Shown: positions 1-64,000 of the stretch, in pieces | Layout of the letters: every line of letters begins with the position of its first letter | Numbering within the stretch: the first letter of the stretch is position 1 | Assembly (NCBI GenBank): GCA_022703055.1 | Contig: JAKLEP010000002.1 | Span: forward strand, 160,480-224,479 | Reading direction: 5' to 3' | Origin: Candidatus Omnitrophota bacterium | GTDB lineage: Bacteria > Omnitrophota > Gorgyraeia > VGKH01 | Length of the DNA: 64,000 bases | Program-made: the position numbers and the translations under genes | The notes under the pieces: generated by a model | What the model was told of the DNA's origin: nothing | Seen by the model: the letters and a program-made list of their open reading frames with translations, nothing else | The model's database searches: none

Positions 1-298
1 CTTTTAAGTCTCTTTCGGGAAGCGATGGTAAAATCGGCTCATAATACCCGCCGCCCATCATCTCGATTTGATTGCGAGAAACCATTTCTTTTATTATGCC
101 TATAGTTTTGGGATGTTTCTCTCCCAGGTAATCCAGGAGACAGCCCGATATATGAAAGGTCATCTTAATATCCGGGTAATCATGCAGGAGATTAAGAAAC
201 GGGCCATAACAGAGCCTGTGGGCCCTTTCGAAGATGCTCTCGAAATTGCCCACCGGCTGATGAAAATGAAGCGCCATGGCAAAGAATATTTTGTTCAT
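1..298 (-). CDS. GH57-family glycoside hydrolase (alpha-glucan active), 5' part only; gene runs off the left window edge
   Basis: Absent from the ORF track because it has no in-window stop. Manual minus-strand translation from ATG 298..296 gives MNKIFFAMALHFHQPVGNFESIFERAHRLCYGPFLNLLHDYPDIKMTFHISGCLLDYLGEKHPKTIGIIKEMVSRNQIEMMGGGYYEPILPSLPERDLK. HFHQP and GGYYEPIL are hallmark GH57 N-terminal motifs. Confidence 0.8.
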   Translation of the reverse strand, partial: MNKIFFAMALHFHQPVGNFESIFERAHRLCYGPFLNLLHDYPDIKMTFHISGCLLDYLGEKHPKTIGIIKEMVSRNQIEMMGGGYYEPILPSLPERDLK

Positions 299-311
299 GT
301 TTAATATATTT

Positions 312-1553
312 TTAAGCGGCGTAAATTCTATCTCTCAATTTGCAGGCGATATCCCTGGCTGCCAGCATCTGCAGATAGAATTTCCTTTTTGATTTTTCAG
401 AATGTTTTGATAGGATTAAAGTCTTGTATGCATTGAACAATGCCTCTTCTTGTAAGATGAGTCCTTTATTGATAAGATTTATGCTCCAGGTCCTACCCTT
501 ATTGGCCCACCAAAATTGGCAGCTATGGAGAGCTTTATCCAAAGATGCCCGAGCATATTCATAAAGATGTTTGGCCTCTTCGCCATCTTGGACGTGGCTA
601 GCGGCATTGACGAGCTTTAAACATATATGCAGATGCTGCCATTGAAGGCTATGTATTTTGTTTAGCGGGTTTCTCCAGAGAGGATAATAATCTTTGATGG
701 CGATATCTTCTTTTGTGGTACTCCAGGATGAATTTAGAGGTGGCTTGGATTCCTTAATCGGGAACTTATCCAAAAGCTCGCTCATTGTAATTGTCCTGAT
801 ATGAGGTATCAATTGATTCTTAATCTTACGTTTTTTGCTGGCGATAATCTTAAAAATCTTCCCCAGGAATAGTTTTTCCCAATGCTTGATGTGATGCCCG
901 AAAGTCTCCGCGTCCATTGCGGTGATGACATAGATATCTTTTTTTCCTTTTGCTAAATATTCTAAAGCGGCGATGAATCCCATGCTATCCACGCTGCGAA
1001 AACTGATTTTATTGCTGACGATATCATCCCTGAAGAAAGTGATTATGTTTGAATTCTCAGCCTTAGTCCTATAAATCACATCCAGAGGCCATTCGTCTGT
1101 ACAGGATACTCCGCTTAACAGCACCCATTCGTAACCCATTTCCCGGATTAATTCTCCGGAGCTAGCCGAATAGCACATCTCGGGCATGAAAAAACCACGC
1201 GGCCTAAAATTATCAGCGAAGAACAATGAATTGGTTTCTTCATTTAATTCTATTTGCCTTCTGGCTTCATCTTTTGGAATAAGAGGAATGATGGCATGAT
1301 ATTTGGCAGAACCGACAAACTCAATCTGTTTATTTTTTGCAAGCTTATTAAAATCGGCAATGATATCTTTGCCGTTATGCTCTGATAGCATTTGAGTGAG
1401 GACTCCGCAGATATTAACGGTTATTTTGGCCTTAGGATGTTTTTTGAGCATTTTAAGAAGTGGACGGTAAGATTCGTTGCTGACTTTTTCTAATATCGGA
1501 TAGGATTGTGTTGGGGGCTGATAAAAATGTAAAAAAGGAGCCCAGTATATCAA
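312..1553 (-). CDS. GH57-related glycoside hydrolase family protein
   Basis: 413-aa ORF. The N-terminus FLHFYQPPTQ matches the GH57 HF(H/Y)QP motif, and the mid-protein MDAETFGHH resembles the GH57 D-x-E-x-FGH catalytic region. It lies directly upstream of a second GH57 gene. Confidence 0.7.
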   Translation of the reverse strand: MIYWAPFLHFYQPPTQSYPILEKVSNESYRPLLKMLKKHPKAKITVNICGVLTQMLSEHNGKDIIADFNKLAKNKQIEFVGSAKYHAIIPLIPKDEARRQIELNEETNSLFFADNFRPRGFFMPEMCYSASSGELIREMGYEWVLLSGVSCTDEWPLDVIYRTKAENSNIITFFRDDIVSNKISFRSVDSMGFIAALEYLAKGKKDIYVITAMDAETFGHHIKHWEKLFLGKIFKIIASKKRKIKNQLIPHIRTITMSELLDKFPIKESKPPLNSSWSTTKEDIAIKDYYPLWRNPLNKIHSLQWQHLHICLKLVNAASHVQDGEEAKHLYEYARASLDKALHSCQFWWANKGRTWSINLINKGLILQEEALFNAYKTLILSKHSEKSKRKFYLQMLAARDIACKLRDRIYAA

Positions 1554-1701
1554 TTCTACTCCTTTAAATAATTTTATTTATAACCAGATTACTTTTTAAA
1601 CAATATTAAAAACAATTTACAATACAGGTATATTTTTTTCTATTGTAATAGCAAGCCAAAGCCTAAAGCAGAAAACCTGTAAGAAATGTGACTAAACTCG
1701 A

Positions 1702-1893
1702 TTATAAAGATAATTCTTTCTTAATCTCCTTCTCTGCTCTTAACCAATCATCAAGGTCATTTCCACCCTGATAACCTCTCTGCTCAAAATAAGAATAAGC
1801 GCGCTCCTGAATCATACGACTAAGCTCATCTGCGGTTACTCTTCTGAACGATCTTTTCTTATTATTCTTTGAATTCATCTTCTTGCTAAACAT
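1702..1893 (-). CDS. DUF2934-like small protein
   Basis: 63 aa. IQERAYSYFEQRGYQGGNDLDDWLRAEKEI fits the RAY-x-W/F-E-x-RG...DW-x-AE pattern of DUF2934. Confidence 0.55.
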   Translation of the reverse strand: MFSKKMNSKNNKKRSFRRVTADELSRMIQERAYSYFEQRGYQGGNDLDDWLRAEKEIKKELSL

Positions 1894-1933
1894 TTCTCAT
1901 TCACCTCTCTTTCTGAAAAATTATATTTCTTGT

Positions 1934-3941
<2,008 letters not shown>

Positions 3942-3942
<1 letters not shown>

Positions 3943-4964
3943 TAAATTTGTACTCCTCTTAAGAATTCTGCTGCCTGTTCCGGCGGAAGAGGACAGATAT
4001 AAAAACCTGTGCCCCATTCAAAACCGGCCACACGCGTAAGCCTTGGCATGATTTCTATGTGCCAATGATAATCTTGATCAACAGTCTTCCAATATCCGGC
4101 CTTAGCTTTTCTAAATGGTGCCGTATGCAAAACATAATTGTAAGGAGGATTGCCTAATCCTTTTTTCATCTTCAGTAATACTGCCTTTAAGATTTGGGCT
4201 AACCCATTTTCTTCTGATTGATCAAGTTTTATAAAATCACAGCTATGTTTTTTAGGTAAAATCCATACTTCGAAAGGAAAGCGCGAAGCAAATGGTGTGA
4301 CTGCCACAAAACCATCTACGTCTAAAACTACTCTTACTTTGGAATCTAACTCCTGTTTGATCAAATCGCAGAATACACATCTCTCATGGTAATCAAAATA
4401 TCTTTTGGCCCCGACCAATTCTTCCTTAACACGTTTTGGATTTACAGGAGTCGCAATCAGTTGTGAACGGGAATGCCTTATCCTCCCACCACCAGCAACC
4501 CAACCATAATTCTTAAATACTAGAACGTATTTAAAACGGGGATCTTTCTCTAAATCTATCAATCTTTCTTTGTAGCAATCAATTACGCATCTTATCTGAT
4601 CTGTTTCTAACTCACAGATATTATCAATATGTTTTGGCGTTTCGATTATTACCTCGTGAGCTCCTATGCCATCCATCAAATCATATACACCTATACCGCG
4701 TCGATTAAGCTTGCCTTCTATTCTTAAGGCTGGCTTGATGCTTGGAACCACGCGGACTTTCCAACCCGGGCTATTTGGCCTGGAATGAGAATCGCGCACA
4801 GCCCTGATTTCAAGAGGAGTCTGAGACTCCCTGCCTTCACAGAAAGGACACTCGCCTTCAGGAGGGCCGTCCTGGGAAGCTTTAAAATCATCTGGTCTTC
4901 TTGCCCTTTCAGTGGCGATTATAACCCAACGACCAAGTATAGGATCTTTTCTTAACTCTGGCAT
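3942..4964 (-). CDS. GalT-family paralog with the second (nucleophile) His of HxHxQ replaced by Arg
   Basis: 340 aa, collinear with the downstream paralog ([45 protein letters not shown]). The active-site segment reads RHSRSQLIATP instead of EHDHSQLIALP. Confidence 0.7.
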
Positions 4965-5028
4965 TTTACCTCACTTATAGAATAGAATCAGATTATATCA
5001 CAAATCTAATTTTTTGTGCAAGCTTTTT

Positions 5029-5958
5029 TTAACTTAATATAATGCCCTTGGTTATCTTGTGGCCGCAGATGAACTGATCCGCTGTAAGTTTCCTGCCAGA
5101 TTCTAACTGTAACAGTTTGATACTGATAGCGTTATCTCCGCAGGCTACTAGAATCCCCTCTTTTGAGGTACTGATCACTTCTCCGGGCTTAAGGCTGGCT
5201 ACATCCATAGTCACGACTTTTACTTGCCAGATCTTCAATAATTTTCCCTGCCAATAGCTAAAACTACCCGGCCAGGGAATAGTTCCTCTAGTCTGGTTAA
5301 AAATATCTTCTGCGGGTTTAGACCAATCAATCAGACCATCGGTCCTCTTTAATTTCGGCGCAAGGGTCGCTTCTTTAGAATTCTGTCTCTTCAATTCCGT
5401 ATCGCCTTGTTCTAGTTTTGCCAAAACATCCGCCAGCGATTCCGCTCCTAAAACAGAAAGTTTTTTGTTCAAAGTTTCGGAAGTATCAGAGGTCTTTATT
5501 TCTATTTCTTTCTGAGCGATGATTTCCCCCTGATCCATAAATTCATTCATCTTGATAATGGTTACTCCGGTTTTATTCTCTCCCTTAATAATCGCCCAAT
5601 TTATCGGTGCTGCTCCTCTATATTTCGGCAACAGTGATGCGTGAACATTTATCGCCATCTTCCTGGGGACTGAAATCAAACTTTTGGGCAAGATTAATCC
5701 GTAGGATACGACTACAAAAATATCGGCTTGCATTTTTTTAATTGATTCAATAAAGCTTGGATCTATTTTTGCAGGCTGCATCAATTTTAAACCAAATCCG
5801 ACAGCCGTATCTTTAACTGCTGTTGAACTAGATAAAAGGTGCCGACCTTTTTTGCGGTCTGGCTGGGTCACTACGCAAGACAATTCATTTTTAGTCTCCG
5901 CTATTTTCTTTAGCGATTCAACCGCAAATTCCGAACTGCCGAAAAACACAATCTTCAT
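5029..5958 (-). CDS. fmt: Methionyl-tRNA formyltransferase
   Basis: MKIVFFGSSEFAV N-terminus, HASLLPKYRGAAPINWAI formyltransferase motif, 309 aa. Confidence 0.93.
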   Translation of the reverse strand: MKIVFFGSSEFAVESLKKIAETKNELSCVVTQPDRKKGRHLLSSSTAVKDTAVGFGLKLMQPAKIDPSFIESIKKMQADIFVVVSYGLILPKSLISVPRKMAINVHASLLPKYRGAAPINWAIIKGENKTGVTIIKMNEFMDQGEIIAQKEIEIKTSDTSETLNKKLSVLGAESLADVLAKLEQGDTELKRQNSKEATLAPKLKRTDGLIDWSKPAEDIFNQTRGTIPWPGSFSYWQGKLLKIWQVKVVTMDVASLKPGEVISTSKEGILVACGDNAISIKLLQLESGRKLTADQFICGHKITKGIILS

Positions 5959-5967
5959 TTCAATCCT

Positions 5968-7833
5968 TTATAAATCCACATTTATCGTGGTTATTACCCC
6001 GGATTTCCTTTTATATTCTAATATGGGTTTGTGGATAAGTGAACAAATATTTTTAACAGAGCTTCCCTTCAATAATATATTCCAATAGAAATTACCTCTG
6101 AGCTTTGAGGGAATCGAAGGACTGGGCTCGTATATCTCTATGGTTTTAGCCTTATTCGATTTGGTTAGCGTATCGAACAAAGCAAAGCTTACCTCTTTTA
6201 CCCTATCATTAATCTTACCGCGCAGATTAACCTGTACTAAATGCCTAAATGGCGGAAAACCTAATTCTCTCCTATTGTTCAGTTCCTGCTTATAAAAATA
6301 ATCGGGATCATTTTTATATATCGCCTGCATGATGTAGTGTGTAGGATTTGAAGTCTGGATAATCATTTTGTTTGCAGTAATCTTTCTAAGCCTATAAAGC
6401 AGAGAATATGTCTTTTCTGCCGCCCGAAAATCTATTCTATTCAATGAGGCATCGGGCTTTAATACTCCTAAGAGATCGACGCTAAAATTATGTTTCTTTA
6501 GACTAATTTGAGTAGAGATTAAAATATCGAAGTCGTCTGCTGGCAGACTTGATTCTTTATCCCAGCGCCTGATTTTTGCCTGGGGGAACATCCTATGCAT
6601 TTCGCTTTCAAGCTTCTCGGTTCCTATTCCAGAATAACGCATATACGCAGCCTGACAATTCGGGCAAATGGACAAAGCTTGAGTTTTATAATTGCAATAT
6701 CTGCAAGTCAAAGATTTCTTATCGTAATGATAAGTCAAGCTGATATTACATCTTGGGCATTTCAATGAATAGCCGCAGCTTCGGCATTGGATAAACGTAG
6801 AAAATCCTTTGCGGTTCATAAAAAGCATGACCTTGCCGCCCGAAGCCAGTGTATTTTGGATATTGTTTTCTAAAAAAGACGAAAGAATAAAATCCCTTTT
6901 TCTCTGCCTGAATCTTTCTTCGTTGGTATCAAGTAACTTGACATCAATTGTTTTAGAAACTGTTCCTTTTGGCTCAACTAATTTTGCATTTTTTTGTTTT
7001 ATCTGAGAAAAAGTCTCCAAGGAAATTGTGGTGCTTGATAAAACTAGCGAAGCCTTTTCTTTTTCTACGCGCATATAAGCCACTGACCGAGAATGGTAAT
7101 GCGGCGACTGGTCATGTTTATAGGCGTAATTGTCTTCTTCCTCAATAATAATAAGCCCTAGATTATTGACGGGTGCAAAAACTGCCGAGATAACACCGAT
7201 GACTATGCTGGCCTGGGAATTTTTTATCCTGGCCCATTCGTGCAACCCCTGATTTGGATTTTGTGTACCATACAAAACCGCGACTCTACCACTGAATTCT
7301 GCCTCAAGTTTATCAAAGTAATCCTTGATATATGATATCTCAGGCACCAAAAATATAACGTCTCTTTGTGCAGATAATACGGTTCTTATCTTGCCCAGAT
7401 AGAAATCCCATTTTTCCTGCTCCGGTAAATCTTTCAGAACAGAAACTTCTGGTTTTCCCGAAGGAACATTGGATACAATCTTTCCCTTATGCAGGATATC
7501 GACTTGCTTGCCTTTTCTTATCGCCTGCGGAAGAGATATCTCTATCATCTCCCCCAAACTGCAGCAATAATAATCAGCTAGCTCCTTTAACTGGCTTAAT
7601 AAATCTTCATCCAATATTGGAGTTTCGTCGATTAAAGATAGAATCGGTTTTAAATGCCTGAATTCTGATTTCTCTTTTAAAGCGACTACGTATCCGATCA
7701 ACCTTTTATTGCCAAAACCGACTTTGACTCTTGCGCCGACGCTAACTTTGCCAAGCATACTTACCGGAATCGCATAATCAAACCTGGTTTCAATTGGTAA
7801 ATTAAATATTACCTGGGCTATCTTTCTCTTCAT
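5968..7833 (-). CDS. priA: Primosomal protein N' (PriA) homolog with degenerate helicase/ATPase motifs
   Basis: 621 aa. It has the N-terminal 3'-DNA-binding-like region (RVKVGFGNKRLIGYVV), the Cys-rich zinc region CRSCGYSLKCPRCNISLTYHYDKKSLTCRYCNY...CPNC, and the GIGTEKLE motif. Walker A, DEEH and GRAGR positions are substituted (see findings). Confidence 0.8.
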   Translation of the reverse strand: MKRKIAQVIFNLPIETRFDYAIPVSMLGKVSVGARVKVGFGNKRLIGYVVALKEKSEFRHLKPILSLIDETPILDEDLLSQLKELADYYCCSLGEMIEISLPQAIRKGKQVDILHKGKIVSNVPSGKPEVSVLKDLPEQEKWDFYLGKIRTVLSAQRDVIFLVPEISYIKDYFDKLEAEFSGRVAVLYGTQNPNQGLHEWARIKNSQASIVIGVISAVFAPVNNLGLIIIEEEDNYAYKHDQSPHYHSRSVAYMRVEKEKASLVLSSTTISLETFSQIKQKNAKLVEPKGTVSKTIDVKLLDTNEERFRQRKRDFILSSFLENNIQNTLASGGKVMLFMNRKGFSTFIQCRSCGYSLKCPRCNISLTYHYDKKSLTCRYCNYKTQALSICPNCQAAYMRYSGIGTEKLESEMHRMFPQAKIRRWDKESSLPADDFDILISTQISLKKHNFSVDLLGVLKPDASLNRIDFRAAEKTYSLLYRLRKITANKMIIQTSNPTHYIMQAIYKNDPDYFYKQELNNRRELGFPPFRHLVQVNLRGKINDRVKEVSFALFDTLTKSNKAKTIEIYEPSPSIPSKLRGNFYWNILLKGSSVKNICSLIHKPILEYKRKSGVITTINVDL

Positions 7834-8915
7834 TTTATAATATCCAGAATATCTTTTGTTTCCACGGAGGTAAAAACCGATGTGTTTTGCTTCATCTTCG
7901 CTAACTCGGAAGGATTATTCTTCAATTTCAGAACCATATCTTCAATATCATTTACGTTCTTGGCGATAAAGCCGATGCCTTGCGATTGCATCAGCTTAGC
8001 ATTTGTTTTCTCCTGTCCCGGTATTAAATTAAAAAATATCATGGGCAGCTTTTTGACTAATGATTCGGAGATTGTCAGGCCTCCGGCCTTGGTAATTATC
8101 ACGTCGCTGGCCGACATCAATTCGTGCATATTATCTACCAAGCCAAAAACCACCAGGGATTCTTGGCCAAGTTTTACTAGTTTATTAAACAGTTTTTTAT
8201 TCCTGCCGCAAACAACCAGAAGCTGGATATGCTTCTGCAAAGAATTGACAATTCTCTCTATCGGGCCCAAACCGATAGCCCCAGTAACAATCAAAGCAGT
8301 AAAAACATCTGGTCTTATATTCATTTTTCTACAAAGATATTCCTTATCAGATGATTTCAAGAAGCCGCTTCTGACCGGAATGGGCATGACTTTAATCTTT
8401 TCTAATTTGACGCCATGCGAAACCAGATAATCTTTTAGCTTCGGATAGGCTACGGTATAAATATCAACTTCTTCTGCCAGCCAAAAATGATGAATTGAAA
8501 AATCGGTCACCACCGATATTAATTTTGCCTTAAGGCCCGATGTTTTTTTCAGACGAGAAACCACTCGGTTTGAGAAGAAATGGGTAGAAATAACGATATC
8601 TGGATTTTGAGTGAGAATAAATTTATCCAGCTTGCGTGAATTTATAAAATTAAAGAAATTGCGCACTAAATTGACTGGCCAAATTAACCATCGATTATTG
8701 GTAAGCCAAAAGAAAACACCCCAGATAAAAGGAAGCCGAGAAATCAAAAAACTGTATCCTCGGCTATAAGAAAATCTAAAAAATCGGTTGGTATAATCCA
8801 GCGCATCGATAAGAATAATTTCATGCAAGGATTGTAACTTCAACCTTTGAGAAATAGCCTCGGCGGCTTTTTTGTGGCCTTCTCCTGCCGTCGCATATAT
8901 AACTAATATTTTCAT
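7830..8915 (-). CDS. GT28-family glycosyltransferase (MGDG synthase/UgtP-like diacylglycerol glycosyltransferase)
   Basis: MKILVIYATAGEGHKKAAEAI N-terminus is typical of MGDG-synthase-like proteins. The C-terminal ITKAGGLTISE...IPGQE motif is as in MurG/GT28. Confidence 0.7.
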   Translation of the reverse strand: MKILVIYATAGEGHKKAAEAISQRLKLQSLHEIILIDALDYTNRFFRFSYSRGYSFLISRLPFIWGVFFWLTNNRWLIWPVNLVRNFFNFINSRKLDKFILTQNPDIVISTHFFSNRVVSRLKKTSGLKAKLISVVTDFSIHHFWLAEEVDIYTVAYPKLKDYLVSHGVKLEKIKVMPIPVRSGFLKSSDKEYLCRKMNIRPDVFTALIVTGAIGLGPIERIVNSLQKHIQLLVVCGRNKKLFNKLVKLGQESLVVFGLVDNMHELMSASDVIITKAGGLTISESLVKKLPMIFFNLIPGQEKTNAKLMQSQGIGFIAKNVNDIEDMVLKLKNNPSELAKMKQNTSVFTSVETKDILDIIK

Positions 8916-8946
8916 TGTTTTGAGTTTATATTGATTGAAAGGTGAG

Positions 8947-9495
8947 CTATTTTAAAACTATCTCGACTGCTTCTTTAAGATTCCCGGTGATATAGTCCGG
9001 CTTCTCCTGCCAGTTAGACATGTTTTCCAGCTTCTCTTTCCCGGAAAGAACCAAAATCGTTTTAAAACCAAGCCCTTTCCCCGTCTGGACGTCTCTAATA
9101 CTGTCCCCGATAAAATATGTGGAATTTAAATCTATATTTTTGGCGCCTACGCTTTCTAACGCTTTTTTTATCAGTCCTGCCTTGGGCTTGCGGCAATCAC
9201 AGTTCTCTTGGGCGGTATGGGTGCAATAAAAAACTTCTTTTATCCTGGCTTTATTCTTTGATACTTCTTTGAGCATACGGGAAGTTATGTCTTTTAAGTT
9301 TTCCGCCGGATAGATTCCTTCCGAAACTCCCGCCTGATTGGAAATTACAAAAATATCGAAACCGGAGTCGGTCAACTTCTTTAATGCCTCAAGGCTCCCC
9401 GGCACAAACTTAAATTCACTCCAATGGGTAACGTATTTAAAATCCCCCGGATATTCGTTTATTACGCCGTCTCGATCAAGAAAAATAACTTTCAT
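8947..9495 (-). CDS. gmhB: D-glycero-D-manno-heptose 1,7-bisphosphate phosphatase (HAD-IIIA)
   Basis: FLDRDGVIN HAD motif I, the CTHTAQENCDCRKP zinc-loop motif, GDSIRD motif; 182 aa. Confidence 0.85.
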   Translation of the reverse strand: MKVIFLDRDGVINEYPGDFKYVTHWSEFKFVPGSLEALKKLTDSGFDIFVISNQAGVSEGIYPAENLKDITSRMLKEVSKNKARIKEVFYCTHTAQENCDCRKPKAGLIKKALESVGAKNIDLNSTYFIGDSIRDVQTGKGLGFKTILVLSGKEKLENMSNWQEKPDYITGNLKEAVEIVLK

Positions 9496-10513
9496 TATCT
9501 CTTACCCACTTTATCAATCTTGTGATACCTTCCTCTACATTGACCCTTGTTTTCCAATTCAATGTCTTTTCTAACTTTTTAGTATCGGAAATATAGACCT
9601 TTTGGTCCGATGGCCGCCAATCAGTGAATTTTAGTTTAGGTTTTTTTTCGGTGGCTTTTTCTATCTGTTCAATAAACTCAAGCAGTGAAATAGTATTGTT
9701 ATTGCCTCCGCCGATATTGAAAACTCCATGATTTTTATCAGACTTGATAAACTTCTCGAAAGCATCTATTAAATCGGAGACATAAAGCATGTCCCTTACT
9801 TGTTTTCCGTCTCCGTAGATAGTTATCGGCTTGTTAAAAAGTGCAGCAATGATAAACCAAGCAACCCAGCCCTGGTCTTCGAATCCGAACTGACGCGTTC
9901 CATAAGTGCAGGACATACGAAAAGCCGCAGTTTTCATACCATAGATGTGGCCATATTCCTGCACATAAAGTTCCCCTGTCAGTTTACTGACTCCGTAAGG
10001 AGTATGTCCGGTTAAATCCGTCGGCATATCTTCGGAAACTCCCAAAATATTATCGTAAATGTACCTTTTTTCTTTTTCTTTTAAAGGGATCTTATCGACA
10101 TTCTCGCCGTAGACCTTATTTGTGGAACAATAGATAAAAGCGGCATACTTACAGACTTTCCTTGTGGCTTCCAAAGTATTTAAGGTTCCGAAAGCATTAA
10201 TGCTGAAATCTTCCAAAGGATCTTTTACAGAAGAAGCGACTCCTGGTTGGCCTGCCGTATGAATCACGACATCCACTCCTTTGCCCAAAGCTTTCAAAAC
10301 ATCCTTTTCGTTTCTTACGTCTCCCTTGATTCTTTTTACGTTCTTATATTTAGCCAGATAATTCCAGTTATATTCTACGGATTTTTGGTCATATCCGAAT
10401 ATTTTGGAGCGCATTAAATTGTCTAATATGGTGACGTCATCGCCTTTTGTCGCGAAATGTTCCGCGCAATGAGAACCGACCAACCCGGCTCCGCCAGTGA
10501 TTAAAATCCTCAT
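9476..10513 (-). CDS. NAD-dependent sugar-nucleotide epimerase/dehydratase (extended SDR, CDP-paratose 2-epimerase-like)
   Basis: MRILITGGAGLVGSH Rossmann N-terminus and the YGVSK catalytic Y-x3-K. Start is set at ATG 10513 (GGAGAG 6 nt upstream, ATGA overlap with the upstream stop) rather than the TTG at 10540 used by the track. Confidence 0.75.
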   Translation of the reverse strand: MRILITGGAGLVGSHCAEHFATKGDDVTILDNLMRSKIFGYDQKSVEYNWNYLAKYKNVKRIKGDVRNEKDVLKALGKGVDVVIHTAGQPGVASSVKDPLEDFSINAFGTLNTLEATRKVCKYAAFIYCSTNKVYGENVDKIPLKEKEKRYIYDNILGVSEDMPTDLTGHTPYGVSKLTGELYVQEYGHIYGMKTAAFRMSCTYGTRQFGFEDQGWVAWFIIAALFNKPITIYGDGKQVRDMLYVSDLIDAFEKFIKSDKNHGVFNIGGGNNNTISLLEFIEQIEKATEKKPKLKFTDWRPSDQKVYISDTKKLEKTLNWKTRVNVEEGITRLIKWVRDNESYFS

Positions 10514-11277
10514 TTCTTTCTCTCCCTTTTCATTTGCCAATATTTGGCATAGCTTATTATCTGATATAAACTCGCAAAATAAGCAATCATAAAACCGACG
10601 AATCCGTCTTTGTATGCTCTTTTGCCAAATAGAGATCTGAAAAACCTATCAATTGTCCTCCAGAATGCCTTGCCGAAAGACATCTGGCGGCCAGTATTAA
10701 TCCATTTTTTTGCCTCTAAAGTTGTTTGTCTATTCAGGCTTGCCAGAAAATGTTCGAAATCAGGATAGCCTTTATGGACTATATCTTTGGTCAAGTGTCC
10801 GGTCTCGCCATCTAAAAATACTTTTGGATGGACTTCGACTTCCTCGTAATGAAATTTGCTTTTTTTAAATAAACGCAGCTTACCTGCAGGATACCAGCCT
10901 GAATACCTCACCCAATAATCTCCGATAAAATTTCGCAAAGGTATGGAAAAAGCGCTGAATTTTGTATTGGCTTCCAGTACTTTGGAAATTTCCTGCTTTA
11001 ATTCTTCCGTCACGAACTCGTCGGCGTCCAGGCTTAAGACCCATTCATTTCTGGCCTGGGAATATGACCAATTGCGATGAATGCCTTCAATGTCCATGCG
11101 CCTTTCAAAAATTTTATCGGCGAACTTCTGGGCGATTTCCACTGTCTTATCAGTGCTCATATCATCGACGATGACAATTTCATCGGCCCATCCATGGACA
11201 CTCTGTAAACATTTTTCGATATTATCCTGTTCGTTTTTGGTAATCACCACTACTGACAAAGGTATCTTTTTATCCAT
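10510..11277 (-). CDS. GT2-family glycosyltransferase
   Basis: LSVVVITKNEQDNIEKCL, IVIVDDMSTDKT and LSLDADE (DxD) motifs; 255 aa. Confidence 0.8.
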   Translation of the reverse strand: MDKKIPLSVVVITKNEQDNIEKCLQSVHGWADEIVIVDDMSTDKTVEIAQKFADKIFERRMDIEGIHRNWSYSQARNEWVLSLDADEFVTEELKQEISKVLEANTKFSAFSIPLRNFIGDYWVRYSGWYPAGKLRLFKKSKFHYEEVEVHPKVFLDGETGHLTKDIVHKGYPDFEHFLASLNRQTTLEAKKWINTGRQMSFGKAFWRTIDRFFRSLFGKRAYKDGFVGFMIAYFASLYQIISYAKYWQMKRERKK

Positions 11278-12376
11278 TTAAAACCTTTTTTAACTGTTCT
11301 GAGACAAATTTAATCTGTTTTTTATTCATGTGCGGATACATTGGCAGCGCTATAATCTCCTGGCAGACGCGTTCTGCCACTGGGAAATCTCCCTTTTTGT
11401 AATTCAATTCCTTGTATGCCTCCTGCAAATGTAAAGGCATAGGATAATAAATTGAAACGCCGATTCCTTTTTGGCGCAACTCTTCGTAAATCCTGTCCCG
11501 ATCCTTTATCCTCACAGCATAAATATGATAAACATGCGATGCATCTTTTGCGGATTGAGGCAACGTTATATTTTTCTCATCTTTTAGAAGCTGACTGTAA
11601 TATTTTGCATTTTCCTGCCGTAGTTTATTCCATTTATCTAATTTTGTCAGTTTCGCCCGCAAGATTATCGCCTGAATTGTATCCAGGCGCGAATTATAGC
11701 CTTTTATTGCATGCTCGTATCTACCCTTTCTTCCGCAATCCCTAAGCATGAAAATCTTTTGGTAGATTTTTTCGCTATCTGTAACGACCATTCCCGCATC
11801 GCCGAATGCGCCCAAGTTTTTAGTCGGATAAAAACTGAAACATCCTATATCGGCGAGCGAGCCGCATTGCTTACCTTGATACAAAGCTCCGTGCGCCTGA
11901 GCGGCATCCTCAACTACTTTCAGATTATATTCTTTGGCGATAGCTGAAATCGGCTGCATATCAGCTGATTGTCCAAAAAGATGCACCGGAATTATCGCCT
12001 TGGTGTTTTTAGTGACTGCTTTTCTGATTTTTTCAGGATCGATATTATAGGTTTTATCGTCGATATCGACAAATACCGGTTTTGCGCCGGTATAAGATAC
12101 TGCCAAGGCGGTAGCTATAAAAGTAAAAACCGGAACGATTACCTCGTCACCCTCTTTTATCCCTAAGCTCAAAAGCGAAAGAAACAAAGCGTCAGTCCCG
12201 GAATTAAGTCCAATGGCGTAATTCGTCCCGCAATGGCGGGCAAATTCTGCTTCAAACAGCTTTACGTCCTCGCCAAGTATAAAAGAACTCTTTACGAAGA
12301 GATTCTCTAAGGGTTTCTTGATATCCCTTCTAATCTCCCGATATTGAGCATTCAAATCAACAAAAGGCACATTCAT
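11270..12376 (-). CDS. DegT/DnrJ/EryC1/StrS-family PLP-dependent sugar aminotransferase
   Basis: MNVPFVDLNAQY N-terminus and SFYPTKNLGAFGDAG with the PLP lysine retained. Start is set at Met27 of the track ORF (ATG 12376, ATGA overlap). Confidence 0.85.
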   Translation of the reverse strand: MNVPFVDLNAQYREIRRDIKKPLENLFVKSSFILGEDVKLFEAEFARHCGTNYAIGLNSGTDALFLSLLSLGIKEGDEVIVPVFTFIATALAVSYTGAKPVFVDIDDKTYNIDPEKIRKAVTKNTKAIIPVHLFGQSADMQPISAIAKEYNLKVVEDAAQAHGALYQGKQCGSLADIGCFSFYPTKNLGAFGDAGMVVTDSEKIYQKIFMLRDCGRKGRYEHAIKGYNSRLDTIQAIILRAKLTKLDKWNKLRQENAKYYSQLLKDEKNITLPQSAKDASHVYHIYAVRIKDRDRIYEELRQKGIGVSIYYPMPLHLQEAYKELNYKKGDFPVAERVCQEIIALPMYPHMNKKQIKFVSEQLKKVLNG

Positions 12377-13467
12377 TGTTTTAGCAGCTCCTTGGCTGCG
12401 CCAAAAACCTCTTCTTCTCGGACATCTCGAAGACACTGCTTGTTGTTGTCGCACGGTAATAGCTTAAACCTCTGATAGCAAGGCTGACAAGCCAATCTCG
12501 TTTTTATAACTATGTGATTTTTGCTTCTCGGATAAGGCCCATAAACTTTATCGTCAACCGGGCCAAAAATCGAAACTGTCTTTGCCCCGACGGCGACGGC
12601 CAAATGCAACGGTCCGCCGTCATTGGCGATAACTAATTTAGTCTTCGCTAGTAATGCAGCAAATTGCGCAATGTCAGTTTTGCCGCAGCAGTCAATAGCA
12701 GAATTCTTCGCGCCATCAACTACTTTTAAGCAGGACTCTTTGTCTTTCAAATCTCCCATGACTAAAATTTTAAGTTTTAATTCTTCGGCTAATCTCCTGG
12801 CAACAGCTGCAAATTTCTCCGCCGGCCACTGCTTTATCGAGGCATCCTTGCCCCAGCTTGCACCACCGCCAGGGATTACAGCAACTAAAGTATCTCCAGC
12901 GATTATTCCCTGTTCTGACAAAAAACCATCAGCCCATTTTCTGGCTTCATCCGGAACGAACAAATCCAGATGGCTATCTTTATATTCAATATTTAAGAAT
13001 TTCAATAAATCGAGATAATATTCTACAACATGTTTTGCCTGGTATCCATCAATATTTATTTTATCTGTTAAGAAAACCCCGCGATTTTTATAATTAAAAC
13101 CTATCCTTTTTTTGATGCCGATCAGCCAACTAAAAAAGCTGTAATGTTTGCCCAAAGACAAATCAATCGCAGCATCAAATTTTTCTTTCTTAACTGAATT
13201 CAATAAATTATTGAATTCTTTCAGGCATTTTAATTTTGATTCTTTCCCGAGATCCCGGTAATGATCCTTCTCAAAGACAAAAACCTTGTCTATGTTAGGA
13301 TTAGCTTCTAAAATCTTAACGGTACGGATATTGCAAAGATACCCAATGTAGACATCGGGACGATTTTTCTTGAGATTTCTCACAACCGGCGTGGTAAATA
13401 AAACGTCTCCAATCCCGAAAGGATTGATAACCAACACTCTTTTTAGATTATACTCTCTTGTAGTCAT
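12373..13467 (-). CDS. GT9-family ADP-heptose:LPS heptosyltransferase
   Basis: VLVINPFGIGDVLFTTP N-terminal motif and the C-terminal NDGGPLHLAVAVG motif typical of RfaC/RfaF-like GT9 enzymes. Confidence 0.8.
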   Translation of the reverse strand: MTTREYNLKRVLVINPFGIGDVLFTTPVVRNLKKNRPDVYIGYLCNIRTVKILEANPNIDKVFVFEKDHYRDLGKESKLKCLKEFNNLLNSVKKEKFDAAIDLSLGKHYSFFSWLIGIKKRIGFNYKNRGVFLTDKINIDGYQAKHVVEYYLDLLKFLNIEYKDSHLDLFVPDEARKWADGFLSEQGIIAGDTLVAVIPGGGASWGKDASIKQWPAEKFAAVARRLAEELKLKILVMGDLKDKESCLKVVDGAKNSAIDCCGKTDIAQFAALLAKTKLVIANDGGPLHLAVAVGAKTVSIFGPVDDKVYGPYPRSKNHIVIKTRLACQPCYQRFKLLPCDNNKQCLRDVREEEVFGAAKELLKQ

Positions 13468-14863
13468 CCCTTAATCTTATGATATCATCTTCCTTGAGGT
13501 ATTTTCCTGTCTGGACCTCAACAATCTTCAGAGGCTTATTGCCCGAAGGATTTTCCAGGCGATGAACCTTGCCCGCCGGTATATAAATACTCTCGTTTGA
13601 CCTGACTAATTTAACCATTTTTCCGCAAGTCACCCTGGCAATACCCTCAACGACCACCCAGTGTTCGGCGCGCTTGCGATGAAATTGCAGACTAAGCCTC
13701 TTTTTCGGGTCTATCTCAACCAACTTCACTTTAAAATCAAAATCATATTGCAACACGATATAGCTTCCCCATGGCCGGTTGACTTTCTTATGATAAATAT
13801 ATTCCTCTCTGTTTTTATCCTTTAGGAAGTCGACAATCTTTCTGACTTTCTCGGAGTAATCCTGCTTACAGACCAAAAGCGCATCAGGGGTATCGACTAT
13901 AATCAAGTCCTTTAGACCGAGGGTTGCCACAAACCTATCTTTGCTCCAGACCAGGATATTTTTGCTATCCACGTCGTAAGAGTCGGCCTTAAGGACATTA
14001 TCGTTTTTGTCATTGCCTAAAATATCCTTCAACGCCTGCCAGCTGCCGACATCAGACCAAGCGAATCTGGCCGGTATCATCGAGACCAACTTCGATTTCT
14101 CCAAAATAGCGTAATCAATCGATATAGGAGTAATCTTTTGCCAAATTTTGGTTATATCTTTGTTTGGGTAGACTGAAATTATCTTGCTGTAAAGCGAAGG
14201 AGTATATTTCTTAATCTCGCTTAAGATGACGGATGTTTTCCAAATAAAGATTCCGCTATTCCAAAAATAATTTCTTTGTTTTAAAAATCCTTTGACCTTC
14301 TCCAAGCCTGGCTTTTCAATAAATTTATCAACTAAATAGCCTTTGGATTTTGGACTGATTTTATTTAAGGTTTTAATATATCCATATCCTGTCATGGCTT
14401 TTTGTGGCACGACGCCTAAAGTAACCAAATAACCATCATCTGCCAAGGCACTGGCATCTTTTACAGCATTAATGAATAATTTATTCTTGGATATGATATG
14501 GTCCGACGGAAGAACTATCATACTGCTATTGTGGTCTTTTAAGAAAAGATACCTTGCAGCCAACGCAATTGCCGGAGCGGTGTTCTTGCCGAGCGGTTCC
14601 AGAAAAATATTTTTATCGGGGATGCCAAACTGTTCCAATTCTTTCTTAATCTCAAACAGGTAATGCTGATTAGTGATAACACAGATATTCTTGCTGGGAA
14701 TCAATTTATTTACTCTTAAAATCGTCTGCTCAAGCAGAGTCTTATCGGAGACAACCTTCAGGAACTGTTTTGGCGCAAGCTGCCTGCTTAAAGGCCAGAA
14801 GCGGCTGCCCACACCGCCTGCCAAAATCACCGCATACAAATTATTTTCTTTATTATTTTTCAT
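13448..14863 (-). CDS. manC: Mannose-1-phosphate guanylyltransferase / mannose-6-phosphate isomerase (bifunctional type II PMI-GMP)
   Basis: AVILAGGVGSRFWPLSR nucleotidyltransferase motif and a C-terminal cupin (RPWGSY...HRKRAEHWVVVEG). Start is set at ATG 14863 (AGGAG about 10 nt upstream) rather than the TTG at 14869. Confidence 0.9.
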   Translation of the reverse strand: MKNNKENNLYAVILAGGVGSRFWPLSRQLAPKQFLKVVSDKTLLEQTILRVNKLIPSKNICVITNQHYLFEIKKELEQFGIPDKNIFLEPLGKNTAPAIALAARYLFLKDHNSSMIVLPSDHIISKNKLFINAVKDASALADDGYLVTLGVVPQKAMTGYGYIKTLNKISPKSKGYLVDKFIEKPGLEKVKGFLKQRNYFWNSGIFIWKTSVILSEIKKYTPSLYSKIISVYPNKDITKIWQKITPISIDYAILEKSKLVSMIPARFAWSDVGSWQALKDILGNDKNDNVLKADSYDVDSKNILVWSKDRFVATLGLKDLIIVDTPDALLVCKQDYSEKVRKIVDFLKDKNREEYIYHKKVNRPWGSYIVLQYDFDFKVKLVEIDPKKRLSLQFHRKRAEHWVVVEGIARVTCGKMVKLVRSNESIYIPAGKVHRLENPSGNKPLKIVEVQTGKYLKEDDIIRLRDDYKRV

Positions 14864-15705
14864 CAGCAAATTCTCCTTTTTTGTCTGAATGGGGTTTTAA
14901 ACCTCACTCTAAACCATTTTAATGGAAACCACCAATATCTTTTATTTATACTTTCCCAATCATCATAACTCAACTGATGATTCTTAATGCGATCATTCAT
15001 AACTGCGGGATGAGTCCCAAAATACGCCGGGAACCTGTTGAGATTGCCGAAATCGTAATCTTCGTTCCTTTCCTGTTTATCAAGACTAGTAAATCCTATC
15101 TTTTCGGCATTAACCCGCCTTTGGGTCATTATATCAGAAGGCTGTACCCAGCCATAATGATAAATAAAACATCCTGTTTTTTGTCGGTTCAAAGAAGCCT
15201 TGTCTTTTTTTTCGAATCCGTAGGCGTCACCAATTGACAGGATCTGGCCGTTATTTCTAATAATCCTATCCTGCTTCTGGAACCAGCCGCTGTCGACCCT
15301 ATACCTGTAATAGCTGCCATAAAAATGCAGCCAGGTAAATCTAAAAGCCTCTACCTTGGAATCATTCAAATGCTTCATCATTAGTTTCTTTAAAATCGGT
15401 AAATCTTTTTCGTGTATAACTTCATCACTCTGCAGATAAAAAGCCCAATCGCCTTTGCATTCCGATAAAGCGATATTGGTCTGATGCGACAAAACCAAAG
15501 ATTTTTCCGAAAAATCCCATTTGTTCTGGATTATTTTTATACGCGGATCATTGATAGATTTAATGAGTTCCAAAGTCCTGTCTTCCGAATCTCCGACATT
15601 GACTATGAATTCATCGCAAATCGGCAAGATCGACCGAATTGATTCCAAAATCGGATAATTAAATTTAATCGCGTTTCTGGCGATGGTAAATCCGCTTACC
15701 TTCAT
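14863..15705 (-). CDS. Glycosyltransferase-like protein (GT2-like fold, family uncertain)
   Basis: 280 aa. FTIARNAIKFNYPILESIRSILPICDEFIVNVGDSEDRTLELI resembles proteins usually annotated as family 2 glycosyltransferases. ATGA overlap with the upstream gene. Confidence 0.5.
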   Translation of the reverse strand: MKVSGFTIARNAIKFNYPILESIRSILPICDEFIVNVGDSEDRTLELIKSINDPRIKIIQNKWDFSEKSLVLSHQTNIALSECKGDWAFYLQSDEVIHEKDLPILKKLMMKHLNDSKVEAFRFTWLHFYGSYYRYRVDSGWFQKQDRIIRNNGQILSIGDAYGFEKKDKASLNRQKTGCFIYHYGWVQPSDIMTQRRVNAEKIGFTSLDKQERNEDYDFGNLNRFPAYFGTHPAVMNDRIKNHQLSYDDWESINKRYWWFPLKWFRVRFKTPFRQKRRIC

Positions 15706-16814
15706 TTGCCCGCTACCTCTCTATATACTTGCAAAGTCTTTCTTGCGGTTTCTTGCCAAGAAAATGGCCTGGATTTCTCCAAACCTTTTCTTTGCAGATC
15801 TTCCTTTAATTTGTTATCGCTCAAAATCCTTAATATGGCGCTGGAAATTTCATCGATGCTATTTGGCTCGATCAATAATGCCGCCTCTTCGCCTATCTCT
15901 TTGCATGACGAAACATTGGAAGTAATTACAGCCCTGCCGCAGCTAAAGGCCTCTAGTATAGGAAATCCAAAGCCTTCATAAAACGACGGATAGACAAAAA
16001 CATCGGCCAGATTATAAAAATTATTTAAAATATTATTGGGCTGATAATCTAAAAACATTATGTCTTTTTTATGCTTGGACTCATCATAAAGCTTAAAAAC
16101 TTTCTCGTACATCCAGCCCTTCATGCCGATTATAACTAATTTGTGCGGAATATTGTTTTTTTCTTTTAGTGCGTTGAAAGCCAAGATCAGATTACCGATA
16201 TTCTTGCGCGGCTCGATTGTACCCACAAACAGAATAAAATCTTCTTTTACCCCGAAATCGCCGACTATATTTCTGGCTTTTTGGATTTCTTGCTCAGCCA
16301 TAGGATAAAAATTATCCCTGTCAACTCCGACGTAAACCAGCTCTATCTTTTTATCGGGTACGTTGTATAATCTCTGCAAATCAGAAATCGTGCTTTTGGA
16401 ATAACAAATAATCTTATCGGCCTTGGCGATGGTATCCAAAATCTGCCTCTCAGAGCTGGCAATCGCATCTTTAGAATGGCCATAGTCAAACATCCTAAAT
16501 ATTAAATCGTGCACTGTGACGACGATTTTGGCACCTTTTATGTTCAACATGTCCTGGCTGGGAGAATGAAAAATATCTACCTTGCCTAATGTCCTATCAA
16601 GCCCTGCGCTGAATCTTTCGATTTTATGCCTTATATTCGATGCTTTAATATCGGGGAGGCTTTTGTCTCTGCTGAATAATTTTATTTTTGAGTACAGCAG
16701 AAAATCATCTTCTCTGTCTAAACTAACCAGATTCTTTACAAGATTATAAGTATACTGGCCTACGCCGGTGCGTGTCTTCTTTAATGTTGAACGTATATCT
16801 ATCGCTATCTTCAT
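15702..16814 (-). CDS. GT4-family (GT-B) glycosyltransferase
   Basis: C-terminal YPSFYEGFGFPILEAFSCGRAVITS is the E-x7-E retaining GT4 motif; 370 aa. Confidence 0.85.
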   Translation of the reverse strand: MKIAIDIRSTLKKTRTGVGQYTYNLVKNLVSLDREDDFLLYSKIKLFSRDKSLPDIKASNIRHKIERFSAGLDRTLGKVDIFHSPSQDMLNIKGAKIVVTVHDLIFRMFDYGHSKDAIASSERQILDTIAKADKIICYSKSTISDLQRLYNVPDKKIELVYVGVDRDNFYPMAEQEIQKARNIVGDFGVKEDFILFVGTIEPRKNIGNLILAFNALKEKNNIPHKLVIIGMKGWMYEKVFKLYDESKHKKDIMFLDYQPNNILNNFYNLADVFVYPSFYEGFGFPILEAFSCGRAVITSNVSSCKEIGEEAALLIEPNSIDEISSAILRILSDNKLKEDLQRKGLEKSRPFSWQETARKTLQVYREVAGK

Positions 16815-16819
16815 AAAAA

Positions 16820-17587
16820 TTAGTCTAATCCAGTCAGGCTAACAGTGACCAAGCCGCCTGCGGTAACAATTTTAATTAAAAACGGGGTCTTGTCCTTATT
16901 ATTGAAAAACCAGATTGTCAGGCGGCTTTTATGCCGCGGGCTTTTATCCGCGCGCTTGACTTCCGCTGTTACTATCCAATACCCAACTTTACCGTTGCCC
17001 AAAACCAATTCTTTATAATCTGAGACCTTGGCTATCATGATATAATTCTTCTGGTTCGTGTTGATATGGGTCTGGATTTCTTTGCCGACTTGGAATTCCT
17101 GGCTGCGCAAATAGAATATCGCGGAAATCGGATCGCGGGTATCTTCAAAAATCACTCTCTGGACGTCGCCGGTATTCATTATCTTTTGCTTATGATCGTA
17201 AACGAGCTCTCTGTTGTAATTGTATGTGCCGGGCGTTTTGACTTGCTGGATGAATTTTAAAGGGCACAAGGTCTTACTATCGACGAATGAATCGGCCTGC
17301 ATCTGGGCGTTGAAAATCTTGGAGAAATAATCCATTGTTTTAGCCGTCGCCCTGAAATGGAGCACGCTTTTTCTATCAAGCCTGTCTGTGCCGAGATCCT
17401 CGATTTTCGCCGTTGCCGCCGGAAGTATCCCGAGAAATTTTATTTTCATAGACAGAGATTTACTGTCTAGATTTTTATTGTTAAAGTTTTTAATTAGCAA
17501 GCTCGGACTATCTTTAATGATCTCTCTTAAAATTAACAAAGCCAAAATTATTAATAAAGTTACGAAAACTATCTTCATAATCCTCAT
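16820..17587 (-). CDS. DUF3108-like secreted/periplasmic protein
   Basis: N-terminal signal/anchor MRIMKIVFVTLLIILALLIL. The beta-rich body has a pattern recalled from DUF3108 proteins (tentative). Confidence 0.4.
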   Translation of the reverse strand: MRIMKIVFVTLLIILALLILREIIKDSPSLLIKNFNNKNLDSKSLSMKIKFLGILPAATAKIEDLGTDRLDRKSVLHFRATAKTMDYFSKIFNAQMQADSFVDSKTLCPLKFIQQVKTPGTYNYNRELVYDHKQKIMNTGDVQRVIFEDTRDPISAIFYLRSQEFQVGKEIQTHINTNQKNYIMIAKVSDYKELVLGNGKVGYWIVTAEVKRADKSPRHKSRLTIWFFNNKDKTPFLIKIVTAGGLVTVSLTGLD

Positions 17588-19365
17588 TTTGCCCCTCCTT
17601 CGGTTATCACTGGCTTTACTGGAGTTGCGACAACTTCGTATACTTCAATATCATCAAGATTCTTAATAAACTTAAGCCCTTTATTTCGCCTTATTTTGTC
17701 AAGTTCGACTTTTTCGCTCAATAAATTTGTTTCTTTATAGGGATTTGTGTGCACAAGCACATATTTTACCCCCATCCATTTAAGGATACCTGCAGTATCT
17801 GGCATCGAAAGCTTGTCTATCAACTGCGCCAACTCGTTTGCACGGGTACCAGGGATGGTGGCGTTTATAATCTTTTTTTGATGTATCGTCTGATGAAATT
17901 TATACATTTCATTTTGGCCGTTGGCATCCAAGGGATACTCTGCGATTATGTAATCTTTGGGCTCATTTTTTAACCAATCATAAATTTGTGGATGCACAGT
18001 AAGATCAATTACCTTAAAAGGAGGAAAATTTAGAAATTCAAAAAGAAGCAATCCTGAAAACAAACAAGTAGCCAAGATTTTAGATAGGTTGGTCTTAAAT
18101 TTCTTCAATACAATCTTAAGTCCAAAGCCAGCCAAAACCGATACTGCGAGCATTACGAGTAATCCAAATCTTGCATAAGCCCTGATCATCGGCAGAACTT
18201 TATAAATAAAAAATGACGGTAGATAGATCTTAATTGATCCGAATTTCCACCAAGGCGGCTGAGAAAACAGCCACGAAACTATAACTAATAATAGAAAATA
18301 TCCGATAAAGAATTTTTCTTCCTGATTTGATGAGTTTTTATTTCTTCTTCTCCAGAAACGAAATGCCAAAAAAGCAAATATAATAGTAGTCCAACCTAAA
18401 TAAAGTGCATGTTCAGTAAAGCTCACGCCATAAAGAAAATCACCTACGAAGTATTCTGTAAATTTACCAAAAATAGGATGCTGAGCTGAAGGCAAAAAGT
18501 AACTTAATGGCTTTGCCGACTGAGAAAATAAATCTTCGAATGGCCGGCGATAAGGATTAAAACCTGAAGCGATGCTGGAAGCAGAAAATCTTAAAGCATT
18601 CTTTATAAAAGGGAAATATTGGGGCAGCAATATCACAAACGCTAAAAGCAGTATAACTACCACTCTCTTAAAATATTTTATATCCTCTTTAAACAAACTT
18701 GGTTTTTTAAATAATTTTGTCCTCCAATTAAATAAAATTAAGTAAACCATGAAAATAATAAAAACATAGAATCCAAACAACATAATATGCAGGTCGAATG
18801 AAAATAATATTAAAATGCTGCAAAGAAATAAAACAGCCGTGGCCTTAGAAAACTTATCTTTTAGCAGGATAGCGCTTAATAAACACAAGGGAATCCATTC
18901 ATTAAGGGTTAAAGTTGGATGCTGCCATAGGCGGGCAAACTGATAAGGGCAAAAAGCAAAAGCTACGCCGCTAAATACGCCTGAGAAAATGTTTTTGGTA
19001 AGATAAAAAACAAGCATGTAGACAACTATTCCGCTTAGAAATATATTAAAAAGCAAGATTAAATTGTAAGCAATCAAAGGTGATGTGGCGATACTTAAAA
19101 TAGACATTAAAAACACATAGATATAAGGCGAATAGCCAGTAGAAAATAAATCTACTCCGGATGGATAGCCGATTAAAGTCGTATGGAGTATCGGAAGATG
19201 ATTATGAAAAGAATAATTGAGCATCCAAAACTGCCAAATGCTTCCATAAGGCTCGTCGGTAAACTGAAAACCGGGGATATGCGAATTAATTTTAAAGACG
19301 AGCGGAAAGGTCATAGCTACGGTCAAAATCGCAAAAATCAAGAAAATGAATAAATGTTTTTTCAT
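17584..19365 (-). CDS. Polytopic membrane protein, possible GT-C-type glycosyltransferase or glycan polymerase
   Basis: 593 aa with more than 10 hydrophobic segments followed by a soluble C-terminal domain. It sits inside the glycan cluster. No diagnostic motif was recognised. Confidence 0.4.
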   Translation of the reverse strand: MKKHLFIFLIFAILTVAMTFPLVFKINSHIPGFQFTDEPYGSIWQFWMLNYSFHNHLPILHTTLIGYPSGVDLFSTGYSPYIYVFLMSILSIATSPLIAYNLILLFNIFLSGIVVYMLVFYLTKNIFSGVFSGVAFAFCPYQFARLWQHPTLTLNEWIPLCLLSAILLKDKFSKATAVLFLCSILILFSFDLHIMLFGFYVFIIFMVYLILFNWRTKLFKKPSLFKEDIKYFKRVVVILLLAFVILLPQYFPFIKNALRFSASSIASGFNPYRRPFEDLFSQSAKPLSYFLPSAQHPIFGKFTEYFVGDFLYGVSFTEHALYLGWTTIIFAFLAFRFWRRRNKNSSNQEEKFFIGYFLLLVIVSWLFSQPPWWKFGSIKIYLPSFFIYKVLPMIRAYARFGLLVMLAVSVLAGFGLKIVLKKFKTNLSKILATCLFSGLLLFEFLNFPPFKVIDLTVHPQIYDWLKNEPKDYIIAEYPLDANGQNEMYKFHQTIHQKKIINATIPGTRANELAQLIDKLSMPDTAGILKWMGVKYVLVHTNPYKETNLLSEKVELDKIRRNKGLKFIKNLDDIEVYEVVATPVKPVITEGGAK

Positions 19366-19384
19366 ATTTTAATATTTCTTTCGC

Positions 19385-20557
19385 TTATGCGCTTTTTGTC
19401 AATGCCTCATCAAAAATCTTTTCCCAGCTGATGTCCGAAGCATACCTTATAGCATTTTCTCTGTATTTATAATATAATTCACCGTCGGACGTTAATTTGG
19501 TAACGGCTCTTACAAGTTCTTCCTTGTTATAGTTTATAGCAACCCCCATCGGTATTCTTTCGATCTCTTCTGCTATCCAAGGGACTCGCGTAATTATTAC
19601 TGGCAGCCCGCAGGCTAAATATTGTTTTGGCTTTCCGGGATCGGTATACCAGGTAAAACTGTCTGAATGCGGCTCGTATAATGACATGCCAACTCCACAA
19701 GTTGCCAGAGCATTTTCAACATCTTCGTGACTATCAATATAGCCCTTAAATTCAACCTGAGGCTCCAAGCTTAACTCTCTTACTTTGTTTTTAAGATACT
19801 GCTCTAGCTCTCCTGTACCAATAATAATCAATTTGATGTTCGAATTATTTGCGATTATTACCGGCAAGGAATCTATCAATAGCTCTAATCCCTGCCCCTT
19901 CCTCAGATGACCCATATAAACCAAACGATTCCTATCAATCTGGCCGGCTTCCGGCCTGTTTATCCTTTCAAAACGCACTCCTATAGGCACTACAATTTGG
20001 TTGTCAGTTCTCTTAAGCCCTTCTTTTTGCCTCGCTATGATCATCCTTGCCGATAAATTCCACACTTTATCAGAATGCTTGGCACAAAACCTATCAATCG
20101 CATGATAAATCCAGTTTAACAGTCGATTGTCAAACCGATTAGGCACATAATCAATAGTATAAAATACAACTTTTTTTACTTTACCTATTGTCCTTAATAC
20201 TATTCCTGAAAATGCATTCAACGGGTCTGCCCCTACAAACAAATCAAATTTATCAGGGCACCTAACAGTCCAACAAATAGTATAGAAAATATCCTTAAAA
20301 TACATTAAGATTGACGGCAATTCCCAATTGAAAGCTTTCCTCTTCTCGATATTTCCACTGTTATATATGTTAAAGAATGATCTTGTATCTTGAGCATAGG
20401 AAAATGGATGGCCGATAAAAAGCAAAAAATCCACTTTGTCCTTTAGATATTCCTCAAGCTCCTGGGCAGGGCCGGTAGCAAACACATGGGTGACTATCGC
20501 TACCCTATTAAATTTACTGTCGATATTTGTTTTTATACCACTCAATGGTTTTTGCAA
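19385..20557 (-). CDS. GT4-like glycosyltransferase
   Basis: 390 aa with a GT-B-like C-terminal half (LVYMGHLRKGQGLELL...GLPVIITRV). The start codon is TTG and uncertain; a second in-frame TTG lies at 20545. Confidence 0.6.
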   Translation of the reverse strand: MQKPLSGIKTNIDSKFNRVAIVTHVFATGPAQELEEYLKDKVDFLLFIGHPFSYAQDTRSFFNIYNSGNIEKRKAFNWELPSILMYFKDIFYTICWTVRCPDKFDLFVGADPLNAFSGIVLRTIGKVKKVVFYTIDYVPNRFDNRLLNWIYHAIDRFCAKHSDKVWNLSARMIIARQKEGLKRTDNQIVVPIGVRFERINRPEAGQIDRNRLVYMGHLRKGQGLELLIDSLPVIIANNSNIKLIIIGTGELEQYLKNKVRELSLEPQVEFKGYIDSHEDVENALATCGVGMSLYEPHSDSFTWYTDPGKPKQYLACGLPVIITRVPWIAEEIERIPMGVAINYNKEELVRAVTKLTSDGELYYKYRENAIRYASDISWEKIFDEALTKSA

Positions 20558-21455
20558 TCCCTTCTTGTAAATTTGTTTTTGCCTTCCATCCTAACTTCTT
20601 ACTCAAGCTCGAATCCATTAATTTGCGAGGCATACCGTCGGGAAAAGAAGAATTCCAAGTGATCTTTCCCCCAAAACCGGTCTTTTCTTTAACAATTTCA
20701 GCTAACTGCTTGATAGATACATCGCTACCCGAGCCGATGTTTAAGAATTCAGGTAAATCCTTGGCATCGTATTTTTCCATAAAATAAACGCAGGCATCCG
20801 CCAGATCTTCTACGAACAAAAACTCTCTTCTAGCCTTGCCTGTACCCCATAGTTCTATATACTTAGAATTGGAATTTTTTGCCTCAACGAATTTCCTAAT
20901 CAAACTTGATATAACATGTGAAGCCTTTGGATCAAAATTATCATTTGGTCCATAGAGGTTCGGCGGAACTAACGAGATAAAATTGGTATTATATTGCTTG
21001 TTGTAATAACTGCACAATTTTAATCCTGCGATTTTTGCGATGGCATAGCCTTCGTTAGTCGGCTCTAATTTGCCGCTTAAAAGATATTCTTCTTTCATCG
21101 GCTGGCGACACTGCCGAGGATATATACAAGAACTGCCAAGATAGAGCAATTTCTTAACCCCATGCTTATAGCTTGCATTTATAACATTCGCCTCTATCAT
21201 CAAATTATCGTATAAAAACTCTGCCGGATTTTCTATGTTAGCCTTTATGCCTCCTACTCTGGCGGCAAAATGAAAGACATATTCCGGCCTCTCTTTAGCC
21301 ATAAATTCATCTACCAATTTCTGATTGTGCAGATCGAATTCTTCAATGGTCTTAAGGATTAGATTGTTATATCCTTTCTCTCTGAGCAAATTAACCACAG
21401 ATGTCCCGACCATCCCCGTGTGGCCTGAAACATATATTCTAGCTTTTTTATCCAT
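20514..21455 (-). CDS. fcl: GDP-L-fucose synthase-family epimerase/reductase (Fcl/WcaG; could equally be a ColC-type GDP-L-colitose synthase)
   Basis: RIYVSGHTGMVGTSVVNLL N-terminus, SSCIYP, YAIAKIAG (Y-x3-K); 313 aa. It lies immediately downstream of gmd and a 3-dehydrase-like gene. Confidence 0.8.
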   Translation of the reverse strand: MDKKARIYVSGHTGMVGTSVVNLLREKGYNNLILKTIEEFDLHNQKLVDEFMAKERPEYVFHFAARVGGIKANIENPAEFLYDNLMIEANVINASYKHGVKKLLYLGSSCIYPRQCRQPMKEEYLLSGKLEPTNEGYAIAKIAGLKLCSYYNKQYNTNFISLVPPNLYGPNDNFDPKASHVISSLIRKFVEAKNSNSKYIELWGTGKARREFLFVEDLADACVYFMEKYDAKDLPEFLNIGSGSDVSIKQLAEIVKEKTGFGGKITWNSSFPDGMPRKLMDSSLSKKLGWKAKTNLQEGIAKTIEWYKNKYRQ

Positions 21456-22689
21456 TTTTTCGCTCCATTATTTCTTCAAAAGCCCGAACTATATATTCCA
21501 AATCTTCCGTTTTAAGATACTGATGGGCCCCTATATAAAATCCATTCTCGCCGACAAATTCGGCGTTTGGCAGCTTGCCTTTATAAATTTTCTTGAGGTG
21601 GGAGTAAGCCGGCTGCTGCAGAGGAACGCATCCAAAAAGCGGCCTTGTCTCTACGCCTCTTTTCTCCAATTCCATCCTTAATGCTTTACGGCAGATAACT
21701 CTCGGTTTCCTAATTACCAACGGATATGCCAGATAGCTTACGCAGGAAGAATAATCGGGCAGCTGTAATATTCCGGAATATTTAGAAAGTTTTTCATTCA
21801 AATACTTAACGATCCTCTGGCGCTTGCTTATTATGTCATTAATCTTGCCTAATTGTGCCAGGGCTATAGCAGCTTGAAATTCCATTGTTTTAAAATTATA
21901 ACCTATTAAATCATGCAAAAACCGCGGATCAAAATCATCTGCCTTGCCATCATGGTATTTAAGATAGGGGCATATTCCTTTGCTTCGGGTGCATATTCTA
22001 CATTCGCATAACCTGCCATTAGTTTTGATTTTCTTTGAGAGGCGGTAAATATCGTAATGATTGGTAACGATTGCCCCCATTTCCCCCGCTTGGATATTAT
22101 GGGCGATGTAAAAGGAAAAAACACCTGCATCTGCCGCGGCACCGCATTTCTTGCCGCGATAAACTGACCCGTGAGCCTCCGAAGCATCATCCAAAACAAT
22201 CAAATTATATTTCTTGGCGATTGATTTTATCTTGTCTATCTGGACGGAAAAGCCCATTAAATCAACGGGAAGAATAATACTGTATTTGTTTTTATCTTTG
22301 GCTTTTATTAGGTGTCTTTCTACGGCCTCTGGGCTAATGCCAAAAGTAAAAGGATCTATATCTACGAATACCGGCTCAAATCCAGCTAGAACAATAGCGT
22401 GAATTACAGAGATATAAGTTAACGGCGAGGTAATAATCTTAGGCCGATTTTCTAATTTGTACAAATATTTTAGCGCGGTTAAAACAGTAATCAGGGCTGC
22501 TGTCCCGGAGCTGGTGGCAACACAATACTTTGCACCGATAAAATCCGCCCATTTCTTTTCAAATTCATAGGTTTTAGCGCCTTCTGTTATCCTCCCGGAA
22601 TCCAGTACCTCCAGCACATTCTTTCTTTCCTCAGGACCTATTTCCAGCCATCCCACAGATATTCTTCTCATATTTTTATTTCTTTTCAT
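21448..22689 (-). CDS. PMP/PLP-dependent sugar 3-dehydratase-like enzyme (E1/RfbH/ColD type) of the DegT family
   Basis: DegT-fold protein whose cofactor Lys position is His (SFYIAHNIQAGEMG, against SFYPTKNLGAFGDAG in the 11270..12376 paralog). It also carries a Cys cluster, GRLCECRICTRSKGIC, resembling the GRDCYCAPGCDNTC [2Fe-2S] motif of E1/RfbH. Start is set at ATG 22689 (TGATG overlap with the gmd stop). Confidence 0.65.
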   Translation of the reverse strand: MKRNKNMRRISVGWLEIGPEERKNVLEVLDSGRITEGAKTYEFEKKWADFIGAKYCVATSSGTAALITVLTALKYLYKLENRPKIITSPLTYISVIHAIVLAGFEPVFVDIDPFTFGISPEAVERHLIKAKDKNKYSIILPVDLMGFSVQIDKIKSIAKKYNLIVLDDASEAHGSVYRGKKCGAAADAGVFSFYIAHNIQAGEMGAIVTNHYDIYRLSKKIKTNGRLCECRICTRSKGICPYLKYHDGKADDFDPRFLHDLIGYNFKTMEFQAAIALAQLGKINDIISKRQRIVKYLNEKLSKYSGILQLPDYSSCVSYLAYPLVIRKPRVICRKALRMELEKRGVETRPLFGCVPLQQPAYSHLKKIYKGKLPNAEFVGENGFYIGAHQYLKTEDLEYIVRAFEEIMERKNG

Positions 22690-23732
22690 CAATCAACACT
22701 CCACCATTTCCTTGGAAATTTTTCTTTTAACATCTTGTCTCCTTCGCCGATCGGCTTAAGCCCTGCCGCGCGCATGTCTGCATCCACCATTATTTTAACC
22801 AGGTCGCTGAATTTGACTTTGGGTTGCCAGCCAAATGTCTTTTTAGCTTTGCTTGTATCCGCAATCAATTCTCCGACTTCAGTAGGACGAAAATATCTCG
22901 GGTCAATCTTTACGAATTTCTTGGAATCTAGGCCTGCGTAGGAAAACGCCTCATCAACAAATGCCTTCACCGAATGAGATTCTCCCGTGCCAAGCACAAA
23001 ATCATCCGGCTTGCCCTGCTGGAGGATTTGCCACATTGCTTCTACATATTCCGGAGCATAGCCCCAGTCTCTTTTTGCCTCCAAATTTCCCAAATAAAGA
23101 TAATCCTGTTTTTTAGCTAGGATTGCAGCGATCGCGCGTGTTATTTTACGGGTAACAAAAGTCTCGCCGCGCCTGGGAGATTCGTGATTAAATAATATTC
23201 CATTTGATGCAAATATCTTGTATCCTTCCCTGTAATTTTTTATCATCCAATAACCATAAACTTTAGCGCAGGCATAGGGGCTTCTCGGCTGGAATGGAGT
23301 ATTTTCATTTTGCGGCGGCTTGGACGAACCAAACATTTCGCTCGATGATGCCTGGTAAAATTTGATGTTGCTTGCGCTTCTTTTGATAGCTTCAAGGATT
23401 CTGGTCGCGCCTAAGGCGGTAATATTTCCGGTATATTCGGGGATATCAAAGCTAACTCTTACGTGGGACTGCGCTCCTAGATGATAAATCTCGTCCGGCT
23501 TGATATTATAAACTATATTGGAAACCTGTTCGGAATCGGAAAGGTCGCCGTAATGAAGAAAAAGTTTTGCTCCTGATTTATGGGGATCGATATAAATGTG
23601 GTTAATCCTCGCGGTATTGAAAGTGCTGGCTCGCCTGATAATCCCATGGACTTCATATCCTTTTGACAAAAGAAACTCTGCCAGATATGAACCATCCTGC
23701 CCAGTTATGCCGGTAATTAATGCTTTATTCAT
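22689..23732 (-). CDS. gmd: GDP-mannose 4,6-dehydratase
   Basis: [34 protein letters not shown] is the canonical Gmd N-terminus; YACAKVY catalytic motif; 347 aa. Confidence 0.95.
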
Positions 23733-23733
23733 C

Positions 23734-24555
23734 TTATCTTTTCTCCTTTAAGAAAATAATTCCGACTTTGATTCTCAAAAAATACATACTTAATGCCAAT
23801 ATCGGATGCATCAGAAGTCTTTTCCACTTTCCCTTTTCCAAGAAGACTCCGAAATACCTATAACCAAAGCCTAATTGCTTCTTTATAATAGGATCTTTTT
23901 TGCCCCATTTTTCTGCGTACCGCCTAAATGAGATGGCATAATATTCTTTTTTATCTAAATATCGTTTTAAGTTAAACCCTGATTCATTATGAAACAAAAT
24001 AGAATTTGTGATTCCTGTTTTGCCTGCCCTGTTTATTCTCCTGTCAAAATCCCAATCTTCCGGGCCGTTTAGGGTCTCGTCAAATCCGCCGATCTCAAGA
24101 AATTTGTCCCTTCTTCCGAATCTAACGGCATCAATACAGGTCGCATTGTAGAAACTGCGCTCAAAATCCCTTACCCTTATCCAAAAACCTTCACCCCTGA
24201 TCTTCTCTGGTATATACAAAGCGATGAAGCCCCCATTTTGACAAAGCGAAACCGATTCCTTAATCAAATCGCGGGACAAAATCATATCCGCATCAAGATA
24301 AAGCACGTATTCTCCTTTTGCCTCTTTCATGCCAAGATTTCTTTGCGCAGCGCGTTCAGGACCAAAATTGTAGACTTTATCGGTGAATCTTTTAGCTATC
24401 TCTTTGGTTTTATCAGCAGAATTATTATCGACGATGATTAACTCAATATTGTCTCGAGGATAAGTTTGGATTTCAATACTCTGGATACAATTCAGGATAT
24501 TCTTTTCTTCGTTTCTTGTAGTTATTATTACAGAAACACTGGGAAAACTAGCCAT
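23734..24555 (-). CDS. GT2-family glycosyltransferase
   Basis: [31 protein letters not shown] motifs. Start is set at Met22 of the track ORF (ATG 24555, GGAGG about 9 nt upstream, just after the upstream stop). Confidence 0.8.
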
Positions 24556-24557
24556 TT

Positions 24558-25796
24558 TTATGCCTCCGCCCAAGAGATTCTCATAAATATAAGAAATAAC
24601 GTTGCTGAAGATACGCATAAAACAATCAGAACCGCTGCCAGCGTTGAATGGAATAATAAAATCGCTAAAGTCTGCAAAACAGTTGCTAAGATCAAGAATT
24701 TAATGAACTTAAAATTGTTTACGGAAAGTAGATAAAAAGACACTACATTAACGATCCCGAATAAACTCATGGCAACAGAAAACAACCTGCCAAGCAAAAC
24801 CGAAGCAGGATTTGACTTACCTGTTATCAACCCCAATAAGTTTGCAGGAAATAAATTATAAACCGATATACACGCAAAACATAATAACGCCGAGAAAAGC
24901 AAAGCTTTATTTAATACATGGTGATGTTGTTTTTCCTCTGCTAAAAGATTCGCCGCCCTGGGAAACAAAACCAAGGCTATCGGGCTGGGGATAAAAAATA
25001 AAATCTTACCGATAAACTGAGCTATGGCATAGTTTCCCGCATCCTGGGGGCTGAAAAAGTGCTTCACTAACACCATATCGATATTGGTAAGCGCCATCAT
25101 AGTCAGCATAAATAACATAGACGGTATGAAATAACAGTACATTTCCTTTATTTCCTTGACTTCGACCTGAACTCTGTCTTTCATTGCAATAATAACTTCT
25201 CTTATCGGAAGAACATACAGCATAATACCAAGCAATAATGAGATCATAAAACCGACTAAACCACCGATGATATTCAAGCCTGCCTTTACAAAAATAAATG
25301 TGAAAATAATCTTAATCAGCCCAGAAATAATGCTTATAGTGCCTTCCCAATAGAATTTCTCCATCCCTTGGAGAAATCCCGAAAGAACCGGATAAATGGC
25401 GCTCAAAAACAGTATCGAGGCTAAATAATTTATATATATGTCGGATCCGATATTCAGAAAATATGCGATCTTTTCTCTCAACAACAAAACCAATCCAACA
25501 ATAATCAGCCCGATAAAAAGATTATGCTTCAAGAAAATAAAAAACAGGCTGGATATTTTATTAATCTTTTCGCGTATATTAAAGGCTGAAATGAATTTTA
25601 TCACCATCGTCCGGAATGCCGCTATAGGCATTGCTATAATCAAAAGCAAAGATATTAAAGAAGATAAAATCCCATATTCAATTTCAGTCAGGTTACGAAC
25701 TAATACCAATTGGTATATAAGATTGGTTAGGCTGGAAAAGCTTGCTGCGAAAAACATAAAAATGGCGTTTTTTGAGAATTTATCGTTTAAGTTCAT
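24558..25796 (-). CDS. Wzx-like polysaccharide/oligosaccharide flippase (MOP superfamily)
   Basis: 412 aa and about 12 hydrophobic helices. The N-terminus KNAIFMFFAASFSSLTNLIYQLVLVRNL is typical of flippases. Located in the glycan cluster. Confidence 0.65.
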   Translation of the reverse strand: MNLNDKFSKNAIFMFFAASFSSLTNLIYQLVLVRNLTEIEYGILSSLISLLLIIAMPIAAFRTMVIKFISAFNIREKINKISSLFFIFLKHNLFIGLIIVGLVLLLREKIAYFLNIGSDIYINYLASILFLSAIYPVLSGFLQGMEKFYWEGTISIISGLIKIIFTFIFVKAGLNIIGGLVGFMISLLLGIMLYVLPIREVIIAMKDRVQVEVKEIKEMYCYFIPSMLFMLTMMALTNIDMVLVKHFFSPQDAGNYAIAQFIGKILFFIPSPIALVLFPRAANLLAEEKQHHHVLNKALLFSALLCFACISVYNLFPANLLGLITGKSNPASVLLGRLFSVAMSLFGIVNVVSFYLLSVNNFKFIKFLILATVLQTLAILLFHSTLAAVLIVLCVSSATLFLIFMRISWAEA

Positions 25797-25802
25797 AGCT
25801 AT

Positions 25803-27266
25803 TTAACTCGTTTTAGCTTTAGAGCTAAAATCAAAAATATGACCCAAAACCTTAAAACCTGCCCTAAAGAAATAGCTCAGGTCGTGAAAATCCCTTATTG
25901 AGGTAAAACGATTCAGTAAAAATTCCGGATTGAATGCTATCTTATAAATCTCCTGAACTAAATTCATAAGTTTTTCTTCGGAGAAATTCACGCTCATAAT
26001 AGGCTCTTTCATGTCGTATCGATCCCAATCTAAAGTCTTAAGCCACCCATTTCGCTTACATTCATCAAAAAGTCTTGAGCCAGGATAAGGAATCACGATC
26101 GTTGCCTGCATGGTATAGGCATAGCCTTTCTTAAGAAGTGATTTGCCTAAATTTAAAGTATTTAGCGCATCGCTATAATCTTCCCAGGGATAACCAAACA
26201 TGATTGTGATATGCGGGAATAATCCTTCTTCTCTGGCAAGCTTACAAGATTCAATTATTTGCTCGGTAGTCAAATTCTTGTTGATCCTATCAAGAGTTTT
26301 TTGATTTGCCGACTCAAGGCCAAAAAGAAGCAGGCGAAAACCCGCCTGCTTCATCAGCCGATAATCTTCCTTGGTTAAAGCGCCAAAACGCATATTGCAA
26401 TCGATAGACACCTTTTTATTATAGCCTCGCTCAATCATGCCTTTGCAAAAATTCCTTAGCCACTCGCCTACCGGGAATGTCCCTGTGTCGTCCATAATCT
26501 CTTTGACCGAATATTGGCTTATCAATTTACCGATTTCGTCCAACACGTTTTCAACACTGCGAACCCTAAACGACGGATACAAAGTCGGCCAGGAACAAAA
26601 TGTGCATTTGGCCCACCAGCAATCCCTTCCGGACATAATGTAGGTTCCGGGCAATCTTCTATAATTGCCGTTTTTATAGGCATAGGTTTTCCACTTAGTC
26701 AGATCCCTGTCGATAAAAGGCAAAGAATCTAGATCATGATTTAATTTAAACTCTCCGCTGTTTTTGACCTGCCCCTTATCGCGGTACCAAATCCCCGGCT
26801 CAAATTCTTTGCGATTATTCTCCAGGTTGTCGCACAGATTCGCTAAAAGAAAATCATAATCTCCGCCACAAAGCACAAAATCTACCTTAGAATTATTAAA
26901 AGATTCCTCTGGCAAGGCTGTTACATGATCGCCGAACAAAACGCACTTTATTTTTGGCCTTATTGACTTTAATTGGTCAATAATACTCCAATGCTGTTTT
27001 ACAACCGGCGTTTTTGTTTCAAAAGCAATTAGATCAGGGTTATTCTTGATTATAAAATTGAGGAAGTCGCCCCAATTCATACCTTCGGATATGCAATCAT
27101 TCCATAGGACTTCATGGCCTTGGCTTTTAAGCAAAGTGGCTGCCTGGGCAGGAACAACAGGATAAATATAGGTCGGCTCTTTAAAATACTGAAATTGCCT
27201 GTTTTGACCTAAAGTAGGATGCCCTTTATCTGTCTTTAAAGGCGGGTAAGATATAATTACCTTCAA
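25803..27266 (-). CDS. B12-binding-domain radical SAM enzyme
   Basis: N-terminal cobalamin-binding-like Rossmann region, then GRDCWWAKCTFCSWP...FRVRSVENVLDEI at the radical SAM core position; 487 aa. The start codon is TTG. Confidence 0.7.
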   Translation of the reverse strand: MKVIISYPPLKTDKGHPTLGQNRQFQYFKEPTYIYPVVPAQAATLLKSQGHEVLWNDCISEGMNWGDFLNFIIKNNPDLIAFETKTPVVKQHWSIIDQLKSIRPKIKCVLFGDHVTALPEESFNNSKVDFVLCGGDYDFLLANLCDNLENNRKEFEPGIWYRDKGQVKNSGEFKLNHDLDSLPFIDRDLTKWKTYAYKNGNYRRLPGTYIMSGRDCWWAKCTFCSWPTLYPSFRVRSVENVLDEIGKLISQYSVKEIMDDTGTFPVGEWLRNFCKGMIERGYNKKVSIDCNMRFGALTKEDYRLMKQAGFRLLLFGLESANQKTLDRINKNLTTEQIIESCKLAREEGLFPHITIMFGYPWEDYSDALNTLNLGKSLLKKGYAYTMQATIVIPYPGSRLFDECKRNGWLKTLDWDRYDMKEPIMSVNFSEEKLMNLVQEIYKIAFNPEFLLNRFTSIRDFHDLSYFFRAGFKVLGHIFDFSSKAKTS

Positions 27267-27309
27267 TTTGGCCTAAACTCTCCTTCAAAAAAGCCCGATA
27301 CTCTATCTT

Positions 27310-28299
27310 TTAGGCTTTTTCCTCTTTTAATTTTGACTGAAATAGGCCTTTCAGGAAGAAAAACCCATATGCAATATGAGTTGTTATTATACCAAAAAAC
27401 TTAAGCAAAATCAACCTTAAGTCTTTGGAAATAGAAAAGATAAGAACGAGCAGAAAATAGACAGCTAATAAGGCAAGGTAAGCAATTTTTAGCTGGTGAG
27501 AGAATTGCGCAAGAACAAAACCTGACACTAAACCGATTAAAAACAAAGAAGGCAAGAAATATGTAAACTCAAAATTAGGATTCAGGCCTCTTTTAGTAAA
27601 ATATCCTCTATGCAACGCGTAACTTATTACCTGTTTTAAATGCGCTCTAAACAATGGCCTTCTATGATGGTAAACCAGGACCGCAGGATCATAGATTATT
27701 TTCTTATTTAATTTCCGCGTTACGGCCGCGCAAAGAAAAGTATCCTCACCCGGCCAGAAATTGGTGTTAAAACCTCCCAATTCGGCAAAAATATCGCGGC
27801 GGATAAGAAAGTTGCAGGACGGATAATCCCAGACAAAGCAGGCTTTCTTGGATTTGTACCTGAGGGCATGAAAACCGCTGACCAAAATCGACTCGTAGAC
27901 CTCTCCGCTCGCCTTTTGAAACAAAGAATCGCTTTTGGGCGTTATGGCAGGGCCGCAAACCGCAGCAATCCTGTTATTAGAAAAATGCCGCACAGCATTT
28001 CTTAGCCAATCGCCGAAGGGATAGGCATCATCGTCGATAAAAGCCAGGATGTCAGCATCGGTTTTATCTAAGGCAAAATCACGCTTCTTTGGCGGAGTGA
28101 TATTGCCGGTTGGAATAACTCTTATTCTGCTAGAATTAAACTTAAAGTTGCCATTATCTTCATCGGGAAGAATAATAATATCATAATTAGGATAATCTAA
28201 TTGCAGGCAATAATCGACGCACTCTTTTAAATTCTGATTCATCTCTTTTAAGGGGACAATTATAGAGACTTTCGGATTATTCTTTTGGAGGTTGGTCAT
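27310..28299 (-). CDS. GT2-family glycosyltransferase with C-terminal transmembrane segments
   Basis: VSIIVPLKEMNQNLKECV, FIDDDAYP (DxD), GEDTFLC, then hydrophobic helices at the C-terminus; 329 aa. Confidence 0.75.
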   Translation of the reverse strand: MTNLQKNNPKVSIIVPLKEMNQNLKECVDYCLQLDYPNYDIIILPDEDNGNFKFNSSRIRVIPTGNITPPKKRDFALDKTDADILAFIDDDAYPFGDWLRNAVRHFSNNRIAAVCGPAITPKSDSLFQKASGEVYESILVSGFHALRYKSKKACFVWDYPSCNFLIRRDIFAELGGFNTNFWPGEDTFLCAAVTRKLNKKIIYDPAVLVYHHRRPLFRAHLKQVISYALHRGYFTKRGLNPNFEFTYFLPSLFLIGLVSGFVLAQFSHQLKIAYLALLAVYFLLVLIFSISKDLRLILLKFFGIITTHIAYGFFFLKGLFQSKLKEEKA

Positions 28300-29026
28300 A
28301 ATATTTCAAAATATTTAAGCGATAAAAAATCGCTAAAGTGTCTATCCAAGTTTTATAAATTGACCTTATGCCAATCCGGCCGTATCTTTTTTGGGAATGT
28401 ACCACAACCGGCGCCTCTACTATGCGATAACCCAAATGGCGGGCATTAACAAGCACCTCAAGATCATAGGCAAATTCCTTGACTAAAATTTTAGGCAGAA
28501 CCTTCTCTAGAACTTCTGCCTTAAATAGCTTCAGGCCCGTCTGGGTATCATGAATCGGCAAACCGAATAATATCTTAATAAGAAAGAAATATACGCGGCT
28601 GACTATCTTTCTGTGCCAGGGATAGATTATTTTTGAATCGGGGTGCATTTTCGAGCCAATAACCACATCTGCGTCATTCGCGCGCATTATGTCAAAGAAA
28701 TTTTGCAGCTGTCTCGGATGCAGTTCCATATCTGCATCGAGAAATATTGCGTATTTTCCGCTTATGTAGCGGAATCCTTTCTTGATCGCCCTACCCTTGC
28801 CGAAATTAGAAAGATTTCTCTTTACGATAACCTGGCTTTTGTTTTTGGCGATCTCGGATGCGATTTCAAATGTATTGTCGCTAGAGCCGTCATCGATTAC
28901 AACTATCTCATAGTCACAACCAAACTCATCAAAAGTGCGGATTGTCTCCTCTATATTATCTTTTAAATGGTAGGCTTCATTGTAGGCTGGAAGCAAAATT
29001 GAGACTTTTCCGTCGAGATTCTTCAT
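28277..29026 (-). CDS. GT2 polyprenol-phosphate glycosyltransferase (Dpm1/ArnC/GtrB-like)
   Basis: VSILLPAYNEAYHL, IVVIDDGSSDNT, FLDADME, DTQTGLKLF motifs; 249 aa. Confidence 0.75.
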   Translation of the reverse strand: MKNLDGKVSILLPAYNEAYHLKDNIEETIRTFDEFGCDYEIVVIDDGSSDNTFEIASEIAKNKSQVIVKRNLSNFGKGRAIKKGFRYISGKYAIFLDADMELHPRQLQNFFDIMRANDADVVIGSKMHPDSKIIYPWHRKIVSRVYFFLIKILFGLPIHDTQTGLKLFKAEVLEKVLPKILVKEFAYDLEVLVNARHLGYRIVEAPVVVHSQKRYGRIGIRSIYKTWIDTLAIFYRLNILKYYDQPPKE

Positions 29027-29033
29027 TTTATAA

Positions 29034-29975
29034 TTAGGATATTCTAAACCAGGAAATCGTTCTTTCTAATCCCTCTTTAAGCGGGGTCTTGGGTTGCCAC
29101 TTAAGCAGGCGTTTGGCTTGAGCTATTATCGGCTTGCGCTGCTTGGGATCATCTTGCGGAAGAGGCTTATAAACAATCCTACTCTTGCTGCCGGTAAGTT
29201 TGAGGACTATACGAGCTAATTCTTTTATAGTAAATTCGTTGGGATTGCCGATATTTATCGGCGTATGTATATCAGAATGCATTAACTTTATTATGCCTTC
29301 CACCAAATCATCTATGTAACAAAAAGAACGCGTCTGGCTTCCGTCGCCGTAAACGGTTATGGGAATATTTTTCAGAGCCTGGTCAATAAAATTAGGCACA
29401 GCCCTTCCATCTTGTCTTCTCATGCGCGGTCCGTAGGTATTAAAAATTCTGATAATCCTGCTGTCTATTTTATGAACTCTATGGTAAGCCATGGTTATTG
29501 CTTCGGCAAAACGCTTGGCTTCATCATAAACTCCGCGCGGCCCGATAGGATTGACATGGCCCCAATATGATTCCGGCTGCGGATGAACCAATGGATCGCC
29601 ATACACTTCCGATGTTGAAGCAAGCATGAACTTAGCTTTTTTGGCTTTTGCTAAGCCAAGGGCGTTATGAGTTCCTAAAGCACCGACTTTCAAAGTCTGA
29701 ATCGGGTACATCATATAATCAACCGGGCTTGCCGGCGAAGCAAAATGCAGGATATAATCGACGCTGCCCTTGATTTTAATAGGTTTGGATATATCATGTC
29801 TTACAAATTTGAAATTATTCTTTTTTAGAAGCTGAGTGATATTCTTCATATCACCGCTGATTAGATTATCCACACAGATCACATTGAGTTTTTTCTCAAC
29901 AAATCTATCGCAAAGGTGGCTCCCGATAAAGCCTGCCCCGCCGGTAACTAACACTGTCTTCATTTTTGAAACCAT
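29034..29975 (-). CDS. UDP-glucuronate decarboxylase (UDP-xylose synthase)
   Basis: [33 protein letters not shown] (Y-x3-K), [17 protein letters not shown], typical of UXS/ArnA-C-terminal-type decarboxylases. An alternative start lies at ATG 29963. Confidence 0.8.
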
Positions 29976-30889
29976 GAGATCGTCCTCTTCAATCCTTCCT
30001 TGAAATCTACTTTTGTTTTATATCCCAATACTTTTCTTGCCAGAGATATATAAGCTTGAGTTTTAAAGACATCTCCCGGTCTTGGTTTAGCAAAAGCAGG
30101 TTTAAGCGATTTATTCATAAGCTTATTAAGAATATCTACCAGTCCTAAAACTGACGCTGCTTTTCCATAACCTATATTGATAACTTCGCATTTTAATCCG
30201 CTTCTTAAGGCGGAAGCCATATTTGCCTCCACTACATTATCAATGTAAACAAAATCCCGGGATTGCTTACCCGTGCCGAAAATCGGAGGCGGTTGGTTAG
30301 CCAGCATGCAAGTTATGAACTTGGATATTACCCCTGCATATTCATCATCCGGAGCCTGCTTGGGCCCAAACACATTAAAATACCTTAAGCTTACGGTTTC
30401 TAAACCGTAATTTTTGCTAAATACTCTACAATAATGCTCACCTGCAAGCTTATTCAGGGCATATACAGATATGGGCTGAGGTATATCGCTTTCTCTTTCA
30501 GGAAGCTTTTTAGTATCTCCGTATACGGCGCTTGTTGAGGCAAAAACGAAACGTTTAACAGCAGTATCAACCGATGCCTTTAAGAGATTTAGCGTCCCCC
30601 CAATATTTACTTCATTGTATTCATCGGGATTTTTCATCGAACCAGGAACCGAACGAAGCGCCGCATGGTGCAAAACAAAATCCACCCCATATGTAGCCTT
30701 CTTGACAGCATCTAGATTTCTAATATCTCCATTAATAAATTCTATATCTTTTAAAACTGGCGATAAGTTCTCCATCTTTCCGAAAGACAGATTATCCAAA
30801 ACCCTGACCGAATGTCCGTCTTTGACCAATCTTTCGACGAGATTGGAACCGATAAAACCTGCTCCTCCGGTAACTAGGAATTTGCTCAT
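29960..30889 (-). CDS. NAD-dependent nucleotide-sugar 4-epimerase (TviC/WbpP-like)
   Basis: [27 protein letters not shown] (Y-x3-K); 309 aa. Translationally coupled (ATGA) to the upstream TviB-like dehydrogenase. Confidence 0.75.
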
Positions 30890-32193
30890 AATAATACTAT
30901 TTTCTTATTTTTAATATTTTTGAGGACTCCGCGGGTATCAAAAATCAGATTTGCATGTTTAATTATCTCTCTATAATTTATGCATTTATGATCCGTGGCA
31001 AGAACCACGCAATCGAACTTTTTAATCGTATCCTTGCTTAATTTAATTGATTTAAGATTGATTTTGCCGAATTTTAAATAAGGTATATAGGGATCGAAAT
31101 AAGAAACCTTTATCTTATCCTGGAGCAGCAATTCGATGACATCCAGAGAAGGAGATTTTCTTAAATCTTTGACATCCCTCTTGTAGGTTGCGCCCAAAAC
31201 CAAAACCTTGGATTTGTTCACCGGATTTTTTCTATCTTTTAGCATATCTTTTAATCTGTTGACAATGTATGCTGGCATAGATGAATTGAGTTGCGAAGCT
31301 AATTTGATGAACCGAGAATCAAAACCGAATTTCTTTGCTTTCCAATAAAGGTAAAGCGGATCCTTGGGGATGCAATGGCCGCCGACTCCAGGCCCGGGAT
31401 AAAACGGCATAAAACCGAAAGGCTTAGTCTTAGCAGCGTCAATGATCTCCCAAATATTCATTTTTAACTTATTGGCCATCATGGCCATTTCATTGATCAG
31501 GCCGATATTTACAATGCGAAAAGTATTCTCGATTAGCTTAACCGTCTCCGCTGCACGGGGTGAAGAAACAATAACCGCATGTTTTACAATCTTTCTATAA
31601 AGTAGCTGCGCTAATTTGGAAGAATCGGAGTTTATTCCTCCGATGACCTTGGGAATCTTATTTAAAGGAAAAAGTTTATTGCCGGGGTCTATTCTCTCCG
31701 GAGAAAAGGCCAGATAGAAATCCTTTCCGCAGCGCATTCCCTTTGACTCTAAGATAGGCAGGATTACCTCTTCCGTCGTCCCGGGATAAGTTGTGCTTTC
31801 TAGGATAATAAGTTTGTTTTTACCAATGAACTGGCGGATTTTTCTGACTGCCTGCAACACAAAAGATATGTCCGGCAAATATTTTCTTTTTAGAGGCGTA
31901 GGCACACAAATCAATACAACGTCGCATTCCTCTAATTCTTTGAAATTGGTGGTGGCTTTTATTCTTTTCTTTGACAGGAGAATTTTTAAGTCTTGGCTGG
32001 TGACATCGGCGATATAATTTACGGATTTGTTGACTTTGTTAACCCTGTCGGAATCTGTATCTAGGCCGATAACTTTAAAACCTGCTTTGGCAAAGCTAAC
32101 AGCCAAAGGCAAACCGACATAGCCTAAGCCTACTACTGCTATCTTTGCTTTTTTTGTATCTATCCTGCTTTTTAAGATATTTAATTGCGACAT
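30886..32193 (-). CDS. Nucleotide-sugar 6-dehydrogenase (UDP-GlcNAc/UDP-ManNAc dehydrogenase; TviB/WbpA/WecC-like)
   Basis: KIAVVGLGYVGLPLAVSFAKAGFKVIGLD Rossmann motif and the GPGVGGHCIPKDP catalytic Cys motif; 435 aa. Confidence 0.8.
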   Translation of the reverse strand: MSQLNILKSRIDTKKAKIAVVGLGYVGLPLAVSFAKAGFKVIGLDTDSDRVNKVNKSVNYIADVTSQDLKILLSKKRIKATTNFKELEECDVVLICVPTPLKRKYLPDISFVLQAVRKIRQFIGKNKLIILESTTYPGTTEEVILPILESKGMRCGKDFYLAFSPERIDPGNKLFPLNKIPKVIGGINSDSSKLAQLLYRKIVKHAVIVSSPRAAETVKLIENTFRIVNIGLINEMAMMANKLKMNIWEIIDAAKTKPFGFMPFYPGPGVGGHCIPKDPLYLYWKAKKFGFDSRFIKLASQLNSSMPAYIVNRLKDMLKDRKNPVNKSKVLVLGATYKRDVKDLRKSPSLDVIELLLQDKIKVSYFDPYIPYLKFGKINLKSIKLSKDTIKKFDCVVLATDHKCINYREIIKHANLIFDTRGVLKNIKNKKIVLL

Positions 32194-32197
32194 AAAA

Positions 32198-33502
32198 TTA
32201 CTTGCTTGCCCTGCCGACTGCTACATACTTGAAGCCTAGACTAAGTAATTTATCCCTGTCATAGAAATTTCTTCCGTCGAAGATTATAGCTTGCTTCATT
32301 ATCTTTTTTAAGCGCTTAAAATCTATTTTCCCAAATTCATCCCACTCCGTAACTAGAACTAAACAATCACAATCCTTAGCTAAATCATAAACATCTTTAC
32401 AGAATTTAACATTATTAAGCACTTCTTTAGCTTTAGACATCGCATGAGGATCAAAAACTTTGATTTTTACCCCTTCCTGCTGCAACAGATGAATTATATC
32501 CAGCGACGGGGCATTGCGCATATCATCTGTACCGGGTTTAAAAGCAAGACCCAATATTCCAATCGTCTTATCTTTTAAAATCCAAAGGGTTTTCTCTATG
32601 TTTCTCACTAATGCTTTTTTCTGCTCTTCGTTTATGGCCTTAACGCATTTAAGCAAACTAAAATCATATCCTTCTTTCTGGGCGATACTGATAAAGGCAT
32701 CCACGTCCTTCGGGAAACAACTACCTCCGTATCCTATGCCAGCGTCTAGAAAAGCTCTACCTATTCTCTGATCAAAGCCCATGCCTTCGGCTACTTTAGA
32801 CACATCAGCACCCACTAAATCACAAATCTGGGAAATTGCGTTTATAAAAGAAATCTTGGCCGCCAGAAAAGAATTTGAAGCGTGCTTAATCAATTCAGCC
32901 GATTTGATATCCGTAACCACCACTGGAGCCTTTAAGGGACGGTAAAGTTTCATAAGAAGCTCCTTGGCTTCTTCCGACTCAACCCCAAGGACAACTCGGT
33001 CAGGATGCATGAAGTCATTAATCGCCTTGCCTTCTCTTAAGAACTCAGGGTTGGATGCCACATCAAAGTTAATCTTCTTTTTATTATTTATCTGAATGGT
33101 ATGTTTAATCCATCTTCCGGTATCCACAGGAACCGTCGATTTCTCGACTATAAGCTTATACGATTTCATGGACTGCGCGATTTCTGCCGCAACATTTTCT
33201 ATAAAAGTGAGGTCTGCCTCGCCGTTTTTCTTGGAAGGAGTTCCTACGGCGATGAAGATTATATCTGTCTTATCAATGGCTTCTTTTATGCTGGATGAAA
33301 AAGCAAGGTTGCCTTTTTTGACGTTTTTCCTCATCATGTCCTCGAGGCCAGGCTCAAAAATCGGCATGATAAGCTTCTTTAAATTAGCGATTTTTTGTTT
33401 GTTATTATCTACGCAGATTACTTGATTGCCTAGTTCGGCGAAACAAACTCCGCTAACCAAACCGACATAACCTGTGCCGATAATCGAAATTTTCATAGTC
33501 AT
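32198..33502 (-). CDS. ugd: UDP-glucose 6-dehydrogenase
   Basis: MKISIIGTGYVGLVSGVCFAELGNQVICVD and GYGGSCFPKDV catalytic Cys motif; 434 aa. Confidence 0.9.
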   Translation of the reverse strand: MTMKISIIGTGYVGLVSGVCFAELGNQVICVDNNKQKIANLKKLIMPIFEPGLEDMMRKNVKKGNLAFSSSIKEAIDKTDIIFIAVGTPSKKNGEADLTFIENVAAEIAQSMKSYKLIVEKSTVPVDTGRWIKHTIQINNKKKINFDVASNPEFLREGKAINDFMHPDRVVLGVESEEAKELLMKLYRPLKAPVVVTDIKSAELIKHASNSFLAAKISFINAISQICDLVGADVSKVAEGMGFDQRIGRAFLDAGIGYGGSCFPKDVDAFISIAQKEGYDFSLLKCVKAINEEQKKALVRNIEKTLWILKDKTIGILGLAFKPGTDDMRNAPSLDIIHLLQQEGVKIKVFDPHAMSKAKEVLNNVKFCKDVYDLAKDCDCLVLVTEWDEFGKIDFKRLKKIMKQAIIFDGRNFYDRDKLLSLGFKYVAVGRASK

Positions 33503-33509
33503 AGCTTCC

Positions 33510-35681
33510 TTATTCCGACTGAGAACCGGCTTTTCTCTGATGGTAGGACTTGTTCATATCGAAGGCCATCTCGGGGAATGCCTTCAATCTCATAATCAAC
33601 CAAATTGCGCTTCCATTGCCTCTGGTAATATTATAATTGATTTCCATCTCCCAGCAATGGAGGTCTCTTACTATCGTGTAATCCTGCTCCAATAAATTGT
33701 CAAAACGCGGATACCAACGTTCATAAATCCTAAAGCCCCATTTATCGTTGAGGCGATATTTTAATTCAGTGGTCGTCTGATTGCTGATTTTTCTTTCAAA
33801 TCTTCTACCCAGGCCAAATGACCATTTCTCTTCTTCATTTTCTTTATGCTTGGCATCATGAAGATATATATCGAAATTGCCGGAGCTGAAATATTTGTTT
33901 CTACGGTCATAAACCGAATCGGCATCCAGGCGTATCCAATTATGAGGCAGAAATTCCAGATCGGAGTTAATGTTAGAAAAGCTTCCGCCCTCGTCTTGGC
34001 CATGTTTAAATATATAGGTCGAATCTACAATATAACGCAAGAAATCAACCGTTTTTAAATCCCGTTTTGTCTGAAGCTTATTTTCCAGGCTAAGTTTTAA
34101 GTCGCTGGCTTTTCCTATCGAGTCTATAGTGTCATATTGAATTAATTCGGCAGAAGTGACATTGGGTTTACGTATATAACTGTAAGTGATACTCGGCGTT
34201 ATAATGTGTCTTAAGCCATTATATCTAAAAAATAACGTATCATTACTTTTGTCAAACAACTTATAAAATTTTGTACTCAGATTTATTCCTGAATATAAAA
34301 CGTTTCTAAGCTCGTCTCCGGATTTATCGATATTGTTGCTAAAATAAGTTTCCCTGACACCGACGAAGGGACTGACCCCAACAAAACCTACCTTATCCTG
34401 ATGGGAAAGCTCATTGTATGTATCAAATCTAAAGGTTTTTTGGTTCAAATCCGAAGGAGCAGCTTCTTTATTTGCCAAGAACGCTGAGCTAGAATTGTTC
34501 AGAAAATAGAAATAAGAACTGCCTAATCTATAGCTGGGAACATCTAGTTTTAATTCCGGGAGCCTCTCAGTCTCGGTGAAATATCTGTTGAAGCGTTTCC
34601 TGACCAGCATATTCAGGCTGTAATAAGGCCTCGCCTTGGTTAATAAAAGGTAGGAGTCCGGCTGGTAATCCTTTTCGTACTCGGAGTAAAAATAATCTTT
34701 AACGAAAGATTCATCCGACATCCGGTTGAATTGCATAACCATATTGGTCTCATCGTCTATCTTTTTAGATTGCTGCAGCTGGATTCTGAATCTTTCTCTT
34801 TCCGTTGTATTCCGCGGCTCATCCCAGACATGCTTAGTCTCGATGTTACGTTCGTTTGTATAATAGGTCCTAAGTATGCCTTTGCCTAGCAATGACGTAT
34901 CAAAAGTATTGTCGAAACCCCAGGCAAAATCTTTTCTTTCGCGATAGTCCAAATGCAAGCGTCCATTTAGATACTGATTAAAATCATAGCGCCATGCCTG
35001 CAACAAGAATGTCCCCCAGTCTTTAGAACTCCCGGGGACTAAAGTAACCCGTGGACGATTCTCATCTAAGCTCTGGACAAATTTAGGTATATAAAACAAG
35101 GGGAGATTGCCCACTCTAAGCGTAACGTTTCTGGCAATGACCTTATTTTCCGGGAAAACTTCAATTCTCTTGGCTTGAAATCTGTAGTGCGGATGGGCTA
35201 AATCGCAAGTGGTAACGTAACCTTTATTAACTCTAAACTCGCTTGCATTAATTCTCTCTATAGACTCGCCCTTGCCGTAAAATGGCTTAGCCTTAATTTC
35301 TCCGTTGATGATCTTACCTTCGCTTTTATCAAAGTTATAGACAATCTTATCTCCAGTTATTTCACCTTTTTGGGAAACAACTTTTACATGACCTTCGGCA
35401 AGCGCGTCTTTGGTCTGTGTGTTTACCTTGATTTTATCGCAAGTTAATGTCGAGCCCTGATAGGTAATAATAACCTTACCTTCTGCTTCGATTTCTTTAG
35501 TATCGGATAAGAATTCTACTTTATCTCCGTCAACAATGATAGGCTGCTTTTTCTCTTCAGCGATAGGCTGCTTCGTATCTCCAATAACAGAATCTTTCTT
35601 CTCTTCGCAGAAAGACTCTGTCAAAAAGAGAATCAAGGACAAAATAAAAACGATAAAAATAATTAACTTATATTTCTTCAT
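33510..35681 (-). CDS. lptD: LPS-assembly outer-membrane protein LptD (OstA family)
   Basis: Signal peptide MKKYKLIIFIVFILSLILF, an N-terminal OstA/LptA-like jellyroll (IIVDGDKVEFLSD...AEGKVIITYQGSTLTCDKIKVN...AEGHVKV), and a long aromatic-rich beta-barrel region. Start is set at ATG 35681 rather than the TTG at 35702. Confidence 0.75.
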   Translation of the reverse strand: MKKYKLIIFIVFILSLILFLTESFCEEKKDSVIGDTKQPIAEEKKQPIIVDGDKVEFLSDTKEIEAEGKVIITYQGSTLTCDKIKVNTQTKDALAEGHVKVVSQKGEITGDKIVYNFDKSEGKIINGEIKAKPFYGKGESIERINASEFRVNKGYVTTCDLAHPHYRFQAKRIEVFPENKVIARNVTLRVGNLPLFYIPKFVQSLDENRPRVTLVPGSSKDWGTFLLQAWRYDFNQYLNGRLHLDYRERKDFAWGFDNTFDTSLLGKGILRTYYTNERNIETKHVWDEPRNTTERERFRIQLQQSKKIDDETNMVMQFNRMSDESFVKDYFYSEYEKDYQPDSYLLLTKARPYYSLNMLVRKRFNRYFTETERLPELKLDVPSYRLGSSYFYFLNNSSSAFLANKEAAPSDLNQKTFRFDTYNELSHQDKVGFVGVSPFVGVRETYFSNNIDKSGDELRNVLYSGINLSTKFYKLFDKSNDTLFFRYNGLRHIITPSITYSYIRKPNVTSAELIQYDTIDSIGKASDLKLSLENKLQTKRDLKTVDFLRYIVDSTYIFKHGQDEGGSFSNINSDLEFLPHNWIRLDADSVYDRRNKYFSSGNFDIYLHDAKHKENEEEKWSFGLGRRFERKISNQTTTELKYRLNDKWGFRIYERWYPRFDNLLEQDYTIVRDLHCWEMEINYNITRGNGSAIWLIMRLKAFPEMAFDMNKSYHQRKAGSQSE

Positions 35682-35723
35682 TATTAAGCTTTTGGGTCTC
35701 AAAATTAGTAGCCAAAGATCTGG

Positions 35724-36647
35724 TTAATCGGTATTCTCTTTCACTAAAAACATTGCCCCGAAAATTCCGGCGTTATCTGTCAATTTGGCCTTTACAATCT
35801 TAACGGTCCTTCTCTGAGTAGGCATCGCCAAAGATTTTACCGTATTTTCAATTTCATCGAATAAAACCTTGCCTGCATTAGCAACCCCTCCGCCAATAAC
35901 TATTCTGTCGGGATTCAAAAGATTGACAACCCCTGCCAAGGCTACGCCGATATGCCTACCTGCCTCTTGCCAGATGGCAATAGCTTTTTTATTCTTTTTT
36001 TTGGCCAATTCAGCCAATCTCTCCAGAGATATGGAACTACCAAAACTGCCTCTTGCTTTCTGTAATAAATATTTATTGCCCACGAAACGTTCAAGACAGC
36101 CTCTGCCGCCACAATTACATTTCGGCCCTTTTTCTGCTATCGGCATATGGCCTACCTCGCCGGCAGAAAAACTTGAACCACGGTAAATATTGCCATCAAT
36201 AATTACCCCTCCGCCAACGCCTGTTCCCAAAGTTATACAAACCGCGTTTTTGGCATTTCTGGCTGCGCCCATACGGCTTTCTGCTAAAGCAACAAGATTA
36301 ACATCGTTATCAACAAAAGTTTTTATGCCAGTTCTTAAACTAAACCATTTCCTTATAGGGAATTTCCTCCAGCCGGGAATATTAGGAAGATAATCTACTA
36401 TACCATTTTTGAAATCAACCGGGCCAGGAAGACCGATCCCCGCCCCTATTATATCTTTGGCATGTAATTTCTTTTCTTGCAAAATGTTATGTACTGTTCT
36501 GGTAATCTCGGCCAGCAACTTTAATCTTCCAGGAAAACTCTTAGTCGTCAAATTGACTTTTTTAAGGATTTTACCTTTCGAATCCAATAAACCTATCTTA
36601 ACGTTAGTTGCCCCCAAGTCTATTCCGATTATGAATTTTGATTGCAT
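35724..36647 (-). CDS. ROK-family sugar kinase (glucokinase-like)
   Basis: IIGIDLGATNVKIGLLD, GLPGPVD, and the ROK zinc motif GHMPI...CNCGGRGCLERF; 307 aa. Confidence 0.85.
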   Translation of the reverse strand: MQSKFIIGIDLGATNVKIGLLDSKGKILKKVNLTTKSFPGRLKLLAEITRTVHNILQEKKLHAKDIIGAGIGLPGPVDFKNGIVDYLPNIPGWRKFPIRKWFSLRTGIKTFVDNDVNLVALAESRMGAARNAKNAVCITLGTGVGGGVIIDGNIYRGSSFSAGEVGHMPIAEKGPKCNCGGRGCLERFVGNKYLLQKARGSFGSSISLERLAELAKKKNKKAIAIWQEAGRHIGVALAGVVNLLNPDRIVIGGGVANAGKVLFDEIENTVKSLAMPTQRRTVKIVKAKLTDNAGIFGAMFLVKENTD

Positions 36648-36703
36648 TTGAATAGTTATTATATATTAACTAAGATTATTTTGCAAGCCTATAAAAGGAA
36701 ATA

Positions 36704-37714
36704 TTAGGACTTGTATTCTCCGAAAACGCAAACCCGATTTTTCCCCATATTCTTTGCCCGGTAAAGACACCAGTCTGCTTTGTCCAAGAGTTCTTCGACA
36801 GTCTTCGCATCTTCCGGAAATGTGGTTACACCGATGCTAACGGTTACCTTCAATCTCTCATCGTAAGCCTTGATTTCTTTATTATGGATGTTTTCCCTGA
36901 TACGTTCTGCCACAAATTCGGCGCCTTTTTTTGCGGTATCGGTCAAAATAACCAAGAACTCTTCTCCGCCGTACCTCCCTACCAAATCTATCTCTCGGAT
37001 ATTTGACTTAATGCTCCTAGCAACATCCTTTAATACTGCATCTCCAACCAGATGGCCGAATTTGTCGTTATAAGACTTAAAATTATCAACATCCAGCATT
37101 AAAAAAGAAAGGTTCATTTTGTACTTAGCCGATCTTTGCAATTCCTCTGAAAACCTGGCGAAACAGTGCCTGCGAGTATACAGCTTGGTAAGGCTATCAG
37201 TAATGGCTAGTTTTTCTATTTCCTCATATAATTTTATCCTATTAAGGCCCAAAGAAAACTGGTGAGCCAAGACTGAGAACCTATCTTTCTCGCCAGCCGA
37301 AATACCCTTTACAACTAGATATCCGGCTTCCTGCTTATGTGATTTTAACGGAAAAATAAAATAATCCTTATAATCCTTTAGCTTTGAATCGTCAAAGCTA
37401 ATCTGAAGGTCTTGAAAAGCCATATTGTGACTTTCCAGTTTATCTTTAAATATTGTAAATGCCTCCTCTTCTTTCAATGTTTTTGCGATATCCTTGGTAA
37501 TTTCATAAAGCGCAAAAGTGTTTTCTGCCTCTGTCTCAAGTTCATAAATATTTTTGTGCAAAACGGTTGTTTCGGCAAAAAGTTTATCATAAGATAGCTG
37601 CCTTTCGCGTAATTTCTGGCTAGCCGTCGATTCTCTCCCCTTCAATAATGATTGCAGGGAATAAATAGAGAAAAATGTAATAGCCAAAAGTAAAACCCAG
37701 GCTATGAACAGCAT
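36704..37714 (-). CDS. Membrane-anchored diguanylate cyclase (GGDEF), with RxxD I-site
   Basis: N-terminal TM helix, coiled-coil-like linker, and a GGDEF domain with REIDLVGRYGGEEF (RxxD five residues before GGEEF). Confidence 0.85.
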   Translation of the reverse strand: MLFIAWVLLLAITFFSIYSLQSLLKGRESTASQKLRERQLSYDKLFAETTVLHKNIYELETEAENTFALYEITKDIAKTLKEEEAFTIFKDKLESHNMAFQDLQISFDDSKLKDYKDYFIFPLKSHKQEAGYLVVKGISAGEKDRFSVLAHQFSLGLNRIKLYEEIEKLAITDSLTKLYTRRHCFARFSEELQRSAKYKMNLSFLMLDVDNFKSYNDKFGHLVGDAVLKDVARSIKSNIREIDLVGRYGGEEFLVILTDTAKKGAEFVAERIRENIHNKEIKAYDERLKVTVSIGVTTFPEDAKTVEELLDKADWCLYRAKNMGKNRVCVFGEYKS

Positions 37715-38997
37715 ACCTTATCCCTTCCTGAATCTTTAGCTTTAAGAAGCTGCATATCTGCCTTTAATATAAACTCCTCTTTAGTTCGTGCGTCAGAAGG
37801 AAAACTAGCTACCCCCATAGAAACAGTGATGTTGGTTTTTTTCTTGCGCAAGAATATATCAAAGTCTTTGATTTTCTTTCTTAGCTCATCTGCCAGGTGG
37901 ACAGCCTTAGCTTTGGGGATATCGGGCAATAAAACCGCAAACTCTTCGCCTCCGTATCGGCAAACAAGATTTCCCGGTTCAGAAAAAAAGCTGTTTAAAA
38001 TATTGCCTACTGTTTTTAACACAATATCTCCGGCGATGTGGCCGTATTTATCATTATATGATTTAAATTTATCAATATCTAAAATAATCAGGGAGACTTC
38101 CGATTTCTTTCTTACCGCCCTGATAATTTCTTGATTAAGCTGGTGGAAGAAATACCGTCTCAAGTACAAGCTGGTAAGGTCGTCTCTTATTGCCAGCTCC
38201 CTGGTCCGCTGATAAAGCATCGCGTTCTCAAGAGCCATTGCTCCTAGGTCGGAAATAGTGGAGAGAAATCTTAAGTCTTCGGAATTAAAAACTCCCGGAT
38301 GAGGGTTGTCTATCCTCAAAACGCCGAGCATTGTTTTACCGCTAGATAGAGGCGAAGATATCATAGAACGAAAACCCCTTATGTCTTTCTGGGGAATCTT
38401 TTCTAAATCAAAGCGAAAATCTTTCTCGGCATCTTCTATTATTAAAGGCTGCATCTTAACCAAAACCCAGTGATCAAATATGTCCCCAATTTTTGATTTA
38501 ATGGGAGCGCTTTGGTCTTCTTTTTTGGTAGCCAAGATCCCTAGCTCTTTGGATTCCTGGTCGAACAAAAACAAAATACAAACATTGCCTTTTTTATACA
38601 AGAGGTTAAATGCTTCGTTAACAAGGAATCGCGCTATATCATCTAAAACGAGGCTGCTGCCAAGCGTCTCAGTCAGACCTTTAAGAGAATTATATCTTTG
38701 TATTTTATGATTTAAACTTTTGACCAGAGAATTGCTTTGCTTAAAATCATTGGACAGCAGATTTATCTTTTCCTGAAGCTCTTCTTCTTGCAGAGATAAC
38801 ACTTTTTTCTTTTTAACAAGCCCGTGAATAAGACAATAGACAACCACAAGCAGGACCAAGAAAAAACAAGCGAGATATATTAGAGATGAAATATTATATT
38901 TAAGGGAATAAAAAAGAAAAAAAAGAAGGTAGGCTATAAATATGACAAAAGAAGCAATATAATTATTAAATAATCGTTTCCTCTGTGTCTTTATCAA
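37702..38997 (-). CDS. Membrane-anchored GAF-GGDEF diguanylate cyclase, no I-site
   Basis: Two N-terminal TM helices, a GAF-like region (...[40 protein letters not shown]), and a GGDEF domain with [14 protein letters not shown] (no RxxD). TTG start. Confidence 0.8.
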
Positions 38998-40069
38998 AGA
39001 AATGAACCTTACTCATGTCGAAAACTAAGTCCATATCCCGATTAACTTCCGGCCGGTCATGGGCGCCAACCCTTGCGATAAAAGTATGCTTTCCGGTATT
39101 CAGATAAAGGTAGACCTCTGAACCCATCGGCTCAAAGACTTCGCAAGTTACCCTGACGATATTCTCGGGCGGAGCCTCGGAAACAAATAATTTATCATAG
39201 ATATCTTCTGAGCGGATACCGAGCACAACATCCTTATCTAAATAAGATCTGAGCTGATCGTACATCTCCTGGACAATCTTAACCTGGAATTTGCCTTCGT
39301 TAAAATACAGCTTTCCTTCTCTCTTGAAAATCTTGCCAGTCATAAAATTCATTGGCGGCGAGCCGATAAAACCTGCGACAAACTTATTTACCGGCTTATC
39401 GTATATGGTTATGGGATCAGCTATCTGCTGGACCTTGCCGCTTTTCATGACTACGATTTTGTCGCCCATAGTCATGGCCTCGACCTGGTCGTGAGTGACA
39501 TAAATCATTGTTGTCTGAAGCCTCAGATGCAATTTGTGTATTTCCGTACGCATCTGCACCCTCATCTTGGCATCTAAGTTACTCAGGGGTTCATCAAATA
39601 AGAATACCATCGGTTTTCTCACGATGGCACGACCGACAGCTACACGCTGTCTCTCTCCGCCCGATAATTCCTTAGGCCGGCGGTTTAATAGCTTCTGAAT
39701 GCCTAAAATCTCAGCTGCCTCTTTGACTCTACGGTCAATCTCCAATCTAGGGTAACCTCTTAACTTTAATCCAAAAGCCATATTCTCAAAAACTGTCATG
39801 TGAGGATAAAGCGCGTAATTCTGGAATACCATGGCGATATCCCTATTTTTTGCCGGAACATTATTTACAAGGCGGTTCCCGATAAAAATATCCCCGGAAC
39901 TCGGCTCTTCTAAACCCGCAATCATTCTTAGAGTAGTAGATTTTCCACAGCCAGACGGACCGACCAAAACCACGAATTCTTTATTATTGATACCGAGATT
40001 GACATTATCTACTGCGAGGATATTCCCCGGAAAGATTTTTGTGAGGTTTCTTACACTTACCTGAGCCAT
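38966..40069 (-). CDS. Carbohydrate-type ABC transporter ATP-binding protein (MalK/UgpC/MsmX family)
   Basis: GPSGCGKST Walker [15 protein letters not shown] signature, [11 protein letters not shown] Walker B, and a C-terminal MalK-type regulatory/TOBE region. No permease or binding-protein gene is adjacent. Confidence 0.85.
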
Positions 40070-40125
40070 AAGGTTTTTTCTATCTTGTTATATTTAAAAT
40101 TATTATAACAAAACACCTGGTTTCT

Positions 40126-40965
40126 TCAACTAAAATAATCCATTAAGCTGCTGAGAGTGGATTGCAAATTCTTACGATGCACTATCATATCGATAAGCCC
40201 ATGCTCCAACAAGAACTCCGAACGCTGAAAACCCTCTGGAAGTTTTTGCTTTATAGTCTGCTCAATAACTCTTGGGCCGGTAAAACCTATTAAAGCTTTA
40301 GGCTCGGCGATAATTACATCTCCTAAGCCAGCAAAAGAAGCCATAACTCCCGCCATGGTAGGATTGGTTAGAACTGAAATGTACAAAAGACCAGCATCTT
40401 GATGTTTAGCTAGCGCTGCCGAGGTCTTCGCCATCTGCATTAGAGAGAACATACCTTCATACATCCTCGCTCCGCCGCCCGAACCGGAAATGATAATCAT
40501 GGGGAATCTCTTCTTTGTAGCCGCTTCAATTGCGCGAGTAATCCTCTCGCCAACGACCGATCCCATGGAGCCCATAATAAAACGAGAATCTGTCACAGCC
40601 AAGCCAGCATTTTTACCGCCTATTTTGCCCAGGCCTGTTATTGCTGCATCTTTTAGGCCTGTCAAATCTTGGTCGGCCTGCAATTTTTCTTTATAGGATT
40701 TTGGCCCGCAGAACTCTAAGGGATCAACTGGAGAAAGTTCGCTGTCCAGTTCCTGAAAGGTATCTTTATCCAATAAAGAATCTATTCTTTCTCTTGCTGT
40801 GAGTGTAAAATGAAAATTGCAGTTAGGGCAAACTTTGAAATTATCAATTAACTTTTTATTATAGATCGGTTGGTTGCAGCCTTCGCATTTAGTCCATAAT
40901 CCGTCGGGGATATCCTTTTTCTTGACTCTTACGATGGTATATTTTGGCTTGCCGAATAATGGCAT
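40126..40965 (-). CDS. accD: Acetyl-CoA carboxylase carboxyltransferase beta subunit
   Basis: N-terminal zinc ribbon WTKCEGCNQPIYNKKL...CPNCNFH followed by the carboxyltransferase domain (GGSMGSVVGE-like GSMGSVVGER); 279 aa. Confidence 0.92.
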   Translation of the reverse strand: MPLFGKPKYTIVRVKKKDIPDGLWTKCEGCNQPIYNKKLIDNFKVCPNCNFHFTLTARERIDSLLDKDTFQELDSELSPVDPLEFCGPKSYKEKLQADQDLTGLKDAAITGLGKIGGKNAGLAVTDSRFIMGSMGSVVGERITRAIEAATKKRFPMIIISGSGGGARMYEGMFSLMQMAKTSAALAKHQDAGLLYISVLTNPTMAGVMASFAGLGDVIIAEPKALIGFTGPRVIEQTIKQKLPEGFQRSEFLLEHGLIDMIVHRKNLQSTLSSLMDYFS

Positions 40966-40973
40966 CTAAATCC

Positions 40974-42248
40974 TCACTTTAAAGAACTGAATCTATTGAT
41001 AGTCAGCCCGGAAAGAACCTTAGGATAAAAATACGTTGATTTTGGCGGCATTTTTTCTCCTCCGCCAGCTATCGCCCTGAGCTGATCGATCTTTACAGGA
41101 TTAAGTAGAAATACGGCCTCAGCCTTATTATCGTTAATCGTTTCAATTGCCGCGTCTTCATCCTTGATATATATAACATCTTTGTCTTTTATGTTTAATT
41201 TCTTGAAAATCACGTGTTGCAAGATGGAAACATCCAGGCTCTTCAATTCTTTTGAACCGGTCTCGATAAATTCATCCAAATTCGCCGAATTATTAAATCT
41301 CAACAGATAAAAATTCCCGCCTTTATATAAACCGTATGCGTGCTCGGCGAAACCTGCTTTCCTTAAAAGCGCGAATAACTCATACTTATCTTTGATTTTT
41401 TCTATGCTGAAATATCCCTGTAATGCACTTATATCGTTAGGTATTTTCTTGATTAGGCGGTGAATTGGCAGAATTTGCAAATCCTTGGCATTTAAATCGG
41501 TAAAGTATGTCATTATGTAGTTAAAATCTTCATTGCCAGTAAAGACTTTCTTCTTTTTTCTCATCAGATTGCAAAATTCCTGGCCGACCTCAAACCGGTG
41601 ATGGCCATCGGCAATATAGATACTCTTATCTTCCATGCATTTCTTCAATAAATCTATTGCCGCAGGATCTGATAGGCGCCAAATCTTAGTTCCTACCTTC
41701 TCTACATCATATACATCAATAATAGGCTGATTACCCAGAATATACTTATCAAAAATCCTTTTCATGATTCTATCGGTGTCGGAAAAAATGACGAAAATCG
41801 GGCTGGTATTGGCTTTTACTTTTTTGATAAGCTCAAGTCTGTTTTCCTTGGCAGCTAAATGAGTATTTTCATGAGGGAAAACCCCCGCCTTGGAAGAATG
41901 CTTTAATTTTAGCAATCCCAAAAATCCCAGCCGGCTTTTTCTCTCGCCCTTATAATAATATTCCTGAGAATAAAAATAGAAACATTTTTCCTTGTCTTCG
42001 CTTAAAATCCCGCTTTTTAGCCAACGGTCCAATGTCTTTTTGGCCCGTGAGAATTGATTATCCCTGGCGTTATCGCCCGCACTTTCCTTGTTAAGTTCTA
42101 TCCGGATAAAATTATAAGGGCTTCTTTTATAATACATTGATTGGTCTTTTTTGGAAATTACATCGTAGGGCGGACAATAAACCTTGGAAAGGTCTTTTAC
42201 TTTATCGTGATTATAAACCGTAGCTTTAAAAGGGCTTATTTCTGTCAT
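40974..42248 (-). CDS. DUF1015-family protein
   Basis: MTEISPFKATVYN...VYCPPYDVIS N-terminus and IADGHHRFE motif, as recalled for DUF1015. Start is set at Met19 of the track ORF (ATG 42248, ATGA overlap). Confidence 0.7.
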   Translation of the reverse strand: MTEISPFKATVYNHDKVKDLSKVYCPPYDVISKKDQSMYYKRSPYNFIRIELNKESAGDNARDNQFSRAKKTLDRWLKSGILSEDKEKCFYFYSQEYYYKGERKSRLGFLGLLKLKHSSKAGVFPHENTHLAAKENRLELIKKVKANTSPIFVIFSDTDRIMKRIFDKYILGNQPIIDVYDVEKVGTKIWRLSDPAAIDLLKKCMEDKSIYIADGHHRFEVGQEFCNLMRKKKKVFTGNEDFNYIMTYFTDLNAKDLQILPIHRLIKKIPNDISALQGYFSIEKIKDKYELFALLRKAGFAEHAYGLYKGGNFYLLRFNNSANLDEFIETGSKELKSLDVSILQHVIFKKLNIKDKDVIYIKDEDAAIETINDNKAEAVFLLNPVKIDQLRAIAGGGEKMPPKSTYFYPKVLSGLTINRFSSLK

Positions 42249-42604
42249 AGCAATAAATACACTCCTATCATTCCGCCGATAACATCGGCTAATAAATCCC
42301 AACCGGAACAGACTCTAGTAGAAACGAATAATTGATGGAGCTCATCCGAGGCTCCATAAAGGAAAATGATAGCCAATACTATAAGATATATTTTCTTATT
42401 ATTCAAGAGAGAATAAGAATTTTTTATTGCCCTAACTAAAAGCAAGCCGAATACGGCATATTCAGCTATATGGATTATTTTATCAATATGAGGAAAGCTT
42501 ATCGGCAAAGTCATAGCCGGAAGGCTAGACATATAAAAAATAAAACCTGCATACAAAATTACAGGTATCCAAAGCTTAAAAAAATTAGTTTTATTTATTC
42601 CCAT
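42245..42604 (-). CDS. VanZ-like family membrane protein
   Basis: 119 aa with 4 hydrophobic segments. DKIIHIAEYAVFGLLL and SDELHQLFVSTR...D.LAD motifs are typical of VanZ-like proteins. Confidence 0.7.
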   Translation of the reverse strand: MGINKTNFFKLWIPVILYAGFIFYMSSLPAMTLPISFPHIDKIIHIAEYAVFGLLLVRAIKNSYSLLNNKKIYLIVLAIIFLYGASDELHQLFVSTRVCSGWDLLADVIGGMIGVYLLL

Positions 42605-42851
42605 GAGGGCAATTTGAAGAAGGGCAGCTATGACAAGTTTTATCGGATTTTGATTTGCCTTCTTTTGATTTTTTGTAATCCGTAGCGTAAAAGCCTGAAC
42701 CTTTGAATATTATACCAGCCCCCGAACCGATAAGTCGTTTTAATTTTAATTTTTTACATTTGGGGCATTTCTTGATAGGCTCTTCGGTCATATTCTGGAA
42801 AATTTCGAAATTATGACCGCAGTTTAAACATTCGTATTCGTAAGTCGGCAT
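42591..42851 (-). CDS. FmdB-family zinc-ribbon protein
   Basis: MPTYEYECLNCGHNFEIFQNMTEEPIKKCPKCK is the canonical FmdB/CxxC-x-CxxC N-terminus; 86 aa. Confidence 0.8.
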   Translation of the reverse strand: MPTYEYECLNCGHNFEIFQNMTEEPIKKCPKCKKLKLKRLIGSGAGIIFKGSGFYATDYKKSKEGKSKSDKTCHSCPSSNCPHGNK

Positions 42852-42858
42852 ATCTCTC

Positions 42859-44007
42859 CTATTTAAATGCTCGTTTTATTTTTTCGGCAAACGTAGGATT
42901 GTCTATATCTTCGCCGGTTGAATTGGCGAATTCTTCTAAAATCCTTCTCTGCTCTGCCGTCAAATTTGTCGGGACTTCAATCTTGACCCTGATCAATTCA
43001 TCGCCTTGAGCATAGCCATGTAAATCAGGCATCCCCTTGCCGCGTATTCTGAAGATTTTCCCGCTTTGAGTTCCTGCAGGAACTTTCATTTTGATTTTGC
43101 CATCCAGCGTCGGGACTTCAACTTCGCCGCCTAAGGCTGCTTTGACAAAACTTATTCCTACTTCGGCATAAAGATCATTATCTTGCCTTTGAAAAACCGG
43201 ATGCTCTCTTACCCCGATGAGAAGGTACAAATCACCTTTACCGCCAACGCCCGATTCTCCCTCGCCTTTAATTCTAAGATGTGAATTATTATCGACCCCA
43301 GGAGGAATCTTAACTTGAATCTTGCGAGTAACTTTGACTCTGCCTTGACCCTGGCAATCTGGACAGGGTTGGGTGATTATTTTTCCCTCGCCGCCGCAAC
43401 GATTGCAGGTCTGGGCCATTTGAAAAAATCCGCTGGAAAATACCACCTGCCCCTGGCCTTTACATTGCGGGCAGATCTGTTTCTTAGTCCCCAGCTTAGC
43501 TCCCGAGCCGCCACAGGTATTGCATACCTCATATCTGGGGACTTTAATAGTCTTTTCAACGCCGTCGTGGGCTTCCTCTAAATCGATATCTAGTTCAAAC
43601 TGAATATCTCGGCCACGTCTCTGTCTGCCAGAGCTTCTTCTTCCGCCACCAAAGATATCAAATCCCAGATCTCCGAATATCTCATCAAATAATCCGCCGC
43701 CAAAACCGGCATCACCCATACTGCTAAAGATACTGGAAAAATCAGCACCTTTAAATATATCTTCATAGGTATATTTCTGGTCTATCCCGGAATGTCCATA
43801 TTGATCGTAAAGGGCTCTTTTCTGCGAGTCAGATAAGACTGCGTAGGCTTCGGAAATCTCTTTAAATTTTTCTTCCGCCTCTTTCTTCTTATCTTCGCTG
43901 ACTCTATCGGGATGAAATTGTAAGGCAAGACCACGATACGCCTTCTTGATATCTTCAAGCGAAGCGCTTTTCTGCACACCCAAAATTTCGTAATAATCGC
44001 GTTTCAT
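42859..44007 (-). CDS. dnaJ: Molecular chaperone DnaJ
   Basis: J-domain DYYEILGV...HPDR, a G/F-rich linker, and four CxxCxGxG zinc motifs; 382 aa. Confidence 0.97.
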
Positions 44008-44020
44008 ATGATTAATCTAA

Positions 44021-44081
44021 AAGCAAAAAGGAAAAAGTCAAAAGTAAAAAGTTTTTAAACCCGCGACTTTTTCCTTTTTGC
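44021..44081 (-). promoter_or_regulatory. Perfect 18-bp inverted repeat (stem-loop) in the dnaK-dnaJ intercistronic spacer
   Basis: AGCAAAAAGGAAAAAGTC (44021..44038) and GACTTTTTCCTTTTTGCT (44064..44081) are exact reverse complements separated by 25 nt. The repeat fills most of the 84-nt gap. Confidence 0.6.
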
Positions 44082-44091
44082 TCTTCAAGCT

Positions 44092-45990
44092 TTATTTGCT
44101 CTTGTCTTTATCGTCATCCTCAACGGTATAATCCGCGTCGACGATATCTTCTTTTGCAGCCGGACCTTTTTGTTCTTGCGATTGTTGCGGTCCTTGCTGA
44201 TTAGGTCCTTGAGGACCAGCTTGCGCCTTTTGCTTGGCTGCAGACTGTTTATAAATCTCCTCAGCCAACTTATGAGCAGCTTTAGTTAAATCCTCCATGC
44301 CTTTTTTGATTCTTTCGATGCTCTTGTCTTTAACCGCTGTCTTTAAATCATTAAGTTTGGCCTCGATATCTGCGCGCTCGGATTGAGATACCTTATCACC
44401 ATAATCCTTCAATGACTTTTCCGTGGCATAGATAAGATTATCCGCCTGATTAATTTGGTCAACTTCTTCTTTTCTCTTGGAATCTGCGGAAGCGAATTTC
44501 TCGGCGTCTCTGACCATCTTATCGATTTCTTCTTTGGAAAGTTTTTTCGGCGCAGTAATTTTAATTGACTGCTCTTTGCCGGTCCCTAAATCCTTGGCAT
44601 GGACATGCACGATGCCGTTTGCGTCAATATCAAAAGCTACCTCGATCTGAGGTATGCCCCGCGGCGCTGCTGGAATACCGACTAAATCAAATCTACCTAA
44701 TTCCACGTTATCTTCAGCCATTGACCTCTCACCCTGCAGAACGCGGATCGTTACCGCAGTCTGATTATCGGCCGCAGTCGAAAAAACCTGGCTCTTCTTT
44801 GTGGGGATAGTCGTATTTCTCTCGATAAGCTTTGTACTGACTCCGCCCAATGTTTCTATACCTAGAGACAAAGGCGTGACATCGAGCAATAAGACATCCT
44901 TCATGTCGCCTTTAATGATCGCCGCCTGGATTGCCGCGCCTAAAGCCACGCATTCCATGGGATCAATACCGCGCTCGATTTTCTTACCGACGTAATCCTC
45001 GACAAATTTCTGCACGATAGGCATTCTTGTCGGACCACCGACCATGATTACACGGTCGATTTCGCTGGCTGATAACTTTGCATCTGAAAGCGCCTGCTCC
45101 ATGGGATGCTTACATCTGTTAATGATAGGCCCAACCAACTCTTCAAGTTTTGCTCGGTTGATTGACATGGTAAGATGTTTTGGGCCAGTGGAATCAGCAG
45201 TAATAAAGGGAAGATTGATATCCGTAGTCAAGGTGCTGGAGAGTTCAACCTTTGCCTTTTCTGCTGCCTCGCGGACGCGCTGTATCGCCATCTTGTCATT
45301 TTTCAAATCGATCCCGGTTTGGCGATTAAATTCCTTGGTGATGTAATCAATCAACATATTGTCCATATCGGTTCCGCCGAGCTGAGTGTCGCCGGATGTA
45401 GATTTGACCTGAAAAACGCCTTGAGCCATTTCCATGATCGTGACATCCAGCGTTCCGCCACCGAGATCAAAAACCATAATCTTTTGTTCCTTCTGCGATT
45501 TCTCCAAACCGTAAGCTAAACATGCGGCAGTAGGTTCGTTGATGATACGCAACACCTTTAATCCGGCTATCTCGCCTGCATCTTTAGTAGCAGTTCTCTG
45601 GTTGTCATCAAAATATGCCGGGCAGGTGATTACTACCTCTTCGACCTTATCGCCAAGATAGGCTTCGGCATCCTGCTTAATCTTCTGCAAAATGAATGCA
45701 GAGATCTGCTGCGGCGTATATTCTTTGCCATGGGCTTTGAATTTGAAATCCGAGCCCATTTTGCGTTTTGCCGCCTGGATTGTGCCTTCAGCATTAATGG
45801 CTGCCTGGCGCCTTGCCGGCTCTCCGACCAAGCGCTGTCCATCTTTAGTAAAAGCCACATAAGACGGGAAGGCCTTGCCGCTTGATACACCCGCGCCTTC
45901 GGCTGACGGGATAATCACTGGACGACCACCTTCCATAACCGCTGCTGCTGAGTTTGAAGTTCCCAAATCAATTCCTATTACTTTTGCCAT
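44092..45990 (-). CDS. dnaK: Molecular chaperone DnaK (Hsp70)
   Basis: [24 protein letters not shown]-like [11 protein letters not shown] motifs; 632 aa. Confidence 0.98.
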
Positions 45991-45991
45991 G

Positions 45992-46558
45992 TTAACCTCC
46001 TTGTTTCTTTTTTGTCGCTACTTTGACTTTTGAAGTCCGTATTACTCTATCCTCTAAAGTATATCCTTTTTGAAACTCCTCAATTATAATGCCATCATCA
46101 AATTTATCCGACTCTTCCTGCATTAAAGCTTCGTGAAGGTGCGGATCGAATTTTTTCCCATTTGCTTCAATGGGTTTAACGCCGTTTTTCTTAAGCATCT
46201 CATAAAGATGCGCCAGAATCATCTCAATACCTTTTAAAAAAGCCATTGGGTCTTCGTGTTTGGTTTGTGCGGCTTCGACCGAACGCTCCAAGTCATCCAA
46301 CACACCCAAAAGCTCCAAGATGATATCTTCGTTGGCGAATTTGGTAAATTCGAATTTTTCTTTCTCCATGCGCTTCTTGGCGTTATCGAATTCTGCCTGA
46401 AGCCTCAAGATTCTTTCCCAGTATTCATTTGCTTTAGCTGCGTCTTCTCGAAGTTTCTTTAATTCGCTTTCCTTAATCTGGACCATCTCGTCTTTGGCCT
46501 CTTGCTGCTCTTGCTGTTTATGTTCTTTATCTATTTTCGACATATGCTTAAAAATCAT
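45992..46558 (-). CDS. grpE: Nucleotide exchange factor GrpE
   Basis: Coiled-coil N-terminus, [12 protein letters not shown], and a C-terminal beta domain ([10 protein letters not shown]...[16 protein letters not shown]). An alternative start at ATG 46543 lies just after the hrcA stop. Confidence 0.9.
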
Positions 46559-47288
46559 TTAATATATCGCTAATTAATTCCGAAAGATAATCAACCGCTG
46601 AAATAACCTTGGCATACTGCATTCTCTTCGGGCCCAAAACCGCGACTCTGCCGGTCGGCTTATTCTTATAGCTGTAGCTGGATACCACCAAAGAACAATC
46701 ATTTATTTCATTACAATGAATTTCGCTTCCGATAAATACCGCTATCTTCCTATCCAGTTCTTGATTGATAATATCAATCAGCTTTTGCTTTTCCTCGAGG
46801 AGCCTTAATATCTGCCTTATCTTCTCGATATTGCCGAATTCCGGCTGGTCTAACATGAAACTGGCACCTTTATAAAAAAGCCGGTCATGAAGCTGCGGAA
46901 AATAAACTAGGCCAGTGCAATGGGTAAAATCCGAAAGAACATCGGAAGTCGTATCGAGCAATCTTTCAAGTTCCTTAATATTTTTTCTGTATTCAGCATC
47001 GATACGGCTTCTCTCATCTTCCAGAAGCTTCATCTTCTTCATCAGGTAATTTACGTAGTAGCGATAGCCTTTTTCCGTAGGAACTCTGCCAGCCGAAGTA
47101 TGCGGATGCGTCAGGAATCCTAATTCTTCCAGCTCTGACAAAACATTCCTGATCGTGGCCGTGCTTAGATCAAAAGCATAATCCTTAGCCAACGCTTCAG
47201 AACTTACCGGCGCTGCTTTTTCGATATAAGTATCGATTGCCGCAGCTAAAATCTCATTTTTTCTTGATTCAAAATCAGTCTGTCTCAT
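46548..47288 (-). CDS. hrcA: Heat-inducible transcription repressor HrcA (short, 246 aa)
   Basis: N-terminal winged helix ([11 protein letters not shown]...[38 protein letters not shown]). It is first in an hrcA-grpE-dnaK-dnaJ arrangement, with CIRCE elements upstream. Confidence 0.85.
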
Positions 47289-47304
47289 AATGTTAACCCC
47301 CGAT

Positions 47305-47332
47305 TAGCAATCTATTTGGAAGGAATGCTAAG
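47305..47332 (-). promoter_or_regulatory. Degenerate CIRCE-like inverted repeat in the hrcA 5' leader
   Basis: TTAGCAATC-N10-GAATGCTAA. The arms match each other at 8 of 9 positions, and the spacer is 10 nt rather than 9. It lies 17 nt upstream of the hrcA ATG. Confidence 0.5.
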
Positions 47333-47372
47333 GAAGTATTTTAACATATAATATTTCTTTGTCAATATATTA

Positions 47373-47399
47373 TTAGCACTAAGCTAGCAAGAGTGCTAA
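47373..47399 (-). promoter_or_regulatory. CIRCE operator (HrcA binding site)
   Basis: TTAGCACTA-AGCTAGCAA-GAGTGCTAA against the consensus TTAGCACTC-N9-GAGTGCTAA, with one arm mismatch. A TTGACA hexamer (47360..47365 on the minus strand) lies between the two CIRCE elements. Confidence 0.9.
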
Positions 47400-47415
47400 T
47401 TTCAGGGCAAAAAAA

Positions 47416-47691
47416 TTATTTTTCCATTTCTAAAACAAACTTAATTGCACTAATATTTACATGCCTGTCTTCCATCAAATAATGTATATATTCAAGTTTC
47501 TGAATCTGAACCATTGAATAACAACGCGTCTTTTTGCCAATACGCTTTGGTTTGATTATACCCTTCTTCTCTAATTCACGTAGGGTCCAGACTGGAATAT
47601 GGCAAATCTTGCTGGCAATGCTTATAACATACACCGGCTCGTCAGGATCTATCTGGACTTTCATTTTATTTGCATCTTGCGGCTTATCCAT
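47416..47691 (-). CDS. MerR-family transcriptional regulator, HspR-like
   Basis: 91 aa. VYVISIASKICHIPVWTLRELEKKGIIKPKRIGKKTRCYSMVQIQKLEYIHYL is a MerR-type HTH in the pattern of HspR-like heat-shock repressors. GGGGG SD 5 nt upstream of the ATG. Confidence 0.7.
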   Translation of the reverse strand: MDKPQDANKMKVQIDPDEPVYVISIASKICHIPVWTLRELEKKGIIKPKRIGKKTRCYSMVQIQKLEYIHYLMEDRHVNISAIKFVLEMEK

Positions 47692-47715
47692 TTCAACCCC
47701 CTACTTCCAGATAAA

Positions 47716-47744
47716 AATATAGCATATCTTAATAATATTGTCAA
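47716..47744 (-). promoter_or_regulatory. Sigma-70-type promoter for the HspR-like gene
   Basis: The minus strand reads TTGACA (47744..47739), a 17-nt spacer, then TATATT (47721..47716), about 25 nt upstream of ATG 47691. The dyad ATATCTT-N12-AAGATAT (47724..47749) overlaps the -35 hexamer and spacer. Confidence 0.65.
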
Positions 47745-47787
47745 GATATATTTACAAAAATTATTAGATATTATAACAGTGAATATT

Positions 47788-47827
47788 AAATAAAAGAGCC
47801 GCACTGACTTTCCAGTCAGGGCGGCTC
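47788..47827 (-). terminator. Rho-independent terminator ending the pilin/giant-protein/paralog unit
   Basis: The minus strand reads GAGCCGCCCTGAC-TGGAAA-GTCAGTGCGGCTC followed by TTTTATTT: a 12-bp stem with one mismatch, beginning 50 nt after the stop at 47877. Confidence 0.8.
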
Positions 47828-47876
47828 CTAGACCTAAAATGGTCTATATTACAGCAGAAACTATGTTTATACTATT

Positions 47877-49310
47877 TTACTGTACAAAACACCTACAGGA
47901 TTCGCATTCACTGCAATTAAGCCATGTGCTGCTTGTCTGAATCCAATAATAGTCATAGTTTTGAGCGGATGCGTATCCAGTACATGAAGTACCGACCTTC
48001 TGGGTACAATATGAAGTTGTGTAATTGAAACCTAATAACTTACAGAATTGCTGGCAATCATCGCCGCCGTTATCTCCTCTATAACCAACGATATCATATT
48101 CTCCGCCCGTTCCATCTCGTATATGAGGATTAGATAAATCGACATAAGCTATGCTGCCACTAAATCCTCTAGCGCAATTGGCATATGAGGCTCTTTCATC
48201 TTCGAGCGCAGTGTTGGTCTCGTTTACCCAGACACTTCTAGGAGGACACCAAGCAGGACAATCTGTTCCATCTGCTTTACATAATTTCTTATTATTCTCT
48301 TCTATTGTACCGGTAACATCCAATTTAACATTGGGAGTTGTGTTTCCGATACCCACATTACCACCGTTAATATATGAGGTACCTGCCGGATCAAGTTTAA
48401 TATTTGCCGACATGGTCGGGAATCCGCTACCGATATCAGCATAACTCTTGACAACATCTCCTAATGAAATAGAACCATCCAACCATAAACGATAATTAGA
48501 ACCATATTGGCCATCCGGGCCTAAATACATCATGGTGTATTTAGCGCCGTCATTGACATTCTCATGCGTCCAGCCGAATCCCCAGCCGCTGTTGTCGGCG
48601 ATCAATCTTGAATCGACAACATAAGGATAGATTGCGCCCAGGCGTCCTGATTTGACATAAGTAGTATCAAAAGCGCCAAGCGAAAGAAGGTTGGTTTCAT
48701 AGTTAGAGCCGCCAAGTTGCAATCTAGCCAAAGGACTTGCAGTCCCCACTCCTATTTTATTAGCACCCGGCAAAATTAGGTCTCCTGTTCCTGTCTTTAG
48801 ATACATCAACCAACCAATTTCATCAGGAGAATACCAACCAAAGGCATAATTGACTGATGGCTTGGACATGAACCAATATCTTAATGCAGAAGGAACTTCG
48901 AATTTTAGCTGGTCCATGCTCCTGGTAAGCACCAAGTTATCGGTGAACCGGCCTCCTCCTGTAACATCTAATTTATATGATGGACTGGTTGTTCCAACTC
49001 CCACATTAGAACCAGTCTGATAGACTACAGAATTACCAAGAGTGCTTGTGCCTGTAAATATAGGAAAGTAATTTGTAGTTCCGCTTCCGCCGATTCCTGA
49101 AGCAGCAGAAGTCTGCCAAGTGGCAAGACCGGTAGCATCTGAGGTAAGCACCTTACCGGCACCGGGAGAACCTCCTTTAATCGTTATCTGGCCGTTGACC
49201 GTGACACTTTGCGCGGTTATCGGGCCGTCGACGACTTGCAGTTCGGCGAATGCATTGACATAAAAACCTAAACCTACTACTACGGCTAGCACTATTAGTA
49301 ACTTTTTCAT
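47877..49310 (-). CDS. Secreted fibre-like protein, paralog 2 (variable Cys-rich C-terminal domain)
   Basis: Signal peptide MKKLLIVLAVVVGLGFYVNAFA, ITIKGGSPGAGKVLTSDATGLATWQ, a repeated (N/K)(V/I)G(V/I)G(T/N)(T/A)(S/T)P..(K/R)L(D/Q)(V/L) motif, and a C-terminal 140 aa with 13 Cys; 477 aa. Confidence 0.6.
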   Translation of the reverse strand: MKKLLIVLAVVVGLGFYVNAFAELQVVDGPITAQSVTVNGQITIKGGSPGAGKVLTSDATGLATWQTSAASGIGGSGTTNYFPIFTGTSTLGNSVVYQTGSNVGVGTTSPSYKLDVTGGGRFTDNLVLTRSMDQLKFEVPSALRYWFMSKPSVNYAFGWYSPDEIGWLMYLKTGTGDLILPGANKIGVGTASPLARLQLGGSNYETNLLSLGAFDTTYVKSGRLGAIYPYVVDSRLIADNSGWGFGWTHENVNDGAKYTMMYLGPDGQYGSNYRLWLDGSISLGDVVKSYADIGSGFPTMSANIKLDPAGTSYINGGNVGIGNTTPNVKLDVTGTIEENNKKLCKADGTDCPAWCPPRSVWVNETNTALEDERASYANCARGFSGSIAYVDLSNPHIRDGTGGEYDIVGYRGDNGGDDCQQFCKLLGFNYTTSYCTQKVGTSCTGYASAQNYDYYWIQTSSTWLNCSECESCRCFVQ

Positions 49311-49338
49311 TTTAGTACCTCCATATCTTTTTGCTTAA

Positions 49339-49367
49339 CTTATATCAAATTATTCTAATAATTGCAA
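49339..49367 (-). promoter_or_regulatory. Candidate internal sigma-70-like promoter upstream of paralog 2
   Basis: The minus strand reads TTGCAA, 17 nt, then TATAAG in the 99-nt gap between the paralogs. AT-rich context, so it could be fortuitous. Confidence 0.3.
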
Positions 49368-49409
49368 ATAATTATAAAGACGTTTTGTTTTGTTTTTATT
49401 TATCACCTT

Positions 49410-50870
49410 CTATTGCTTAGTTATCACATCATGATGATAAGCACAACTTGCCGTTTCTCCTCTGCATTGAGTTCCTGAACTATAATACCTTGTAAAATGG
49501 CAGGTTGAGCTAGTTGTAATTTGCCCCTGACAAGTCTCCCCTGGATTTATTCCGCAATAACAATAGTACGTATCATTGCTATTGCATGGGCTATTGCATT
49601 GATAATATTTTGTCATTATGATACTATCACCACTCTTAAGGACATAAGCTCCATTAGACTTGATATCACCATTTACATCAAGCTTAACAGTCGGGCTTGC
49701 TGTCCCTACACCGACATTAGTTGATGTTACTGTCAATGGAGCAGCACCACTACCGGCCTGAACATGCAGTTTCTGACTAGAACTATCCACTCTTAAAACT
49801 GCATCACCGGCTACAGCACTGGTAGAATATTGCCCAGATGCCGCAGCTATAGCTAATCTTGCTTCTGAAGCTGTACGGCCAAGTCCTATGTCCGTACGAC
49901 TTGTGCCGGCTCCGCTGAGCACCGACAATGCTTCAGCATCAGGACTTACTACTGTAAGTTTTTTACTGGGCGCGCTTGTTCCAATGCCTACATTACCTCC
50001 AGTAAAATATGAAGTACCGGCGGGGTCAAGCTTAACCGTCGGTGTCATAGTTGGGAATCCGGTTCCTATATCAGCATAGCTTTTAGCAATATCGCCCAAT
50101 GAAATAGCGCCATCTAACCATAAACGATAATTGGCACCAAATTGGCCATTCGGCCCTAAATACATCATTGAATACTTATCACCCGTAGTAACATTCTCAT
50201 GAGTCCATCCAAACCCCCAGCCGCTTTCATCAGCAATTAATCGTGTGTCTATGACATAGGGATAGATTGCGCCTAAGCGTCCTGCCTTGACATAAGTTGT
50301 ATCAAATCCACCAAGCAGGAGAAGATTATTTTCGTAGTTAGAGTTGCCTAGCTGTAGCTTTCCTAATGGACTGGTGTTACCAACACCGATATTATCGGCA
50401 AAATAATTGGCGGTCCCGCCGTAGCCCCAGCTAAAATATGAGCCAGTATACCAAAGGGCTTCAGCGTCATTAACTCTTAGGGCAACACCCGTTAATCCTT
50501 TATTAAGGTTGAGCGGACCGGCAATATCAAGTTTATAGGCTGGAGAAGTTGTGCCAATACCAACATTGGTTCCGCTCTGATAAACCGCAGAATTTCCTAT
50601 AGAAGTTGTACCGCTAAATATAGGAAAATAATTTGTAGTACCGCTTCCGCCAATACTGCCAGAGGAAGGCGACTGCCAAGTAGCAAGGCCGGTTGAATCC
50701 GAAGTAAGCACCTTGCCGCTACCGGGAGAACCTCCTTTAATCGTTATCTGGCCGTTGACCGTGACACTTGCCGCGGTTATCGGGCCGTCGACAACTTGCA
50801 GTTCGGCGAATGCATTTGCATAAAAACCTAAACCTACTATTACGGCTAGCACTATTAGTAACTTTTTCAT
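49410..50870 (-). CDS. Secreted fibre-like protein, paralog 1 (different Cys-rich C-terminal domain)
   Basis: Signal peptide MKKLLIVLAVIVGLGFYANAFA. The first roughly 60 aa are nearly identical to paralog 2, and it has the same repeated VGIGT.P..KL motif (4 copies). The C-terminal 70 aa contain 10 Cys; 486 aa. Confidence 0.6.
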   Translation of the reverse strand: MKKLLIVLAVIVGLGFYANAFAELQVVDGPITAASVTVNGQITIKGGSPGSGKVLTSDSTGLATWQSPSSGSIGGSGTTNYFPIFSGTTSIGNSAVYQSGTNVGIGTTSPAYKLDIAGPLNLNKGLTGVALRVNDAEALWYTGSYFSWGYGGTANYFADNIGVGNTSPLGKLQLGNSNYENNLLLLGGFDTTYVKAGRLGAIYPYVIDTRLIADESGWGFGWTHENVTTGDKYSMMYLGPNGQFGANYRLWLDGAISLGDIAKSYADIGTGFPTMTPTVKLDPAGTSYFTGGNVGIGTSAPSKKLTVVSPDAEALSVLSGAGTSRTDIGLGRTASEARLAIAAASGQYSTSAVAGDAVLRVDSSSQKLHVQAGSGAAPLTVTSTNVGVGTASPTVKLDVNGDIKSNGAYVLKSGDSIIMTKYYQCNSPCNSNDTYYCYCGINPGETCQGQITTSSTCHFTRYYSSGTQCRGETASCAYHHDVITKQ

Positions 50871-50904
50871 TTTAGTACCTCCTAATTATCATTCTCGCTA
50901 ATAA

Positions 50905-53900
50905 CTAATTTGGACCGCTTGAGCCAGCCTCATTAACCATCCTCATTACTTTGTTGTGGACAACTACATCGTCGGCTATATAGGTATGGTTAGGCTCAAC
51001 CTCCAAATTATATACGTCTACGATAGAATCTTTCGCTTCTATCTTAGTTATCTTCTTTAGTGCTAGCTGTGAATCATCTGAAACCATAATCTTGTCTCCG
51101 ACCTTCAAAGTAGAGGCCTCGACATATTCCTTGCCGTTATATATAGGGTGAATGCCAGTTACATTCAAGGCCCTGCCACCTTCAGTCTCTATGACAAAAT
51201 ATCCTTTCATCATAGGATGAGGGAAGGTTTTGGTTACTTCTGAAGCAACTGTCTTTCCTTCAGGAGTAACGCTTAAGACCTTATCACCAGTCAAGACTTT
51301 CTCAATGGCCTTGGATGTTCCGTCTGCCATAGCAATCTTAGTCCCTGGCAATAAGCATCCTCCGCCGCCTCCACCTGTGGAGTGACGGATAATGTTCGTA
51401 TTCACAAAAGTTGTCATACCAGTTCCAGATACATATACCGCATCAGATAAAGAATCTGTCGCTCTGTTGCGATAGATTTCTGTCCCGGAAATAGTCGTTG
51501 CCTTATTAGAGTTAATATAGATACCGCCGCCCTTACTTGTCGAGCCGTTAGCGACGTTATCTTCAATATCGCAGTTTTCAATGTTAACCGGCGCATTATC
51601 AACTACAATACCACCGCCGTTGCCGGATGTCAATCCGTAAGAGATACCAAAACCTCTAAAAGTAACAAGATTGGTCGCGGCTGCAAAATTGACCACCGGC
51701 GTGGTTAGCGCTTGGCTTTGGCCGCTGATAATTGTATCGTTTGGATTAGCAGATGTACTCTCAACGGTTAATGCCTTATTTCTATTGAAAGTGATCCTTT
51801 CATTATAGATTCCCGGAGCAGCGGTAATCCTGAAATTATTATCCAGGGATGCATAATTAAGCGCCTCTGTTATAGTATTGTAACATGCAACGCAAACTGA
51901 AGAAGCGTTATAGACCTTTACAGGATTGTTGCACCCGGTAACGTTAATATTGACCGTCGCTGTGTTGCTCCACAAAGGTGTAGTGCAGGCATTGCTAACC
52001 CTGTAAGTGAAACTATCAGCCCCTATGTATCCAGCTGTTGGTGTATAGGTGAAGCTACCATTAACAGACAAGGAAAGCGTACCATGCAAAGGATCGCTCA
52101 TTTTCTGCACGCTTCCAAAAGCCCAAGTAGGAGCTTCAGGATTAACATCGTTTATGACAACTCCATTAGAGAAGGTCACTGTTAAAGTGCTATTTTGTGT
52201 AGCGGTATAACTATCATTGACTGCCACTGGTGGATCATCGCAACGCTGGGAAATACTAAGCCTAACCAACGTCACATTACCTTGTGTTCCGCTACCGCAA
52301 TCGCTTACTGGCCTGTAGGTAAACGTATCTTCACCATACCAGTTAGCGCTCGGTACATAAGTAAACGAACCTGGGCCGTATGTATTCATTGTCAATGTTC
52401 CATGGCTAGGACCAGTTACTAAAACTGCTGATGCAGGTTCGCCTCCACCATTATTTGGATCGATATCATTATCCAGTAAGGTAGGCGCATACCCACCAAG
52501 AGACATATCTTCTGCCCCATAATAGTGATCTTCAACGCCTGTCGGAAGTTGGCAGCTATTGACAGTTAAATAAACTGTAGCTACGTTGCTGTATAAGTTA
52601 TTGCAACTGCTGCGCGCCCTGTAAGTGAAGCTATCACTACCGGTATAACCCGTTGTTGGCGTATAAGTGAATGAACCGTTGGTATTCAAAGTCACTGTTC
52701 CATGGGATGGGTCACTATACTTATAAGCAGTTAACGTAACTCCGCCATCAACGCTATAATCATTGGCTAATACACCGGGAGCGGCTACGGTATAAGCAGT
52801 ATTAATCATAACATCGCTGTAGGTATCATTCACTGCTACTGGGTTATCGCAGGCCTTAGCTACAGAGATGTTGCGGCTGACTGTATTGGAATTTACGCAT
52901 CCATCGGTTACTGTGAAGCTGACTGTGCGAGTGGCTGTCGATGGATCCTCCGAGGTATTCCTGTATCTTACTGAACGTAGCGCAAGTTGATAGTTGGCAA
53001 CTGTTGCGCTTCCGGATAGTGTCATGGTTCCAGTGGTTGAGTTCCAGCTACCGGTTATGCCGTTAGCTGTAGTGTATTCTAGAAGATCCTGGTTGCTAGT
53101 ATAATTGGCGGTAATCTGGACCGTGCCGCCAGTTAAATTCGTACTATCAGCATCTGTTACGGTTATGGTGCTAGAAATAACTGTCGCTGACTGGTTCTCG
53201 GTATAGCTTAAAGTACTGGTTTCAATATTAGCTAATACCGGAGCGTCACAGACAGATGCGATAGTAATGTTACGAGTTACTGTATTGGAATCCACACATC
53301 CATCATTAACCTTGAATGTGACTGTACGTGTGGCTGTCGATGGATTCTCCGAGGTATTCCTATATGTTACCGCGCGTAGCGCAAGTTGATAGTTGGCTAA
53401 TGTTGCGCTGCCGGTTAATGTCATGGTACCGGTGGTTGAGTTCCAGCTACCGGTTATGCCGCTGACGCCTGGGAATGCCAGGACATCTTGGCTACTGGCA
53501 TAATTGCTGGTAATCTGGACTGTACCCCCGGTTAAGTTGGTACTGTCTGTATCCGTTACTGTTATACTACCAGTAATCGCTGTAGCTGCTTGATTCTCAG
53601 TGTAAGCCAACGCAGCAGTCTCAATATTAGCTAAGACTGGAGGACTGCAAACCGTACCCACGTTGATATTACGTGTGGCTGTATTGGAATCTAACCCGCC
53701 ATCATTTACTTTGAAACTCACTGTGCGTTGCAAAGTTGATGGATTAGCGGAGGTATTCCTATATGTTACCGCGCGTAGCGCAAGTTGATAGTTGGCAACT
53801 GAAGAGCTGCCGGTTAATGTCATGGTACCGGTGGATGAGTTCCAGCTACCGGTTATGCCGCTGACGCCTGGGAATGCCAGGATATCTTCAGCGCTGGCAT

Positions 53901-56900
53901 AATTGCCGGTGATCTGGACTGTGCCGCCGGCCAAGTTAGTACTGTCAACATCTGTAACTGTGATAGTCGAAGTAATTGCTGTAGCTGCCTGGCCTTCATC
54001 ATAACTTAAAGCACTGGTCTCGATGTTAGCCAAGACTGGTGCATCAGGAACAGATGTTAAACTTATAGCTCTGCTGACCGTGTTAGAACTCACGCATCCA
54101 TCAGTTACTGTAAAGCTGACTGTTCGTTGCAGAGTTGATGGATTCTCCGAAGTATTCCTATATGTCACTGAGCGTAACGCGAGTTGATAGTTGGCTAATG
54201 TTGCGCTACCGGTTAATGTCATGGTACCGGTGGATGAGTTCCAGCTACCGGTTATGCCGCTGGCTGCGGTAAAGGCTAAGACATCTTCAGCGCTGGCATA
54301 ATTGCCGGTGATCTGGATTGTACCGCCGGTTAAATTGGCACTATCAACATCTGAAATAGTAATAGCCGAAGTGATAGCTGTAGCTGCTTGATTCTCAGTG
54401 TAAGCTAATGCGGAAGTCTCAATATTAGCTAATACTGGAGCATCACAAACAGATGTGATAGTAATGTTACGAGTTACTGTATTGGAATTCACACATCCAT
54501 CAGTTACTGTAAAGCTGACTGTTCGTTGCAGAGTTGATGGATTCTCCGAAGTATTCCTATATGTCACTGAGCGTAACGCAGTCTGATAATTAGCTAACGT
54601 TGCGCTACCGGTTAGTGTCATGGTACCGGTGGATGAATTCCAGCTACCGGTTATGCCGCTGACGCCTGGGAATGCTAAGACATCTTCAGCGCTGGCATAA
54701 TTGCCGGTGATCTGGACTGTGCCTCCGGTTAAGTTGGTGCTATCTGTATCTGTTACGGTTATAGCACCAGTAATTGCCGTAGCTGCCTGATTCTCGGTAT
54801 AAGCCAATGCTGAAGTTTCGATATTGGCTAATGCAGGGGCATTGCAGACAGGTGTTATAGTGATATTGCGTGTAACCGTGTTAGAATTCACGCATCCATC
54901 ATTCACTGTGAAACTTACTGTGCGTTGTAAAGTTGATGGGTTAGATGAAGTATTCCTATATGTTACCGCGCGTAGCGCAGCCTGATAGTTGGCTAATGTT
55001 GCGCTGCCGGTTAATGTCATGGTACCGGTGGATGAGTTCCAGCTACCGGTTATGCCGCTGACGCCTGGAAATGCCAGGACATCTTCAGCGCTGGCATAAT
55101 TGCCGGTGATCTGGACTGTGCCTCCGGTTAAGTTGGTGCTGTCAACATCTGTAACTGTGATAGCGCTGGTAATCGCTGTAGCTGCCTGGCCTTCAGTATA
55201 ACCTAAAGCACTGGTCTCGATGTTGGCTAAGACTGGTGCGTCGCAGACAGCTCCCACTGTGATGTTGCGTGTAACTGTATTAGAATCCACGCATCCATCA
55301 TTAACCTTGAATGTAACTGTACGCTGCAAGGTTGATGGATTATCCGAAGTATTCCTATATGTCACTGCGCGTAGCGCAGTCTGATAGGTAGCCAATGTTG
55401 CGCTGCCGGATAGTGTCATGGTTCCGGTGGATGAGTTCCAGCTACCGGTTATGCCGCTGACACCTGGGAATGCCAGGACATCTTCCGCGCTGGCATAATT
55501 GCCGGTGATCTGGACTGTGCCACCTGCTAAACTAGTACTATCAACATCGGAAATTGTTATATTGCTGGTAACCGCTGTGGCTGATTGATTCTCAGTGTAA
55601 GCCAATGCAGCAGTCTCAATATTAGCTAAGACTGGAGCATCGCAAACAGCTCCTATAGTTATACCACGAGATACTGTATTAGAAGATAAAGCACCATCAG
55701 TTACTGTAAAGCTGACTGTTCGTTGCAGAGTTGATGGATTCTCCGAAGTATTCCTATATGTTACCGCGCGTAGCGCAAGTTGATAGTTGGCAACTGTTGC
55801 GCTGCCGGTTAATGTCATGGTACCGGTGGTTGAGTTCCAGCTACCGGTTATGCCGCTGACGCCTGGAAATGCCAGGACATCTTGGCTGCTAGCATAATTG
55901 CCGGTGATTTGGACTGTACCGCCTGCCAAATTGGTGCTGTCGGCATCTGTAACCGTTATGGTACCAGTGATTGCCGTAGCTGCCTGATTCTCAGTGTAAG
56001 CCAATGCAGCGGTCTCAATATTAGCTAATACTGGAGCATTACCAACTGCACCCACGTTTATATTACGAGTTGCTATGTTAGAATTCAAAGCACCATCATT
56101 TACCCTAAAGCTTACTGTGCGCTGCAAAGTTGATGGTGTGGCTGAAGTATTCCTGTAAGTTACTGTACGTAACGCAGCCTGATAGTTGGCAACTGAAGAA
56201 CTGCCGGTTAGTGTCATAGTTCCGGTAGATGAATTCCAGCTACCGGTTATACCGCTGGCAGCTGTGAATTCAAGAAGATCCTCACCGCTGGCATAATTGC
56301 CAGTAATCTGGACTGTACCGCTAGCTAAGTTAGCGCTATCAACATCTGTGGCGGTCATTGTCGTGGTAATAGCTATTGCCGGCTGGCCTTCCGTGTAGCT
56401 TAAAGCGCTGGTCTCAATGTTGGCCAAGACTGGCGCATCAGGTACCGGTTGAACGGTAATCGATGTGGTAGCCGTATTGCTAATTCTACTGGTACTATCA
56501 ATAATATTATAGGTGAAACTATCTCCGCCGTTGTAGTCAGCCGCTGGAGAATATCTGATGGTAAGATTCCCAGTATTTATAGTTGCGGTTCCGTGAGAAG
56601 GCGCACTAACAATACTGTTAATGGTTATAGTATCTCCAGTATCGGGATCGTAGTCATTATTCATAACCGAGAGATTTGTAGGCGTATCTTCATTAACTGA
56701 TAAGCTGTCATTGACCGCTACTGGCGCATCTGGCATGGCATTAAGATTAACCGTTACTGTGGCTGAATTGCTTATCAAATGTGAAGTACTGGAATCTTGA
56801 ATTCTATAGGTAAAGGTATCTGTGGTCCCGTCAAAGTCAGGGTTGGGAACATAATGCAAAGCATCTATAATCTGAGTAACTGTGCCATTTGCCGGTTGAG

Positions 56901-59496
56901 TAAAATCGTAAATGGCAATAGTGTCTCCTGAGTCGGGATCGTAATCAACTCCAAAACCATTATCTAACAAAACAGAAATATCTATAGGGACATCTTCGTC
57001 GGTTGTCGCGGTATCATCTCTTGCCACCGGATTATCAGGAACCGGACTAACTACTAACATTACTTGCGCAAAACCACTGCAAGCACCATAAGTATCGCAT
57101 GCCCTGTAAGTAAAGTAATCCGTGCTGCTGAAATTAGGATTTGGCGTATAAGTAAAAGAACCATCAGCGCCAAACGTGTTTAAGGTTCCGTAACTTGGGC
57201 CAGTTGCACCCGTTCTATCTGCATGTATTGGGTCTCCGTCCGGATCAGAATCATCACTCAATACTCCGGGGGCAGCAACTGTTCTAGGTGTATCCTCAGT
57301 AAGAAAATAACTGTTGTTATTTGCCACAGGAGGATTGTTAGCAGTCACAGTAATCGCAACGTTTAATTTGGCGCTATGCAATCCGTAATAATCAGTAGCG
57401 ATAAAAGTAACGGTGTAAGAACCGGTCGCTGATGGTGTCCAGCTAAAGCTTCCGGTATCTGTGGCATCGTTAAAATTAAAAGTTGCTCCACTGGGTAAAT
57501 TAAATGCACTGATATCAGTCACGTTCAAAGGAGCAACGCCAGTATCTACGCCCGTGACGGTGAAAGTTAAAGTTTCGCCGACACGTTTTGAAAAAGGCCC
57601 AGCTGGGCTGGAACTGATAGTCGGTATACCTCTATCTGCTCTAAGATAAGTACCTGTATTCTTTAAGTTTTGTCTAAATTTCGGCCAAGGCATAGTTGTA
57701 GACGGAGTGGATAAATCCCATATATGGGCGTTTCCGCTCAAGTCTGCAATAGCGGCTCTAAACAAAGTTGTACTCCCCAATGCCCCAACGCTTGGTGAAG
57801 ATAATTCTATTGTCCCCATTCCCGTCTTTGGGAAACCATCAACTGGATCAGCTACGCCATAAGGTGTATCTTGATCATCATGATGATAACCATAGAGATT
57901 GCCATCCCAGCATCCTATGAGCACTTCAACGTCGCCGTCATTGTCAATATCCACCAATGCTGGAGATGAATCATATGCGGTCGACATAGTAACACTGGTC
58001 CTGTCTACCGGCCATCCAACGACTGTAGTACCGTCATGATGCAAAGCATAGACTCCGCCATCAGATGTGCCTGCGACCAATTCAAGATCTTGATTATATT
58101 CTTCAAGGCCTGTTGTGCCATAAAGCGCTAAATTTCCTATAGCAACTGAAGAGGTTGATGCAGCGCTGGTGCCTCCTAATCTCTTAGGCCAACCTAAACC
58201 TGTACCACTCGGCCAGGCTTCAACATAAGTAGCATCTTGATTCAAAGCGTACATATGCGCCGTGCTTGTTACGACAGCGACTTCCAGAATTCCATCGCCA
58301 TCAACATCCGCTAACGCAGGAGAAGAGTTAAAATATCCCTGGCCAGCGGGACGGTCAAAGAATCTACCGTCTGAATTTAGATAACCTACAAAATTTGTCC
58401 CATTATATCTCCATGCGCATAATCTAGTGGAATGTGCGGTTATGATTTCAGGGTAACCGGTTCCGCCAATATTTCCAACCGCAGGAGAAGAGTTGACGAT
58501 ACTGGGATAACCAAAAATAGAACCAATACGTGCCCCGGCATAATTCCAAATGTTGACACCGCCGTTGGTGCCTACTGCGATGATCTCAAGATTGGTATCG
58601 TTGTTGACGTCTTCAAGCACTACAGAGTTATCGATGGAATCATTTGCGGCGCCAGTACTATCCAAGGCCTGAATTGGGAATCCAGTGACAGGATCGGCTA
58701 AGCCATCGCTATTGAGATCCTGCGCATGCCAGACATAGACTTTGCCGTTGGTATTTCCAACCACTACTTCCATGATACTGCCGTCTTTATCCAAATCGGC
58801 TATCGCAGGAGTACCTTTAACAGAAATACCAGCTTCTGTCTGGGCGAATAAACCATTGGATTGAGATGGGAAGAAGCTTCCCCATGTCCCACCGCTATAA
58901 TTCCAAGCATAGATATCGCCGTTATCATCGGCAAAAATCAGCTCTCCTTCAGGATCGGTATCTAAATTGACAATGACTGGCGAAGAATGAATAGGATAAA
59001 CCGGAGATCCGATACTCAATAAACTCATCCCGCCCGGCAAATCTGGTGTTTCATCCGGAAGGCTCCCCTTATAAAGATATGGCTCTCCTGTCTCTTTAAT
59101 CCTGAACCCTATATTGGTGCCTTTGATGTCAGCCTGGCCTAAAAACTCAGGGTTATCCCCTGCTTTGTAATCGACATAGGCTTCATTGAGGCTTACGCCC
59201 AAGGCGGTGTTTATCTGGCTTATGCCGTTAGCAAAGAAATATTTACTGTGGCTGGGGAAATAATCAGCTATTTGGCCTGTCTGAATCTCTGCAAGGCCGG
59301 CCTTGGCCATATCGATTTTCTCTTCTAATGTCGGCTCACTACTACCTCCGCCGCCGCCCCCGTCGCCATCTGCAATCATAAAATTCATCTCGGCTGAGAC
59401 GGGAGCTAAGGCTAAACTCCAACACATCAAGATAACTAGTGGCCGGATTAAGTAAACATGAAACCAGCTTTTTCTATCTTTGATTAGCTTTTTCAT
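50905..59496 (-). CDS. Giant secreted multi-domain adhesin-like protein (2863 aa): FG-GAP/VCBS-type beta-propeller, Ig/cadherin-like domains, 9 x 133-aa repeats, parallel beta-helix, C-terminal Hint/BIL domain
   Basis: AAGGAG SD and an N-terminal hydrophobic signal-like segment. D-x-D/N-x-D-G loops (DLDKDG, DVNNDTNLE, DVDGDGILE, DIDNDGDVE) and WPKFRQNLKNTG fit a propeller. Repeated P-V-A-x-(N/D)-D...SFTYTP units are cadherin/Ig-like. GGGI..D/GGGIYINS beta-helix rungs precede GGGGGGCLLPGT...VVVHN. Confidence 0.85.
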   Translation of the reverse strand: MKKLIKDRKSWFHVYLIRPLVILMCWSLALAPVSAEMNFMIADGDGGGGGGSSEPTLEEKIDMAKAGLAEIQTGQIADYFPSHSKYFFANGISQINTALGVSLNEAYVDYKAGDNPEFLGQADIKGTNIGFRIKETGEPYLYKGSLPDETPDLPGGMSLLSIGSPVYPIHSSPVIVNLDTDPEGELIFADDNGDIYAWNYSGGTWGSFFPSQSNGLFAQTEAGISVKGTPAIADLDKDGSIMEVVVGNTNGKVYVWHAQDLNSDGLADPVTGFPIQALDSTGAANDSIDNSVVLEDVNNDTNLEIIAVGTNGGVNIWNYAGARIGSIFGYPSIVNSSPAVGNIGGTGYPEIITAHSTRLCAWRYNGTNFVGYLNSDGRFFDRPAGQGYFNSSPALADVDGDGILEVAVVTSTAHMYALNQDATYVEAWPSGTGLGWPKRLGGTSAASTSSVAIGNLALYGTTGLEEYNQDLELVAGTSDGGVYALHHDGTTVVGWPVDRTSVTMSTAYDSSPALVDIDNDGDVEVLIGCWDGNLYGYHHDDQDTPYGVADPVDGFPKTGMGTIELSSPSVGALGSTTLFRAAIADLSGNAHIWDLSTPSTTMPWPKFRQNLKNTGTYLRADRGIPTISSSPAGPFSKRVGETLTFTVTGVDTGVAPLNVTDISAFNLPSGATFNFNDATDTGSFSWTPSATGSYTVTFIATDYYGLHSAKLNVAITVTANNPPVANNNSYFLTEDTPRTVAAPGVLSDDSDPDGDPIHADRTGATGPSYGTLNTFGADGSFTYTPNPNFSSTDYFTYRACDTYGACSGFAQVMLVVSPVPDNPVARDDTATTDEDVPIDISVLLDNGFGVDYDPDSGDTIAIYDFTQPANGTVTQIIDALHYVPNPDFDGTTDTFTYRIQDSSTSHLISNSATVTVNLNAMPDAPVAVNDSLSVNEDTPTNLSVMNNDYDPDTGDTITINSIVSAPSHGTATINTGNLTIRYSPAADYNGGDSFTYNIIDSTSRISNTATTSITVQPVPDAPVLANIETSALSYTEGQPAIAITTTMTATDVDSANLASGTVQITGNYASGEDLLEFTAASGITGSWNSSTGTMTLTGSSSVANYQAALRTVTYRNTSATPSTLQRTVSFRVNDGALNSNIATRNINVGAVGNAPVLANIETAALAYTENQAATAITGTITVTDADSTNLAGGTVQITGNYASSQDVLAFPGVSGITGSWNSTTGTMTLTGSATVANYQLALRAVTYRNTSENPSTLQRTVSFTVTDGALSSNTVSRGITIGAVCDAPVLANIETAALAYTENQSATAVTSNITISDVDSTSLAGGTVQITGNYASAEDVLAFPGVSGITGSWNSSTGTMTLSGSATLATYQTALRAVTYRNTSDNPSTLQRTVTFKVNDGCVDSNTVTRNITVGAVCDAPVLANIETSALGYTEGQAATAITSAITVTDVDSTNLTGGTVQITGNYASAEDVLAFPGVSGITGSWNSSTGTMTLTGSATLANYQAALRAVTYRNTSSNPSTLQRTVSFTVNDGCVNSNTVTRNITITPVCNAPALANIETSALAYTENQAATAITGAITVTDTDSTNLTGGTVQITGNYASAEDVLAFPGVSGITGSWNSSTGTMTLTGSATLANYQTALRSVTYRNTSENPSTLQRTVSFTVTDGCVNSNTVTRNITITSVCDAPVLANIETSALAYTENQAATAITSAITISDVDSANLTGGTIQITGNYASAEDVLAFTAASGITGSWNSSTGTMTLTGSATLANYQLALRSVTYRNTSENPSTLQRTVSFTVTDGCVSSNTVSRAISLTSVPDAPVLANIETSALSYDEGQAATAITSTITVTDVDSTNLAGGTVQITGNYASAEDILAFPGVSGITGSWNSSTGTMTLTGSSSVANYQLALRAVTYRNTSANPSTLQRTVSFKVNDGGLDSNTATRNINVGTVCSPPVLANIETAALAYTENQAATAITGSITVTDTDSTNLTGGTVQITSNYASSQDVLAFPGVSGITGSWNSTTGTMTLTGSATLANYQLALRAVTYRNTSENPSTATRTVTFKVNDGCVDSNTVTRNITIASVCDAPVLANIETSTLSYTENQSATVISSTITVTDADSTNLTGGTVQITANYTSNQDLLEYTTANGITGSWNSTTGTMTLSGSATVANYQLALRSVRYRNTSEDPSTATRTVSFTVTDGCVNSNTVSRNISVAKACDNPVAVNDTYSDVMINTAYTVAAPGVLANDYSVDGGVTLTAYKYSDPSHGTVTLNTNGSFTYTPTTGYTGSDSFTYRARSSCNNLYSNVATVYLTVNSCQLPTGVEDHYYGAEDMSLGGYAPTLLDNDIDPNNGGGEPASAVLVTGPSHGTLTMNTYGPGSFTYVPSANWYGEDTFTYRPVSDCGSGTQGNVTLVRLSISQRCDDPPVAVNDSYTATQNSTLTVTFSNGVVINDVNPEAPTWAFGSVQKMSDPLHGTLSLSVNGSFTYTPTAGYIGADSFTYRVSNACTTPLWSNTATVNINVTGCNNPVKVYNASSVCVACYNTITEALNYASLDNNFRITAAPGIYNERITFNRNKALTVESTSANPNDTIISGQSQALTTPVVNFAAATNLVTFRGFGISYGLTSGNGGGIVVDNAPVNIENCDIEDNVANGSTSKGGGIYINSNKATTISGTEIYRNRATDSLSDAVYVSGTGMTTFVNTNIIRHSTGGGGGGCLLPGTKIAMADGTSKAIEKVLTGDKVLSVTPEGKTVASEVTKTFPHPMMKGYFVIETEGGRALNVTGIHPIYNGKEYVEASTLKVGDKIMVSDDSQLALKKITKIEAKDSIVDVYNLEVEPNHTYIADDVVVHNKVMRMVNEAGSSGPN
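50953..51357 (-). other. Hint (Hedgehog/intein) domain, bacterial intein-like (BIL) type, aa 2714-2848 of the giant protein
   Basis: CLLPGTKIAMADGT (block A, Cys1), NVTGIHPIY (block B, T-x-x-H), VYNLEVEPNHTYIADDVVVHN (blocks F/G ending in HN). It is followed by Lys and only 15 further residues. Confidence 0.8.
51376..51927 (-). other. Parallel beta-helix (pectate-lyase-like) region of the giant protein, aa 2524-2707
   Basis: Periodic rungs: ITAAPGIYNERITF, LTVES...DTIISG, GGGIVVDNAPVNIENCDIEDN, GGGIYINSNKATTISGTEIYRN. Confidence 0.55.
52849..56436 (-). repeat. Nine head-to-tail copies of a 399-bp (133-aa) coding repeat inside the giant gene (aa 1021-2217)
   Basis: Each unit begins APVLANIETxAL(A/S)YTE(N/G)Q and ends ...SNT(V/A)(T/S)RNI(T/S/N)xxx(V/A)C(D/N/S). 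Long nucleotide strings, for example gttccagctaccggttatgccgct and ggtaccggtggatgagtt, recur at 399-bp spacing. Confidence 0.9.
57652..59004 (-). other. FG-GAP/VCBS-like beta-propeller region of the giant protein, about aa 165-615
   Basis: Recurrent hydrophobic-strand plus Asp/Asn-rich Ca-binding-like loops (ADLDKDG, EDVNNDTNLE, ADVDGDGILE, VDIDNDGDVE) alternating with aromatic-Gly turns (GKVYVW, GGVNIW, GNLYGY, NAHIWD). Confidence 0.6.
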
Positions 59497-59535
59497 TTTC
59501 TCTTCTCCTTCTTAGAAAATGGTTTTTTTATCAGT

Positions 59536-59949
59536 CTAATATTTACATCCTACCGGCGAAGAACAATAAGGTTCGCCATCCTTAACGCTCAAGTAACCTT
59601 CGACTTGAATAGTCATGGCTGGAGTCTTCTTATAAACAGCTTTCCCAAGATATGCTGGACTAGCCGAAGGATTATCTGCAACACTATAATCCCAACTTCT
59701 TTCATTCAAATCTAAGAAAAGATCAGTGTTGATTGCATTTATATCTGTAGTATATAAATGATAAGTGCCATTTCTTAAGTTATAAACTTTTTGCGCTGCA
59801 TATATGGCCCGAAGGCTGCTTTTTGCTTCGCTGACATCGGCCCTTACAACAACATCTTTATATACTGGCACTGCGATACCGACAGAAACTCCCAGTATCA
59901 CAACAACCACTATCAACTCCATCAATGTTATTGCATTTCTCTTTTTCAT
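59536..59949 (-). CDS. Type IV pilin / pseudopilin-like protein (prepilin-type N-terminal domain)
   Basis: MKKRNA/ITLMELIVVVVILGVSVGIAVP: a basic leader, Glu at +5 and a hydrophobic alpha1-N helix. The C-terminal CSSPVGC is a possible disulfide loop. Start is set at Met14 of the track ORF (ATG 59949); the track start 59988 would add an MILIIMNEMKEKI extension. Confidence 0.7.
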   Translation of the reverse strand: MKKRNAITLMELIVVVVILGVSVGIAVPVYKDVVVRADVSEAKSSLRAIYAAQKVYNLRNGTYHLYTTDINAINTDLFLDLNERSWDYSVADNPSASPAYLGKAVYKKTPAMTIQVEGYLSVKDGEPYCSSPVGCKY

Positions 59950-59990
59950 TATCTTTTCTTTCATTTCATTCATTATTATTAATATCATTC

Positions 59991-60030
59991 AACAAAAAAT
60001 CCAGACCATAGCTTTCAAGCGTACGTCTGG
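59991..60030 (-). terminator. Intrinsic terminator forming the riboswitch expression platform
   Basis: The minus strand reads CCAGACGTACGCTTGAAAGCTATGGTCTGG (outer 6-bp CCAGAC/GTCTGG stem plus inner TA and GC pairs) followed directly by ATTTTTTGTT. It lies between the aptamer and the pilin start. Confidence 0.6.
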
Positions 60031-60054
60031 ATTTCTCCATTCAAAACTTAACCT

Positions 60055-60146
60055 CGTTATCGGTACGCTCGGCTGCCATGGAATTACTTCTTTAGGCCCG
60101 AAACTTTGCGCCCCCGTCTTTCGACGGGTTTGCCCCCGCCATAAAC
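60055..60146 (-). promoter_or_regulatory. c-di-GMP-I (GEMM-I) riboswitch aptamer
   Basis: The minus strand reads GTTTATGGCGGGGGCAAACCCGTCGAAAGACGGGGGCGCAAAGTTTCGGGCCTAAAGAAGTAATTCCATGGCAGCCGAGCGTACCGATAACG. It matches the Vc2-type core GGGCAAACC-N4-GAAA-N4-GGGACGCAAAGCC..CGGCCTAAA....TACCGA, including the P2 GNRA hairpin CCGTC-GAAA-GACGG. It forms a GC-rich island in an AT-rich 476-nt gap. Confidence 0.85.
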
Positions 60147-60377
60147 TATGGCGGACCCCTGTCGGGGTTTTCGGATATTTCTACCCTTTACTAATGAATC
60201 ACTTTTTCTACTAAAAGATTACCATATATTCTCTGTTTTACAAGAGGGAAGGCTGCCTTTGAGAAAACGTTTTCTTATCTTCGCTTAAACCTATGTATAT
60301 CAGCATGTTAAGACATAATACCAACAAAAATAATTAAAAAAATTAGCAATTTATATACAAAAAAATCGGTTTTAGAC

Positions 60378-60406
60378 AAATAAAAAACCGCCTGTTTTTA
60401 GGCGGT
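60378..60406 (-). terminator. Rho-independent terminator downstream of hflX
   Basis: The minus strand reads ACCGCCT-AAAAAC-AGGCGGT (perfect 7-bp stem) followed by TTTTTTATTT, 59 nt after the hflX stop. Confidence 0.8.
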
Positions 60407-60464
60407 CGAGAAATATAAGGATATGTTTTTTCTACTTAAATCTTATCAAGGACTTAGCGATAAA

Positions 60465-61718
60465 TCATACCTGCTTATGATAAGTCGATAATTTTTTAGC
60501 CGTAACTATCGGCAAACTAGCTTTTATATTTGCTCCATCGGCATTATAATCTATACTGTATACTTCACCCTCGCGATAGATTTGATCAACCAAATCCATG
60601 CGGTTTATAGGAATAAATAAATCTATCACTGTAATCAAAGCTGAAAGTTCGGTTTCGATTTTCTCAAGAAGCTGCTCAATATTTTCTTTCTTCAATGCCG
60701 ATACGGCCACGGGATTAATGAAGTCTCTCTTCAGCCTCTCAATCCAGCCCCTGTCTTCAAGCTTGTCGATTTTGTTTAAAACCGTAACGATTGGTTTATC
60801 GTCAGCGCCAAGCTCTTTTAATACTTCATAAACTGCCTTGTTATGTTCATAACATCTGGCATGGCTTACATCCAAAACATGCAACAATAGATCGGATTCC
60901 TTAACCTCTTCCAAAGTCGCCTTGAATGCCTCGATTAGATGGTGCGGCAGGTGGCTCAAAAATCCGACGGTATCAGAAATGACTATCTTCTGATGGTTAG
61001 AAAGAGCGAGGCTTCTTGACAATGAATCAAGCGTAGTAAATAGACTGTCTCTTACGTGTTGCTCCGAACCGGTAAGCGTGTTTAAAAGCGTGGATTTTCC
61101 AGCATTTGTATAACCTACTAAAGCCACCGATGGGATATGTTTCTCTTTTCGTTTCTTTCTGGTGTTCTCGCGATGTTTCGTTAAATCTGATAAGTCTTTT
61201 CTTAATTTATCGATGCGTTTTCTGATGCGCCTGCGGTCAACTTCAAGCTTCTGCTCGCCTGGGCCTCTGGTCCCAATCCCACCGCCAAGCCTAGAAAGAA
61301 TGATACCTTTACCGGTAAGCCGCGGCAATAAGTATTCAAGCTGAGCAAGCTCTACCTGGATTTTTCCTTCCTGGCTTTTGGCATGCTGGGCAAAGATATC
61401 AAGAATAAGCTGGGTTCTGTCAATAATCTTAATTTTGATTATCTCTTCTAGATTTCTCTGCTGTGTGCCGCTAATATCGTCGTCAAAGATAACCGTATCG
61501 GCTGAATTCCCTTCGGCAATCATGGCGATTTCTTCCGCTTTGCCTTTGCCGATGAACATCCCCGGAGTCGGCTCCTGCCGCATACAAATAACCTTCTCAG
61601 TGACCCCAGCGCCTGCGGTATGGGTCAATTCTTCGAGTTCGGCAAGCGAATCCTCGGGGTTTAGCTTCTTAAAATGCTTGTCTTTAAAATCTACGCTGAC
61701 TAATATTGCCTTTTCCAT
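60465..61718 (-). CDS. hflX: GTPase HflX
   Basis: HflX N-terminal domain (LAELEELTHTAGA...), then G-domain motifs GYTNAGKST, DTVGF, NKID; 417 aa. Confidence 0.93.
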   Translation of the reverse strand: MEKAILVSVDFKDKHFKKLNPEDSLAELEELTHTAGAGVTEKVICMRQEPTPGMFIGKGKAEEIAMIAEGNSADTVIFDDDISGTQQRNLEEIIKIKIIDRTQLILDIFAQHAKSQEGKIQVELAQLEYLLPRLTGKGIILSRLGGGIGTRGPGEQKLEVDRRRIRKRIDKLRKDLSDLTKHRENTRKKRKEKHIPSVALVGYTNAGKSTLLNTLTGSEQHVRDSLFTTLDSLSRSLALSNHQKIVISDTVGFLSHLPHHLIEAFKATLEEVKESDLLLHVLDVSHARCYEHNKAVYEVLKELGADDKPIVTVLNKIDKLEDRGWIERLKRDFINPVAVSALKKENIEQLLEKIETELSALITVIDLFIPINRMDLVDQIYREGEVYSIDYNADGANIKASLPIVTAKKLSTYHKQV

Positions 61719-61722
61719 ATTA

Positions 61723-62643
61723 TTAATTTAAACAAGATTTTATCTTTCTTGCAACCGAAACCGGTTTTTTGCCGCTAATTTCAATCCAGCGGATTCTTTT
61801 TTCTTTTCTAAACCAGGTCAACTGCCTCTTGGCGTAATGGCGGGTATTGCGCTTAATCAATTCCCTGGCTCTTTCCTCCGTATATCTACTGTTTAGGAAA
61901 TCCCTTATCTCCCTTATGCCGATAATTTTTGCCGCCGTCAGGCTAAGCTTCTTCTTCAAAGCCCTTTTTATCTCCCCAACTAATCCTTTTTCAAACATCT
62001 CATCGACGCGCCGGTTTATATTGTCGTAAAGTTTATCTCGATTGATATTCAAGCCAAATAACTTTATATCATAATCTTTGGCAATCCCGCAAGCCTGCTT
62101 TTGCATTTGCGAAATTGGTTTATTGGTGGTCTCGTAAACCTCGAGCGCCCTGACTATGCGGCGTAAATCATGAGGATGAATCTTTCCTGCCGCCTCAGGG
62201 TCAATTCTCTCCAGGCGTTTAAACAAATAATTATTCCCGTATTTCTTAGCCAGGCTATATAACCGTCTGCGTATTTTTATGTCTGATTTGCCTTCCTCAA
62301 AAACACCGTCCAGCATAACCTTCATATAGAGACCGCTTCCGCCGACGATTAAAGGCATCTTTCCTTTTGCATGAATCTTCTCTATCGCCTTCAGAGCTTG
62401 TTTGCTAAAGTCGGAAACATTATAATTATCCTCAATCGAAACGATATCAACCAAATGATGAGGAATCCTCTTGCGTATTGATTTGGGGATTTTATCACTT
62501 ATAATATTCAATTCTTTATATACCTGCATGGAATCGCAAGAGATGATTTCGCCATTTATAATTTTAGCTAGCTCTAAAGCAATTTTCGATTTCCCCACTG
62601 CCGTGGGGCCAACAAGAAAAATTATCTTCTTTTTTTGAGTCAT
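61723..62643 (-). CDS. miaA: tRNA dimethylallyltransferase
   Basis: IIFLVGPTAVGKSKIALELA P-loop, SCDSMQVYKELNI, GGSGLY motifs; 306 aa. Confidence 0.93.
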   Translation of the reverse strand: MTQKKKIIFLVGPTAVGKSKIALELAKIINGEIISCDSMQVYKELNIISDKIPKSIRKRIPHHLVDIVSIEDNYNVSDFSKQALKAIEKIHAKGKMPLIVGGSGLYMKVMLDGVFEEGKSDIKIRRRLYSLAKKYGNNYLFKRLERIDPEAAGKIHPHDLRRIVRALEVYETTNKPISQMQKQACGIAKDYDIKLFGLNINRDKLYDNINRRVDEMFEKGLVGEIKRALKKKLSLTAAKIIGIREIRDFLNSRYTEERARELIKRNTRHYAKRQLTWFRKEKRIRWIEISGKKPVSVARKIKSCLN

Positions 62644-62649
62644 TAATTT

Positions 62650-63405
62650 TTAGGGATAGATCCTGGTGGGATAATCTTTTAAGGCCAGCGCCGCTTGAAG
62701 CGCCTCGGCATCGTAGCGTTTATCTAATTTTCCGACTCTGACACGGTAAATCTTCTTTCCATCTTCGGTATTGGCAGCAGTAATATAAGCTTCAAAACCG
62801 TCGTTTTTTAACTTGTCATTTAACTGCTGCGCCGAACTTTGATTAATAAAAGCTGCTACCTGAACAGTAAAGAATTCTTCGCGTGAGATAAGCTCATCAG
62901 ACTGTTTTGCTTCAAGGCTATTAGGAAATTTTTCCTTTAACTGCTTAAGGTAATTTTTTGCGATCTGCCAATTGCCCAATTTCAGGTCTGTCTGGCCAAG
63001 CCTAAAGTAAGCAAGATGTAATATATCTGAATTGGGATAGGTTTCTATAAAAGACTTGTATACCTCTGCGGCTTTAGTATAATTATCCTCCAGAAAAAAA
63101 CAATCTCCCGTCGCTAAAAATGCTCGCTGGAGGAATGCACCGCCGGGGAATTTATCGACTATTGTCCGGAAATCATCCCTGGCATCTTTATAGGAACCGA
63201 GCCTCATACGGCTCAAGCCCAGGTAAAAATATGCCTCCTCAGCCTCTTTAGCGGAAGAAATATTATCAAGGACATTAATGGCCTCCTCCGCGGCTTTCTG
63301 GTATTCTTTATCCAGATAATAGCTGTGCACATCTTCAATGCCGGAAAAACTCGCTCCTGTAAAAACTAACAGTAAAAGTAAAGTTGCAATTATTATCTTT
63401 AGCAT
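62650..63405 (-). CDS. TPR-repeat protein with C-terminal SPOR (peptidoglycan-binding) domain
   Basis: Signal/anchor MLKIIIATLLLLLVF and TPR-like AEEAYFYLGLS / YTKAAEVYKSFIETYPNS / LAYFRLGQ repeats. The C-terminal FTVQVAAFINQSSAQQLNDKLKNDGFEAYI...YRVRVGKL is typical of SPOR. Confidence 0.7.
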   Translation of the reverse strand: MLKIIIATLLLLLVFTGASFSGIEDVHSYYLDKEYQKAAEEAINVLDNISSAKEAEEAYFYLGLSRMRLGSYKDARDDFRTIVDKFPGGAFLQRAFLATGDCFFLEDNYTKAAEVYKSFIETYPNSDILHLAYFRLGQTDLKLGNWQIAKNYLKQLKEKFPNSLEAKQSDELISREEFFTVQVAAFINQSSAQQLNDKLKNDGFEAYITAANTEDGKKIYRVRVGKLDKRYDAEALQAALALKDYPTRIYP

Positions 63406-64000
63406 CTTTTCCCCTTAGAAATACTTTTTTGCAAATCTAACAATACTTTGTGGCGCCTTTCTTTTTCCCTTAATGGCACGTCGTCAGCCATTTTTTCTGC
63501 TTCGGTATGCGGCCGGGGAGAATATTTAAAAATATAGGCGCTGTCAAACTGAATTTCTTTGAATAAATCGCAAGTTTTCTTAAAATCTTCTTCTGTCTCG
63601 GTAGGGAACCCCACTATAACATCAGTTGAAAGCTGTCCGCCGACAATCCTGCGATATTCACCAGCTAACTTTCTGTAATGCGAGGCATCGTAGCCCCGAT
63701 TCATCATTTTTAATATTCTATCAGAACCTGACTGAACTGGCAAATGCAAAGATTTCTTTATCTTTTCTAAATCCCGCATTGCAGGAAGCAATCCTTCCGA
63801 TAAATCCTTTGGATGCGAAGTCAAGAAACTGAATTGTTTTAGCTCTTTAATATCGTTTACAATTTTAAGCAATTTGACAAAGTCAACATCGTCATATCTA
63901 TAGGAATTTACATTTTGACCGAGGAGCGTAACATCTTTTATCCCTAAGGCGATTGTATGGTTGATTTCATCAAGTATGTCTTTAAAATTGCGGCAATGGA
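63399..64000 (-). CDS. miaB: tRNA-2-methylthio-N6-dimethylallyladenosine synthase MiaB, 3' part (gene enters from the right window edge)
   Basis: The track ORF starts at an internal TTG. The frame stays open to position 64000 and reads ...HCRNFKDILDEINHTIALGIKDVTLLGQNVNSYRYDDVDFVKLLKIVNDI..., then LHLPVQSGSDRILKMMNRGY and the TRAM-proximal region. It lies adjacent to miaA. Confidence 0.85.
   Translation of the reverse strand, partial: HCRNFKDILDEINHTIALGIKDVTLLGQNVNSYRYDDVDFVKLLKIVNDIKELKQFSFLTSHPKDLSEGLLPAMRDLEKIKKSLHLPVQSGSDRILKMMNRGYDASHYRKLAGEYRRIVGGQLSTDVIVGFPTETEEDFKKTCDLFKEIQFDSAYIFKYSPRPHTEAEKMADDVPLREKERRHKVLLDLQKSISKGKRC

Follow-up and report, generated by a model that had tools for sequence, protein, structure and literature searches.

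A class-I cyclic-di-GMP riboswitch, probably an OFF switch, in the leader of pilin and giant adhesin genes of an uncultured Omnitrophota bacterium

Background

The class-I cyclic-di-GMP (c-di-GMP-I, or GEMM-I) aptamer represents a known and well-studied class of riboswitch, for which the host and the gene context described here are new. Among its ligand-contact nucleotides, A47 is the one that intercalates. G20 contacts the Hoogsteen face of Gα and C92 forms a Watson-Crick pair with Gβ (PMC6140456), and under this C92:ligand pair the P1a helix of the Vc2 aptamer contains the pairs G14-C93 and C13-G94 (PMC11705072). The cGAMP-sensing GEMM-Ib aptamers are marked by an A at the equivalent of Vc2 G20, which is A14 in Gs1761 (PMC6140456). 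As for expression platforms, Landgraf et al. described an OFF switch, Cd1, in which the aptamer and the terminator coexist, and in which the antiterminator takes the aptamer 3' strand and unfolds the pocket (PMC9262584).

Two main genomic studies of Omnitrophota make no mention of riboswitches or of c-di-GMP. Omnitrophota are uncultured and mostly ultra-small, and a role in attachment to, or predation on, other cells is suspected for their pilus-like systems and very large surface proteins. In Firmicutes, ON switches control B. thuringiensis cbpA as well as C. difficile CD2831/CD3246 and pilA1; those on the C. difficile adhesin and pilin genes belong to class II. PMC7423583 describes cbpA as a collagen-binding surface protein behind a c-di-GMP-responsive riboswitch.

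Results

A class-I aptamer between hflX and a pilin-like gene

The window, a stretch of 64 kb (64,000 nucleotides) on which all coordinates given here are counted, belongs to an Omnitrophota MAG. The original prediction had placed a GEMM-I aptamer on the minus strand of the gap between hflX and a pilin-like gene, and the covariance model bears this out: RF01051 (c-di-GMP-I) matches 60144..60059 on the minus strand at 66.8 bits (E = 7e-11; cmscan, Rfam 15, whole window), almost twice the Rfam gathering score of 35 bits, and the match spans model positions 1-87 of 87, with no truncation. The minus-strand sequence quoted in that prediction is present at its coordinates, and the motifs it listed (GCAAAC, the P2 hairpin CCCGUC-GAAA-GACGGG, GCGCAAAG, GGGCCUAAAG and UACCGA) were all found in the core (60059..60144). 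Across the 64 kb, scanned with the whole Rfam library, RF01051 is the sole family at or above its gathering score. In the 571-nt gap scanned alone it reaches E = 6.2e-13 and outscores the overlapping members of its clan, two of which were suppressed as lower-scoring. The gap scan (E <= 10) gave no second RNA family with a meaningful score; besides RF01051 it returned only noise, so that the region upstream of the core was rejected as a second known RNA. The c-di-GMP-II family (RF01786) had no match in the window at gathering score and none in the gap at E <= 10.

The GC-rich block that first drew attention in this AT-rich gap has a GC content of 0.575 at 60080-60159 vs 0.20-0.34 in the flanks; by its model match it is a true member of the class-I c-di-GMP riboswitches, hosted by an uncultured Omnitrophota bacterium. 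The length of the gap, given at the outset as 476 nt, is right if the pilin ORF starts at 59988; comparison of start codons favours 59973 or 59949 as the conserved start. The conserved candidate promoter, aptamer, terminator and start codon all lie on the minus strand, which makes the region a sense-strand 5' leader with an expression platform.

Conservation of the leader

The order hflX, leader, pilin and giant adhesin is common to related Omnitrophota. At the orthologous loci (L001-L004, L006-L008) the RF01051 element scores 61-67 bits, including 61-66 bits upstream of the pilin orthologues in L006, L007 and L008, and the synteny of pilin and adhesin is kept in L001-L004, L007, L008 and L014. 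GEMM-I is absent beside the distant pilin homologues P0006, P0011, P0013 and P0015, which are found in T2SS/T4P operons or without an adhesin, so the riboswitch goes only with the pilin-adhesin arrangement. Residues 1-420 of the giant protein, used as a query, recovered generic FG-GAP propeller proteins only and no further orthologous loci. A genome scan with 20-mers matched a Methylobacter locus (L012), which has no Rfam match and was taken as chance. Another match, in a Clostridia MAG (L013), is to an unrelated locus that holds two copies of GEMM-I; L013 served solely to compare the 5' flank with a canonical aptamer.

If the resemblance to GEMM-I were due to chance, or if the element were a decayed relic, the plus-strand 136-aa ORF (59804..60214) could be the real feature of the gap. 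That ORF exists in the mechanical list of reading frames, and nothing more can be said for it: it has no family match in Pfam, is absent from the four public gene calls of the identical locus, and overlaps, in antisense orientation, both a conserved structured RNA and the 5' end of the pilin CDS, in agreement with its initial dismissal as spurious. The full-length match at E = 7e-11, on the other hand, is in sense orientation, has a conserved promoter on one side and the gene on the other, and comes with its own terminator. For the window vs L007 or L008, identity is ~89% across promoter and leader, at a divergence that brings synonymous sites close to saturation (only ~53% identity at hflX third codon positions), and the leader hairpin H3, described below, covaries. 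The reading as chance or relic is thus effectively refuted, and we give it almost no weight against a conserved riboswitch.

Ligand contacts and the expected ligand

In coordinates taken from the RF01051 alignment, the aptamer has the type 1 layout, with two adjacent hairpins joined by a GCAAAC ... ACGCAAAG core, of which the first carries a GNRA tetraloop and the second the receptor. P1b consists of the pairs G60133-C60108 and C60132-G60109, P2 (60128-60113) is capped by the GAAA tetraloop, and P3 (60105-60065) contains a tetraloop-receptor-like CCUAAAG/CAUGG. Every modelled pair is standard, the NC line of the alignment being empty. Aligned to the model, the equivalents of the ligand-contact nucleotides are all canonical (G20 = 60134, A47 = 60107, C92 = 60063). 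At the G20 equivalent (model position 11), the window and every orthologue have a G, and not the A that marks GEMM-Ib. It had been proposed from this retained G that c-di-GMP is the likelier ligand, and the canonical state of G20, A47 and C92 together likewise leads us to expect c-di-GMP, and not cGAMP.

An aptamer of GEMM-I fold could nevertheless serve another ligand, either 3'3'-cGAMP or an unknown one as in the c-di-GMP-I-GGC/UAU variant groups, and J1/2 is indeed unusual in this RNA. Before G20, this RNA has GGG in place of the consensus 'AAa', and these G's belong to the covarying hairpin H3; since the two conserved adenines are replaced in this way, affinity or specificity could differ from Vc2. 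Orthologues also tolerate an insertion of 51-82 nt beside the pocket, and GEMM-I relatives with changed specificity are known (PMC6140456). What makes a different ligand quite improbable is that the specificity position is G, not A, that C92 and A47 are canonical, and that RF01051 outscored the overlapping members of its clan; moreover, wild-type (G20) Vc2 bound cGAMP only at ~10 µM vs a picomolar affinity for c-di-GMP (PMC6140456). Judged by homology, c-di-GMP would be the ligand bound.

A proposed P1a helix, hairpins in J1/2 and insertion variants

The aptamer probably extends ~33 nt further upstream than the core, to 60177 (span 60177..60058, minus strand). There, a 5' strand UAUCCG (60172..60177, minus strand) would pair with CGAUA (60062-60058) to form a putative P1a, a closing helix built from the 5' and 3' flanks below the pocket. 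The proposed pairs are G60172-C60062, C60173-G60061, U60175-A60060, A60176-U60059 and U60177-A60058, with C60174 bulged. The 5' strand is followed by the J1/2 run AAAA (60171-60168) and is separated from G20 by two hairpins, H2 and H3. The sequence AUAUCCGAAAA in the proposed P1a region is shared by the window clade and by L011, a distant Omnitrophota locus, and in the Clostridia aptamer L013 the P1a motif directly adjoins the core (UUAUCCGAAAGGGCAAAC); the proposed pairs show no covariation. Predicted folds also contain a leader hairpin, H1 (GGGUA-GAAA-UAUCC, 60173..60186, minus strand), which overlaps the proposed P1a 5' strand and so would compete with P1a. Across the orthologues, pairing holds in 96% of H1 cells, and a G·U becomes A-U through a change on one side only; the H1 helix in L014 forms in another register, for which reason its support is moderate.

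Of the hairpins inserted in J1/2, H2 (CCCC-GACA-GGGG, 60156..60167, minus strand) comes from folding and is invariant within the clade; at its position, L011 has a longer hairpin of different sequence (UCCUCC...GGAGGA). H3 (CCGCCAUA-GUU-UAUGGCGG, 60136..60154, minus strand) is supported by covariation, with compensatory double changes in 5/9 pairs and 100% of cells paired, as compared to 0 double changes in slid controls. It ends one nucleotide (G60135) short of the G20 equivalent. In the Rfam alignment, the H3 3' arm takes the place of the 'unpaired 5' flank'. An alternative 'P1', formed by this 3' arm (GUCGG) with CCGAU and predicted in L014 and L015, was rejected because H3 covaries, the register is not conserved and C92 would be consumed.

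Some orthologues carry the 51-82-nt insertion (82 nt in L014) as a further module of two hairpins, placed between C44 and G45 beside the binding pocket. Copies bearing it are missed or mis-aligned by Rfam, and one orthologue was missed entirely. The apparent 141-nt 'insertion' in L013 is a duplicated 3' half inside the L013 terminator, and was set aside as distinct from the Omnitrophota insertion.

Promoter and surroundings of the leader

Sequence and conservation point to a candidate promoter at 60216..60243 on the minus strand, consisting of a -35 element TTGTAA (60243-60238), a 16-nt spacer and an extended -10 element TGgTAATCT (60224-60216). Neither element varies among the orthologues, and the conserved stretch starts just ahead of them; the weak -10 explains why a consensus promoter scan missed the site. 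Transcription would then start at ~60212-60209. Just upstream of the -35 lies a perfect 14-bp palindrome, AGAAAACGTTTTCT (60262..60275). All four aligned orthologous leaders keep it unchanged, and the intergenic DNA beyond it diverges. It occurs as a single copy in the window, a count that alone is not above chance, and we regard it as a candidate protein operator. Beyond it, the terminator-like scan located the hflX terminator (60386..60407, minus strand; 8 pairs and then a T-run), which is kept in the orthologues with stem changes and insulates the riboswitch leader from upstream read-through. A long-range helix between AUUCA (60199-60195) and UGAAU (60043-60039), seen in MFE folds, was rejected because it is not conserved in L007 or L008.

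Terminator, antiterminator and direction of control

An intrinsic terminator (59994..60037, minus strand) starts 22 nt after the aptamer and is present in all orthologues. It has a 13-bp stem (GAGAAAUCCAGAC / GUCUGGAUUUUUU), an 18-nt interior (60024-60007) and a U6 tract, and folds at -19.7 kcal/mol; a simple terminator scan missed 60037..59994 because its loop limit was 8 nt. The aptamer contains a switching strand (60063..60081, minus strand) composed of CCAUGGC (60081-60075) and CGAGCGUAC (60071-60063), the latter holding the A91 and C92 equivalents, and its antiterminator partners are GUACGCUUG (60024-60016) and GCUAUGG (60012-60006). The duplex between the switching strand and the terminator interior reaches -24.4 kcal/mol vs -10.5 ± 2.8 kcal/mol for shuffles, none of which was as good (0/2000). 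Its strength is similar in L007, L008, L014 and L015. L011 differs in the sequence of its terminator interior, which is nevertheless complementary to the same aptamer strand, though only marginally more so than shuffles (102/2000 as good). The platform is almost invariant within the clade, so there is no true covariation for the antiterminator.

Nearest-neighbour folding takes no account of tertiary structure, ligand energy or kinetics. On this basis, a transcript that ends at 60006 has the antiterminator as its MFE fold, with an advantage of 10.1 kcal/mol over the enforced aptamer, and the MFE of the full-length transcript is P3 plus the terminator. The same preference for the antiterminator, by 6.7-12.2 kcal/mol, is computed for L007, L008, L014 and the divergent L011. 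In five lineages, the antiterminator is thus more stable than the aptamer fold by 7-12 kcal/mol just before the 3' arm of the terminator is made.

These features can be assembled into a model in which transcription from the conserved promoter would start near 60210. With no ligand, the terminator interior (60024..60006), once transcribed, would pair with the aptamer 3' strand (60081..60063), and the freed P3 5' strand could pair with the conserved CCGAAAAC at 60174..60167; the terminator stem would then be blocked and RNA polymerase would continue into the pilin-adhesin genes. With c-di-GMP bound, P1a, P1b, P2 and P3 would be locked and the 3' strand unavailable, so that the terminator would form and transcription would stop. 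A terminator that is separate from and compatible with the aptamer, together with an antiterminator that takes the aptamer 3' strand, is the platform architecture of the C. difficile Cd1 OFF switch, from which we infer that c-di-GMP probably represses the pilin-adhesin operon through this leader. The identity of the aptamer, its conservation, the terminator and the complementarity are computational findings. Ligand binding and the direction of control are predicted from homology and nearest-neighbour folding, and the extent of the operon is a prediction too.

The same class-I riboswitch would act in the ON direction if c-di-GMP favoured read-through or translation, and the pilin and adhesin were thereby induced. 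Such induction at high c-di-GMP is what the 'sessile lifestyle' paradigm predicts, and adhesin or pilin genes behind c-di-GMP riboswitches are often induced, as in B. thuringiensis cbpA and the C. difficile examples. The leader offers other alternative pairings, namely H1 and that of CCGAAAAC with GUUUCGG, and ligand-induced tertiary structure is beyond folding programs. However, the only strong alternative pairing removes the aptamer 3' strand and blocks the terminator, and no pairing was found in the leader whereby the folded aptamer would prevent the terminator. Since the terminator does not overlap the aptamer, both can coexist, and this layout fits the OFF type of Cd1 and not the ON type of pilM, where aptamer and terminator are mutually exclusive (PMC9262584). 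We consider control in the ON direction unlikely, and repression by c-di-GMP the better account of this leader.

The regulated genes

The first gene behind the leader (59536..59973, minus strand) encodes a pilin-like protein with a prepilin N-terminal methylation motif (..KKRNA followed by ITLMELIVVVVILG), which scores 22.9 bits against Pfam N_methyl (cutoff 21.2) and has weak matches to ComP_DUS and Pilin_GH; its public annotation is a prepilin-type protein of Candidatus Omnitrophota. At a distance of 39 nt follows the gene for a secreted surface protein of 2,863 aa (50905..59496, minus strand), with a signal peptide, FG-GAP repeats (FG-GAP_3), seven bacterial cadherin-like/Big_9 domains (Cadherin_4, 2.1e-75; Big_9, 3.1e-73), ~10 further repeats of ~100 aa and a C-terminal PT-HINT (2.1e-13). 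Two genes for paralogous secreted proteins of 486 and 477 aa come next (47877..50870, minus strand). Their products are 65% identical over 332 aa, have repeated NVGIGTTSPxxKLDV motifs and gave no Pfam match. The gaps to their upstream genes are 34 and 99 nt, and no terminator-like site was found between 47200 and 51000; they are possibly the distal part of the pilin-adhesin transcription unit. Among the 20 window ORFs scanned there were no c-di-GMP enzymes, but sugar, LPS and housekeeping genes only.

Discussion

As a riboswitch, the element is ordinary, canonical and high-scoring, and its value is in the context. An RNA sensor placed before an operon of a pilin and a 2,863-aa adhesin yields the testable claim that expression of this operon responds to c-di-GMP, probably negatively. 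The response could be tested in vitro without cultivation, and in metatranscriptomes as read-through vs termination at ~59994.

More tentatively, the J1/2 hairpins and the insertion module may indicate that the Omnitrophota GEMM-I RNAs are a structurally elaborated sub-lineage, with the two J1/2 hairpins in every copy, acting as OFF switches on the module of pilin plus giant adhesin, an idea that we put forward as conceivable but leaning towards doubtful. If it is true, low c-di-GMP would switch on the pilin-adhesin module of ultra-small, possibly host-attached bacteria, which would provide the first regulatory handle on the large surface proteins of Omnitrophota, and would be the reverse of the usual promotion of adhesion by c-di-GMP. 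Repression of an adhesin/pilin operon through an OFF switch is, in itself, contrary to the common pattern in which adhesion is promoted when c-di-GMP is high. The hairpin-decorated variants also reveal a gap in what the Rfam model detects, a limitation with consequences for riboswitch censuses in candidate phyla.

Comparison with known systems

In aptamer fold and core sequence the window RNA matches Vc2, from the tfoY leader of Vibrio cholerae (crystal structures 3IRW/3MXH), with which it shares GCAAAC, the GAAA tetraloop on the first hairpin with its receptor in the second, GCAAAG, the nucleotides G20, A47 and C92, and the 3' tail ACCGAU. A P1a can also be drawn here with its top G-C pair under C92, like G14-C93 in Vc2. 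The window RNA differs in having the extra hairpins H2 and H3 in J1/2, without the conserved A's by G20, and in its platform, which is a transcription terminator, whereas Vc2 represses translation through formation of P1 (PMC11705072).

The platform logic is that of Cd1, the transcriptional OFF switch of the flgB flagellar operon in Clostridioides difficile. Both have a complete downstream terminator compatible with the folded aptamer, an antiterminator made from the aptamer 3' strand and a 5' or interior part of the terminator, which destroys the pocket (PMC9262584), and a full-length ground state that is the terminator. The antiterminator partner lies inside the terminator loop here, and the genes predicted to be controlled are those of a pilin-like protein and a giant adhesin in Omnitrophota, in contrast to flagella in Firmicutes.

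The GEMM-Ib riboswitch of Geobacter pilM resembles the present one in its GEMM-I fold, its position upstream of pilus-related genes and its use of transcription termination (PMC9262584). It has an A at position 20, senses 3'3'-cGAMP and is turned ON through a mutually exclusive aptamer and terminator, unlike the window RNA with its G20 and separate terminator. With the Firmicutes systems (B. thuringiensis cbpA; C. difficile CD2831/CD3246 and pilA1) the common point is a c-di-GMP riboswitch in control of a large adhesin or a type IV pilin; control there is ON, whereas the Omnitrophota riboswitch is of class I and predicted to be OFF.

A c-di-GMP-I aptamer between hflX and the pilin-like gene

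When the whole 64-kb window was compared with 4,227 Rfam families, the sole gathering-score match was on the minus strand at 60144..60059, to the c-di-GMP-I riboswitch aptamer model RF01051. It scores 66.8 bits (threshold 35, E = 7e-11), and the alignment spans model positions 1-87 of 87 with no non-canonical pairs flagged. The original prediction had placed a GEMM-I riboswitch here within a GC-rich block of the gap; the minus strand at 60146..60055 is identical to the sequence it quoted, GC is 0.575 over 60080-60159 against 0.20-0.34 in the flanks either side, and both the observation and its interpretation stand. A search of the gap only, with permissive filters, returned RF01051 at E = 6.2e-13 and no other credible RNA family, lower-scoring matches to related clan families being suppressed in its favour. 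The 136-aa plus-strand ORF (59804..60214), already regarded as spurious, matches no Pfam family, and none of four independent public gene calls made on the identical locus includes it. Apart from the closing helix P1a, which is a candidate, everything that can be computed from the sequence places the element in the c-di-GMP-I class, with c-di-GMP binding itself being predicted; c-di-GMP class II was excluded.

In the Rfam alignment, model position 11 is a G (60134, adjacent to the P1b G-C pair on its 5' side) equivalent to G20 of the Vc2 aptamer, while the first C of the tail UACCGAU (60063) and the first A of the junction GCAAAG (60107) are equivalent to C92 and A47. In Vc2, G20 contacts the Hoogsteen face of one ligand guanine and C92 pairs with the other; position 20 is A in the cGAMP-sensing GEMM-Ib RNAs, and the affinity of wild-type G20 Vc2 for cGAMP is lower than that for c-di-GMP by a factor of about a million (PMC6140456). 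With G, not A, at 60134, a GEMM-Ib assignment was excluded, as the original prediction had argued from this specificity position in favour of c-di-GMP. Since the G20, C92 and A47 equivalents are canonical and RF01051 outranks its clan relatives, c-di-GMP is the expected ligand; it is because J1/2 is unusual in this aptamer that we allow a very slight chance that it senses something else.

Extent of the aptamer and structural variants

The aptamer is probably larger than its Rfam match. The 5' flank that Rfam treats as unpaired aligned to UUAUGGCGGGG, the 3' arm of a hairpin, H3 (CCGCCAUA-GUU-UAUGGCGG, 60154-60136), whose arms differ by lineage yet still pair (CCUCCGACG/CGUCGGAGG and CUCCGAUG/CGUCGGAG in the orthologous loci L007 and L008), with double changes in 5 of the 9 pairs (none in slid controls) and 100% of cells paired. 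Immediately upstream lie a second hairpin, H2 (CCCC-GACA-GGGG, 60167-60156), and the motif AUAUCCGAAAA, which is kept even in the distant Omnitrophota locus L011, where longer hairpins of different sequence replace H2 and H3; in a Clostridia aptamer with the same 3' half, the motif adjoins the core directly (UUAUCCGAAAGGGCAAAC). In P1a of Vc2, G14-C93 and C13-G94 lie directly under the C92:ligand pair (PMC11705072). The equivalent pairing here would join G60172-C60062, C60173-G60061 and, past a bulged C60174, U60175-A60060, A60176-U60059 and U60177-A60058. Because the motif is conserved, adjoins the Clostridia core and gives Vc2-like P1a pairing, we lean towards an aptamer spanning 60177..60058 with H2 and H3 as insertions in J1/2. 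A further hairpin, H1 (60186-60173), would compete with the P1a 5' strand, since it overlaps it.

Two more hairpins, flanked by the 'GGC' after P2 and the 'GC' of P1b, separate the C44 and G45 equivalents beside the binding pocket in L014/L010 and L015, lake metagenome loci with synteny as in the window, and in L011. The insertion, on the minus strand throughout, measures 82 nt in L014 and L015 (998-1079 in L010/L014; ~808-889 in L015, estimated rather than computed) and 51 nt in L011 (~135-185). RF01051 left the L010 copy unreported even at E <= 0.01, and its 38-bit match to L011 is mis-aligned, drawing in part of the insertion. Whatever its role, the RNA does not need the module, since the window copy lacks it, and the copies that bear it may be an unmodelled structural variant of the c-di-GMP-I class. 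A sub-threshold match in L010 (3598-3723) to the plant microRNA family MIR9563 (43.6 bits, gathering score 90) is almost certainly a low-complexity artefact of a long AT-rich inverted repeat of CTAAA-like units. The Clostridia MAG locus L013 carries two GEMM-I riboswitches 2.3 kb apart (519-602 and 2822-2962); in the second, the terminator 5' arm (GGCAGCCGAGCUACCGAG) nearly copies the aptamer's own 3' strand (GACAGCCGAGCGUACCGAU), which accounts for the 141-nt 'aptamer' of Rfam and suggests a strand-swap platform.

Gene context and conservation

Every gene in the window is on the minus strand, and the local order runs 5' to 3' from a radical-SAM MiaB-like gene, a TPR/SPOR gene, miaA and hflX (60465-61718), through the hflX terminator (60407-60386) and the riboswitch leader, to the pilin-like gene (59973/59949-59536; Pfam N_methyl, named by NCBI an Omnitrophota prepilin-type protein). 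After 39 nt follows the gene for a 2,863-aa protein (59496-50905). It combines a signal peptide with FG-GAP repeats, seven bacterial cadherin-like/Big_9 domains, ~10 further repeats and a PT-HINT domain at the C-terminus. The C-terminus of this giant adhesin (50905-51400) comprises a Gly-rich linker and the PT-HINT/Hint autoprocessing domain (GGGGGGC|LLPG...VVHNK), and because only ~20 residues follow, it has no toxin domain. The next two genes (47877-50870) encode tandem secreted paralogues, 65% identical over 332 aa, with repeated NVGIGTTSPxxKLDV motifs, Cys-rich C-termini and no Pfam family for either; given the short gaps after the adhesin gene, they may be part of the riboswitch-controlled unit. 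Beyond them, strong promoter-like sites lie in the 588-nt gap before hrcA-grpE-dnaK-dnaJ. A long co-directional series of sugar-nucleotide and glycosyltransferase genes at 7830-22692 (MGDG_synth/GT28, GT2, GT4/GT1, GT9 heptosyltransferase, DegT aminotransferases, epimerases and ManC) presumably makes LPS or a surface polysaccharide; a scan of 20 window ORFs showed no GGDEF, EAL or PilZ domains. The HflX protein occurs unchanged in Candidatus Omnitrophota MAG GCA_028686955.1 and several metagenome contigs.

Tracing pilin homologues at 74, 50 and 44% identity to their source contigs gave full-length RF01051 matches at the same position in L006, L007 and L008 (61-66 bits) and a copy truncated at its 5' end in L009. 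Homologous loci share the order hflX, leader, pilin, giant cadherin protein, with an additional GH2_C+Hint gene separating hflX from the leader in L008 (2714-4630); L017 also has such a gene between hflX and pilin (391-2337). From the palindrome through the terminator U-tract, the window leader is 89% identical to those of L007 and L008, against 79% for hflX DNA (third codon positions only 53%) and 44-50% for the pilin protein, so the leader is under strong purifying selection. The conserved segment contains a promoter-like TTGTAA-N16-TGgTAATCT (60243-60216). A perfect 14-bp palindrome, AGAAAACGTTTTCT (60262-60275), ~20 nt upstream of the -35 and unchanged across four orthologous leaders, resembles a transcription-factor site; if it is one, the operon would be under both protein and riboswitch control. 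The riboswitch is absent beside pilin paralogues in T2SS/T4P-type operons (L018, L019, L021) and at L017, whose pilin has no adhesin after it. In L008, the public pilin gene call (P0004, 5001-5543) starts within the aptamer (4936-5021), so that aptamer and terminator sequence is translated into a spurious N-terminal extension of 34 residues (MAAERTDNEIQFSNGEIQTYALALWSGFFVDEVL...).

Terminator, antiterminator and predicted direction of control

Located 22 nt downstream of the aptamer and ~20 nt before the start codon, a hairpin with the stem GAGAAAUCCAGAC / GUCUGGAUUUUUU (60037-59994, -19.7 kcal/mol by folding), followed by G and further U's, is a predicted intrinsic terminator. It does not overlap the aptamer, and its 18-nt interior, poorly paired within the hairpin (4x4 internal loop), is complementary to the aptamer 3' strand. 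The resulting antiterminator pairs GUACGCUUG (60024-60016) with CGAGCGUAC (60071-60063) and GCUAUGG (60012-60006) with CCAUGGC (60081-60075), 16 pairs in total, including the A91 and C92 equivalents; the freed P3 5' strand GUUUCGG pairs in this fold with the conserved CCGAAAAC at 60174-60167. The duplex reaches -24.4 kcal/mol, whereas shuffled interiors give -10.5 ± 2.8 (0 of 2000 as good), with comparable values in L007, L008, L014 and L015. As its helices and the terminator stem cross with zero-length linkers, topology would make the two mutually exclusive. For a transcript ending at 60006, with the interior made and the 3' arm not yet, the antiterminator is the MFE structure and beats the enforced aptamer by 10.1 kcal/mol; for the full-length transcript the MFE structure is P3 plus terminator. 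In the same decision window the antiterminator is better by 12.2, 10.4 and 8.9 kcal/mol in L007, L008 and L014, and by 6.7 kcal/mol in the divergent L011, whose terminator interior differs in sequence (AUCGGACGCCGG) yet finds its partner in the same strand of the aptamer (CCGAGCGUACCGAU), a complementarity that barely exceeds shuffles (102 of 2000 as good).

The element belongs to a textbook riboswitch class, the host phylum is little known and the gene context is informative. The two main Omnitrophota genomics papers treat giant ORFs, secretion-system and pilus genes, and make no mention of riboswitches or c-di-GMP. What is added here is the predicted OFF logic, a pilin/giant-adhesin regulon in Omnitrophota, and hairpin-decorated aptamer variants under-detected by Rfam; the minor structural elaborations may merit a variant label.

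Before the terminator 3' arm is made, the antiterminator would occupy the aptamer 3' strand and block the terminator stem, and c-di-GMP would promote termination. Induction is the usual outcome for adhesin genes that lie behind c-di-GMP riboswitches, and the opposite sign, induction of the pilin-adhesin operon, is given some room by nearest-neighbour folding, which ignores tertiary and ligand energies, and by the near-invariant platform, which gives no covariation. We nevertheless consider induction unlikely, and termination with repression of the operon the likely outcome, because the modelled platform has the design of Cd1, the C. difficile OFF switch. In Cd1 the aptamer and terminator can coexist, and an only transiently stable antiterminator captures the aptamer 3' strand, dismantling the pocket, whereas in the pilM ON switch the aptamer and terminator exclude each other (PMC9262584). 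As in Cd1, the window terminator is compatible with the aptamer and the antiterminator takes the aptamer 3' strand; unlike in pilM, aptamer and terminator are not mutually exclusive.
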